Shown here in pieces: positions 1 to 32,000 of a stretch of 32,000 nucleotides of DNA; positions within the stretch are counted from its first letter, which is position 1; each line of letters opens with the position of its first letter. The stretch lies in the NCBI RefSeq assembly GCF_007748075.1, contig NZ_CP036280.1, positions 3,450,001-3,482,000 on the forward strand, written 5' to 3'. Both the position numbers and the translations under genes were made by a program. Below the pieces are notes generated by a model. The model had not been told where the DNA came from and searched no databases. It saw nothing but the letters and a program-made list of their open reading frames with translations. Source of the DNA: Mucisphaera calidilacus. GTDB taxonomy: Bacteria > Planctomycetota > Phycisphaerae > Phycisphaerales > Phycisphaeraceae.

Positions 1-855
1 CTCCTTGAGGTTGTAGTGGGGGTCACGCAGACGCTGCTCCTCACGCGGGTGCGTGAAGAACGACAGCTCCAGCAGCACCGCCGGCACCTTCGTGTAACGC
101 ATCACGCCAAAGCCGCTCTCGTACATCAGCTGATCCGACAGCAAAGGCGACGTCAGACCCGCCTGATACGTCTGCATCGTCCGGAACGTGTTGAACGCGA
201 TGTGCCGCGCCACGTCCAGCTCAACCTCCGCCCAGTCCGACTCGCCGTGGTACCAGATCGACGTGAAGTTCGCCGTCGGCCGAGACGCGTTGTGATGAAT
301 CGAAATAAACAGGTCCGCACCCACGCCGCCGTCCGGCCGCTCAATGTTGTTCGCAAACTCCGCACGCCGCTTGAGCGTCCCCTTCACCGCATCGTTCGCC
401 ACCTCGGAGGTCTCGCCCTCACGCGTCAGATGAACCACGCAACCCGCCTGCTCCAGAAGCTCTCGCAGCAAAAACGCCACACGCAGGTTCATCTCCGCCT
501 CACGCACGCCCGTCGGGCCACGCTTGTAACCCGCCACGTCCGCCTTGCCGCCATGCCCCGGGTCCAGCACGATCACCATCCCCTCGAGGTACTTCTCAGC
601 AGGGTGCCTCGGGATCGGCAGGTAAACCCCGTCCGGGTCCCACGCGTCACGATCCTGCAGCCGCGCCATCGCCTCCTCCAGCGGCGCCGGCTCCCAACCC
701 TCCTCGCCGAACGCCGGCGGCTCCACCACCACCGGCTCAGGTTCCGGCTCCGGCATCGGCTTGGGCTGACACGCAAACAACGAGAACACCAGTCCAACGG
801 CAACAAGACCGAAAAAAGCGGCTCGCAGCGAACGGAAGGGGTAGTTTGTGGGCAT
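1..855 (-). CDS. N-acetylmuramoyl-L-alanine amidase (Amidase_3 / AmiC-like) lipoprotein; C-terminus runs off the window start
   Basis: Absent from the ORF track because no stop lies inside the window. My minus-strand translation from ATG (cat 853-855), in the frame ending exactly at nt 1, gives MPTNYPFRSLRAAFFGLVAVGLVFSLFAC (lipobox) ... MVIVLDPGHGGKADVAGYKRGPTGVREAEMNLRVAFLL ... DLFISIHHNASRP ... VPAVLLELSFFTHPREEQRL. The + ORF 16..918 is its Arg-rich antisense shadow. Confidence 0.85.
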   Translation of the reverse strand, partial: MPTNYPFRSLRAAFFGLVAVGLVFSLFACQPKPMPEPEPEPVVVEPPAFGEEGWEPAPLEEAMARLQDRDAWDPDGVYLPIPRHPAEKYLEGMVIVLDPGHGGKADVAGYKRGPTGVREAEMNLRVAFLLRELLEQAGCVVHLTREGETSEVANDAVKGTLKRRAEFANNIERPDGGVGADLFISIHHNASRPTANFTSIWYHGESDWAEVELDVARHIAFNTFRTMQTYQAGLTSPLLSDQLMYESGFGVMRYTKVPAVLLELSFFTHPREEQRLRDPHYNLKE

Positions 856-881
856 GGCTTGCCTCCGGGCGAAGTCTTACA

Positions 882-889
882 TAAGAATA
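882..889 (-). promoter_or_regulatory. Candidate -10-like element (minus strand reads CCTATTCTTAT) 26 nt upstream of the amidase ATG
   Basis: TAAGAATA on the + strand. The same 8-mer recurs at 3601-3608 and 8013-8020, each 26-41 nt upstream of a minus-strand start codon. Confidence 0.3.
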
Positions 890-940
890 GGTCTACACTG
901 TATCGCGTTGCATCCTAACCCGTCATCGTGGAGGTTGTTC

Positions 941-2323
941 ATGTCACGTCTTCTCATCCTCTGTCTGGTGCTGATCATGAGTCCACTTGTCCGAGCCGAG
1001 GCCCAGCCCGAAGTCCGCGGCACCTGGATGACCACCACCGCCAACGACGCCATCGCCGACCCCGCCAACACCGCCGAGAGCATGAAACGCCTCCGCGCCA
1101 TCGGCCTCAATACCGTCTACGTCGAGACCTGGAAGAACGGCTACACCCAGTTCCCCTCCCGGGTCCTGCTCGACACCGTCGGCGTCGACCGGCGGCCCGC
1201 CCTCGTCAAGGCCGACCCCAGCGACTCCGACGAGAGCGCCGCCTCCGCCGGCCGCGACCTGCTCCAGGAAACCCTCATCGAGGCCCACCGCAACGGACTC
1301 ATCTACGTCGCGTGGTTCGAGTACGGCTTCATGGCCTCTTATAAAGACACCGACAACCACCTCCGACGCCTCAAGCCCGAGTGGCTCACCAACACCGCCG
1401 AAGGTGAGCAGGTCTCCAGCCAGAACCCCTTCGTCTGGATGAACCCGCTCCACCCCGAGGTCCGCGACTTCCTCATGGGCATCATGCTCGAGGCCGTCGA
1501 CAAGTACGACCTCGACGGCGTCCAGCTCGACGACCGCATCGCCTGGCCCGTGACCATGGGCTACGACCCCTACACCATCGAGCAGTACAAGCTCGAGCAC
1601 GACGGCGCCGCGCCGCCCGCCGATCCGCGCGACCCGGACTGGGTCCGCTGGCGTGCCGAGAAGGTCGGCGACTTCGCCGAGCGCTTCTACCGCGAGCTCA
1701 AGCAGAAGCGGCCGCACCTGCTGGTTTCGATCAGCCCGGCGATCTATCCCTGGAGTCTGGAGAACTACGCGTGCGACTGGAAGACGTGGTCGCGGCGGGG
1801 TTGGATGGATGAGTACCTGCCGCAGATATACCGCTTCAATTACGAGACTTATGAGCGTGACTGGCCGGCTCAGATGGACGCGGCGGGCCCGGACCGGCTG
1901 ATGGACCTGATCGCGGGCATCCGCGTGGTGGGCGAGGGGCCGGACACGACGTGGCCGGAGATGGTGCAGAAGATGAACCTGCCCCGCACGACCGGCGCGG
2001 GCGGTCACTGCCATTGGTTCAGCCGGGGCGTGCTCGATGTCTATGAGCAGCAACTCACTGAATTTTATGATGTTGCGAACGAGGGGCACGCGCCGCACCC
2101 CAGGCTCGGCAGCCACTGGCGGCCGCTGCCGGTGGTGGCTGAGGCGGACGATCAGGACCTCAGGCTCTGGCGGGTGAACGTGACGACGCCCGGGAAGTAC
2201 CGCGTGATCATGCACGATGGCGAGGCGTGGTCGGTGGTGGAGAGCCGGTTCTTTTACGCGGGCGAGGCGGAGCTGGAGATCGAGAACGCGGCGCGTGTTG
2301 AGTTGCTGGTTGACCGCCGCTGA
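941..2323 (+). CDS. Secreted glycoside-hydrolase-like family 10 (GHL10/DUF187, YngK-like) protein
   Basis: ORF 848..2323, with the start moved to ATG 941 (GGAGG at 929-933), which gives the signal peptide MSRLLILCLVLIMSPLVRAEA. VRGTWMTT, NTVYVETW and GVQLDDRIAWP motifs are present. It aligns with the paralog at 6412..7971 (FAERFYRELKQKRPHLLVSISP vs FIQRFYTQLKEQSPKVRFGISP). Confidence 0.8.
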   Translation: MSRLLILCLVLIMSPLVRAEAQPEVRGTWMTTTANDAIADPANTAESMKRLRAIGLNTVYVETWKNGYTQFPSRVLLDTVGVDRRPALVKADPSDSDESAASAGRDLLQETLIEAHRNGLIYVAWFEYGFMASYKDTDNHLRRLKPEWLTNTAEGEQVSSQNPFVWMNPLHPEVRDFLMGIMLEAVDKYDLDGVQLDDRIAWPVTMGYDPYTIEQYKLEHDGAAPPADPRDPDWVRWRAEKVGDFAERFYRELKQKRPHLLVSISPAIYPWSLENYACDWKTWSRRGWMDEYLPQIYRFNYETYERDWPAQMDAAGPDRLMDLIAGIRVVGEGPDTTWPEMVQKMNLPRTTGAGGHCHWFSRGVLDVYEQQLTEFYDVANEGHAPHPRLGSHWRPLPVVAEADDQDLRLWRVNVTTPGKYRVIMHDGEAWSVVESRFFYAGEAELEIENAARVELLVDRR

Positions 2324-2350
2324 TCCGGCAGGGCGTGCGCACGACGTGAC

Positions 2351-2405
2351 AAAAACCCAATACTTTGCGCCGTTTTACGTCTAAAAAGCGTGTGCGCAAA
2401 GTATT
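2351..2405 (-). terminator. Long hairpin plus U-tract, candidate intrinsic terminator for the minus-strand URO-D-family gene
   Basis: Perfect 12-bp inverted repeat AATACTTTGCGC (2359-2370) / GCGCAAAGTATT (2394-2405). On the minus strand the stem is followed by GGGTTTTTG (A-run 2351-2355 on +). The 23-nt loop is unusually large. Confidence 0.45.
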
Positions 2406-2406
2406 T

Positions 2407-2428
2407 CGAGTCGTTTTCGACTCGTTTT
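2407..2428 (+). terminator. Rho-independent terminator for the + strand GHL10 gene
   Basis: CGAGTCG (2407-2413) TTTT CGACTCG (2418-2424) followed by TTTT (2425-2428). This is a perfect 7-bp stem with a 4-nt loop and a T-run, about 85 nt after the stop at 2323. Confidence 0.6.
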
Positions 2429-2452
2429 GGTCCGTTTTGGGTCGTTTTGGGT
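2411..2452. repeat. Helically phased tandem CGTTTT(G)G units (4 copies)
   Basis: CGTTTT starts at 2412, 2423, 2433 and 2443 (spacing 11/10/10 bp): tcgttttcgac tcgttttggtc cgttttgggt cgttttgggt. On minus-strand RNA these read as CCCAAAACG repeats. Confidence 0.7.
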
Positions 2453-2565
2453 CGAAATCGCGATTTTTTGTGCGCACCAATCGCGACCAAGGGTCGCCTT
2501 TGTGCGCGGCCGGGCTTACGTTTTGAACGGCCTTCGCGTTAATCTGGGGGATGCTGTTGCGGCGG

Positions 2566-3570
2566 TCAGGTCTGTTGTTGTTTGGCCTCGTCGATGAAGG
2601 CGAGCATGTTTTCGAGGGAGACGTCGCCTTCGACGGCGTGTGCGGGTGAGAAGATGTAGCCGCCGGCCCGGCCCATGTCGAGGAGTTTTCGCGACTCGGC
2701 GCGGACGTCATCGGGCGTGCCGTAGGGCAGGGTTTGTTGTGTGCTGAGTCCGCCCCAGAACGCGAGTCGGCCGTGGTACTGGTCGTGGAGTGCGTGGACG
2801 TCCATGGCCTCGGGCTGGAAGGGGTTGAAGCAGTTGAGGCCGATGCCGATGAGGTCGTCGAAGAGTTCGTCGACGTCACCACAGGAGTGGATGAACTGGT
2901 GGAGTCCGGCGTCTCGGGCGACGGCGTACATGCGTTTGAGGCGGGGGTAGAAGAATTCCTTCCAGATGGGGTATCCCATGATGAGTCCGCTTTGCTGTCC
3001 CCAGTCGTCGCCGAAGTAGACGGCGTCGATGTCGTAGGTGGTGGCTTTGCGGACCTGCTCGATGTTGTAGTCGGCGATGGCGTCGAGGAGCTGGTGGACG
3101 AAGTCGGGGTTCTCGATGAAGTCCATCATGAGGTTTTCCATGCCTCGGAGGGTCCATGCTCTTTCGTAGAGGGAGAACCCGATGCAGTAGAGCCTGTAGC
3201 AGTCGGGGTGGCTGTTGATTCTGGTTTCGATGTCCTCGAAGAACCTGGGGTCGTGCGGGTCGGGGAAGTCGTAGTTGTCGAGGGTGGGTTCGGGCAGGGG
3301 TTCTTTGCGGACGAATCCAATGTCTTTTTCGACTTTACGGTCCCAGACGACGCCGAAGGCGTCCTGATAGAGGTCGTTGTCGATCTGTGTGAAGAATCCG
3401 ACGTCGCTGCCGAGCTCGAGGATATGTCCGCCTGTGGCTTCGAGGAGGTCCTCGTTGCCGTAGTGCTTTTTGAGCTTGTCGGCGGACTCGACGGTGAAGC
3501 GGTAGGACCAGGGCGTGTAGGGGAGTTCCTGGTGCTGGAGTGCCTGTTTGACGATGTCGCGTTTGGTCAT
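2566..3570 (-). CDS. Uroporphyrinogen decarboxylase (URO-D) family protein (methyltransferase/decarboxylase-like)
   Basis: ORF 2566..3927 trimmed to ATG at 3568-3570 ([14 protein letters not shown]...). The 119 codons upstream are Pro/His-rich junk that crosses the repeat and G4 region. The body ([56 protein letters not shown]) resembles the URO-D/MtaA fold. Confidence 0.8.
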
Positions 3571-3600
3571 GGTATGGGCTTCCGGGGGGTGTTTTCGCTG

Positions 3601-3608
3601 TAAGAATA
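3601..3608 (-). promoter_or_regulatory. Candidate -10-like element (minus strand reads GGTATTCTTAC) 30 nt upstream of the URO-D-family ATG
   Basis: TAAGAATA on the + strand, part of the recurrent motif (see 882-889 and 8013-8020). Confidence 0.3.
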
Positions 3609-3834
3609 CCAATTCATATCGATTTGTGTGGTGTTGGCGGCACGGATCCTGGGGAGCCGGTTCGAGGTCCTCGGGGTGGGGGGTGGTGGGGCACACATAG
3701 CAGACGATTCTCTGTCGAGAACCGGTCTGCAATGTGCCACCCCGGTGGTTCGGTATGGCTTGAGGTGGTTGAGGTACAGGATTCTGTGGGCAGCCCTTGC
3801 CTTCGGCTGCGGTCTGTCCACAGCCACCCGGAGT

Positions 3835-3859
3835 GGGGAGTGGGGAGTGGGGTGTGGGG
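3835..3859 (+). other. Canonical G-quadruplex motif GGGG-AGT-GGGG-AGT-GGGG-TGT-GGGG
   Basis: G4 runs at 3835-3838, 3842-3845, 3849-3852 and 3856-3859. The last run overlaps the first 2 nt of the left 46-bp direct repeat, and a G7 run follows at 3876-3882. Confidence 0.6.
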
Positions 3860-3903
3860 TGTGTCAGTTGTTGGCGGGGGGGTCGAGTTCGGAGGTGATT
3901 CGG
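3858..3903. repeat. Left copy of a perfect 46-bp direct repeat (orphan duplicate of the GNAT gene 3' end)
   Basis: GGTGTGTCAGTTGTTGGCGGGGGGGTCGAGTTCGGAGGTGATTCGG is identical 46/46 to 5846-5891. Identity breaks on both sides (3857 g vs 5845 t; 3904 a vs 5892 t). Confidence 0.95.
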
Positions 3904-3923
3904 AGCGGATGCGGCAAGGGCGC

Positions 3924-4979
3924 TCAATAGCGTCTAATAGCCGCCAGTAGAAGTTTGTCGCTAAACATAGCTTGTTTGCGTTGCGCGGCATCTGCACTGT
4001 AGGGCCAGTGGGCGATTCCCTCTCGGATGCTTTGCAAAGTGGGCTCGCATTTCTCTGCGTCGATCAGCCAACCAACGGTAGCCAGTGCTTCCATGCCAAG
4101 AGGTGACTGGAAACCGTCGATGAAAGCATCTGCAGCATCAATGGCTTCGACCCAGTGCTTCTTCTCGCCGCCCTGAAGGAAGGCTCTGAGCTTCTGGTCG
4201 TGTGAAGGAGCGAAGTGGATGGTGTCCAACGGGGTTGAGTCCGCAAGACGTTTCTCGCAGTGCAGGTAGCTGCCGTCGAGTTTGTCCAAGAGATGTCGGA
4301 GATTGTTGGAGTAGGGGCCGTATTTCTGAGCGGTGAAGTCGAGTTTCAGGGGATTCTTGAGCCCCATCTGATTGATCACACGGTTAAGCACCCAAGCCAG
4401 TTTCTGGATTTCGAGTATTGAGCAGTCGAGCCCAAGTATCTCGTAGCGACGGATCATCTCTGCGATCATCGCACGGGGTGGTGTCAGTTCTTCAAGACCT
4501 GTAGTTTTGCTGACATTACGGTAAGCTTGGCTGGGTTCATAGACCAGAATTCTGACGTTCTGGAGATCGCTTAGGTGTTGTTCGATGAGCGGTCGCACGT
4601 CGGCCCAATCGAGTTTGCCGTTGCCACTGCCAAGCGGTGGGATACCAATGGATTTGATGTTCAGGTCGAGGATGACTTGGCGCAGGTCGGCAAGCCCCTG
4701 ATCAATCCATTCGATTTTTGAGGGTGGACGCCAGTGTTTCTTAGTCGGGAAGTGAATCACCCACTTTGGGTTGTGTAGTTGTCCGGTTTGCGTGACGAAC
4801 ATCTTGCCCGTTAGAACCTCGTTGCGGTCGCAGGCCGTCTTGTAGGCGTTGAAGATGTCGGGGAATCTGTCCTTAAACATCAGGGCGATGCCCTTGCCCA
4901 TGACGCCGACGGTGTTGACGGTGTTGACAAGTGCCTCGGTGTCGGCTTCCAGCAGATTGCCTGAGGTGTAGTGAATCAT
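3924..4979 (-). CDS. darG: DarG antitoxin: DNA ADP-ribosyl glycohydrolase (N-terminal macrodomain plus DarG C-terminal domain)
   Basis: [43 protein letters not shown]...[21 protein letters not shown]...[13 protein letters not shown] is nearly collinear with the macrodomain of M. tuberculosis DarG (Rv0060) as I recall it. Its ATG lies 1 nt after the darT stop (TGAcATG). Confidence 0.95.
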
Positions 4980-4980
4980 G

Positions 4981-5649
4981 TCAGAAGTACCATGATGGCA
5001 ATGTTTTAACGGCTAGATTCAAGCTGGCGTTTGCGGTGTCGTTTGCAATCTGTTCGGTGGTTGACTCATTGTAGCACGCAATACCGAGTAGGGCATCGAT
5101 GGGTACGTGGCGGTATGCGAGCGCTTCGGCCTGATAGCGGTTGAATTTCTCAGGGCGTTCTGGGTCTCGTCTGAAGTCTTTTGCCTGAAGCAGTGGCCAA
5201 TCGATCTTGTCGAGATCATCGACAGAGTTGTAGCAGGTGCTTTCCTGCATGTATGCGTGGCCGTCGTAGAAGACGAAGGGGATTTTGAGCTCGGCTAATC
5301 GGTGCACGGAAGAGGTGAGGATCACGATCTCGTGATTCGGACGCTGGATTACGCCATGGTATCCGGTTTTGATGTTGTACATCATGACTGAGTAAGGCGT
5401 GAAATAGAACGGTATGTAGTCTGCGAGCGTCCCCCTCGGTTCGGCTTCTACCGTGTGGCTTGACCGTTTGAGGATTAACTCCTGACTGCCGATGGGCACG
5501 AAGTTCAAATCTTGCTTTGGGCTATTCATGCAGTGCAGACCGTTATCCAGAAGCCATGGCACGTTATTGACGTGCGTAATGCGAAATATTCTCCCATCTT
5601 TTGCGTTCAGGCCTGCCATTTCAGTTCGGCACCATCTCGCTTCCAGCAT
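4981..5649 (-). CDS. darT: DarT toxin: ssDNA thymidine ADP-ribosyltransferase (DUF4433)
   Basis: RIFRITHVNNVPWLL, LADYIPFYFTPYSVMMYNI, IPFVFYDGHA, IDWPLLQAKDF, RYQAEALAY (catalytic QAE Glu motif) and the PSWYF C-terminus match the Thermus aquaticus DarT pattern (HITHIDNL, YVPFYF, FVFTDRH, KQAEFLV, KDWYY). An alternative start is ATG 5617-5619 (MAGLNAKDGR). Confidence 0.93.
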   Translation of the reverse strand: MLEARWCRTEMAGLNAKDGRIFRITHVNNVPWLLDNGLHCMNSPKQDLNFVPIGSQELILKRSSHTVEAEPRGTLADYIPFYFTPYSVMMYNIKTGYHGVIQRPNHEIVILTSSVHRLAELKIPFVFYDGHAYMQESTCYNSVDDLDKIDWPLLQAKDFRRDPERPEKFNRYQAEALAYRHVPIDALLGIACYNESTTEQIANDTANASLNLAVKTLPSWYF

Positions 5650-5783
5650 GTGGTTGTCCCCGGCGGTAAGGGTGTTTTGTAGCGGTCTGTGGCAGATACC
5701 GCAATGGAGCTTTGCGGGAAGGAGCTCTCGGCTGATGTCTGTGTGAAGTGTGCTGTGATCGGATGCGGTAGTCCTTCGACTCG

Positions 5784-5819
5784 GCTCAGGATCTTGCCCC
5801 TTCGGCCTTGCTCAGGATC
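5784..5819 (-). promoter_or_regulatory. Two 10-bp direct repeats GCTCAGGATC upstream of darT (candidate operator/promoter region)
   Basis: GCTCAGGATC occurs at 5784-5793 and 5810-5819 (26-bp period), 135-170 nt upstream of the darT ATG and inside the island. Confidence 0.25.
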
Positions 5820-5845
5820 AGGCTTGTCGCGAGGAGGCGGGCGGT

Positions 5846-5891
5846 GGTGTGTCAGTTGTTGGCGGGGGGGTCGAGTTCGGAGGTGATTCGG
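5846..5891. repeat. Right copy of the 46-bp direct repeat (functional 3' end of the GNAT gene)
   Basis: Identical to 3858-3903. It contains the last 13 codons ([15 protein letters not shown] end) and the stop codon (TCA 5852-5854 on +) of the GNAT CDS plus 6 nt downstream. Confidence 0.95.
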
Positions 5892-6349
5892 TTGGCGTAG
5901 ATGCCGGGTGAGGAGCCGGGGATTTCGGTGGCGTTGCAGGCGCGTGCGTAGAAGTCGGCGGGTCCGACGCCTCCGATGATGCCGTAGGCGTAGCCTTCGT
6001 GCCAGAGTGCCCAGAGTGCGGCGAGGAGGAGGGCTTTGCCGACGCCTTTGCCGCGGGCGGTGTCGGCGACGCCTGTGGGCCCGAAGTAGCCTTTGCGGGT
6101 GACGTCGTAGCAGGCGAAGCCGATGATCTGTTCGTTTTCGACGGCGATGAAGCAGCTGACGGGTGTGTTGGAGAAGGCGGCGTTGCACTCGTCGGCCCAG
6201 GCGGGCTGGAACTCGTCGTTGGCGAATCGGAGGAGGTGTCGTCGTTCGTGGGCGCTGATGCGTCGGATGACGATGCCCTGGTCTGCGAGGTTGCGGATCA
6301 GCTCGCGGTGATCGGGCAGTTCGTAGAGTTTGACGAGCATGTCGGGCAT
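5852..6349 (-). CDS. GNAT family N-acetyltransferase
   Basis: ORF 5852..7051 trimmed to ATG 6347-6349 (MPDMLVKLYELPD...). The acetyl-CoA-binding signature VADTARGKGVGKALLLAAL is present. The upstream part of the track ORF is an Arg-rich shadow of the GHL10 gene. Confidence 0.85.
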   Translation of the reverse strand: MPDMLVKLYELPDHRELIRNLADQGIVIRRISAHERRHLLRFANDEFQPAWADECNAAFSNTPVSCFIAVENEQIIGFACYDVTRKGYFGPTGVADTARGKGVGKALLLAALWALWHEGYAYGIIGGVGPADFYARACNATEIPGSSPGIYANRITSELDPPANN

Positions 6350-6381
6350 GGTGTGCGTCGGGGGGTTGGGGGTGTTGTTGG

Positions 6382-6403
6382 GCCCGAGGCCTGTGCCTCG
6401 GGC
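6382..6403 (-). other. Perfect 9-bp stem-loop between the GHL10 paralog stop and the GNAT start
   Basis: GCCCGAGGC (6382-6390) CTGT GCCTCGGGC (6395-6403). No U-tract follows on the minus strand, so it is more likely an mRNA processing, stability or attenuation hairpin than a full terminator. Confidence 0.4.
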
Positions 6404-6411
6404 TCGCGGGA

Positions 6412-7971
6412 TTATTGGGGGAGTTCGAGGATGACCTTGTCGCTGGCGATGCCGAGTTCGTCGACGACGAAGGTGACGACGGCCTCGACGCCGAGGTTGG
6501 GGATGTCGGTCATGTCCTTGTCGGTGGCGGGCATGTTGGCGAGGCCCATGCGTGAGATGGCGGGGAGGATGGTGTTTTCCCAGTTGCCGTCGCGTTTGAC
6601 CTGGATGACCCACCAGCGAGCGTTTTCGAGGGATCGGTGTCCTGCGACGACGCGGATGCCGTCGTCGGCGATGATGTTGACGGTGGCGGTAGGAGCCTGG
6701 GGTTGTGTGCCGTCGGAGAGCCACGGGCTGGCGGGGACGAGTGCGGGTTTGGCGTAGACGGTGTTGGCGAGGTTTTCGCGGAGTTCGGGGTTTTTGGTGA
6801 CGGACTTGGCGGAGAAGTGGACGTGTCCGTCGGCGCCCTCGATGTGCCGGATCCACTGGATCTGGTAGTTGATTTCGTTCTCGTCGAACTGGTTGCCGGT
6901 GCGGTAGGTTCCGAGTCCGGGCCAGAGGTTTCGTCCGGTGGGGTTCTGCTCGGACCACCAGTTCAGGAGTGCGACGAAGCTCTGCTGGGGTTTGGCGATT
7001 TCCCAGTAGAGTTGGGGCGTGTAGTAGTCGACCCAGCCTTCGACGAGCCACTTGCGTGCGTCGGCGTAGAGTCCTTCGTACTGGTTGAAGCCCTGGATCT
7101 GTTCGGGATGACCGGGTTTCCAGATGCCGAAGGGGCTGATGCCGAAGCGGACCTTGGGGGATTGCTCTTTGAGTTGTGTGTAGAAGCGTTGGATGAAGTC
7201 GTCGACGGCGGCGCGTCGGAAGTCGCTGATGCCGAGGGTTCCGCCTGCGTCGGTGTAGGCCTTGTAGGTTTGGGCGTCGGGGAAGTCGACGATCTGGCCG
7301 TCGTCGCCTCGGACCTGGTAGGGGTAGAAGTAGTCGTCGATGTGGATGCCATCGACGTCGTAGCGTTTGGCGACGTCGAGGAAGACGTCGAGCGAGCGTT
7401 GTTTAACTTTTTCTTCGGCGGGGTTCATCCAGCGGTAGACGCCATACTGCGGGACGATGTCGGGGTCGGTGACGGCGATGTGGTCGTCGGTGAGGGGTGA
7501 TTTCTGGTTGGGGTGGAGGGCTCGGTAGGGGTTGAACCATGCGTGGAGTTCGAGTCCGCGTTTGTGGGCTTCGGCGCAGGCGAACTTGAGGGGGTCGTAG
7601 TAGGGTTCGGGTGCTTTGCCCTGTTCGCCTGTGAGGTAGTGCGACCAGGGTTCGAGGGGTGAGTCGTAGAGCGCGTCGGCGTGGGGTCGCACCTGGAAGA
7701 CGACGGCGTTCATGTTGAGTGCGGCGAATTCGTCGAGGTATTCGATGAGTTCGGCTTTTTGTTGTTCGACGGGGAGGCCGGGTTTTGAGGGCCAGTCGAT
7801 GTTGGCGACGGTGGCGATCCAGGCGGCGCGGAATTCGCGGGGCACTTCGGGGACGCCGAGTTCTTTGAGCGCGGCGTCGTGGGTGCTGAGTTCGTCGGTC
7901 GGCGCGGTGGAGCAGCCGAGCGGGAGTGCGGCGATGAGGGTGAGGGCGAGGAGGGTGGCGAGGTGTCGCAT
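6412..7971 (-). CDS. Glycoside-hydrolase-like family 10 (GHL10/DUF187) lipoprotein, paralog 2
   Basis: ORF 6412..8130 trimmed to ATG 7969-7971 (MRHLATLLALTLIAALPLGC lipobox). FRAAWIATVANIDWPSKPGL, MNAVVFQVRPHADALY and LELHAWFNPYRA are classic GHL10 motifs. Confidence 0.88.
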   Translation of the reverse strand: MRHLATLLALTLIAALPLGCSTAPTDELSTHDAALKELGVPEVPREFRAAWIATVANIDWPSKPGLPVEQQKAELIEYLDEFAALNMNAVVFQVRPHADALYDSPLEPWSHYLTGEQGKAPEPYYDPLKFACAEAHKRGLELHAWFNPYRALHPNQKSPLTDDHIAVTDPDIVPQYGVYRWMNPAEEKVKQRSLDVFLDVAKRYDVDGIHIDDYFYPYQVRGDDGQIVDFPDAQTYKAYTDAGGTLGISDFRRAAVDDFIQRFYTQLKEQSPKVRFGISPFGIWKPGHPEQIQGFNQYEGLYADARKWLVEGWVDYYTPQLYWEIAKPQQSFVALLNWWSEQNPTGRNLWPGLGTYRTGNQFDENEINYQIQWIRHIEGADGHVHFSAKSVTKNPELRENLANTVYAKPALVPASPWLSDGTQPQAPTATVNIIADDGIRVVAGHRSLENARWWVIQVKRDGNWENTILPAISRMGLANMPATDKDMTDIPNLGVEAVVTFVVDELGIASDKVILELPQ

Positions 7972-8012
7972 GGAGAGTTCCTCTGATTGTTTCAGAACCG
8001 ATAGAAGAACCA

Positions 8013-8020
8013 TAAGAATA
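8013..8020 (-). promoter_or_regulatory. Candidate -10-like element (minus strand reads GGTATTCTTAT) 41 nt upstream of the GHL10 paralog-2 ATG
   Basis: TAAGAATA on the + strand, the third copy of the recurrent motif. Confidence 0.3.
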
Positions 8021-8099
8021 CCAGAGAGGCCGTCGGGTGTGTCGGCGTGTGGTTCGACAAGGGGGGTTGGGGTGTCCATGATGGCGGCTGGAGTTTGTG

Positions 8100-9470
8100 A
8101 TGCTGGAATACATCGCGGGTTTTCGGCCATCGGCTCAGCCGCTGATGACGCGGCCGACGTACGAGCGTGAGTTGTGGACGGCGATGGCGATGCCGATCGC
8201 GGTGTCGATGGTCGAGGGCGGCGTGGTGGGGATTCTGGCGAAGAAGGCTTTTGATGTTTCGCCGATCGTTTTCGCGGCGATCCAGGCGGCGCCGATGTTC
8301 GCGAACGTGACGAGTCTGGGTTGGGCGATGCTGGCGCGGGGCAGGCCGAAGGTGCCGTTCATCACGGGGATGATGGTGGTGGTGCTGTTGTGCGTGGCGG
8401 GGATCGCGTTGTTGCCGACGGGTGGCGTGTTGGGTTCGTGGTTGCTGGCGTTGCTGGTGATCGCGTCTCGGTGTCTGCTGGCGGGTGTGGTGACGCTCCG
8501 GAGCGTGGTGTGGCGGAACAATTATCCGCGTCACGTTCGGGCGCAGATCACGGGTCGTTTGTCGCTGGTGGTGAGTCTGGTGGTGGCGGTGGCGCCGGTG
8601 GTGGGGTACGGCTTTCTGGATCGCGGGCCGGAGAACTTCCGGATTCTGTATCCGGTGGCGGCGTTGCTGGCGGTGGTGGGTGTGGTGTCGTTTTCGCGGG
8701 TGCGTTTGCGTCAGGAGGCGAGTCTGCTGGCGTACGAGAATCGGTCTGATGTGGAGCCGGTGCCGAAGGGTGAGACGGGCGCGGTGTATGAGTATGAGGC
8801 GTTGCCACGGGACACGTTCTGGTCGGTGTTGCGGAAGGACGGTGCGTTTCGGACGTACATGTTCTGGCAGTTCATCGCGGGGATGTCGATGATGTCGGGC
8901 GAGACGGTGGTGGTGTACGTGATTGCGGAGCAGACGGCGGGCTGGTCGTATGAGTATCTGCTGTCGGTGTTGTTGTCGACGTCGGTGCCGATGCTGGTGG
9001 CGGTGGCGTTGATGCCGACGTGGGCGCGTTATCTGGATCGGGTGCACATCGCGAAGTTCCGGACGCGTCAGGGCTGGTTCTGGGCGTTGGCTCAGGGATT
9101 GAATCTGATGGGCGCGTTGCTGGGTTCGTTGTCGCTGATCGGTTTGGCGCGTGCGGTGATCGGGATGGTTCGTGCGGGTGGGATGCTGGCGTGGAACCTG
9201 GGTCACAATGATTTTGCGGACCGTCGGCTGGTGTCGATTTACATGGGGATCCACGTGACGCTGACGGGTGTGCGTGGCGCGATTGCGCCGTTCCTGGGGA
9301 TTCTGCTTTATGCGGGGTGGTCGGAGCGTGATTTGGGGGGTGGCGTGGTGCTGCCGGGGTTCGAGGGATTGGGGAGTTGGTTTTTTGCGGTGTCGTTGGG
9401 ATTGGCGGTGCTGGCGTGGGCGGGTTTTGCCCGGATGGCGCGGGAGGCTGAGTCGGTGGCGGGGTCATGA
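8100..9470 (+). CDS. MFS-type multi-pass membrane transporter
   Basis: The 457-aa ORF (GTG 8097 / ATG 8100) has about 12 hydrophobic segments and short Arg-rich loops (WRNNYPRHVRAQITGR, WARYLDRVH) in an MFS-like layout. The substrate is unknown. Confidence 0.7.
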   Translation: MLEYIAGFRPSAQPLMTRPTYERELWTAMAMPIAVSMVEGGVVGILAKKAFDVSPIVFAAIQAAPMFANVTSLGWAMLARGRPKVPFITGMMVVVLLCVAGIALLPTGGVLGSWLLALLVIASRCLLAGVVTLRSVVWRNNYPRHVRAQITGRLSLVVSLVVAVAPVVGYGFLDRGPENFRILYPVAALLAVVGVVSFSRVRLRQEASLLAYENRSDVEPVPKGETGAVYEYEALPRDTFWSVLRKDGAFRTYMFWQFIAGMSMMSGETVVVYVIAEQTAGWSYEYLLSVLLSTSVPMLVAVALMPTWARYLDRVHIAKFRTRQGWFWALAQGLNLMGALLGSLSLIGLARAVIGMVRAGGMLAWNLGHNDFADRRLVSIYMGIHVTLTGVRGAIAPFLGILLYAGWSERDLGGGVVLPGFEGLGSWFFAVSLGLAVLAWAGFARMAREAESVAGS

Positions 9471-10091
9471 GGGGTTGATGGCGAGGTGGGCGAGGAATTC
9501 GAGGTTGTTGCCCTTGCCGCCTCGGACGGGTGAGGGGATGAGGTCTTTGAGTTGGATCTGGTCGTTGGCGAGCGTTTCTGCGACGTCGTGGCTGATGCGT
9601 TGGGCTTCGGCGTCGGAGAGTTGGTGTTGTCCGGATTCGTAGTGGGGTTTGATGAGGGGGATGATGGTGGTGGGCTGGTCGTGTCGCAACCATTGGAGCG
9701 CGGCGGGGAGGGCTTTGTTGAGTTTGGTCCAGCCGAGGTCGATGGTGACGAGGTGCACGCCTTGGAAGTCGTCGAAGAGCTTGGCGGTTTTGGGTCGGTG
9801 GTGGGGTCCGTTGGGGTCGAGGTGGAGCGCGTTTTGTCGTTCGAGGGTGATGACGTTGGGGTGTTGTCGGAGTTTCCAGGCGAGTTCGCCATAGGCGGTA
9901 TCGACGGCGTAGACGCGTGCGGCTTGGCGTTGGATGAGGCAGTCGGTGAATCCGCCGGTGGAGCAGCCGAGGTCGGCGCAGGCGAGTCCGGCGACGTCGA
10001 TGTTGAAGGCGGTGAGGGCGGCTTCGAGTTTGGCGCCGGCGCGGGAGACGAATCCGCCGGAGGATTCTGAAGGGGTGGATTCGCTGGTCAT
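9465..10091 (-). CDS. TlyA-like / FtsJ-fold rRNA 2'-O-methyltransferase lacking the N-terminal S4 domain
   Basis: FVSRAGAKLEAAL...ADLGCSTGGFTDCLIQRQAARVYAVD (SAM motif I)...LVTIDLGWT...LIKPHYE...RGGKGNLEFL matches the TlyA methyltransferase core. Confidence 0.75.
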   Translation of the reverse strand: MTSESTPSESSGGFVSRAGAKLEAALTAFNIDVAGLACADLGCSTGGFTDCLIQRQAARVYAVDTAYGELAWKLRQHPNVITLERQNALHLDPNGPHHRPKTAKLFDDFQGVHLVTIDLGWTKLNKALPAALQWLRHDQPTTIIPLIKPHYESGQHQLSDAEAQRISHDVAETLANDQIQLKDLIPSPVRGGKGNNLEFLAHLAINPS

Positions 10092-10100
10092 GCCTTTATC

Positions 10101-10643
10101 ATGGTAGGGATGATGCAGCGGATTTGTGTGGTTGGGCCTTGCGGGTCAGGCAAGAGTTGGCTGGCGTCTCGTCTGGGCGAGCGTCTGGGTTTGCCGGTGG
10201 TGCACATGGATCGGCTGTACTGGAAGCCGGGTTGGGTGGAGGGGACGCAGGAGGAGCTTCGTGCGAAGCTGGAGGAGGTGGTGGCGGGGGAGCGTTGGGT
10301 GATTGACGGGAATTATGCGGGGACGCTTGGGATGCGGCTGGCGCGAGCGGACGCGGTGGTGTGGCTGGACTACGGGAGGTGGGTGTATCGGCGGCGGTTG
10401 TTGTGGCGTCAGGTGGCGGGTCGTTTTCGGGGTCGGCCGGACATGGCGGAGGGGTGTCGGGAGACGTTTGATCCGGAGTTCTTGAGGTACGCGTGGGATT
10501 TCGAGAAGACGGGTGGTGTTGCGCTGCGTGAGGCGTTGGCGGGTGTTCCGGCGGGTGTTGAGGTGTTGCGTTTTCGTCGGCCGGGTGAGGCGGCGGGGTG
10601 GTTGGGGGAGGGTCAGAAGTTCAGGCCGGCGCCGAGGGCGTAG
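10101..10643 (+). CDS. P-loop NTPase, adenylate-kinase-like / topology-modulation (FlaR-like) protein
   Basis: The Walker A motif RICVVGPCGSGKSWLA is followed by VHMDRLYWKPGW...WVIDGNY, typical of this small kinase family. The start may be ATG 10110 or 10113 (MQRI). The C-terminal 31 nt overlaps the convergent OMP gene. Confidence 0.75.
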   Translation: MVGMMQRICVVGPCGSGKSWLASRLGERLGLPVVHMDRLYWKPGWVEGTQEELRAKLEEVVAGERWVIDGNYAGTLGMRLARADAVVWLDYGRWVYRRRLLWRQVAGRFRGRPDMAEGCRETFDPEFLRYAWDFEKTGGVALREALAGVPAGVEVLRFRRPGEAAGWLGEGQKFRPAPRA

Positions 10644-11596
10644 CCTTGGGCGTTGTCGCCGATGAGATAGGCGGCGGTGACGGAGATTCCTGCGTTGAGC
10701 GGGAGGATGTCGCGGAGTTCGAGTCCGGTGCCGATCTGGGCGTAGTTGGTGACGCCGAAGAGTTGTCCTTCGATGAAGTTGCGGTATCCGACGAAGGTTC
10801 GCCAGCGCAGCGGCTGGTTGAGGAGGTCGATGCCTGTGGGTCCGGTGAGGTCGGTGCGTAGTGTGAGGATCTGGATTCGGTTGGTGACGTCCTGCGCGGG
10901 GTCGTCGGCGGTGAGGGTATCGGTGAATCGCAGGTCGTAGCGGGCACGACATCGTAGTTCGAGATCGTTTTCGAACGCGTGGTTGTAGTCGAGGCGTGTG
11001 GCGACGCCGAGTCCGGCCGAGATTGCGTTCCAGTTGAAGGCGACGCCGTCGGCGATGGCGGCGGTGACGTTGCGGCCGGGTCCTGAGTAGGTGGTTCGGT
11101 TTTCGAGGTAGGCGAGGTTGGCGTTGGCGATGAGGGCGAGTCGGAGTTCGGGGAGGATTTCGAATTCGGGTCCTGCTCCGACGATGGCGCCGAGTGTGGA
11201 CCATTTGGTTTCGACGCCTGTGGCGAGCGCTGGTGCGGCGCCCTCGTAGATGTCTGAGAAGCTTTGTGTTGCGGAGGCGTAGCCTACGGCGGCTTCGACG
11301 TAGAGGTGAGGAGCGTCCTGGCCAAAGAGGGGGAAGCTGCGTGCGAAGGGTATGGAGAAGGCGGAGATTCGGGTGTCGCTGTCGTCGTTGATCCAGAGTT
11401 GTGTGCCGGTGAGTTCGAGTTCGTCGGAGAGGAGGATCAAGCCGCTGAAGGTCGTGGTGAATTCGGTGTCGGCGAGTCCGTCGGAGAGTTGAGCCCGTAT
11501 CTCGTTGAGTGTTTGAGCGTGGGTGGTGGGGGTGGCCAGCAGTGCTGCTGCGGCTGTGATGATCGCCGGGTAAAGGGGGGTGCGTATGGTGCGCAT
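10613..11596 (-). CDS. Outer-membrane beta-barrel protein (autotransporter-beta-domain-like), secreted
   Basis: ORF 10613..12118 trimmed to ATG 11594-11596. The signal peptide is MRTIRTPLYPAIITAAAALLATPTTHA. It has alternating amphipathic strands and the C-terminal OMP signature ...YALGAGLNF. Confidence 0.75.
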   Translation of the reverse strand: MRTIRTPLYPAIITAAAALLATPTTHAQTLNEIRAQLSDGLADTEFTTTFSGLILLSDELELTGTQLWINDDSDTRISAFSIPFARSFPLFGQDAPHLYVEAAVGYASATQSFSDIYEGAAPALATGVETKWSTLGAIVGAGPEFEILPELRLALIANANLAYLENRTTYSGPGRNVTAAIADGVAFNWNAISAGLGVATRLDYNHAFENDLELRCRARYDLRFTDTLTADDPAQDVTNRIQILTLRTDLTGPTGIDLLNQPLRWRTFVGYRNFIEGQLFGVTNYAQIGTGLELRDILPLNAGISVTAAYLIGDNAQGYALGAGLNF

Positions 11597-11665
11597 GTTC
11601 GATTTTAGGGGGATGGGGGAGATTAACGACAACGTTCGGGGTATTGGCCGTGTCAGCCGGGCATG

Positions 11666-11690
11666 AAAAAACCCCGCGGGGGCGGGGTTT
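11666..11690 (-). terminator. Rho-independent terminator downstream of iscA
   Basis: The minus strand reads AAACCCCGC-CCCC-GCGGGG-TTTTTT (stem 11672-11677/11682-11687, A-run 11666-11671 on +). It is preceded by a second 8-bp hairpin, CACGGACC...GGTCCGTG (11719-11744). Confidence 0.7.
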
Positions 11691-11759
11691 GGCGAGGTGG
11701 TTGGGAGGGCACCATGAGCACGGACCTGCAGGAAAAGGTCCGTGGCACCGTGTTGTGGC

Positions 11760-12092
11760 TTAGGCGGAGAAAGAGGATCCGCAGCCGCAGGAGGAGGTGG
11801 CGTTGGGGTTGTTGAAGACGAAGCCACGTCCCATGACTTCGTCTTTGAAGTCGATGGAGACGCCGTTGAGGTAGAGGTAGGACTTGGGGTCGCAGACGAC
11901 CTTGATGCCGTGCTGGTCGAACTCTTCGTCGGCGTCGCGAGCGGTTTCGGTGAGGTCGAGGAGGTAGGAGAAGCCGGAGCAGCCGCCACCCTTGACGCCG
12001 ACGCGGAGGCGGACCTTCTGGCGGTCGAGTTCCTGCTGGTCGATGATGGTGCTGATCTCGCGTGCGGCGGTTTCGCTGATGGTGATGCCCAT
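11760..12092 (-). CDS. iscA: A-type Fe-S cluster carrier (IscA/ErpA/HesB family)
   Basis: MGITISETAAREI...RVGVKGGGCSGFSY...FVFNNPNATSSCGCGSSF carries the canonical C-X(n)-CGC ligand motif. Confidence 0.92.
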   Translation of the reverse strand: MGITISETAAREISTIIDQQELDRQKVRLRVGVKGGGCSGFSYLLDLTETARDADEEFDQHGIKVVCDPKSYLYLNGVSIDFKDEVMGRGFVFNNPNATSSCGCGSSFSA

Positions 12093-12171
12093 GGGCGTTG
12101 GTCCTTACAAAGGGGCACCGCGGGGGTGCTGTTTTTGAGATTGAGAATAGTTACCGGTTCGTCGGACGGTG

Positions 12172-12198
12172 ATTATAGCGACTGCGAACGCGGGTCAA
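12172..12198 (-). promoter_or_regulatory. Candidate internal sigma70-type promoter for iscA (TTGACC-N15-TATAAT on the minus strand)
   Basis: On the minus strand, TTGACC lies at 12193-12198 and a perfect TATAAT at 12172-12177. The 15-nt spacer is short. A hairpin GCACC-GCGGG-GGTGC (about 12114-12130) lies between it and the iscA ATG. Confidence 0.3.
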
Positions 12199-12218
12199 CA
12201 AGGGGTTGGGTGGGTGTT

Positions 12219-12617
12219 TCAGTCGTCGTGTTCGAGGCCGTTTTTGTGCTCGTAGTCGTGGATGGCGGCCTTGATGGCGTCTTCGGCGAGGACGGAGCAG
12301 TGGATTTTCACGGGCGGGAGGGAGAGTTCCTCGACGATCTGCGTGTTTTTGATGTCCTCGGCCTCGTGGATGGTTTTGCCTTTGAGCCACTCGGTGGCGA
12401 GTGAGGAGGAGGCGATGGCGGACCCGCAGCCGAAGGTCTTGAACTTGGCGTCTTCGATGACGCCTGTGTCGGGGTTGACCTGGATCTGGAGTCGCATGAC
12501 GTCGCCACACTCGGGGGCGCCGACGACGCCTGTGCCGACGGTGGTGGCGTCCTTGTCGAGTGTCCCGACGTTGCGTGGGTTTTCGTAGTGGTCGATGACT
12601 TTTCCGCTGTATGCCAT
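12219..12617 (-). CDS. iscU: Fe-S cluster assembly scaffold IscU
   Basis: MAYSGKVIDHYENPRNVG...GAPECGDVMRLQI...FKTFGCGSAIASSS...LPPVKIHCSVLAEDAI is a full IscU signature with three Cys ligands and LPPVK. Confidence 0.95.
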   Translation of the reverse strand: MAYSGKVIDHYENPRNVGTLDKDATTVGTGVVGAPECGDVMRLQIQVNPDTGVIEDAKFKTFGCGSAIASSSLATEWLKGKTIHEAEDIKNTQIVEELSLPPVKIHCSVLAEDAIKAAIHDYEHKNGLEHDD

Positions 12618-12672
12618 GGTTGGTTTCCTCAGTCTGTGTTTAATCGGTTTCGGTGGTTTTGTATTCCGCGGG

Positions 12673-13893
12673 TCAGTGAGCGCCCCACTGGACGGTGGCG
12701 AGGTCGATGCCTTCTTTGACCATGTCGTAGAGGGGGCTCATGGCGAGCAGGTGGTTGACGGACTTGACGACCTGCTGGACGGTGTAATCGACTTCTTCCT
12801 CGGTGTTGAATCGTCCGAGTCCGAAGCGGATGGAGCTGTGCGCGATCTCGTCGCCTGCGCCGAGTGCCTTGAGGACGTAGCTGGGCTCGAGTGACGCGGA
12901 GGTGCATGCGGAGCCGGAGGAGACGGCGATTTCCTTCATGGCCATCATGAGGGACTCGCCCTCGACGTAGGGGAAGGAGATGTTGGCGGTGTGGGGGAGT
13001 CGTCGGGTCTTGTGGCCGTTGAGGACGGCGGTTTCGATCTGTCCGGTGATGCCGTCGACGAGTCGGTCGCGGAGTGCGGTGAGTCGTTCGGCCTCGGATT
13101 GCATTTCGTTGGCGCAGATCTCGCAGGCGGCGCCGAGACCGACGATGCCGGTGACGTTGAGGGTTCCGGAGCGCATGCCGCGTTCGTGGCCGCCGCCCTC
13201 GATGATGGGAGCGAGCCGGACGCGTGGCTTGCGTCGTCGGACGTAGAGGAATCCGGCGCCCTTGGGTCCGTACATTTTATGTGCGGTGGCGGAGAGGAGG
13301 TCGATGCCGGCGGCTTCGACGTCGGTGGGCATTTTGCCGACCCACTGCGTGGCGTCGGTGTGGAAGAGGACGCCTTTGTCCTTGCAGATCGCGCCGATCT
13401 CGGGGATTTCGTTGGCGGTGCCGACCTCGTTGTTGGCCCACATGACGGAGACGAGGATGGTGTCGTCGCGGATTGCCTCTCGGACCTGTTCGGCGTAGAT
13501 GACGCCATCCTGTCCGGGTTCGAGGAAGGTGACGTCGTAGCCCTCGCGTTGGAGTCGTTTGCAGGGGTCGAGGACGGCCTTGTGTTCGTGGACGGCGGAG
13601 ATGATGTGTTTGCCCTGTTTGGCGTACATGTCCGCGGCGCCCTTGATGGCGATGTTGTTGGACTCGGTGGCGCCGGAGGTCCAGATGATCTCCTTGGGGG
13701 AGGCGTTGATGAGGGAGGCGACCTGCTGTCGTGCCTTGTCGACGGCGTCCTCGGCGGCCCAGCCGAAGCTGTGGTTGCGGCTGGAGGCGTTGCCGAAGTG
13801 CTCGGTGAAGTAGGGGAGCATGGCGTCGAGCACCCTGGGGTCCATGGGTGTGGTCGCGTTGTGGTCCATGTAGATGGGGAGCTTGAGGGTCAT
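12673..13893 (-). CDS. iscS: Cysteine desulfurase IscS (PLP-dependent)
   Basis: [10 protein letters not shown]...SGATESNN...SAVHEHKAV...[10 protein letters not shown]...[21 protein letters not shown] shows the group I desulfurase active-site loop. Confidence 0.95.
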
Positions 13894-14399
13894 GGTTGTT
13901 TTTCTCGGTTCAGAACGTTGAGGGTTGGCGTTTTGCCGTTGTTAGATGCTAGCGGGGTCGTGGGGATCGGGTCGGGCTTGTCGGTGACGAGGTCGTCGAG
14001 GGTGACCGAGTGGAAGAAGGCTCTCATGCGTCGGTCGAGTCGCTGCATGGGGTTCTCGATGGGGCAGCTGCCATGGTGCCGGCAGGACTTGTTGCGTTCG
14101 TCGGCGTCGTCGCAGCACTGGACGAGGTGGATGGGTCCTTCGAGTGCGGTGAAGACGTCGAGGAGGGTGATGGCGTCGGGTTGTCGTTGGAGGTGGTATC
14201 CGCCTCGTGCCCCGCGTGTGGAGGCGACGATGTCTGCGGCGGCGAGGTCTTTGAGGATGTTCATGAGCAGGGCGAGGGGTAGCTGGTAGGCGTCGGCGAT
14301 GTGCCTGGCGCTGGTGGGTGGCGTGTGCTCGTCGTGGTTGCCGGCGAGGTGGGTGAGGGCAACCAGTGCGTAGTCGGCTTTTTTGGTCAGGCTAAGCAT
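13890..14399 (-). CDS. iscR: Rrf2-family transcriptional regulator (IscR-like)
   Basis: ORF 13890..15170 trimmed to ATG 14397-14399 ([19 protein letters not shown]...). It has a winged HTH and the Cys cluster [18 protein letters not shown]. Its stop overlaps the iscS ATG (ATGA). Confidence 0.88.
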
Positions 14400-14419
14400 G
14401 GTGTTGTTTCCCGTTTCGT

Positions 14420-14445
14420 CTGAATAGTAGGACTGATTCAGTGCG
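14420..14445. promoter_or_regulatory. Candidate IscR operator upstream of iscR
   Basis: CTGAATAGTAGGACTGATTCAGTG has outer inverted repeats CTGAAT/ATTCAG and a core GACTGATTCAGT that resembles the GACTRWWWYAGTC core of type-1 IscR sites. It sits 21-46 nt upstream of the iscR ATG. Confidence 0.35.
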
Positions 14446-14576
14446 ATTTCAATGGGTGTCGCTATCCTGTTCGCAGGGGGATGGTGGCGGGTTCGATCTA
14501 TGGGGGAAATCCCGCTATTTTGGTGACGGGACTCTTTAGATGGATGGTTTGGACCCTTGACGAAAGGCCGGTCACG

Positions 14577-15191
14577 ATGTCTCTGTATAAGTCGATGTTG
14601 TTGTTCGGGGCCCCGGGTTCGGGCAAGGGCACGCAGGGTGCGATTCTGGGTCGGATTCCGGGTTTTTATCACTGCTCGTGTGGCGACGTGTTTCGGTCGA
14701 TCGACCTGCACAGCGACCTTGGGAAGGTGTTTTATGAGTATTCGTCGCGGGGCGAGCTGGTGCCTGACGAGGTGACGGTTCAGATGTGGGCGAAGGTGAT
14801 CCACGCGCACTCGGTGTTGAGTCAGTACAAGCCGCACGTGGATCTGCTGATTCTGGACGGGATACCGCGGACGCTGCGCCAGGCGGAGCTGATGGATGAG
14901 CACATCGAGGTGTTGAAGATTGTGCACCTGGAGTGTGACAACGAGGAGGAGATGTTTGACCGGTTGCGCAAGCGTGCGTTGAAGGCGAACCGTCATGACG
15001 ATGCGGATGAGCGTGTGATCCGGAACCGGTGGAAGGTTTACGAGGAGGAGACGGCGCCGGTGCTGGATCATTACCCGTCGGAGAAGATCATTTCGGTGAA
15101 TTCGCTGGGGTCGCCAGCCGAGATCCTGCACGACATTCTGGAGGTCGTGACGCCTATTCAGCAGGAGCACTTTGCGGCATTCAGCGGCTGA
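14577..15191 (+). CDS. adk: Adenylate kinase / nucleoside-monophosphate kinase
   Basis: ORF 14481..15191 trimmed to ATG 14577 (MSLYKSMLLFGAPGSGKGTQG P-loop). LILDGIPRTLRQAE and RHDDADERVIRNRWKVYEEETAPV are present. Confidence 0.85.
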   Translation: MSLYKSMLLFGAPGSGKGTQGAILGRIPGFYHCSCGDVFRSIDLHSDLGKVFYEYSSRGELVPDEVTVQMWAKVIHAHSVLSQYKPHVDLLILDGIPRTLRQAELMDEHIEVLKIVHLECDNEEEMFDRLRKRALKANRHDDADERVIRNRWKVYEEETAPVLDHYPSEKIISVNSLGSPAEILHDILEVVTPIQQEHFAAFSG

Positions 15192-15391
15192 CTGGTGTTG
15201 ATTTTGCGGGGTTTGTGAGGTTTGTGCGGGTCGTGGCGATGAGGCGATGTGTTTCGGGGGTTTGGGTTACTCGATAGGGCCTGCCATTGTTTGGGTGTTT
15301 TCCCTGAGCAGTGATTGCGTTCGCTCTCGGGTGTGTCGATAGGGAAGTTTCCGAGTGACCATGATGTCCTCGAACCGTGGGAGGTATCGAT

Positions 15392-15703
15392 ATGAGTCAG
15401 GTTCCCGAGCCTTTGCTCAGTGAGTTCGCCGACGATCCGGACATGCGTGAACTGGTTGAGATGTTCGTGGAGGAGTTGCCGGGGCGTGTGTCATCGATCG
15501 AGGCGGCTTTGGCGGAGGGTTTGCTGGAGGACCTGGCGCGTCTGTCGCATCAGTTGAAGGGTGCGGCGGGTGGTTATGGGTTTATGCCGATCACGGATGC
15601 GGCGCGTGAGGTCGAGGCGTTGGCGAAGTCCGGCGCCGAGTTGGATGCGTTGCGTGGCGAGGTGGACGCGTTGCTGGGGTTGTGTCGTCGGGCGCAGGCC
15701 TGA
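15392..15703 (+). CDS. Hpt (histidine phosphotransfer) domain protein
   Basis: ATG 15392 is preceded by GGGAGG (15379-15384). The phosphorylatable-His motif is LSHQLKGAAGGYGF. Confidence 0.85.
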   Translation: MSQVPEPLLSEFADDPDMRELVEMFVEELPGRVSSIEAALAEGLLEDLARLSHQLKGAAGGYGFMPITDAAREVEALAKSGAELDALRGEVDALLGLCRRAQA

Positions 15704-15748
15704 GTGTGCAGCGGTGCGGGTTGATGCGGGTATGAAAGGTTTGATTCG

Positions 15749-16660
15749 ATGAACCAGACAGTTCTGATTATTGATGATTCGCCGGACATCCATCGCATCA
15801 TTGAGGTGCGTGGCCGCGATCTGGACGTGCGTTTTGTGTCGGCGCTGGACGCGGAGGAGGGTTTTGCGCTCGCGGCGTCGGAGCGTCCGGACCTGATTCT
15901 GCTGGACGTGGATCTGGGTGAGGGCACGAGTGGTTTTGACCTGTGCGAGAGGCTCAAGTCGACGCCCGTGGTTCGTGACGTGCCGGTGATCTTCCTGACG
16001 GGTGAGGGTCAGAGTGACAGCAAGATCCGTGCGTTTGACATCGGCGCGGTGGATTACGTGGTGAAGCCGTTCAATCATGGCGAGTTGCTGGCGCGGATGC
16101 GTTCGGCGCTGCGGACGAAGCATCTGGTGGACATGCTGGCGGAGTGTGCGAATCTGGATGGGCTGACGGGTCTGCGGAACCGTCGTTACTTTGATGAGCG
16201 GTTGGCGCAGGAGGTTGAGACGGTTCGTCGTCACGACTGTGCGTTGACGCTGATCATCATGGACATTGACAAGTTCAAGACGATCAACGACACGCTGGGG
16301 CATCCGCGGGGTGACCAGGTGATTCAGGCGTTGGGGCAGGTGATTCAGCGCGTGGGGCGGATGACGGATATTCCGTGTCGTCTGGGCGGTGACGAGTTTG
16401 TGCTGATGCTTCCTCAGACGGACACGCCGGCTGTGGAGGTGGTGGCGGAGCGGCTGTGCGAGGCGGTTCGTAGCGACGAGACGCTCAACCGTCTGGTGCC
16501 GAACGGCGTGACGTGCAGTGTCGGTCTGGCGTCGACCTCGATGCTCGAGGATCTGTCGGCGGACGCGTTGATCGAGGCGGCGGACCAGGCGTTGTATGCG
16601 TCGAAGCGTGGCGGCCGGGATCGCTGGACGGCTTACGAGCGGGGTCGCGCGGCGGCGTGA
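15749..16660 (+). CDS. Response regulator receiver plus GGDEF diguanylate cyclase (PleD/WspR-like)
   Basis: The REC domain shows VLIIDDSPDI...DLILLDVDL...PVIFLTG...KP. The GGDEF domain shows DGLTGLRNRRYF...RLGGDEFVLML...ASKRGGRDR. Confidence 0.92.
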   Translation: MNQTVLIIDDSPDIHRIIEVRGRDLDVRFVSALDAEEGFALAASERPDLILLDVDLGEGTSGFDLCERLKSTPVVRDVPVIFLTGEGQSDSKIRAFDIGAVDYVVKPFNHGELLARMRSALRTKHLVDMLAECANLDGLTGLRNRRYFDERLAQEVETVRRHDCALTLIIMDIDKFKTINDTLGHPRGDQVIQALGQVIQRVGRMTDIPCRLGGDEFVLMLPQTDTPAVEVVAERLCEAVRSDETLNRLVPNGVTCSVGLASTSMLEDLSADALIEAADQALYASKRGGRDRWTAYERGRAAA

Positions 16661-16693
16661 GTCACGGGGTCGCGGTCCGGTTATAGTCGGGTG

Positions 16694-17938
16694 ATGCAGA
16701 CGATCGAGACGCACGTGCTGGACAATGGGTTGACGGTTGCGCTGGAGCCCATGTCGGGTGTCGAGTCGGTTTCGTTGACGTTGATGGTTCCGGCGGGGAT
16801 GGCTTCGGAGCCCGAGGACCGGCAGGGTTTGTCGGGCTTGTTGACGGAGATGGTGTGTCGGGGGGCGGGTGGTCTGAGCAGCCGTGCGCACGTGGACCTG
16901 CTGGACCGGCTGGGTGTGGTCCGGACAACGGGGTCGACGCTCCGGCATTTTCGTCTGGGCGCGACGCTGGTGGGTGATCGTTTGTCGGAGGCGTTGGGTC
17001 CGTTGCTGGACATGGCGATGTCGCCCGCGTTGTCGGAGGCGGATTTCGAGCCGAGTCGTCAGCTGGCGTTGCAGACGCTTGACGGCTTGCAGGATGACCC
17101 TCAGCACCGCGTGATGCTGGATCTGCGTCGTGTGTTGTTCCCGACGCCTCTGGGCCGTTCGCCTCACGGGCGTCGCGCGGACGTTGAGGCGTCGAGCGTG
17201 GAGGACGTTCGCGGTTTCTGGGAGCGTCGATGTCGGCCGGGCGGGGGTGTGCTGGCGATCGCGGGGAAGCTGGATCCTGAGCGTGTGTTGGAGCGTGTGT
17301 CGGGTCTGGTGTCGGGGTGGACGGGTCGGGCGGAGCCGGTGTCGATTTCGCCGACGGCTTATGGGGGCCCGGTGCAGAGCGTGGAGAAGACGTCGCAGGT
17401 TCACATTGGTGTGGGTCTGGAGGCGATTCCGGAGTTGGACGAGGGCGTGTGGTGTCAGCGTCTGGCGGTGGCGGCGTTGTCGGGGGGGATGTCGGCGCGG
17501 CTGTTTACGGAGGTTCGTGAGAAGCGTGGGTTGTGTTATTCGGTGCACGCGAGTTATGCGGGGGCGCGGGAGTTCGGTGCGATCATGGCGTATGCGGGGA
17601 CGACGCCTGAGCGAGCGGAGCAGACGCTTGACGTGCTGAGCGGGGAGCTGGTTCGGATCCACGAGGGTCTGGAGGCGGACGAGTTTGCGCGGGCGAAGAC
17701 GGGGATGAAGGCCCGGGTGGTGATGTCGGGCGAGTCGACGTCGGCGCGGGCGAGTGCGTTGGCGTCGGACCTGATGGTGCTTGGGCGTACGCGTAGCCTG
17801 GAGGAGGTGGGTGCGAAGATTGACGGGGTGACGCTTGAGCAGGTCAACGCGTTTCTGGCGTCGCGCGAGGCGGGCGTCCAGCGTGTGGTGACGATCGGTC
17901 CTGAGCCGCTGGCGGTGCCTGAGCGTTGCGGGGGGTGA
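16694..17938 (+). CDS. M16 (pitrilysin/insulinase) family protein lacking the HxxEH zinc motif (probably a non-catalytic subunit)
   Basis: HVLDNGLTVALEPM...GLSGLLTEMVCRGAG occupies the position where active M16 enzymes have G.AHFLEH. The remaining two-domain M16 layout is recognisable (ATG 16694, GTG 16691 also possible). Confidence 0.8.
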   Translation: MQTIETHVLDNGLTVALEPMSGVESVSLTLMVPAGMASEPEDRQGLSGLLTEMVCRGAGGLSSRAHVDLLDRLGVVRTTGSTLRHFRLGATLVGDRLSEALGPLLDMAMSPALSEADFEPSRQLALQTLDGLQDDPQHRVMLDLRRVLFPTPLGRSPHGRRADVEASSVEDVRGFWERRCRPGGGVLAIAGKLDPERVLERVSGLVSGWTGRAEPVSISPTAYGGPVQSVEKTSQVHIGVGLEAIPELDEGVWCQRLAVAALSGGMSARLFTEVREKRGLCYSVHASYAGAREFGAIMAYAGTTPERAEQTLDVLSGELVRIHEGLEADEFARAKTGMKARVVMSGESTSARASALASDLMVLGRTRSLEEVGAKIDGVTLEQVNAFLASREAGVQRVVTIGPEPLAVPERCGG

Positions 17939-17944
17939 GGAGGC

Positions 17945-18598
17945 GTGGTGTTGCGTGTGTTGATCACGGTGGGTCCGACGCGTGAGCCGATTGATCGGGT
18001 GCGTTTTATCGGGAACCGGTCGAGTGGCGAGATGGGGAGTCTGATCGCGGAGGCGATGGCGAGCGCGGGTCACGAGGTGACGTCGCTGGTGGGTCCGGTG
18101 GATCGTGCGGTTGTGGCGCGGTGTTCGGGGGCGGGTCGGGTGTATCGTTTTGAGAGTTCGGCGGAGCTGGGTCAGTTGCTGGAGGCGCATTTTCGGGACG
18201 CGGACGTGTTGGTGATGGCGGCGGCGGTGGCGGATTATCGACCGGTGACGGTGTCGGAGGGCAAGATGGCACGTCTTTCGGGTCAAGATCAGCGGATGGT
18301 GGTGGAGTTGATGCCGACGCCTGACCTGGTGGCGGGTGTGGCGGGCAGCAAGCGTGCGGGTCAGCGTGTGGTGGCGTTTGCGTTGGAGGAAGCGGGTGTT
18401 CTGGAGGCGCGGGCGGGGGAGAAGATGCGTCGTAAGGGTGTGGACGCGATGGTGGCGAATCCGCTGGGGACGATGGAATCGGGGGGGATTCGGGCGACGT
18501 GGATGACGGTGGGTGGCGAGGTGGAGCGTCTGGAGAGGATGCCTAAGTCTGAGTTTGCGAGCTGGTTAGCTGAACGGGTTGTGCGGTTGTTCGGATGA
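17945..18598 (+). CDS. coaB: Phosphopantothenate--cysteine ligase (stand-alone CoaB domain)
   Basis: GTG start after GAGGAGG. VLITVGPTREPIDRVRFIGNRSSGEMG...AAAVADYRP...GKM...LMPTPDL is the Dfp C-terminal (CoaB) signature. No CoaC flavoprotein domain is attached. Confidence 0.85.
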   Translation: MVLRVLITVGPTREPIDRVRFIGNRSSGEMGSLIAEAMASAGHEVTSLVGPVDRAVVARCSGAGRVYRFESSAELGQLLEAHFRDADVLVMAAAVADYRPVTVSEGKMARLSGQDQRMVVELMPTPDLVAGVAGSKRAGQRVVAFALEEAGVLEARAGEKMRRKGVDAMVANPLGTMESGGIRATWMTVGGEVERLERMPKSEFASWLAERVVRLFG

Positions 18599-18742
18599 TC
18601 TGAAAAAGCCTTGTCTTCATCGGGTTAGGGTGATACGGTTGTATTTACCGATCATGTCTTTGGGCGAGGCCTGCTCGCTGTTTTGGGTTCGCCGGGCCGA
18701 TTGCGATTCTTTCTTGTGGCCCGAGAAATACGAGGTTGAGCG

Positions 18743-19459
18743 ATGCTGACGATTCATTGCAGCCGCTGTGGTGCCGAGATGCACTTTGGCGAGGGGGCTT
18801 GTGGCCGGCGGGCCAAGTGCCTGAAGTGTGATTATGTGTTCCGGTTGCCTTCGAAAGAGGCGTTGATGGAGGAGACGGTTTCGGAGTGGATCGCGGAGGA
18901 CGTGGACGAGGTTCTGACCAAGCGTGACGAGATGTTTGAGGAGCGTAATCGTCCGGAGTTGCGTGATCTGCATTATGAGAAGGCGAAGCGTGTTTCGCGG
19001 TCGTTTGACTCGACGATCGGTCCGGCGATCTCGACGCGCGAGGCGGCGAAGGACAAGAAGTCGTCGGGCAAGCAGTCGTCGCCTGTGACGCCTGAGTGCC
19101 GAGCGCGTCTGGAGACGTGGACGAGCTGGCAGCCCGGGGAGCGGTTGCGGAAGTATTATCCGGACGCGGATTACGCGGAGGATGACGAGGGGAAGGCGGG
19201 GGTGCTGATTACGAATCAGCGGTTGTTGTACCGGAAGGGTCACAACCAGGGCTCGGTGGGTCTGGATGTCGAGGACGCGGTGATTCTGGCGCGGGTTCGG
19301 GGCCACACGGCGTCGTTGAATCTGATGGTGGGTTCGACGCGGACGCGGATGGCGCGGGTGACGTTGCATCACCTACAGCGGCTGACGCGTGAGGTTCACA
19401 ACATGGACCGCGGGATCAAGCTGCTGATTGGCGAGGCCCAGGCGAACGAGACGGCCTGA
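18743..19459 (+). CDS. Hypothetical protein: N-terminal CxxC...CxxC zinc ribbon, charged linker, C-terminal bacterial PH-like module
   Basis: MLTIHCSRCGAEMHFGEGACGRRAKCLKCDYVF is followed by a Glu/Lys-rich linker. GVLITNQRLLYRKGHNQGSVGLDVEDAVIL resembles bPH/YokE-type folds, although that assignment is tentative. Confidence 0.6.
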   Translation: MLTIHCSRCGAEMHFGEGACGRRAKCLKCDYVFRLPSKEALMEETVSEWIAEDVDEVLTKRDEMFEERNRPELRDLHYEKAKRVSRSFDSTIGPAISTREAAKDKKSSGKQSSPVTPECRARLETWTSWQPGERLRKYYPDADYAEDDEGKAGVLITNQRLLYRKGHNQGSVGLDVEDAVILARVRGHTASLNLMVGSTRTRMARVTLHHLQRLTREVHNMDRGIKLLIGEAQANETA

Positions 19460-19485
19460 CGGGTTGATTCTGGGCGGGAGAGGAT

Positions 19486-19513
19486 TTGACTTGGTTTACG
19501 GGTTCGCTAGTAT
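19486..19513 (+). promoter_or_regulatory. Sigma70-type promoter TTGACT-N16-TAGTAT driving a probably leaderless arsR-arsM mRNA
   Basis: TTGACT lies at 19486-19491 and TAGTAT at 19508-19513. The arsR ATG (19520) is only 6 nt beyond the -10 element, and there is no Shine-Dalgarno sequence. Confidence 0.5.
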
Positions 19514-19519
19514 GCTTGC

Positions 19520-19933
19520 ATGGTGACGCCAGTATCCAAGCGATTTGTGGGCAGTCCGACGGAGGCGGCTTCGTGCGTGGACGAGCTGGACGAGCGTTTT
19601 GACACGGCGTTGTTCAAGGCGTTGGCGGACCCGACGCGTTGTCGTCTGCTGACGTGCCTGATTCGTTGCGGGCGGCCCTGCTCGGTGACGGAGGTGGCGG
19701 CGTGTTGTGCGGTGGATTTTTCGGTGGTGGCGCGTCACCTGGCGCAGCTGGCGCGGGTGGGCGTGTTGTCGGCGCACAAGCGGGGTCGGACGGTGTGGTA
19801 CGAGCCGCGTTACGGTCATCTTTCGGGTGTGCTGCGTGGATTGGCGGACGCGGTGGAGGGTTGGTGTCCGGGTGGCGGGGGTGTGGTTGATGTGACGGTT
19901 GAAACTCGAACAGAAGAAGGAAAAGCAACGTGA
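19520..19933 (+). CDS. arsR: ArsR/SmtB family metalloregulator
   Basis: FKALADPTRCRLLTCL...VTEVAACCAVDFSVVARHLAQLARVGVL...GRTVWYE is a winged HTH with a Cys-rich sensing region. It is translationally coupled to arsM (GTGA overlap). Confidence 0.88.
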   Translation: MVTPVSKRFVGSPTEAASCVDELDERFDTALFKALADPTRCRLLTCLIRCGRPCSVTEVAACCAVDFSVVARHLAQLARVGVLSAHKRGRTVWYEPRYGHLSGVLRGLADAVEGWCPGGGGVVDVTVETRTEEGKAT

Positions 19934-20835
19934 GTGATCAGAAGGCAGATGCGGTTCGTGACACGGTTCGCGAGGGTTATTCGGAGATCGCAGAGATGGG
20001 TCAGTGGTCGGGTGTTCGGCCGGCGTCGCGTCGTGTGGTGGAGGCGGAGGGGTCGGGTTGCTGTGGCGGCGGATCGGGTGAGGGTGGCGGGTGTTGCGGG
20101 CCGGTGACGCTGACGGCGGATGACGTGGCGGTGGCGGTGGGTTATGCGAAGGAGGATCTGGCGTCGCTGCCTGAGGGAGCGAACATGGGTTTGTCGTGCG
20201 GGAACCCGACGGCGTTGGCGTCGCTTGTTGAGGGCGAGGTGGTGGTGGACCTGGGTTCGGGGGGCGGTTTTGACTGTTTCCTGGCGGGTCCGAAGGTGGG
20301 TGCGTCGGGTCGTGTGATTGGTGTGGACATGACGCCTGCGATGCTGAGCAAGGCGCGGGGGAATATCGAGAGTTATCGGAAGCAGAGTGCGTTGGACAAC
20401 GTGGAGTTTCGGCTGGGTGAGATTGAGCATCTGCCGATCGCGGACGGGGTCGTGGACGTGGTGATCTCGAACTGCGTGATTAATTTGTCGACGGACAAGG
20501 GGCAGGTGTGGCGTGAGATTGCGCGGGTGTTGAAGCCCGGGGGTCGTGCGGCGGTGTCGGACATTGCGTTGCTGAGGCCTCTGCCTGAGGCGGTGCGTGC
20601 GAACGCGGAGGCGTTGGTGGGTTGTGTGGCGGGGGCGGAGCTGGTGGAGGATGTGCTGGCGGCGATCGAGTCGGCGGGGATGGTGGAGGTGAAGCAGCGT
20701 GCGAAGCCGGAGTACATCGAGGCGATGGTGAACGCGGAGGACCCGCTTTATCAGAAGATCGCGGCGGCGTTGCCTGAGGGCGCGAAGATCAGCGACTACA
20801 TCGTGAGCCTGGACGTGGAGGCGAAGAAGGGGTGA
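19930..20835 (+). CDS. arsM: Arsenite S-adenosylmethionine methyltransferase
   Basis: VREGYSEIA..., [20 protein letters not shown] (SAM motif), ISNCVINLS and LVGCVAGA carry the three conserved ArsM cysteines in the expected contexts. Confidence 0.88.
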
Positions 20836-20873
20836 ATGTTTTTCAGGCGGGGGTGGTGCCTGGCCGATGGGGA

Positions 20874-20898
20874 TGATATCATGATATCACTTTGATAG
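20874..20898. promoter_or_regulatory. Candidate antitoxin operator: tandem palindromic TGATATCA x2 plus TGATAG half-site
   Basis: TGATATCATGATATCA (20874-20889) is a perfect 16-bp palindrome, and TGATAG (20893-20898) overlaps the AGGAGG SD of the antitoxin gene. It resembles the TGCTATCA/TGATAGCA repeats bound by Neisseria FitA (from memory). Confidence 0.5.
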
Positions 20899-20908
20899 GA
20901 GGTGTTGG

Positions 20909-21160
20909 ATGGCACAGTTTGTGGTGCGGAACATCGAGGACGATGTGCGTGACCGGCTGCGAGAGCAGGCGAAGGTTGCGGGGTGCAGCATGGAAGAGTA
21001 TATTCGTGATATCTTGCGGGCGCACGCGTTGCGTGACCCGTCGGTGCCCCGGAAGGGACTGGGGACACTGATGTATGAGCGGTTTAAGGATTGCGGGCTC
21101 GACGAGCCGCTGGAGCAGTTTGATTGGGGTATCGCCAAGCCCATGGAGTTTCCGGATTGA
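20909..21160 (+). CDS. vapB: FitA/VapB-like ribbon-helix-helix antitoxin
   Basis: MAQFVVRNIEDDVRDRLREQAKVAGCSMEEYIRDILR is a typical RHH N-terminus of FitA/StbC-type antitoxins. It lies immediately upstream of a PIN gene. Confidence 0.85.
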   Translation: MAQFVVRNIEDDVRDRLREQAKVAGCSMEEYIRDILRAHALRDPSVPRKGLGTLMYERFKDCGLDEPLEQFDWGIAKPMEFPD

Positions 21161-21576
21161 TCGTCCTCGACACGAACGTGTTGTCGGAGATGATGCGTTC
21201 GCGTCCGGATCCTCGGGTGATTGGCTGGCTGAATCGGCAGGCGCTTGAGCGGTTGTGGATTACCTCGGTCACCGTTTTCGAGAGTCGCTTTGGTATCGAG
21301 CGGATGGCTGCGGGGCGTCGCAAGAGTGAGATCGATGCTCAGTACCACGGCGTTGTTGCGGAGGATTTGAGGGGGCGTGTGTTGGATCTGGACGAGCGAG
21401 CGGCGGAATTGGCGGCGTCGATCGGTGCGCGGCTGCAGTCGGCGGGGCGTCCGATTCAGGTGAATGATCTGTTGATTGCGGGGATGGTGTCGGCGCGTGA
21501 CGCGACGCTGGCGACGCGGAATGTGCGTCATTTTGATGACACGGGGATCCGGACGGTGGACCCTTGGGAAGGGTGA
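21157..21576 (+). CDS. vapC: PIN-domain ribonuclease toxin (VapC/FitB-like)
   Basis: (M/L)IVLDTNVLSEMMR...ITSVTVFE...VNDLLIAGMVSARDATLATRNVRHF contains the PIN acidic residues. I propose a TTG start at 21157 overlapping the antitoxin stop (TTGA). The track ORF start at 21124 would overlap vapB by 37 nt. Confidence 0.85.
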   Translation: MIVLDTNVLSEMMRSRPDPRVIGWLNRQALERLWITSVTVFESRFGIERMAAGRRKSEIDAQYHGVVAEDLRGRVLDLDERAAELAASIGARLQSAGRPIQVNDLLIAGMVSARDATLATRNVRHFDDTGIRTVDPWEG

Positions 21577-21598
21577 CGGGGGCGGTGTATCGGCTGTG

Positions 21599-23449
21599 TC
21601 AGGGGATGGTGGGCGGTTCGAGTGTGACGGCGATGCGGACGCTCCCGGAGTCCGGGGCGGTGGCGTTGACGATGAGCAGGCGGTGTCCGGGGTTGGGTGC
21701 GTCGAAGTCGTTGGTGGGTGTGGCTTCGAGGGTGGAGAAGTCGGCGGCGGGGGTGGCGTCGACGGTGGCCCGGAGTGTTTGTTGTTGCTGGCGGAGGGTG
21801 GCTGTTGTGCCGTGGAGCGTGATGGTGGCGGGTGTCATCATGGCCCAGCGGACGCGGTCGCCTGGCTGGAGGCCTTCGAGTTGGTCTTCGATGAGGATGT
21901 TGTTGTCCGGGGTGAAGGTGAAGGCTCGCGTGACGCTGGTGGCCTGGTCGCCAAAGACCGGGGTGAGGTCGTAGACGGCACGGGCCGGCAGGTTCTGGTC
22001 GGGGGTGGTGACGAGGGTTGCCTGTCCATCGACGCGGTGGGGCTGGTCGTTGATGGTGATTGTGTTGTGTGATTGGTGGTTGAGTCGGTAGATCTCCCAT
22101 CGCTGGCTGTCCTGTTGTCGGCCCCAGAGATTGATGCCTCGTGATTCGAGGCTGTGGTAGTTCTGTTTGCCTAGGTCGGAGGCCCATCGGTGTCCTGCCG
22201 CGTCGAGGACGAAGGAGCCGGCGTCCATCTGTCCGTGGTTGAGGCTGGCCCGTCCGCCCTTGGTGGCGAGGAAGTGTGCGTTGGGGTCGTTCCACGCGGA
22301 TCGGAAGATGGCGAGGGGTTGTTCGCCTTGGCCGTACCAGACGGTGGGTTGTGGGGGTGTCGGCTCGTTGTTGTCGTCGAGTCGTGCCCACCAGACGGCG
22401 GCGAGGGGTGTGATGCGGTCGATGGACCCGGTCATGGCGTTCCAGTCGCGTGCGCGTTCGTTGGCGATGATGTCGGGTCGGTTGAGGTGTGCGGCGAACC
22501 AGAAGAGCGCGGATTTCTGCTGGTCTTTCTCGTCGCCATCGGAGTAGTTGAAGGGCAGTCCTGTGGGGCCGATGACGTGGGCGATGTAGTCGGCGGATTC
22601 GAGGAATCCCGGGGCGTGGCTGAGTAGGAGGTCGCTGCCGAGCGCGGTGTTGAGGGCGTCGAGGAGCATGACCTGGTAGCTGGTGCCGTAGACCCAGTAG
22701 GAGGGTCCTTCGGGGTAGACGCCATCGGGCGCGTAGGCGTGGAGGGCGAGGGGGTTTCCCTGTCGGACCTTGTCGAGCCAGCGTGCGGCGCGTTGGGGGT
22801 GTTGCTCGGCGGTGACGAGCATGGCGAGGGTGAGTCCGCCGAAGCAGACCTGGTTCCAGTTGTGGGTGCTGCGCATCCAGGCGAGTTCGCGTTCGCGTTT
22901 GGGGTCGTCGATGTGGCTGAGTGCGTGGTCCCAGAGCGCCTGTTGGATGTCGGCTCTGAGTTGGGGGTCGAGGTCGTGGTAGAGCCAGTCGTAGCCGATG
23001 GCGACGGCGGCGGCCATCTCGGCGACGTCGAGGTAGTGGGAGGGGTTCCAGTCGGTGAAGCCGATGACCTGTTGGATCTCGTCGGCGGCGCGGTGGAGGT
23101 AGGGTTTTTCGCCGGTGGTGTGGTAGGTGAAGGCGAGGACGAGGATGCGTCGGAGTGCTTCGCGTGAGACGGAGAGGAGTCGTCGGCCTTTCTTGTGGTA
23201 GACGACGGGGGGTTTGTCGAGCAGGTCCCCTGCGTTGTGTTCGAGGCGTGTGACGAGGGCATTGAAGTGGGGGTCGGTGGCGCGTTTGGCGCGGATGGTC
23301 TTCCAGGTATCGGGTTGCAGGAAGAGCCTGGGGTGTTCGCGGTTCATGTATCGGATGAGGGTCTGGTCGTGTGACATGTCGTCGGCGGCTGCGGTTGGGG
23401 CCATCAGTGCGATGAGCGTCAGGCAGAGGGCGGTGATGAGGTGGGTCAT
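21599..23449 (-). CDS. Secreted heparinase II/III-family polysaccharide lyase-like protein
   Basis: The signal peptide is MTHLITALCLTLIALMAPTAAA. An alginate-lyase-like alpha/alpha toroid N-terminal half (HPRLFL..., W..NH) is followed by a C-terminal Hepar_II_III region (NHGQMDAGSF, HNTITIND). Confidence 0.8.
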   Translation of the reverse strand: MTHLITALCLTLIALMAPTAAADDMSHDQTLIRYMNREHPRLFLQPDTWKTIRAKRATDPHFNALVTRLEHNAGDLLDKPPVVYHKKGRRLLSVSREALRRILVLAFTYHTTGEKPYLHRAADEIQQVIGFTDWNPSHYLDVAEMAAAVAIGYDWLYHDLDPQLRADIQQALWDHALSHIDDPKRERELAWMRSTHNWNQVCFGGLTLAMLVTAEQHPQRAARWLDKVRQGNPLALHAYAPDGVYPEGPSYWVYGTSYQVMLLDALNTALGSDLLLSHAPGFLESADYIAHVIGPTGLPFNYSDGDEKDQQKSALFWFAAHLNRPDIIANERARDWNAMTGSIDRITPLAAVWWARLDDNNEPTPPQPTVWYGQGEQPLAIFRSAWNDPNAHFLATKGGRASLNHGQMDAGSFVLDAAGHRWASDLGKQNYHSLESRGINLWGRQQDSQRWEIYRLNHQSHNTITINDQPHRVDGQATLVTTPDQNLPARAVYDLTPVFGDQATSVTRAFTFTPDNNILIEDQLEGLQPGDRVRWAMMTPATITLHGTTATLRQQQQTLRATVDATPAADFSTLEATPTNDFDAPNPGHRLLIVNATAPDSGSVRIAVTLEPPTIP

Positions 23450-23489
23450 GGCAGGGGTTCCCGGTGGGTGCTGGCGGCGCGGTGGTGTG

Positions 23490-24905
23490 TCAGTGGTCGT
23501 GTTTGCCTTCGAGTCGTTCGGCGAGGGTTTGTTTGGGTTTGCCGCGGATCTGGAGGTTGATGGGGACTTCGGAGTAGGGGAGTTCGTCGCGGAAGCGGTT
23601 GAGGATGAATCGCTGGTAGTTGGGGTTAAAGAGGTCGGGGTCGTTGACGAAGATGGTGACGGTGGGGGGGTGGACGGCGGTCTGTGTGGCGTAGTAGACC
23701 TTGGCGATCTTGCCGTGTTTCGAGCTGGGTCCGCGTTCGGCCATGATGGTCTCGACGACGCGGTTGATCTCGCCGGTGCCGACGCGGTGGTTGGCCTGTT
23801 CGTAGAGGTTGGCGACGAGGGCGAGCATCTCGCGCATGCCCTCCTCGTTCTTGGCGCTGATAAAGACGATGGGTGCGAAGGAGAAGCCCTTGAGTTCGTT
23901 GTCGAGGTACTCGGCGTATTCTTCTTCGGTGTGATTTTTCTCGGCGAGGTCCCACTTGTTGATGACGATGACGGTGGGCCGGTGGTGTTCGAGGATCTCG
24001 TGTCCGAGTTGTTTATCGACCTGTGAGATGGGGAGTGTGGCGTCGATGAGCAGGAGGCAGACGTCGGCGCGTCGGATGCTCCGGAGTGCGCGGTGGTGTG
24101 CGTAGTACTCGATGTCCTGTTTCATGGACTTTCGTTTGCGGACGCCTGCGGTGTCGATGGCGGTGAAGACGCGTGTGGCGTTGCCGTCGTCGGTGGGGAC
24201 TTCGAATCGGACGTCGACGGCGTCGCGGGTGGTGCCTTCGGCCTCGGAGACGATGACGCGTTGGTCGCCTGCGAGTGCGTTAGTGAGGGTGGACTTGCCG
24301 GCGTTTCGTTTGCCGACGATGGCGATGCGGATGCCGGGGTCGAGGGTGTCTTCGGGGGTGTCGGGGAGGTTGAGTCGGTCGATCTCGCGGCGGAGGGTAT
24401 CGAGGAAGAGGCGTTTGTTGTGCCCGGTTTTGGCGGAGATGAAGAGGGGTTGTCCGAGTCCGAGTGAGGCGGCCTCGTAGGCGTCGGCTTCGAGTTTTTC
24501 GGCGTCGACCTTGTTGACGATGACGAGGCAGGGTTTGCGGTCGGTGCCTTTGCCCAGGGATTGCCGGAGGACTTCGGCGACGGTCTGGTCGAGGGGGACG
24601 ACGCCTGTTTGCGCGTCGACGACGAAGAGGACGAGGTGTGCTTCGGCGAGCCCGTTGGCGATCTGTTGTTCGACTTCGCGGGTGAGGTTCTGGGAGTCCT
24701 TGATGCCGTAGCCGCCGGTGTCGATCACCTCGACGGGCCGCGGTTCTTCGCCGGGCTGTCCGGGGATTTCGGCGGTGGCGGCGATGCGGTCGCGTGTGAC
24801 GCCTGCCATGTCGTCGACGATGCTGATGCGTCGTCCGGCGAGCATGTTGAGCAGAGAGGACTTGCCGACGTTGGGGCGTCCGACGATGACGATCTTGGGG
24901 AGCAT
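23490..24905 (-). CDS. der: Ribosome-associated GTPase Der/EngA (tandem GTPase domains plus KH-like domain)
   Basis: IVIVGRPNVGKSSL...DTGG and IAIVGKRNAGKSTL...DTAG are two G-domains. The C-terminus reads KVYYATQTAVHPPTVTIFVN. Confidence 0.95.
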   Translation of the reverse strand: MLPKIVIVGRPNVGKSSLLNMLAGRRISIVDDMAGVTRDRIAATAEIPGQPGEEPRPVEVIDTGGYGIKDSQNLTREVEQQIANGLAEAHLVLFVVDAQTGVVPLDQTVAEVLRQSLGKGTDRKPCLVIVNKVDAEKLEADAYEAASLGLGQPLFISAKTGHNKRLFLDTLRREIDRLNLPDTPEDTLDPGIRIAIVGKRNAGKSTLTNALAGDQRVIVSEAEGTTRDAVDVRFEVPTDDGNATRVFTAIDTAGVRKRKSMKQDIEYYAHHRALRSIRRADVCLLLIDATLPISQVDKQLGHEILEHHRPTVIVINKWDLAEKNHTEEEYAEYLDNELKGFSFAPIVFISAKNEEGMREMLALVANLYEQANHRVGTGEINRVVETIMAERGPSSKHGKIAKVYYATQTAVHPPTVTIFVNDPDLFNPNYQRFILNRFRDELPYSEVPINLQIRGKPKQTLAERLEGKHDH

Positions 24906-24925
24906 TGCTTCTCGGGGTGTTGGGG

Positions 24926-25630
24926 TCAGGGGTTTTTGCGTTGTTGCCAGAGGCTGACGGCCTCGGGCTGCCGCCCGTAGGTGGGCGTGAGGGCCGACGG
25001 GTCACTGTAATCGCCAGCGTGTGCGGCTGCGCGCCCGAGCTGGTAGACGACGGCGGCGGAGCAGGTGGCGTGCTGATCGAGGAGGAGGTTGATGCCGAGG
25101 TCCCGGGCGTTTCGGGTGATGGTTTCGGGGAGGGTCTGGGCGATGAGGCAGTCGGGTTGCGGGTTGGCGAGGAGTTCGGCCAGGAGTCCGGCGTGGGGCT
25201 GGCGCGTGGGGGTGAGGGTGTGGCCGGTGCGTTGGTAGGCGGCGATCCAGGCGTTGTCGGCCTTGGTGTTGAGTGCGACGGCGATGTGCCGGGCGTCGGG
25301 CGGGGCGTTGTGGGCGAGGGTGTGCGTGGTGGGTATGGCGACGACGCGTGCGGGCGTGGTGAGGGTGAGGGTTTGGGTGACGGCGAAGCCGACGCGCAGG
25401 CCGGTGAAGGATCCGGGGCCGGTGGAGAGGGCGATGGTGTTGAGTTGGCCGGGGTTGAGGCTGAGTTCGTGGAAGGCGTCGGCGAGTTGGGGGACGAGTC
25501 CGACGGAGTGTCTTCGTGCGGGTTCGAAGCTGCGGACGAGCAGGGGCTGTTCGTCGGTTCCGATGGCGATGGAGGCGGTTCGGCCGCTGGTTTCGATCGC
25601 GAGGAGGAGTCCGGGGTCGTCGGCGTTCAT
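24926..25630 (-). CDS. tsaB: tRNA t6A37 modification protein TsaB (YeaZ)
   Basis: ORF 24926..26014 trimmed to ATG 25628-25630. LLLAIETSGRTASIAI...LNTIALSTGPGSFTGLRVGFAV is present. Its ATG overlaps the trpD stop. Confidence 0.85.
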   Translation of the reverse strand: MNADDPGLLLAIETSGRTASIAIGTDEQPLLVRSFEPARRHSVGLVPQLADAFHELSLNPGQLNTIALSTGPGSFTGLRVGFAVTQTLTLTTPARVVAIPTTHTLAHNAPPDARHIAVALNTKADNAWIAAYQRTGHTLTPTRQPHAGLLAELLANPQPDCLIAQTLPETITRNARDLGINLLLDQHATCSAAVVYQLGRAAAHAGDYSDPSALTPTYGRQPEAVSLWQQRKNP

Positions 25631-26673
25631 CCGTCGGCGGGTTTCGAGAGTTCGGCGAGTTTGGCGAGGGTGTGTCGTGCGGCGCCGGAGTCGATGGCTT
25701 GTGTGGCGAGGGTGATGGCGTTGTCGAGGGTATCGGCGGCCTCGGCGATGACGAGTGCTGCGGCGGCGTTGAGCAGGACGGTGTTGCGGGGTGCGCCCTT
25801 GTCGCCGGCGAGGACGGACTGGATGAGGGCGGCGGATTGTTGCGGGTTTTCGACGGTGACTGCGCTGGTGGTGTCGGCGGCAAGTCCGAGCGCGGCGGGG
25901 TCGATGGTGTCGTGGGTGATGGTGTTGTTGCGGACGATGGCGACGCTGACGGGCGCGAAGGGTGTGAGTTCGCCGAGGCGTGTGCCGTCGGGCAGTTCGG
26001 TGGTGACGACCCACGCGTGCTGCGTGTCGAGTTTGAGGAGGGTTTCGGCGATGAGTTGCTGGGTGGCTGCGTCGCCGACGCCGAGGAGTTGGTGTTGTGC
26101 ACCGGCGGGGTTGGTGAGAGGTCCGAGGAGGTTGAAGATGGTCCGGATGCCAAGCGCGGCGCGGACGGGTCCGGCGTGTTTCATGCCGGGGTGGTGAGCG
26201 GGTGCGAAGCAGAAGCAGATGCCGGCTTCGTCGAGGGCTTTGGGCAGGTGTGTGGGGGGCATGGGGAGGTTGACGCCGAGTTCCTGGAGGACGTCGGAGG
26301 ATCCGGAGGCGCTGGTGACGGCGCGGTTGCCGTGCTTGGCGACGGCGATGCCTTTGGGTCGTCCGGCGGCGGCGGTGACGATGGCGGCGGAGGTGGAGAC
26401 GTTGAAGAATCGCGATCCGGTTCCACCGGTGCCGCAGGTATCGACGATGCGCAGGCCGACGGGTGTGGTGACGGGGATGAGGTGTTTGCGCATGGCGCGT
26501 GCGCCGGCGGCGAGTTCGTCGGTGGTGGCGCCGCGGGCCTGGATGAGGGCGAGCATGGCGCCGAGCTGGATGGGGTCGGCGTCGCCTGTCATGACGGCGT
26601 CGAAGAGTTTTTCGGCGTCGTCGGCGTCGAGGTGGTGTCCCTGGACGAGTCGTGGGAGTGCGTCACGGATCAT
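25627..26673 (-). CDS. trpD: Anthranilate phosphoribosyltransferase
   Basis: GAMLALIQARGATTDEL...DTCGTGGTGSRFFNVSTSAAIV...KHGNRAVTSASGSSDVLQELGV matches TrpD. Confidence 0.92.
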   Translation of the reverse strand: MIRDALPRLVQGHHLDADDAEKLFDAVMTGDADPIQLGAMLALIQARGATTDELAAGARAMRKHLIPVTTPVGLRIVDTCGTGGTGSRFFNVSTSAAIVTAAAGRPKGIAVAKHGNRAVTSASGSSDVLQELGVNLPMPPTHLPKALDEAGICFCFAPAHHPGMKHAGPVRAALGIRTIFNLLGPLTNPAGAQHQLLGVGDAATQQLIAETLLKLDTQHAWVVTTELPDGTRLGELTPFAPVSVAIVRNNTITHDTIDPAALGLAADTTSAVTVENPQQSAALIQSVLAGDKGAPRNTVLLNAAAALVIAEAADTLDNAITLATQAIDSGAARHTLAKLAELSKPADG

Positions 26674-26700
26674 GCTTGGGTTTCTCGGAGGGTTTCGTGC

Positions 26701-26940
26701 TCAGGCGATCTCGGTGAGGATCCAGAGTGCGGCGGCGACGAGGACCATGAAGGCGATGATCTGGCTGCTCAGGACGAGGGTCTGTGCGGGGAGCTGGCTG
26801 AGGTCGGGTAGCTTGATGGCCTTGTAGATGAGGGCGACGGCGAGGGCGAGGGGGATCATGAGCCAGAGCCAGTGGTTCTCGAGGGGCAGGGGGTCGAGGA
26901 AGGGCCGCCAGGCGAGGGTGAGGGGCGTGGTGTCAGGCAT
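26701..26940 (-). CDS. Small two-TM membrane protein, unknown function
   Basis: ORF 26701..27069 trimmed to ATG 26938-26940 (MPDTTPLTLAWRPFLDPLPLENHWLWLMIPLALAVALIY...). It overlaps the upstream gene end by 8 nt, consistent with translational coupling. Confidence 0.55.
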   Translation of the reverse strand: MPDTTPLTLAWRPFLDPLPLENHWLWLMIPLALAVALIYKAIKLPDLSQLPAQTLVLSSQIIAFMVLVAAALWILTEIA

Positions 26941-27415
26941 GGGCTTGTGCTCCGGCGGGGTCTTGCTGAGGGAGTCGGCCGGCGGGGTATCGGTAGGCGA
27001 CGTCGATGATGGCGAGGAGGTTGAGGAGTCCTGCGAGGGCGGTGAATATCGTTCCCTGCTCGTGGACACGGTTCATGCTGGGTTCGAAGGGGGGTGTGGT
27101 GGCGGGTATACCCTGAACGACGGTGCCTTCGGGCGGCGGAGCCTGTCCGTCGAGGGTGAGGGATCGGTGCAGGAGGTCGACGAGGATGGCGGGAGCGACG
27201 AGGACCTGGCAGCCATACCAGGCGGGGTGGTTGGCCTTGTCGATGACGGAGATGCCGCCGATGAAGAGTCCCGCGGTCCAGAGGGTGAGGATGCTGAGGG
27301 CGAGGATGATGCCGCGGCGGGTTTCGCCGATGAGTGCGTGTCCGCTGCCGGGGATGAGCCATCCGGCGATGGCGGCGAGGATGTGCCATCGTGGCTGGTG
27401 GTCGTCTTGGGTCAC
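26933..27415 (-). CDS. Multi-pass membrane protein, unknown function (first gene of the trpD-tsaB-der operon)
   Basis: The 160-aa ORF has four hydrophobic segments (HILAAIAGWLIPGSGHAL, GIILALSILTLWTAGLFIGGI, ...). Its codon skew is consistent with its neighbours. Confidence 0.6.
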   Translation of the reverse strand: MTQDDHQPRWHILAAIAGWLIPGSGHALIGETRRGIILALSILTLWTAGLFIGGISVIDKANHPAWYGCQVLVAPAILVDLLHRSLTLDGQAPPPEGTVVQGIPATTPPFEPSMNRVHEQGTIFTALAGLLNLLAIIDVAYRYPAGRLPQQDPAGAQAHA

Positions 27416-27476
27416 GGGTGGGTCACTCCGAGTTGCTTGGTGTCGGGCGTGGACGTTCGTGTCTCTTACTTTATGA

Positions 27477-27504
27477 TTGACACGGTGGACAGCTTCGATA
27501 GTGT
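27477..27504 (+). promoter_or_regulatory. Candidate sigma70-type promoter TTGACA-N16-TAGTGT
   Basis: TTGACA lies at 27477-27482 and TAGTGT at 27499-27504. The architecture matches the arsR promoter (TTGACT-N16-TAGTAT). It is upstream of the acidic-protein gene. Confidence 0.4.
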
Positions 27505-27595
27505 AACCGCCGCGTGACGACCGATGAGGTTTGAGGCGGGTCGCGTGCCCCGTCGGGGGGAGGCGTGGGAAGCGGAAGGCGACGTGGAGGCAACG

Positions 27596-27880
27596 ATGTC
27601 GGTTTCAGAAGCATTGAGTGAGCGGTTGATGGAAGCGGTGCCGTGGTCGGGTGGGTGCTGGTATGCGTCGTCGTCGGGTTGCCCGCGTTTCGTGGACGCG
27701 AAGGATGACGACGCGTTCGAGGATGATGACGACGACGTCTTTGATGACGACGACGAGGATGATGACGATTTTGAGGATGATGAGGACGACTTCTTCGACG
27801 ACGAGGAGGACGACGACCTGTTCGACGACGAGGAAGATGACGATCTGGATGGGGATGATCTTCTCGACGACGACGAGTGA
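27596..27880 (+). CDS. Extremely acidic small protein (poly-Asp/Glu tail with interspersed Phe/Leu)
   Basis: ATG 27596 is preceded by GGAGG (27586-27590), and the track ORF begins at 27524. By my count 45 of the last 58 residues are D/E (DDDAFEDDDDDVFDDDDEDDDDFEDDEDDFFDDEEDDDLFDDEEDDDLDGDDLLDDDE). The poly-Ser ORF on the minus strand is its antisense shadow. Confidence 0.6.
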   Translation: MSVSEALSERLMEAVPWSGGCWYASSSGCPRFVDAKDDDAFEDDDDDVFDDDDEDDDDFEDDEDDFFDDEEDDDLFDDEEDDDLDGDDLLDDDE

Positions 27881-27930
27881 TCCTTCTCTGGATTGCGGGT
27901 GAGCTCGTCGTCCTGACGGGTGCACCAACG

Positions 27931-28320
27931 ATGAGTGAGCGTGGACAATCGTCTCGGGGTGAGCACAAGGAACGGGGTCCGGACCGGCGCAAGTCGGTGG
28001 TGGATCAGCGGATGCCCGGCACGGGCCTGGAGCGTCGTCGCGGCCCGGGTCGTCGTCTGAGTGATTTTGCTCGGGCGGCGGAGGAGGGCGAGCTGAGCTC
28101 GGAGCAGTTTGCTTTCGTGAAGGCGATTGACGCGTACAAGCGTTCGAACGACCGTCCTTATCCGAACTGGACGGAGGTTCTTGAGGTGATCCGGAAGCTG
28201 GGTTACCGCAAGACGGCGTCGTCGGAGCTGAATCTGGCGGCGTTCGAGGACTGGACGGAGCCGGCGGATGCGCCGGCGTTTCCGGACACGTCGGACGTTT
28301 GGGAGGGCGAGGCGGCCTGA
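27931..28320 (+). CDS. Small basic protein (Arg/Lys-rich N-terminus plus conserved-looking helical C-terminal module), unknown function
   Basis: ORF 27877..28320 trimmed to ATG 27931 (MSERGQSSRGEHKERGPDRRKSVVDQRMPGTGLERRRGPGRR...). It then reads SEQFAFVKAIDAYKRSNDRPYPNWTEVLEVIRKLGYRK. It starts 51 nt after the acidic gene. Confidence 0.6.
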   Translation: MSERGQSSRGEHKERGPDRRKSVVDQRMPGTGLERRRGPGRRLSDFARAAEEGELSSEQFAFVKAIDAYKRSNDRPYPNWTEVLEVIRKLGYRKTASSELNLAAFEDWTEPADAPAFPDTSDVWEGEAA

Positions 28321-28382
28321 GGGGAGTCTGAACGGGGGTTGGCCGGATCGGCTAAGGTCTTCGCTCTTCGGAGACCCGACTG

Positions 28383-28913
28383 ATGGCCGAGACGCCTTAT
28401 CGCATCGCGACGCTTTGTTACCTGTTTGATGATCGGGGGCGGTTGCTGCTGATTCACCGGCGCAAGCACCCGAACCGGGATTTGTATTCACCGATTGGTG
28501 GCAAGTTGGACACGGTTTCGGGTGAGAGTCCGCAGCAGTGCGCACTCCGTGAGATACGGGAAGAAACCGGGTTAGTATTGAGCGAAGGCGATTTACACCT
28601 GGTGGGTCTGGTTTCGGAGACGGCGTATCAGAACGAAACACACTGGCTGATGTTTCTTTATGAAGTAACAACGTTACACAGCCTGGCGGAGCGTGATATC
28701 AACGAGGGCAGGCTAGCGTGGGTGACGCGTGAGGAGTTAGTGGAATTGCCCATGCCGGAGACGGATCGCGAGGTGATCTGGCCGCTTTTCTGGGCTCATC
28801 GCGGCGGGTTTTTCGCGGCGCACATTGATTGTCGCGGGGGTGCGATGCGTTGGACGCTGGACCGCAGTTTGCGGGCTGAGGGGGGCGTGGGGGCGGATTC
28901 TTGCGATTGTTAG
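28383..28913 (+). CDS. NUDIX hydrolase
   Basis: The Nudix box is GGKLDTVSGESPQQCALREIREETGL (GX5EX7REUXEEXGU). Confidence 0.88.
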   Translation: MAETPYRIATLCYLFDDRGRLLLIHRRKHPNRDLYSPIGGKLDTVSGESPQQCALREIREETGLVLSEGDLHLVGLVSETAYQNETHWLMFLYEVTTLHSLAERDINEGRLAWVTREELVELPMPETDREVIWPLFWAHRGGFFAAHIDCRGGAMRWTLDRSLRAEGGVGADSCDC

Positions 28914-29017
28914 CAAACCGGTTGTGCAGCCGGGCATTTTTCCGCTATATTTTGCTTTCCGGGTTTTTGTACCCAGGGGGATGGCGGGTCACAGTTGATG
29001 ATTGAAGAGATTGTCGT

Positions 29018-30154
29018 GTGGCCACAAGCCCGGTGAATCTATCTACCTTTACACGATTGGACAGTACCTTGAGCAAGTCACGCGTGATGACCCCGGACAC
29101 CGCATCCTTTGCGCCGTGGGATCATGGATCGGAGCACCTGTTTCGCCTGTTGAAGGGCGTTGTGAAGATCAACGGTTTTTCGCTGGCGATTCTGGACCCG
29201 TCGCGTCCGCGTGAGGACGGCTTCTTGGCCGGTGCGGGGATCAGCAAGGACGAGGTGGATCGCTGGTGCGGGAGCGGTTATGCGAACGACCCGCTTTATC
29301 AGGAGGCGTTGCGTAAGGGGATTGCGAGTGGTCGCGGGCTGAAGACCAAGCCGTCGCCGCCCGCGCCGGGCAAGCAGATCGTGATCGCGACGGAGCCGGT
29401 GGGTCCTGAGAGCAAGGCTGTGTGGGTTCTGATTGGTGGCCGTGACAGCGCGTTGTCGGAGGATGAGCTGGCTGCGTGGCCGCTGCTGCTCAAGAGCATC
29501 CGCACGTCGTTTGATTACATGCCGGAGCCGGGTATGTCGCGTGTGGTTCTGGGCAGTGACGACCGCGTGATCCATGCGGACCCGGTGCTGCGCAGCCGTG
29601 CGATCAGTCAGCCGGAGGTTCTGAGTGATCTGTCGGCGAACCTTCGTCCGATCATCGAGCAGCGTTGGCCGGAGACGGAGTATTTCGAGCGTCACGACCT
29701 GTCGATCGAGGTGAACGGCGAGCCGACGTGGGTTCGGTTCCATTTCGGGCATGCCCCGGGCGAGTCGGAGGGCGAGCACCTGTATGTGGAGCTACGTCCG
29801 TTGTCGGAGGATGACGTTCCGCCGAGCGGCCTGGTACCGGACGACCGTATTGCGCAGGCGGCTGGTTACATCAGCGACAATTTCGCGTCGTCGCCGAACC
29901 TGACGGAGATCTCGGCGTCGGTGGAGACGAGCCCGTTCCACTTCCACCGCCTGTTCTCGAAGCAGATGAACATCAGTCCGAAGCATTATCTGCTTCGTCT
30001 TCAGATGCAGATCGCCAAGTGGATGCTTCGTGCGAGCCGCAAGCCGATCGGCACGATCGCGATGGACACGGGTTTTTCGAGCCACGGTCACTTCACGGCG
30101 ACGTTCCACCGGATTGTGGGAATGAGCCCGACGCAGTACCGCGAGAGCAACTGA
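29018..30154 (+). CDS. AraC/XylS-family transcriptional regulator with an uncharacterised N-terminal sensor domain
   Basis: The C-terminal dual HTH reads ISDNFASSPNLTEISASVETSPFHFHRLFSKQMNISPKHYLLRLQMQIAKWML...TIAMDTGFSSHGHFTATFHRIVGMSPTQYR. The start is GTG 29018, or alternatively ATG 29087. Confidence 0.82.
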   Translation: MATSPVNLSTFTRLDSTLSKSRVMTPDTASFAPWDHGSEHLFRLLKGVVKINGFSLAILDPSRPREDGFLAGAGISKDEVDRWCGSGYANDPLYQEALRKGIASGRGLKTKPSPPAPGKQIVIATEPVGPESKAVWVLIGGRDSALSEDELAAWPLLLKSIRTSFDYMPEPGMSRVVLGSDDRVIHADPVLRSRAISQPEVLSDLSANLRPIIEQRWPETEYFERHDLSIEVNGEPTWVRFHFGHAPGESEGEHLYVELRPLSEDDVPPSGLVPDDRIAQAAGYISDNFASSPNLTEISASVETSPFHFHRLFSKQMNISPKHYLLRLQMQIAKWMLRASRKPIGTIAMDTGFSSHGHFTATFHRIVGMSPTQYRESN

Positions 30155-30334
30155 GTCGTGCCTGTGCGGGCGTTGTGAGGCGTGGGTCCGGTATTCCGGT
30201 GCGGCCGGAACGGATGGATCTGCGTCCGGATGTCCGATGGTAGAGTGGTGTGGGACCGGGCCGGGTTTGGCCGCGGTCGTCTGGCCGTCTATCTTGTAGG
30301 CGGCAGGAGATCACCCGGAAAGGACCTTCGCTTT

Positions 30335-30943
30335 ATGGCACGGATCGACACCTGGCTGAGCCGCCCGATGCTCGCAGTTCTGACGCTGGCTGTGGCCCTG
30401 CTGCCTTTGGGCTGCACGGCGAACCGTTACACCTTCGAGAGTTCGGCGTTCAGCCCGAAGACGGTGGAGGTGGTGGATCAGCTGGCGATGGAGACGGTTT
30501 GGGCGATGGACGTCCCGGTGGGTCAGAAGTTGATTCTGGACTTCAACAGCAAGCATGAGGGGGGGGTGTTCACGCACGACCCGACCCCGCCGACGTCGAT
30601 GACGTGGGAGCTTCAGCGAGCGTCGCGGCACACGCTCTTTGCCCAGCACTACATCGGTGGTGCGAACGACAAGGGCGAGGTGGTGTTGAACGGCAACCCG
30701 GTGATCACGCGTGTGACGGTTCGCGAGGTGAATCGTGAGCTGGAGGAGCCGATGCCCGAGTTGTTCGTGGCCCCGACGGAGCCGGCTTCGTTCTCGGAGC
30801 CTGAGTCGGACGCGGGCGTCTCGGACGTTCCGGCGGAGGAGCCTGCTGAGGACGTGATGGACGAGGCGCCGTCCGAGGACGCGGCGGAAGATGCCGAGTC
30901 GGCCGAGGACGAGGTCCCGTTGCTGGAGGGTGCCCCGGACTGA
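30335..30943 (+). CDS. Lipoprotein with an acidic C-terminal tail, unknown function
   Basis: ORF 30182..30943 trimmed to ATG 30335 (MARIDTWLSRPMLAVLTLAVALLPLGC lipobox). The C-terminus is rich in E/D/A/P. Confidence 0.65.
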   Translation: MARIDTWLSRPMLAVLTLAVALLPLGCTANRYTFESSAFSPKTVEVVDQLAMETVWAMDVPVGQKLILDFNSKHEGGVFTHDPTPPTSMTWELQRASRHTLFAQHYIGGANDKGEVVLNGNPVITRVTVREVNRELEEPMPELFVAPTEPASFSEPESDAGVSDVPAEEPAEDVMDEAPSEDAAEDAESAEDEVPLLEGAPD

Positions 30944-30976
30944 GTGATCGGGGTCTGACCGCGGAGGGCTTTGGCC

Positions 30977-31579
30977 ATGCGGCTCGGAATCTGTTTTGTG
31001 ATGGTCGTGGTGGGTGGTCTGGGGACGGGTGTGGTGTCGGCGCAGGACGATCGTTCGGTGGACCGTGGTGTGGAGGATGTGGATCCGGTGGCGCGGAGCC
31101 TGCGTCAGTTGGATTTCGGCATCGACGAGCGGACGTCGCGGAGCCGGATGTTTGATTTATCGCGGGATCTGCGGGGCACGGCGGCGGTTCACGGGACGCA
31201 GCGGAGCGCGGATTATCGTCTGGAGGGCTCGGGGTTCACGGCTTATTTTCGTCGTTCGGATTACGCGGTGCGCACGGGCAAGGACGAGTATGGCCTGAAT
31301 CAGAACGTGATCGACGGCGGGGATCAGTACGCGTTGACGCCCGTGGACACGTTTTACAGTCTGGTGCCCGAGCGTCCGGCGTTTGTGGGGCCTGAGCCGC
31401 TGCGGCCGGGACAGGTGGATCTGCGGCTGGGTGCCGCGTCGGGTGATGATCGGATGCGGATGGCGATCCCGGGGCATCAGCTGGATCCGGTGCCGACGGA
31501 CCTGGATGCGCAGCTGCGGCTGCTGAATGAGGCTTTTGAGCCTTACGGTGCGGACGAGACGCCGCCCGGCGGCTGGTGA
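30977..31579 (+). CDS. Secreted hypothetical protein
   Basis: The signal peptide is MRLGICFVMVVVGGLGTGVVSAQ (ATG 30977, TTG 30971 also possible). I recognise no domain. Confidence 0.6.
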   Translation: MRLGICFVMVVVGGLGTGVVSAQDDRSVDRGVEDVDPVARSLRQLDFGIDERTSRSRMFDLSRDLRGTAAVHGTQRSADYRLEGSGFTAYFRRSDYAVRTGKDEYGLNQNVIDGGDQYALTPVDTFYSLVPERPAFVGPEPLRPGQVDLRLGAASGDDRMRMAIPGHQLDPVPTDLDAQLRLLNEAFEPYGADETPPGGW

Positions 31580-31583
31580 ATGA

Positions 31584-32000
31584 TTATGAAGTCGGGGTGA
31601 GCAGGGCGTTGTCGATGAGGCGGACGCTTCCGAGTCGCGCGGCGATGAGTGCGACGTTGCTCTGGTCGGCGGTCTGGACGGGCTGGAGGTTGTCGGCGTC
31701 GCGGATGACGGCGTAGTCGGTGTCGAGGCCGTGGTCGGCGAGGATTTCGGCCATGGCGGTTTCGAGGGTGTGGGGGTCGTTGTGTCCGTCGGCGAGCGTC
31801 TTGCGGGCGAGGCGTAGGGCTTTGAAGAGGGCGGCGGCTCGGGGACGCTCGTCGGGGGTGAGGTACTGGTTGCGGCTGGACCTGGCGAGGCCGTCGTGTT
31901 CACGGGCGGTGGGGACGCTGACGATGCGCAGGGGCATGGCGAGGTCGCGGACCATGGCGCGGACGATGGCGAGTTGCTGGTAGTCCTTCTGGCCGAAGCA
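31584..32000 (-). CDS. panC: Pantoate--beta-alanine ligase, C-terminal part (N-terminus beyond the window end)
   Basis: The minus-strand frame ending at nt 32000 reads CFGQKDYQQLAIVRAMVRDL...VPTAREHDGLARSSRNQYL..., the conserved PanC FGxKDxQQ and SSRN motifs. The track shows only the internal Met ORF 31584..31955. Confidence 0.88.
   Translation of the reverse strand, partial: CFGQKDYQQLAIVRAMVRDLAMPLRIVSVPTAREHDGLARSSRNQYLTPDERPRAAALFKALRLARKTLADGHNDPHTLETAMAEILADHGLDTDYAVIRDADNLQPVQTADQSNVALIAARLGSVRLIDNALLTPTS

Follow-up and report, generated by a model that had tools for sequence, protein, structure and literature searches.

A strand-bias reversal inside an intact Mucisphaera calidilacus gene may mark a replication boundary formed in place

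Why should the strand composition of a bacterial chromosome reverse in the middle of an intact protein-coding gene? The question arises in a 32,000-nt stretch of the chromosome of Mucisphaera calidilacus Pan265, a marine bacterium; the entire stretch was analyzed here and is called the window. The gene concerned (941..2323, + strand) is a glycoside-hydrolase-like GHL10 gene (PF02638; Pfam E=4.5e-59), and its product matches the M. calidilacus database entry QDU72994.1 at 100% identity. By sliding-window analysis, the GC skew of the + strand was -0.16 to -0.20 over bases 1-1500, +0.09 at 1501-2500, and +0.13 to +0.43 over 2001-32000. In 100-bp bins, the sign changed between 1601-1700 (-0.05) and 1701-1800 (+0.14), and the minimum of cumulative GC skew within the 32-kb window fell at position 1750, with the leading-strand sign on both sides.

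Synonymous sites placed the reversal more narrowly. Across the 216 fourfold-degenerate G/C sites of GHL10, G/(G+C) was 0.12 to the left and 0.71 to the right of a change between codons 1697 and 1709 (LLR 42.1), whereas the maximum LLR in 2000 permutations was 11.0. The 2-log-unit support interval defines the polarity switch point as 1691..1712, between FYRELKQK and RPHLL of the product, where synonymous sites pass from C-rich to G-rich. When all third positions of the ORF were used, the change point fell between 1691 and 1694 (LLR 28). The strand-bias reversal in GHL10 is thus real and highly significant; an initial annotation had claimed a skew flip near 1700 in an intact ORF and had placed it between the codons at 1697-1699 and 1709-1711, and both the flip and the interval were recovered. 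The change from NNC to NNG codons occurred within each of the Leu, Val, Ser, Pro, Thr, Ala, and Arg families (Gly alone did not switch, keeping GGC on both sides), so the switch is not due to amino acid composition. GC content was equal on both sides, and prediction of DNA secondary structure at the switch revealed nothing unusual (z=0.16). A codon gradient intrinsic to the gene was also considered and rejected, as the mean right-minus-left difference among orthologs was only +0.08 and the background profile was flat.

The two sides of the switch are mirror images. Throughout the G/T-rich arm (1701..32000), + strand GC skew is +0.30 and TA skew +0.22 in any gene orientation; the pooled fourfold G/(G+C) is 0.872 for + strand genes and 0.928 for - strand genes read on the + strand, in agreement with the earlier description of the 30 kb to the right as G/T-rich whatever the gene orientation. 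To the left, GC skew is about -0.18, again whichever strand carries the gene, and the - strand amidase gene, previously assigned to the C-rich side, has a fourfold G/(G+C) of 0.17 on the + strand. Since this mirror-image pattern (0.12-0.17 vs. 0.87-0.93) holds regardless of gene strand, effects of transcription or codon preference are excluded. The favored base occupies ∼90% of fourfold G/C sites, (G-C)/N is 0.19-0.21 on the G/T-rich arm, and G and T are jointly enriched on one strand of that arm, as in classical replication skew. Compositional equilibrium has been reached on both sides of the switch, the C-rich side being represented by only 1.7 kb (part of the amidase gene and the 5′ part of GHL10). 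No polarity gradient was found along the 30 kb analyzed, and a step rather than a gradient is the trace expected of a fixed start site. Immediately right of the switch, the 3′ part of GHL10 (1709..2323, + strand) forms a shoulder zone, G-rich but less strongly polarized, with 65 G to 27 C; its polarity of 0.71 is below that of the pooled right-side + strand genes (Fisher p=6e-5), and the same part of the gene has a value of 0.85 in the relative L081. An attempt to read left-flank polarity from protein amino acid composition gave a signal no stronger than that of controls.

Genes point away from the switch in both directions. Leftwards runs a gene for an N-acetylmuramoyl-L-alanine amidase (1..855, - strand; Pfam Amidase_3, E=5e-30), of which the N-terminal 285 codons lie in the window and the rest continues past its left end; rightwards runs GHL10. 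The divergent promoter region between them (856..940) holds a conserved 26-nt element at 874-899, which is matched at 88% in the corresponding position of L081 and L082 and over 15 nt in L083. Beyond GHL10 lies a segment (2324..3857) that is found in Pan265 and absent from L001 and L081, consisting of an AT-rich intergenic region between convergent genes (2324..2565), a URO-D-family gene (2566-3570, - strand; Pfam URO-D, E=9e-23), and a 290-bp G-rich spacer. The fourfold polarity of the URO-D-family gene is 0.93, indicating that it is fully ameliorated. The segment showed no similarity to plasmids or to the other loci compared, and the synteny gap at window positions 2324-5860 corresponds to ∼215 bp in L001.

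The AT-rich region, itself lacking in L001 and L081, has a fold z-score of -3.85. It contains a pair of strong hairpins, at 2359-2405 and at 2407-2424, the latter being followed by a T run and constituting a terminator-like site, as well as a 10-bp tandem repeat in five copies (2404-2454) and four same-strand GTGCGC boxes at 2335, 2392, 2470, and 2502 (cluster 2335-2507). GTGCGC occurs 23 times in the window, 6 of them within 170 bp. The region 2324-2565 may serve in unwinding or initiator binding, or it may be no more than a terminator pair. Searches for tRNA genes and Rfam families found nothing relevant in the window.

Comparison of the locus with that of relatives, which the initial annotation had recommended together with a look at the orthologous GHL10 gene, bears on how the switch arose. 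L001, L081, and L083 share the order amidase(-), GHL10(+), GNAT(-), GHL10b(-), MFS(+), and the collinearity extends beyond these genes. None of the three genomes has the switch: at this locus they stay G-rich throughout, over 10 kb or more on each side, and their amidase orthologs, kept in position and orientation, have fourfold values of 0.87-0.97. An assembly chimera joined within a conserved gene, one of the explanations offered earlier, is very unlikely: the sequence comes from the closed genome of an axenic isolate, the gene product is the deposited protein, three independent assemblies keep the same order across the join, and the two flanks have a common closest relative. Nothing in this genome supports such a chimera; one is possible for the metagenome co-assembly contig L003, described below.

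A second explanation offered earlier was an inversion endpoint created between inverted GHL10 paralogs, yielding a chimeric and intact gene. An inverted paralog does lie 4 kb from the switch gene (GHL10b; 6415-8130, - strand) and is the sole one in the window, but it is only ∼24% identical. Moreover, inverting the stretch that separates the copies would shift an existing flip and create none at the junction, the best 120 homologs include neither a reciprocal chimeric paralog nor any second close GHL10 protein of this genome, and synteny and orientation are kept on both sides in the three relatives. We regard this explanation as highly improbable.

Divergence from relatives is likewise even across the switch. 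The L001 ortholog of GHL10 has an amino acid identity of 0.79 in both halves, first- and second-position identities are also the same for the two halves, and the relatives’ single gene is orthologous to the two halves alike; only at third positions do they differ, with an identity of 0.40 on the left vs. 0.59 on the right. The closest relative of the amidase gene is its L083 ortholog (d=0.195), and the right-flank GNAT, GHL10b, MFS, and FtsJ genes place the window nearest L083 as well. Divergence ratios on the left (0.98 and 1.32) lie inside the right-side range of 0.9-2.45. Equal divergence in both gene halves and the same kinship with L083 on both flanks indicate that the C-rich segment is native and changed in place. 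The switch thus arose in place, and not by paralog inversion, import of a fragment, or assembly error. In L081, polarity falls from 0.97 to 0.31 along these syntenic genes, a gradient which indicates that polarity changes in place within this clade.

These comparisons also weigh on homologous replacement or gene conversion, in which the amidase gene and the 5′ part of GHL10 would have come from a related strain whose replication forks cross this locus the other way, a single crossover having occurred within the gene. Such an event would fit the sharp, in-frame boundary and the comparable intragenic junction in L003. The relationships of GHL10 in L083 disagree with those of the flanking genes, which implies that recombination has touched GHL10 within the clade, and insertions gather at the intergenic spot 3′ of GHL10 both in the window and in L083. 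However, the amidase gene is nearest L083 just as the right-flank genes are, with overlapping divergence ratios, and the amino acid and first- and second-position identities do not differ between the halves. Two alleles of opposite polarity disagree at the majority of synonymous sites, as the left-half third-position identity illustrates, and no exact run of at least 17 nt links the left half of the window’s gene to L081 or L001; so little exact identity would make a RecA-type crossover very inefficient. Within the gene, the junction ranks tenth in conservation, not top, so the data do not support the most conserved stretch of GHL10 as a hotspot of crossover. We consider replacement quite improbable.

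Farther afield, the orthologous gene of L003, a distant relative in another genus, switches at the same codon, and the C-rich stretch there is only ∼5 kb long. No switch was seen in the GHL10 genes of P. mikurensis and P. corsica read in frame. Flips in L008, L004, and L011 were set aside because they track gene orientation, and one in P. corsica between dnaJ and grpE because it may reflect the codon bias of highly expressed chaperone genes.

What, then, would turn polarity around in place? Canonically, G exceeds C and T exceeds A on the leading strand, and a passage from C-rich to G-rich along a strand marks an origin-type boundary. With a somewhat better than even chance, we read the switch as a genuine boundary in replication direction, of origin type by this sign rule and formed in place. 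The lineage has an extraordinarily strong strand-specific mutation bias by which one strand gains G and T, as an excess of C-to-T changes on it would produce. Synonymous sites left and right of the switch have been pushed to opposite equilibria, which makes the boundary readable to ∼20 bp even in a gene under purifying selection. DNA left of ∼1700 would be copied leftwards and DNA to the right rightwards, replication being the presumed cause of the switch. The boundary most likely sits at a position that has moved in place relative to sister species, and the move probably followed the split from the sister lineage L083. The nearest candidate origin sequence is the lineage-specific AT-rich repeat region, 0.6 kb downstream, and a zone between two leading-strand start sites would be in keeping with the weaker polarity of 1709-2323.

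The initial annotation had listed a replichore boundary with the AT-rich region as origin among its options. The boundary, together with the sign argument of that annotation, is what fits the evidence best; the AT-rich region is a candidate origin that may equally be a pair of terminator hairpins. The same annotation had called an origin inside the gene implausible, which was too strong, because a leading-strand switch point need not coincide with the initiator-binding region. Several observations nevertheless speak against an origin. The closest relatives lack the switch, so that a new or relocated origin must be postulated. Fourteen of 18 genes at the locus in relatives lie on the C-rich strand, which is unusual if the G-rich strand is leading. 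The same-codon switch in L003 is not predicted by a lineage-specific origin move, and the hairpins of the AT-rich region look like those of ordinary terminators. The lack of dnaA, dnaN, and a cluster of canonical DnaA boxes in the window counts against an origin as well.

The position of dnaA matters for the scale of such a boundary. Neither dnaA nor dnaN was found in the 32-kb window. The DnaA motif scans of the window gave 2 matches to TTATCCACA with at most one mismatch vs. 2.5 expected, none of them near the switch, and no cluster under relaxed DnaA-box scans requiring ...CACA; the earlier statement that dnaA, dnaN, and a DnaA-box cluster are missing nearby thus extends to the whole window. 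The locus tag of the gene at 27877-28320 is Pan265_29030 in a genome with 2,913 genes, which puts the window within a few kilobases of the end of the linear record. At the right window end lies panC, which directly adjoins dnaA in four of the six Phycisphaeraceae dnaA loci compared, and the order GNAT-dnaA-panC is conserved in dnaA loci. The panC-dnaA adjacency in relatives and the locus-tag position together suggest that dnaA would lie at least 31 kb to the right, and the switch may then be the chromosome’s main origin-side boundary, ∼31-37 kb from dnaA. The Pan265 DnaA was not among the 6-7 matches of two homolog searches seeded with Phycisphaeraceae DnaA, the first with a strict E-value limit. 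A dnaA gene 8 kb from GHL10 in L049 was dismissed as coincidence, as there is no further synteny in common.

The dnaA loci of other Phycisphaeraceae raise a different possibility, to which we give a minor yet appreciable probability: the switch would still be in place and caused by replication, but it would be the edge of a limited block of reversed polarity or another replication landmark, and not the main origin. In one version, it would be a site-specific fork barrier or terminus-type boundary, if the sign rule of the family were inverted and the origin lay upstream of dnaA; in another, it would be the left edge of a G-rich block adjacent to dnaA. In L084, L085, L087, and L089, the 5-9 kb upstream of dnaA are G-rich on the dnaA sense strand (0.62-0.76) in any gene orientation, and the downstream side is roughly neutral. 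If Pan265 resembles these four genomes, its G-rich stretch would be a block of only ∼35 kb and not a whole arm; the GNAT-dnaA-panC order, which suggests dnaA just past panC, fits such a block. The preponderance of genes on the C-rich strand in relatives would be normal if that strand were leading, and the gradient over the same syntenic genes in L081 and the short C-rich stretch of L003 also favor a block. However, joint enrichment of G and T is the canonical leading-strand pattern, and the gene-rich strand of P. corsica (14 of 17 genes) has an overall GC skew of +0.09 with one strongly G-rich block, in keeping with the canonical rule. The dnaA-linked blocks come from weakly skewed genomes and are not symmetric flips. 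Finally, two boundaries ∼35 kb apart in a 3.5-Mb chromosome would require replication to run almost wholly in one direction, a mode that nothing here directly supports. A boundary, whether origin or fork barrier, that moved between sisters without rearrangement, together with the same-codon switch in L003, may also point to a site-specific landmark in or tied to GHL10, or to an unusual replication mode in Phycisphaeraceae (very unequal arms or extra start sites); we hold this only tentatively and at low probability.

Known asymmetries resemble the window in part. Animal mitochondrial genomes show extreme strand asymmetry at fourfold sites, with C-to-T changes dominant on one strand. The fourfold asymmetry of the window is of comparable extreme size, but here it resides in a 3.5-Mb bacterial chromosome with no sign of strand-displacement replication and no gradient along 30 kb. 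At the terminus, the skew switch at dif is reportedly sharp and site-specific and can shift in place as arm lengths change, as Hendrickson and Lawrence are said to have described in 2007. The window shares the sharp, site-specific compositional change, whereas the canonical terminus sign is G-rich to C-rich, opposite to that of the window (the sign rule in Phycisphaeraceae being assumed). The best matches to a dif-like 28-mer in the window had 11-13 mismatches, no better than chance matches elsewhere in it.

With origin skew switches, located at the cumulative-skew minimum in Lobry-type, DoriC, and SkewDB practice, the window has in common the sign, the joint enrichment of G and T, independence from gene orientation, and the step form, and its switch likewise lies in the dnaA-proximal part of the record. 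It differs in magnitude, which is ∼8x typical ((G-C)/N of 0.19-0.21 compared with ∼0.025 in SkewDB; PMC8941118), in the location of the switch in an intact coding gene with no DnaA-box cluster or dnaA/dnaN within 30 kb, and in having sister genomes of the same gene order that lack the switch. Local skew anomalies also arise from inversions, horizontal transfer, and plasmid integration (SkewDB, PMC8941118). These resemble the window in their abrupt local polarity reversal, but at the window’s switch there is no synteny break and no difference in kinship or GC content, and both sides are at equilibrium.

If a replication boundary is the correct reading, a leading-strand switch point would be readable from sequence alone to ∼20 bp, where ordinary genomes give kilobases. 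Movement of origin or terminus could then be studied without rearrangements, since sisters of identical gene order differ in the place or presence of the boundary. The nature of the Phycisphaerae origin would likewise become testable, there being no canonical DnaA-box cluster nearby and the DnaA of the family being divergent. Codon usage in such genomes would be set by position relative to the boundary, with consequences for gene prediction, for the recognition of horizontally transferred genes, and for expression levels inferred from codons. Elsewhere in the window, a DarTG cassette has a polarity of 0.61-0.69 and is an insert that has not yet ameliorated.

The sliding GC skew of the + strand was about -0.16 to -0.20 over 1-1500 and +0.13 to +0.43 over 2001-32000; its sign reversed from bin 1601-1700 to bin 1701-1800 (100-bp bins), and cumulative skew within the window reached its minimum at 1750. 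Inside the GHL10 ORF (941-2323, +), third codon positions changed from C to G at 1691/1694 (log-likelihood ratio, LLR, 28). At its fourfold-degenerate G/C sites (n = 216), the ratio G/(G+C) on the + strand, hereafter the fourfold value, rose from 0.12 to 0.71 from the codon at 1697 to that at 1709 (LLR 42.1, support interval 1691-1712), while 2000 permutations peaked at 11.0. These results bear out the initial annotation, which had described a polarity flip within an intact GHL10 gene. Leu, Val, Ser, Pro, Thr, Ala, and Arg each switched within their own families, with Gly alone staying GGC; amino acid composition is, therefore, not the cause. To the right, pooled fourfold values were 0.872 for + strand genes and 0.928 for - strand genes; to the left, the - strand amidase gene (1-855, running off the window end) gave 0.17, all read on the + strand. 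Because genes of either orientation share the same polarity, the switch is tied to the DNA strand and not to the transcribed strand.

We scanned species-representative genomes, followed by exact-protein look-ups, and obtained three clade members: L001 (Mucisphaera sp., 3.25-Mb contig), L081, and L083, with GHL10 proteins 80%, 82%, and 71% identical to that of the window. All three have the same gene order, amidase(-), GHL10(+), GNAT(-), GHL10b(-), MFS(+), FtsJ(-) and onward. They are G-rich on the GHL10 sense strand throughout at least 10 kb leftward and, rightward, as far as each fetched locus reaches (6-10 kb), with fourfold values of 0.78-0.99 in L001 and L083. Place and orientation of the amidase gene and the GHL10 5' half are, thus, the same throughout, yet both are C-rich in the window and G-rich in these relatives. 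In L081, polarity falls gradually over 13773-21398, from 0.97 through 0.61-0.68 to 0.31 (partial adk gene), where the syntenic genes read 0.85-0.95 in the window and L001. This gradient resembles a polarity change, either recent or diffuse, affecting the same stretch of syntenic genes.

Two explanations offered in the initial annotation fared poorly against this collinearity. An inversion between GHL10 paralogs is contradicted by the unbroken synteny and by the neighboring inverted paralog GHL10b (6415-8130, -), which is ∼24% identical; no reciprocal chimeric paralog was present among the best 120 homologs. An assembly chimera is excluded for practical purposes, as this is an isolate genome collinear with three independent assemblies. 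We also considered whether the C-rich left segment is an imported fragment. The window and L001 GHL10 sequences have equal identity in both halves at the amino acid level (0.79) and at first and second codon positions (0.85); third-position identity is 0.59 in the right half and 0.40 in the left, a drop due to sites at which C in the window stands opposite G or T in L001. Window-anchored distances for the left-flank amidase gene and for right-flank GNAT, GHL10b, MFS, and FtsJ placed L083 as the closest relative on both sides (d = 0.17-0.24); relative divergence ratios were 0.98 and 1.32 for the left segment and spanned 0.9-2.45 for right-side genes. Since its closest relative and divergence match those of the right side, the C-rich segment is native. 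Import would need a donor whose relationships are exactly those of the native segment and a crossover between alleles without any long identical run. Judged by the tests applied, the switch is not a recombination junction, a dif region, or an artefact.

QDU72994.1, from Mucisphaera calidilacus Pan265, matches the GHL10 protein of the window at 100% identity; the closed Pan265 chromosome has 3,486,541 bp, 2,913 genes, and 63.9% G+C, without a plasmid. Gene 27877-28320 is Pan265_29030 of 2,913 genes in total, so the window lies a few kilobases from the end of the linear record; locus-tag arithmetic would put the switch about 37 kb away from the record junction. Both gene orientations occur in the 32-kb window, whose genes serve housekeeping and sugar recycling, and we found no dnaA, dnaN, tRNA, or Rfam match in it. 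Its (G-C)/N of 0.19-0.21 is extraordinary, about eightfold the ∼0.025 typical of bacteria (SkewDB, PMC8941118). Over 1701-32000, about 87-93% of fourfold G/C sites are G on one strand, regardless of gene orientation. The same bias was seen in several other Phycisphaerae contigs (L001, L083, L033, L057, L043, and L019), with fourfold values of 0.15-0.35 or 0.74-0.89.

The left side reversed polarity in place, most likely once the L083 lineage had separated, and both sides are now at mirror-image equilibria (0.12-0.17 vs. 0.87-0.93). The simplest cause would be a changed replication direction across the left segment, and the boundary would be origin-type under the canonical sign rule. Classical replication-associated C-to-T asymmetry predicts joint enrichment of G and T on one strand, and G and T are jointly enriched on one strand here. 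The divergence of genes from the switch, its form as a step and not a gradient, and its location in the part of the record nearest dnaA fit the origin-type reading, toward which we lean slightly. The feature behaves like a bacterial origin skew switch but, within the window, differs from a bacterial origin in two classical respects, DnaA-box clustering and dnaA/dnaN adjacency; no canonical DnaA-box cluster was found in the window. We regard it as a replication-polarity boundary that is unusually strong and sharp, intragenic, and displaced relative to sister genomes, with the origin-type reading being marginally the better bet. The 3' part of GHL10 has weaker polarity (0.71) than its surroundings (0.87; P = 6e-5) and than the same gene part in L081 (0.85), which would be compatible with a short stretch separating the two leading-strand starts or with a boundary that has drifted. 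The nearest noncoding candidate for an origin element, found in this lineage only, is the putative element at 2324-2565, which holds a 10-bp T-tract repeat in five copies, two strong hairpins, and four GTGCGC boxes on one strand (of 23 GTGCGC occurrences in the window, 6 lie within 170 bp). It reads equally well as terminators between convergent genes.

The dnaA-proximal placement draws on panC, which is cut by the right window end and immediately follows dnaA in P. mikurensis and at three other dnaA loci. Several observations temper the origin-type reading, the L081 gradient and the L003 switch described below among them. At four other Phycisphaeraceae dnaA loci, the dnaA sense strand is G-rich over the 5-9 kb upstream, regardless of gene orientation (L084, 1-10000; L085, 4200-9400; L087, 800-5500; L089, 7400-9400), and the downstream side is about neutral. 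The G-rich stretch of Pan265 could, likewise, be a ∼35-kb block between the switch and dnaA, which would imply extra boundaries or very unequal replication arms; the C-rich DNA seen left of the switch amounts to 1.7 kb. Most genes of this locus lie on the C-rich strand in the relatives, whereas in P. corsica, the strand with most genes has a GC skew of +0.09 overall and is strongly G-rich in one block; given this disagreement, the sign rule is a presumption for Phycisphaeraceae. P. corsica (CP036425.1, about 1.55 Mb; L086, 11747-21259) also has a sharp fourfold change between dnaJ (0.10) and grpE (0.72), which share one strand, and the block upstream has low GC3 and no skew; a polarity boundary could explain this change, as could codon bias in chaperone genes with high expression. 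The GNAT-dnaA intergenic region measures 540-700 bp in the L084, L085, L087, and L089 loci. GNAT-dnaA-panC order is kept in three of these four and, overall, at four of six dnaA loci examined, and in L085, a dehydroquinate-synthase gene follows dnaA in place of panC. Phycisphaeraceae DnaA (P0141, alignment A1), named "DnaA/Hda family protein" by NCBI, is divergent (∼24% identical to Bacillus subtilis DnaA), and word-seeded searches with it returned just 6-7 relatives.

A scan of 79 orthologs revealed one further strong intragenic switch, in the distant relative L003 (CAYSIX010000179.1, 5213-6670; other genus, 63% identical, 71% G+C), and flat background profiles in the others. The L003 switch is also from C-rich to G-rich (0.17 to 0.65; LLR 31.6), falls at the homologous codon (about window coordinate 1691), and persists within amino acid families. 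The L003 contig is from a metagenome co-assembly, and its C-rich stretch spans only about 5 kb. To the right of the L003 switch, the sequence is G-rich on either gene strand (GHL10 3' half, 0.65; oxidoreductase, +, 0.67; GNAT, -, 0.66). The coincidence could be due to chance (about 10-25%, given an uncertainty of roughly ±150 bp in L003) or could, alternatively, mark a site-specific property of the GHL10 gene. Inverted copies of a GFO-family oxidoreductase gene flank the L003 region (836-1642, -, fragment; 6677-7681, +).

The intergenic spot downstream of GHL10 is an insertion and recombination hotspot. Within L083 10001-13072, GHL10 is aberrantly divergent in its C-terminal half (d = 0.34-0.37 to all three relatives), even though the genes flanking it are the closest relatives of the window genes, and a SocA/Panacea-type gene is inserted downstream of GHL10 at the same spot as the window's own insert. 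A DarT/DarG toxin-antitoxin cassette (3858-5891; DarG, 3924-4979, -; DarT, 4981-5649, -) sits between two identical 46-bp direct repeats (3858-3903 and 5846-5891), which duplicate GNAT 3'-end sequence. Its lower GC (0.53-0.55) and weak polarity (0.61-0.69) mark it as a recent insert, and it lacks an integrase. Between this cassette and the URO-D-family gene, a 350-bp spacer contains a G-rich heptamer, GGAGTGG, in 4.9 tandem copies, and GGGG runs (3830-3863 and 3640-3680). The divergent amidase/GHL10 promoter carries a 26-nt element, ACATAAGAATAGGTCTACACTGTATC (874-899), conserved in position in L081, L082, and L083. This element presumably resembles the operators of amino-sugar regulators of the GntR/HutC type, and in the relatives a GntR gene belongs to the conserved cluster on the left flank.

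Follow-up and report, generated by a model that had tools for sequence, protein, structure and literature searches.

The darTG locus analysed here lies in the genome of the marine planctomycete Mucisphaera calidilacus, within a stretch of 32 kb that was examined as a whole and is hereafter called the window. Two direct repeats of 46 bp, at 3858-3903 and 5846-5891, are identical at 46/46 positions, in agreement with a preliminary description of this DNA. The repeats enclose darT, darG, a leader of 196 nt (5650-5845), a short stretch of 20 nt (3904-3923) and nothing else. All features given below are on the minus strand, including darG, darT and the neighboring GNAT acetyltransferase gene, except for a glycosidase-like gene on the far side of the locus. 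The GNAT gene (5852-6349; Pfam Acetyltransf_1/7) is the conserved anchor gene of the locus, and repeat copy 1 (5846-5891) forms its functional 3' end, spanning from 37 coding nt ahead of the stop codon through 6 nt after it (frame checked). This copy thus holds one base, 12 complete codons, the stop codon and 6 nt beyond, and not the last 13 codons as originally counted. Repeat copy 2 (3858-3903) is an orphan, displaced GNAT 3' end, followed by native DNA (3571-3857) that includes the upstream region of a URO-D-like gene (2566-3570; Pfam URO-D, 9e-23). The native segment contains a G-rich run of 7-mers at 3830-3857 and a hairpin, and no similarity to the relatives was found for it. The conserved far flank of this variable interval is the GHL10 glycosidase-like gene (848-2323, plus strand; Pfam GHL10). 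At three or fewer mismatches the 46-mer was found twice in the window, while none of 100 shuffled sequences gave any match (0/100); within the sequence searched, the 46-mer is not a dispersed repeat.

The darT gene (4981-5649) encodes a protein of 222 aa from the ATG at 5649, with an alternative start at the ATG of MAGLNA at 5619, and was identified as the single-stranded DNA ADP-ribosyltransferase toxin by both Pfam DarT (4e-53) and PADLOC (5e-65). The Pfam profile PF14487 (DUF4433) is spanned in full, from position 1 to 201 of 201. The protein also matches Thermus DarT (7OMV, 4e-20), and its Glu in the motif QAEAL aligns to the Ala in QAAFL of the deposited 7OMV chain, a position taken here to be the catalytic residue E160, which was substituted in the protein used for crystallisation. 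The darG gene (3924-4979) encodes the macrodomain ADP-ribosyl glycohydrolase antitoxin of 351 aa (PADLOC DarG, 1.8e-118; Pfam Macro, 1e-22), matching the DarG macrodomain of M. tuberculosis (5M3I, 3.5e-56); the lysine K80 in PTKKHW is invariant in an alignment of 25 sequences, and NCBI names the identical protein DarG. The two genes are adjacent and co-oriented, darT being upstream with its stop codon one base from the darG start, and the TGAcATG junction noted before was located correctly, at 4977-4983. The toxin modifies thymidine in single-stranded DNA by ADP-ribosylation, which the macrodomain of DarG reverses. Judged by these profiles, which agree with the gene identities first proposed, darTG of Mucisphaera is an intact toxin-antitoxin or abortive-infection module of the DarTG2 type, with a macrodomain antitoxin. 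The nearest DarG in a search of 5.8 billion proteins was 73% identical, no second copy of the cassette was found, and the core sequence gave no matches in metagenome or viral collections, nor did a core 27-mer in metagenomes. With no sign of autonomous mobility either, the picture of a self-contained insertable cassette was not upheld.

The interval between the GNAT and GHL10 genes was compared among relatives. L089, L090 and L001 carry syntenic GNAT orthologues (83, 73 and 69% identity, respectively) and also a syntenic GHL10 gene. The site is empty in L001 and in L090/L091, where the GNAT gene is followed by a spacer of 160-200 nt and then GHL10, confirming the insertion at the GNAT 3' end that had been proposed. 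In the closest relative, L089, the order is GNAT (83% aa identity), orf88, a 5' remnant of darT and a PanA-type pair, that is, 14 codons of darT remain at the same locus beside a different toxin-antitoxin pair. This remnant, CQTDMAGLNAKDAR, was aligned with CRTEMAGLNAKDGR at E 0.001, with 83% nucleotide identity over 35 nt. The interval is therefore variable, being occupied by darTG and the URO-D-like gene in Mucisphaera, by orf88, the darT remnant and the PanA pair in L089, and by nothing in L001, L090 and L091. The URO-D-like gene, missing from L001, L089 and L090, is a second variable occupant with host-like composition (GC3 0.83, skew -0.64). Relatives that lack darTG never have both copies of the repeat, a finding that does not support a duplication older than the cargo, and no duplicate of a GNAT 3' end like that at 3858-3903 is present at any other GNAT locus among the 83 examined.

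The 20 nt between darG and copy 2 consist of a trailer of 9 nt past the darG stop codon (3915-3923) and 11 nt, CCGCATCCGCT (3904-3914), of a different GNAT allele. Joined to the first CCGAA of copy 2, the vestige makes up the 16-mer CCGCATCCGCTCCGAA, which is 11 nt out of register and identical to positions 4110-4125 of the L089 GNAT gene, coding for Arg-Ile-Arg-Ser-Glu (BLAST E 0.008, in a small search); L090 matches 12/12 of the vestige region. The identity between the two 46-mers does end abruptly on both sides, as described before, but on the cargo side of the left copy the adjoining 3904-3914 is itself GNAT-derived, from the other allele. CCGAA is shared by the vestige, in its continuation in the L089 allele, and by the start of the repeat, representing a microhomology of 5 nt at one junction only. 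Since both copies of the 46-mer are identical in Mucisphaera, their allelic origin is deduced from the 11-nt vestige and from the other loci described below. An out-of-register vestige requires two successive events, or misaligned gene conversion.

The GC content of the cargo is 0.537 as compared with 0.631 +/- 0.019 for non-overlapping segments of the same size, and its GC3 is 0.63-0.65 as compared with 0.78-0.87, supporting the view that it is compositionally distinct and foreign. It is not balanced between G and C as had been stated: the GC skew is +0.08 to +0.24, and the third-position skew, -0.31, is about half the host value. The skew of the cargo thus stands about halfway to that of the host, while that of homologues embedded in restriction-modification (R-M) operons is near zero. 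Given this half-ameliorated skew, the darT remnant that L089 retains at this site and the vestige of an older GNAT allele beside the orphan copy, recent acquisition is not supported. The leader contains no open reading frame for which homologues were found, but two direct repeats of 21 nt (5773-5793 and 5799-5819). The segment 5680-5620 shares homology with the degraded hsdS 3' end that forms the leader of L081, the closest DarTG; for the first 165 nt of the leader the homology test gave p of about 0.02, short of established homology. No recognisable remnants of hsdS, hsdR or integrase genes were detected in a search of the 196-nt and 20-nt non-coding parts.

The repeat-flanked layout is not confined to Mucisphaera. 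Among further DarTG loci with enough flanking sequence, 10 of 71 have direct repeats on both sides, the shortest 25 nt and the longest at least 290 nt, so that about one in seven related DarTG loci share this layout, whereas only 1/415 and 1/46 of the controls did (2/461 in all; odds ratio 38, p 5e-8). The repeats of these 10 loci are locus-specific and unrelated to each other, and their distance to darT ranges from 77 to 1326 nt and that from darG to the repeat from 14 to 1287 nt. The end of an abutting gene, as is the GNAT 3' end in Mucisphaera, is duplicated in at least four other independent loci, the hsdR 5' end in L081, L098 and L143 and the truA 3' end in L125. In the closest DarTG, found in two samples (L081/L082), a repeat of 59 nt (55/59 identical) corresponds to the first 20 codons of hsdR. 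In L081 and L143 the start of the repeat already lies inside the first hsdR codon. The L098 repeat begins at codon 3, and the two hsdR codons ahead of it read start-Ser in both copies but fall outside the repeat as detected. For truA in L125 the duplication covers at least 290 nt of the 3' part, and one repeat among the DarTG loci surveyed is 135 nt long. Between the repeat copies of L081, L098, L143 and L125, 23 of the 29 mismatches are at codon position 3 and 23 of the 29 are synonymous (binomial p 5e-7). From this predominance of third-position differences, the copies at these four loci diverged as functional alleles in different lineages. L150 is at odds with a simple gene-end picture because its repeat lies inside a gene, 370 nt from the stop codon. 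About 80% of stand-alone DarTG loci carry no repeats within 1.5 kb, and none of four plasmid examples carries repeats.

The six closest DarG contexts are all inside type I R-M operons, some of which are decaying. At sites other than R-M operons, the ragged ends of the cargo are R-M fragments, including hsdS' and a 78-aa hsdR' in L150 (E 6e-6 and 7e-26), hsdS' and hsdR' in L132, and hsdR' in L125.

The locus was also examined for features of mobility. The ends of the segment carry no terminal inverted repeats, the 46-mer folds no better than its shuffles (z +0.2 to +0.4) and has no dyad symmetry, and no tRNA was found at the locus. Integrase or transposase domains of Pfam were detected neither between the repeats nor in the 20 other open reading frames of the window, and no integrase was found among about 30 flanking open reading frames tested at metagenomic repeat-positive DarTG loci. 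The Pfam scan and the comparison of ends thus bear out that the cassette has no recombinase and no inverted repeats. Elsewhere, L132 has one DDE transposase about 2 kb outside its repeats, L081 shows a faint integrase-like domain (Phage_int_SAM_4, among precomputed Pfam hits) at the contig end, and the R-M-DarTG locus L085 includes an integrase- or excisionase-like gene (HTH_17). Three classes of element were considered and rejected: an integron gene cassette, given the lack of an attC-type fold in the 46-mer and of any integrase found in the window; a transposon or insertion sequence, given the lack of inverted repeats at the ends and of a transposase in the window, and repeats whose length varies between loci, 25 nt in one case and at least 290 nt in another; and a Xer-dependent element (IMEX or pdif module), given no dif-like pattern above chance and no 11-6-11 dyad in the 46-mer.

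One account, for which we see about as much reason for belief as for doubt, is that darTG entered together with a piece of the neighboring gene, through one homologous exchange and one illegitimate join, and thereby displaced the end of the resident gene. The incoming DNA would have consisted of darTG and a copy of the GNAT end acquired in an earlier, related host. Host recombination would have made one exchange inside homologous GNAT sequence and one illegitimate join at a few matching bases (CCGAA in this case); a circularised segment entering by single crossover would leave an identical product. The functional GNAT gene would retain a complete 3' end and the other copy would be shifted downstream as an orphan, and on this ground the 46-bp repeats are read as the resident and incoming copies of one gene end. 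A type I R-M operon, where DarTG of this clade is usually found, may be the ultimate source of the foreign segment of 1.94 kb. Precise loss of the module would follow from recombination between the repeats, and toxin addiction may select against such deletion, so preserving the repeat-flanked state. The repeats are thus probably neither att sites nor a target-site duplication but the scar of host recombination. Of the two mechanisms offered in the preliminary description, integration by a recombinase acting in trans and capture through homology, the data gathered here favor the latter. As to the length of the homology, 46 nt is short for RecA-dependent exchange, a point against the proposal, and a linear fragment could anchor in the whole GNAT gene. 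Searches of protein, metagenome and viral collections gave no donor, circle or second copy of the cassette, which also counts against the proposal, as do the identity of the two copies in Mucisphaera, the two events needed for the vestige, the intragenic repeat of L150 and the many stand-alone or plasmid DarTG loci with no repeats.

The 46-mers could instead be attL and attR of a small element that brought a replacement GNAT 3' end by site-specific integration, the tyrosine recombinase being located elsewhere (trans-mobilised, CIME-like) or lost as a larger R-M-DarTG island decayed to its addictive core. Duplication of a gene 3' end with an empty site in relatives is the classic signature of an island, the darT remnant of the same clade in L089 could reflect repeated targeting, and synonymous differences between copies would equally arise with a functional gene end brought in by an element. 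Decay is seen in R-M operons that surround darTG, and integrase- or excisionase-like genes are present at some R-M-DarTG loci, namely L081 and L085. We nevertheless consider this reading unlikely. Neither the window nor the surroundings of nine other repeat-flanked loci yielded an integrase; homologous cassettes are bordered by unrelated repeats (GNAT, hsdR, truA and others) of very unequal length, with cargo ends that are not conserved; and in three independent cases the repeat lies at the very start of hsdR, as predicted for a limit of homology. The 46-mer itself lacks dyad symmetry and fold, and the non-coding parts of the cargo lack remnants of hsdS, hsdR or an integrase. The original assignment of the repeats as attL/attR is therefore not retained.

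A still less likely course of events is that darTG is an old resident, predating the split of Mucisphaera and the L089 lineage, that the pair of repeats goes back to that early insertion, and that gene conversion from the GNAT copy, misaligned at its 5' edge, recently made the orphan identical. In keeping with this, L089 retains a darT remnant at this site, the cargo is partly ameliorated, and the orphan changes at CCGAA from the ancestral to the present GNAT allele; without conversion, an old orphan under no selection would hardly be expected to show 46/46 identity. The L089 remnant, however, is 81% identical to the L081 darT and 74% to that of Mucisphaera (hand count over about 42 aligned nt), and since it is equally close to L081 darT its orthology to the Mucisphaera gene is unsupported. 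The leaders also differ, and orf88 is present in L089 but missing in Mucisphaera. This course explains the identity of the copies and leaves the origin of the duplication unexplained, and is thus compatible with the one-homologous, one-illegitimate exchange proposed above and not a full alternative to it. Quite improbable, in our view, is a duplication in situ, in which ligation or copying (end joining or template switching) placed a foreign fragment in a staggered break or stalled fork and so duplicated 46 nt of one host sequence. Identical copies with sharp limits and the 5-nt microhomology at one junction would fit, but related loci hold different alleles (23/29 differences at codon position 3), repeats reach 135 and at least 290 nt, the hsdR cases repeat the very start of the gene, and the 11-nt vestige of the other allele is left without explanation. 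An artefact of assembly or a chance repeat is hardly credible. Nothing was found in its favor, while identical DarG and GNAT proteins are encoded on a 3,486,541-bp contig of M. calidilacus, taken as a finished isolate genome, shuffled sequences never matched (0/100), the same architecture was found in independent samples (L081/L082), and 46 nt fits no join available from either parental arrangement.

It is known that hotspots gather defence and toxin-antitoxin genes and that such genes are found "inserted" in type I R-M operons, but accounts of how they arrive without mobility genes are few. The orphan gene ends, allelic repeats and ragged R-M remnants of the Mucisphaera locus and ten similar ones point to a route that uses host enzymes only. 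On a more tentative level than the origin proposed for this one locus, it is possible that DarTG, and perhaps other addictive defence modules, spread between related genomes as recombinase-free segments that bring along the end of an adjacent conserved gene as an "address", with one homologous and one illegitimate exchange displacing the resident end, and that the repeat-flanked insertion persists since deletion would release the toxin. If true, this would provide a mechanism for the landing of darTG between hsdS and hsdR of type I R-M operons, where homology would be available on one side only because hsdS is hypervariable and hsdR conserved, and would account for pieces of R-M operons reaching housekeeping genes such as truA or the Mucisphaera GNAT gene. 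Such a route predicts RecA-dependent entry, homing to orthologous genes in relatives, and precise, toxin-counterselected deletion between the repeats. For annotators, direct repeats that duplicate a gene end are by themselves no proof of an integrase-driven element.

Several known systems resemble the Mucisphaera locus in part. The minimal mobile elements of Neisseria occupy a fixed interval in which alternative cargos are exchanged by double crossover in both flanks, leaving no repeats. An interval between conserved genes, with cargos that differ by lineage and are exchanged without mobility genes, is common to both, but the Mucisphaera interval carries repeats. In integrase-less, att-flanked elements (cis-mobilisable elements, CIMEs) and in genomic islands that duplicate a gene 3' end, there are likewise direct repeats of the end of the target gene, relatives with an unoccupied site and no recombinase in cis. 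DarTG cassettes differ from these by having no conserved att sequence, by their ragged ends and by repeat limits that coincide with homology limits; an att-flanked module whose recombination has been switched off may be the subject of PMC7721734. With respect to DarTG2 (Jankevicius 2016, PMC5179494; summary in PMC12255303), the position of the catalytic Glu, the DarG Lys motif, the C-terminal domain and the gene order are shared, the Mucisphaera proteins are ordinary, and the genomic setting alone differs, a stand-alone pair between two GNAT 3' ends. R-M-embedded DarTG, in the order hsdM-hsdS-darT-darG-hsdR (PMC5179494; EPEC island, PMC12255303), is the arrangement of all six closest homologues, in comparison with which Mucisphaera has no R-M genes or recognisable remnants, while part of its leader aligns to the hsdS-derived leader. 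In the passages searched of PMC5179494 and PMC12255303, orphan hsdR 5' ends upstream of darT such as those in L081, L098 and L143 go unmentioned. In E. coli, single crossover of circles gives duplications of the homologous segment of 109-950 bp (PMC3240628). Such Campbell-type integration likewise yields direct repeats of the homologous segment around the cargo without an element-encoded enzyme, but was shown with laboratory plasmids, and natural darTG circles have not been observed. At rhs and T6SS loci, displaced orphan 3' ends were attributed to homology-facilitated illegitimate recombination (PMC5361080, citing Jackson 2009, Poole 2011, and de Vries and Wackernagel 2002). The anchor in a conserved gene, the orphaned resident end, the lack of a dedicated recombinase and the nested remnants of successive events are all shared with the displacement at rhs, CDI and T6SS loci. 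In those systems a variable toxin domain and its immunity gene are displaced, whereas in Mucisphaera the gene end simply gave way to an almost identical copy, and the defence module carried along is unrelated to it; unlike rhs, CDI and T6SS loci, DarTG loci show displacement at gene 5' ends as well, as in the case of hsdR.

Two identical 46-bp segments in direct orientation (46/46 nt; 3858-3903 and 5846-5891) enclose the darTG pair of the window, as claimed in the preliminary description. An insertion without a recombinase of its own, also proposed there, is likewise borne out: besides darG (3924-4979, minus strand) and darT (4981-5649, minus strand), the DNA between the repeats consists only of a 196-nt leader and 20 nt past the darG stop codon. 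No third copy of the 46-mer was detected within the window with up to 3 mismatches allowed; shuffled sequences gave 0 matches. The GNAT reading frame (5852-6349, minus strand) ends within the right copy, which comprises one base and 12 codons of it, the stop codon and 6 nt past the stop. On its native side, the left copy adjoins a run of G-rich 7-mers (3830-3857; GGAGTGG three times, then GGTGTGG).

Both darT and darG were identified by Pfam, PADLOC and likeness to solved structures. The window DarT carries Glu at the position where the aligned 7OMV chain has Ala, which we take to be the catalytic E160 of DarT mutated for crystallisation, and the lysine motif of DarG is present. Since the antitoxin is a macrodomain, the module is predicted to be of the thymidine-modifying DarTG2 type, as this type is outlined in a family summary (PMC12255303). 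The two proteins are ordinary and already annotated, the NCBI name for the identical protein being DarG; the species itself, Mucisphaera calidilacus, has been described (PMC8882080). Two 21-nt direct repeats located 26 nt apart in the darT leader (5773-5793 and 5799-5819; GATCCTGAGC...CGAAGG on the coding strand) may represent an operator. Scanning of the region gave 0 sigma-70 consensus promoters and 5 terminator-like sites, all at 2407-3217 and not above shuffle expectation.

The cargo, that is, the DNA between the repeats, is distinct in GC content (0.537 against 0.631 +/- 0.019) and in GC3 (0.63-0.65 against 0.78-0.87), in agreement with the preliminary description, but it is not free of strand skew as had been supposed. 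Its third-position GC skew is -0.31, compared with -0.6 to -0.84 in host genes and about 0 in R-M-embedded DarTG homologues from similarly skewed genomes. The partial skew, together with a darT remnant in the closest related locus (L089), fits long residence in the clade followed by a recent exchange and does not fit a recent arrival from afar, leaving the earlier claim of recent acquisition unsupported. Over the whole window the extreme skew tracks the DNA strand and not the coding strand, with third-position GC skew of -0.6 to -0.84 in minus-strand genes and +0.68 in the plus-strand MFS gene; for most genes the coding strand is the C/A-rich strand, an unusual relation between skew and orientation. 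The sign of both GC and AT skew flips mid-gene at 1500-1700, inside the GHL10 gene at 848-2323 (third-position GC skew changes from -0.37 and -0.51 before the midpoint to +0.11 and +0.19 after it). The flip lies 2-4 kb from the darTG site and is absent from L089, and the gene order is the same as in the relatives; it could mark a leading/lagging switch, at an origin or terminus, or else the edge of an old inversion.

The order MFS - GHL10 - GNAT - interval - GHL10 - Amidase_3 is shared by three related genomes, the two GHL10 genes of the window being located at 6412-8130 (minus strand) and, beyond the interval, at 848-2323. In both L001 (GNAT 69% identical) and L090/L091 (GNAT 73% identical) the interval is empty, with nothing but 160-200 nt of spacer. 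L089, with GNAT identity to the window of 83% (amino acids) and 87% (nucleotides), carries in succession an ORF of 88 codons with host-like composition, a darT remnant of 14 codons from the 5' end (tblastn E 0.001, CQTDMAGLNAKDAR against CRTEMAGLNAKDGR; 83% identity over 35 nt) and, adjoining the remnant, a low-GC pair (L089 4430-5426) in which a 148-aa membrane protein accompanies an antitoxin with a Panacea/SocA domain. Given these empty, L089-type and window-type intervals, the GNAT-GHL10 interval is a variable spot with alternative cargo, and a darT of the same clade was once present at this spot in the sister lineage too. The L089 spot seems to have exchanged one toxin-antitoxin module for another. 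By hand count over about 42 aligned nt, the remnant is roughly 81% identical to the darT of L081, the closest DarTG locus, and roughly 74% identical to that of the window; because it is about as near to the one as to the other, either vertical inheritance or repeated arrival may account for it. No homologue of the 88-codon ORF was found in the window leader. A duplicate of the GNAT 3' end was absent from 83 other GNAT loci, and exact-protein look-ups with the window GNAT and DarG gave no matches, and hence neither other-strain variants nor empty sites from within the species.

The same interval of the window also contains a URO-D-like gene (2566-3570, minus strand) of fully host-like composition, which is absent in L001, L089 and L090 and around which no flanking repeats were found. 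In a check of co-transfer, nucleotide identity between the window and L089 was 87% for GNAT against 80% for the block on the GNAT side; on the GHL10/Amidase_3 side it was 72-74%, hinting that the two flanks of the interval may have different histories. Several TGCGCAC-type motifs are located in the spacer by the far GHL10 gene (window 2330-2510, L089 5590-5790), the two spacers otherwise aligning poorly. An MgtE gene lies between FtsJ and MFS in L090 and is missing from the window (junction at 9465-9470).

The left copy carries a trace of an earlier event. On the coding strand the orphan region reads ...TGA GCGCCCTTG CCGCATCCGCT and then, across the junction, CCGAATCACCTCCGAACTCGAC... Read on into the initial CCGAA of the repeat, the preceding 11 nt (3904-3914) give CCGCATCCGCTCCGAA, a stretch found unchanged in L089 GNAT, where it covers the codons for Arg-Ile-Arg-Ser-Glu; L090 agrees with the vestige-containing sequence at 12/12 positions. 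The GNAT gene of the window has CGA ATC ACC TCC GAA at the equivalent place, and its tail PPANN is unlike those of all relatives (PPIA, PPIE, PPTP). The darG-proximal end of the cargo thus carries a piece of a GNAT 3' end from another, ancestral-type allele, joined with an 11-nt shift of register through a microhomology of 5 nt (CCGAA). With this vestige of another allele, the left copy is no unaltered attachment site, and a GNAT 3' end already accompanied the cassette before the event behind the present junction. A one-step, out-of-register single crossover was dropped as an explanation, since it predicts an 11-nt deletion in GNAT and cannot yield both junctions.

No further copy of the cassette was detected in the protein, plasmid, phage, metagenome and viral collections searched. 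Among 5.8 billion proteins the nearest DarG is 73% identical, so no recent second copy or donor is at hand; nucleotide searches of plasmids and phages with the cassette gave only distant similarity to darTG coding sequence (65-74%), and there were 0 matches to a core 27-mer in metagenome contigs and 0 to a 21-mer in viral contigs. Each of the six close homologues examined for genomic context has hsdS on one side and hsdR on the other, in a type I R-M operon, an association with DarTG that is noted by Jankevicius et al. (PMC5179494). The R-M operon is decaying around an intact darTG in L093 and L094, consistent with a toxin-antitoxin pair outliving its R-M operon. The truncated genes beside darTG (L093 6490-6819; L094 9046-9447) are hsdS shortened to 109 aa and a 133-aa C-terminal piece of hsdR. 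In L081, and in L082 from another sample, a 59-nt direct repeat (55/59 identical) flanks darT-darG: the downstream copy is the hsdR start and the upstream copy an orphan spanning hsdR codons 1-20, with the 106-nt leader between orphan and darT being a degraded HsdS C-terminus. This layout is the mirror image of that of the window, with another gene's end involved. The window leader aligns to the L081 leader at 5680-5620, the alignment of its first 165 nt being marginal, and no significant hsdS, hsdR or other remnants were found in the window leader and trailer.

For a survey of such repeats, 80 further metagenomic DarTG loci were fetched via an alignment of 25 DarG proteins, and 1.5 kb upstream of darT was compared with 1.5 kb downstream of darG in the 72 loci with enough flank, including the window. 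Ten independent loci besides the window carry flanking direct repeats of 90-100% identity: L081/L082 (59 nt), L098 (135 nt), L103 (84 nt), L105 (25 nt), L122 (50 nt), L125 (at least 290 nt), L132 (53 nt), L133 (60 nt), L143 (41 nt) and L150 (at least 43 nt). The same test was positive for 1/415 pseudo-cassettes in unrelated loci and 1/46 in the DarTG contigs themselves (odds ratio 38, Fisher p 5e-8). About 14% of the surveyed DarTG loci are situated between two copies of a neighbouring gene end, which we read as allelic; no repeats within reach were detected at about 4/5 of the stand-alone DarTG loci, nor in 4 finished darTG plasmids. The repeats are unrelated from locus to locus, and conserved limits of the cargo are likewise lacking. 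In L081, L098 and L143 it is the hsdR start that is duplicated, the repeat beginning within the first hsdR codon in L081 and L143 and at codon 3 in L098; the two L098 copies have different first and second codons, but in each these encode start-Ser. L125 duplicates the 3' part of truA over at least 290 nt and, like the window, has the displaced copy downstream of darG. Where the site is not an R-M operon, ragged R-M remnants are still present in the cargo: an HsdS C-terminal and a 78-aa HsdR N-terminal remnant in L150, both HsdS and HsdR remnants in L132, and an HsdR remnant in L125. Neighbours of the repeat-positive loci include genes of housekeeping type (among them mdh, truA, ffh, transporters and a GT20 glycosyltransferase) as well as several ORFs that match no Pfam family. 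Tests of about 30 ORFs flanking the repeat-positive metagenomic loci revealed no integrase; L132 has one DDE transposase about 2 kb outside the repeats, and a faint integrase-like domain (precomputed Pfam) lies at the L081 contig end. Two further observations were made in surveyed loci, a PanA homologue directly after darG (L140 1785-2288) and another direct repeat pair downstream of darTG (L146, about 7300-10200; 103 nt, 90% identical, about 2.7 kb apart).

An artefact is excluded. The origin of the two copies can be judged from four loci in which the repeat falls in the coding part of a gene that can be recognised. Differences between copies fall at codon position 3 in 23/29 cases, and 23/29 are synonymous (binomial p 5e-7). 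The copies at these loci thus diverged as functional gene ends in different lineages, one copy being resident and the other brought with the cargo. Duplication of the target in situ is disfavoured, because an orphan decaying after such an event would not show a third-position excess, and repeats of 135 and at least 290 nt speak against it as well. Synonymous differences would also be given by an element that supplies a functional gene end, and the 46-bp repeats of the window could on that account have been made by an integrase acting in trans or lost through decay. This model, however, leaves unexplained the unrelated repeats and the ragged ends around homologous cargo; with the vestige at the left copy, they leave the attL and attR sites of a self-contained cassette, as first described, without support. 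As for other element types, folding of the 46-mer ruled out an attC-like site, terminal inverted repeats of transposon type were not found, and no dif-like site of Xer type was found.

Because the hsdR segments lie at the gene start, the repeats vary in length, the cargo ends are ragged and a recombinase is lacking, we favour entry by host recombination, to which we give an even chance of being the true mechanism. One exchange within a homologous gene piece would be combined with one illegitimate join, the substrate being either linear, in which case the process is homology-facilitated illegitimate recombination, or a fragment that was circularised and entered by single crossover; both routes would leave the same footprint. 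The hsdR start is where homology between donor (darG-hsdR) and recipient (X-hsdR) begins. Homology on one side only is to be expected in type I R-M operons, in which hsdS is hypervariable and hsdR conserved, and also at the window locus, as the DNA downstream of GNAT differs between lineages. For the window we infer that the two copies would be the incoming and resident copies of one gene end, and either may be the resident one. The vestige at CCGAA would require a previous round that placed an ancestral-allele orphan beside darG; the perfect identity of the copies would reflect a last event with a same-species donor or a recent conversion of the left copy from the right.

The repeat footprint and its recurrence across DarTG loci are new here, and offer a testable, recombinase-free route by which DarTG becomes embedded into R-M operons and beside housekeeping genes. 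Both the linear and circular routes have been shown experimentally; in E. coli, single crossover was the commoner and duplicated 109-950 bp (PMC3240628). At rhs and T6SS loci, 3' ends displaced as orphans, like the orphan GNAT end of the window, are known and have been explained likewise (PMC5361080).
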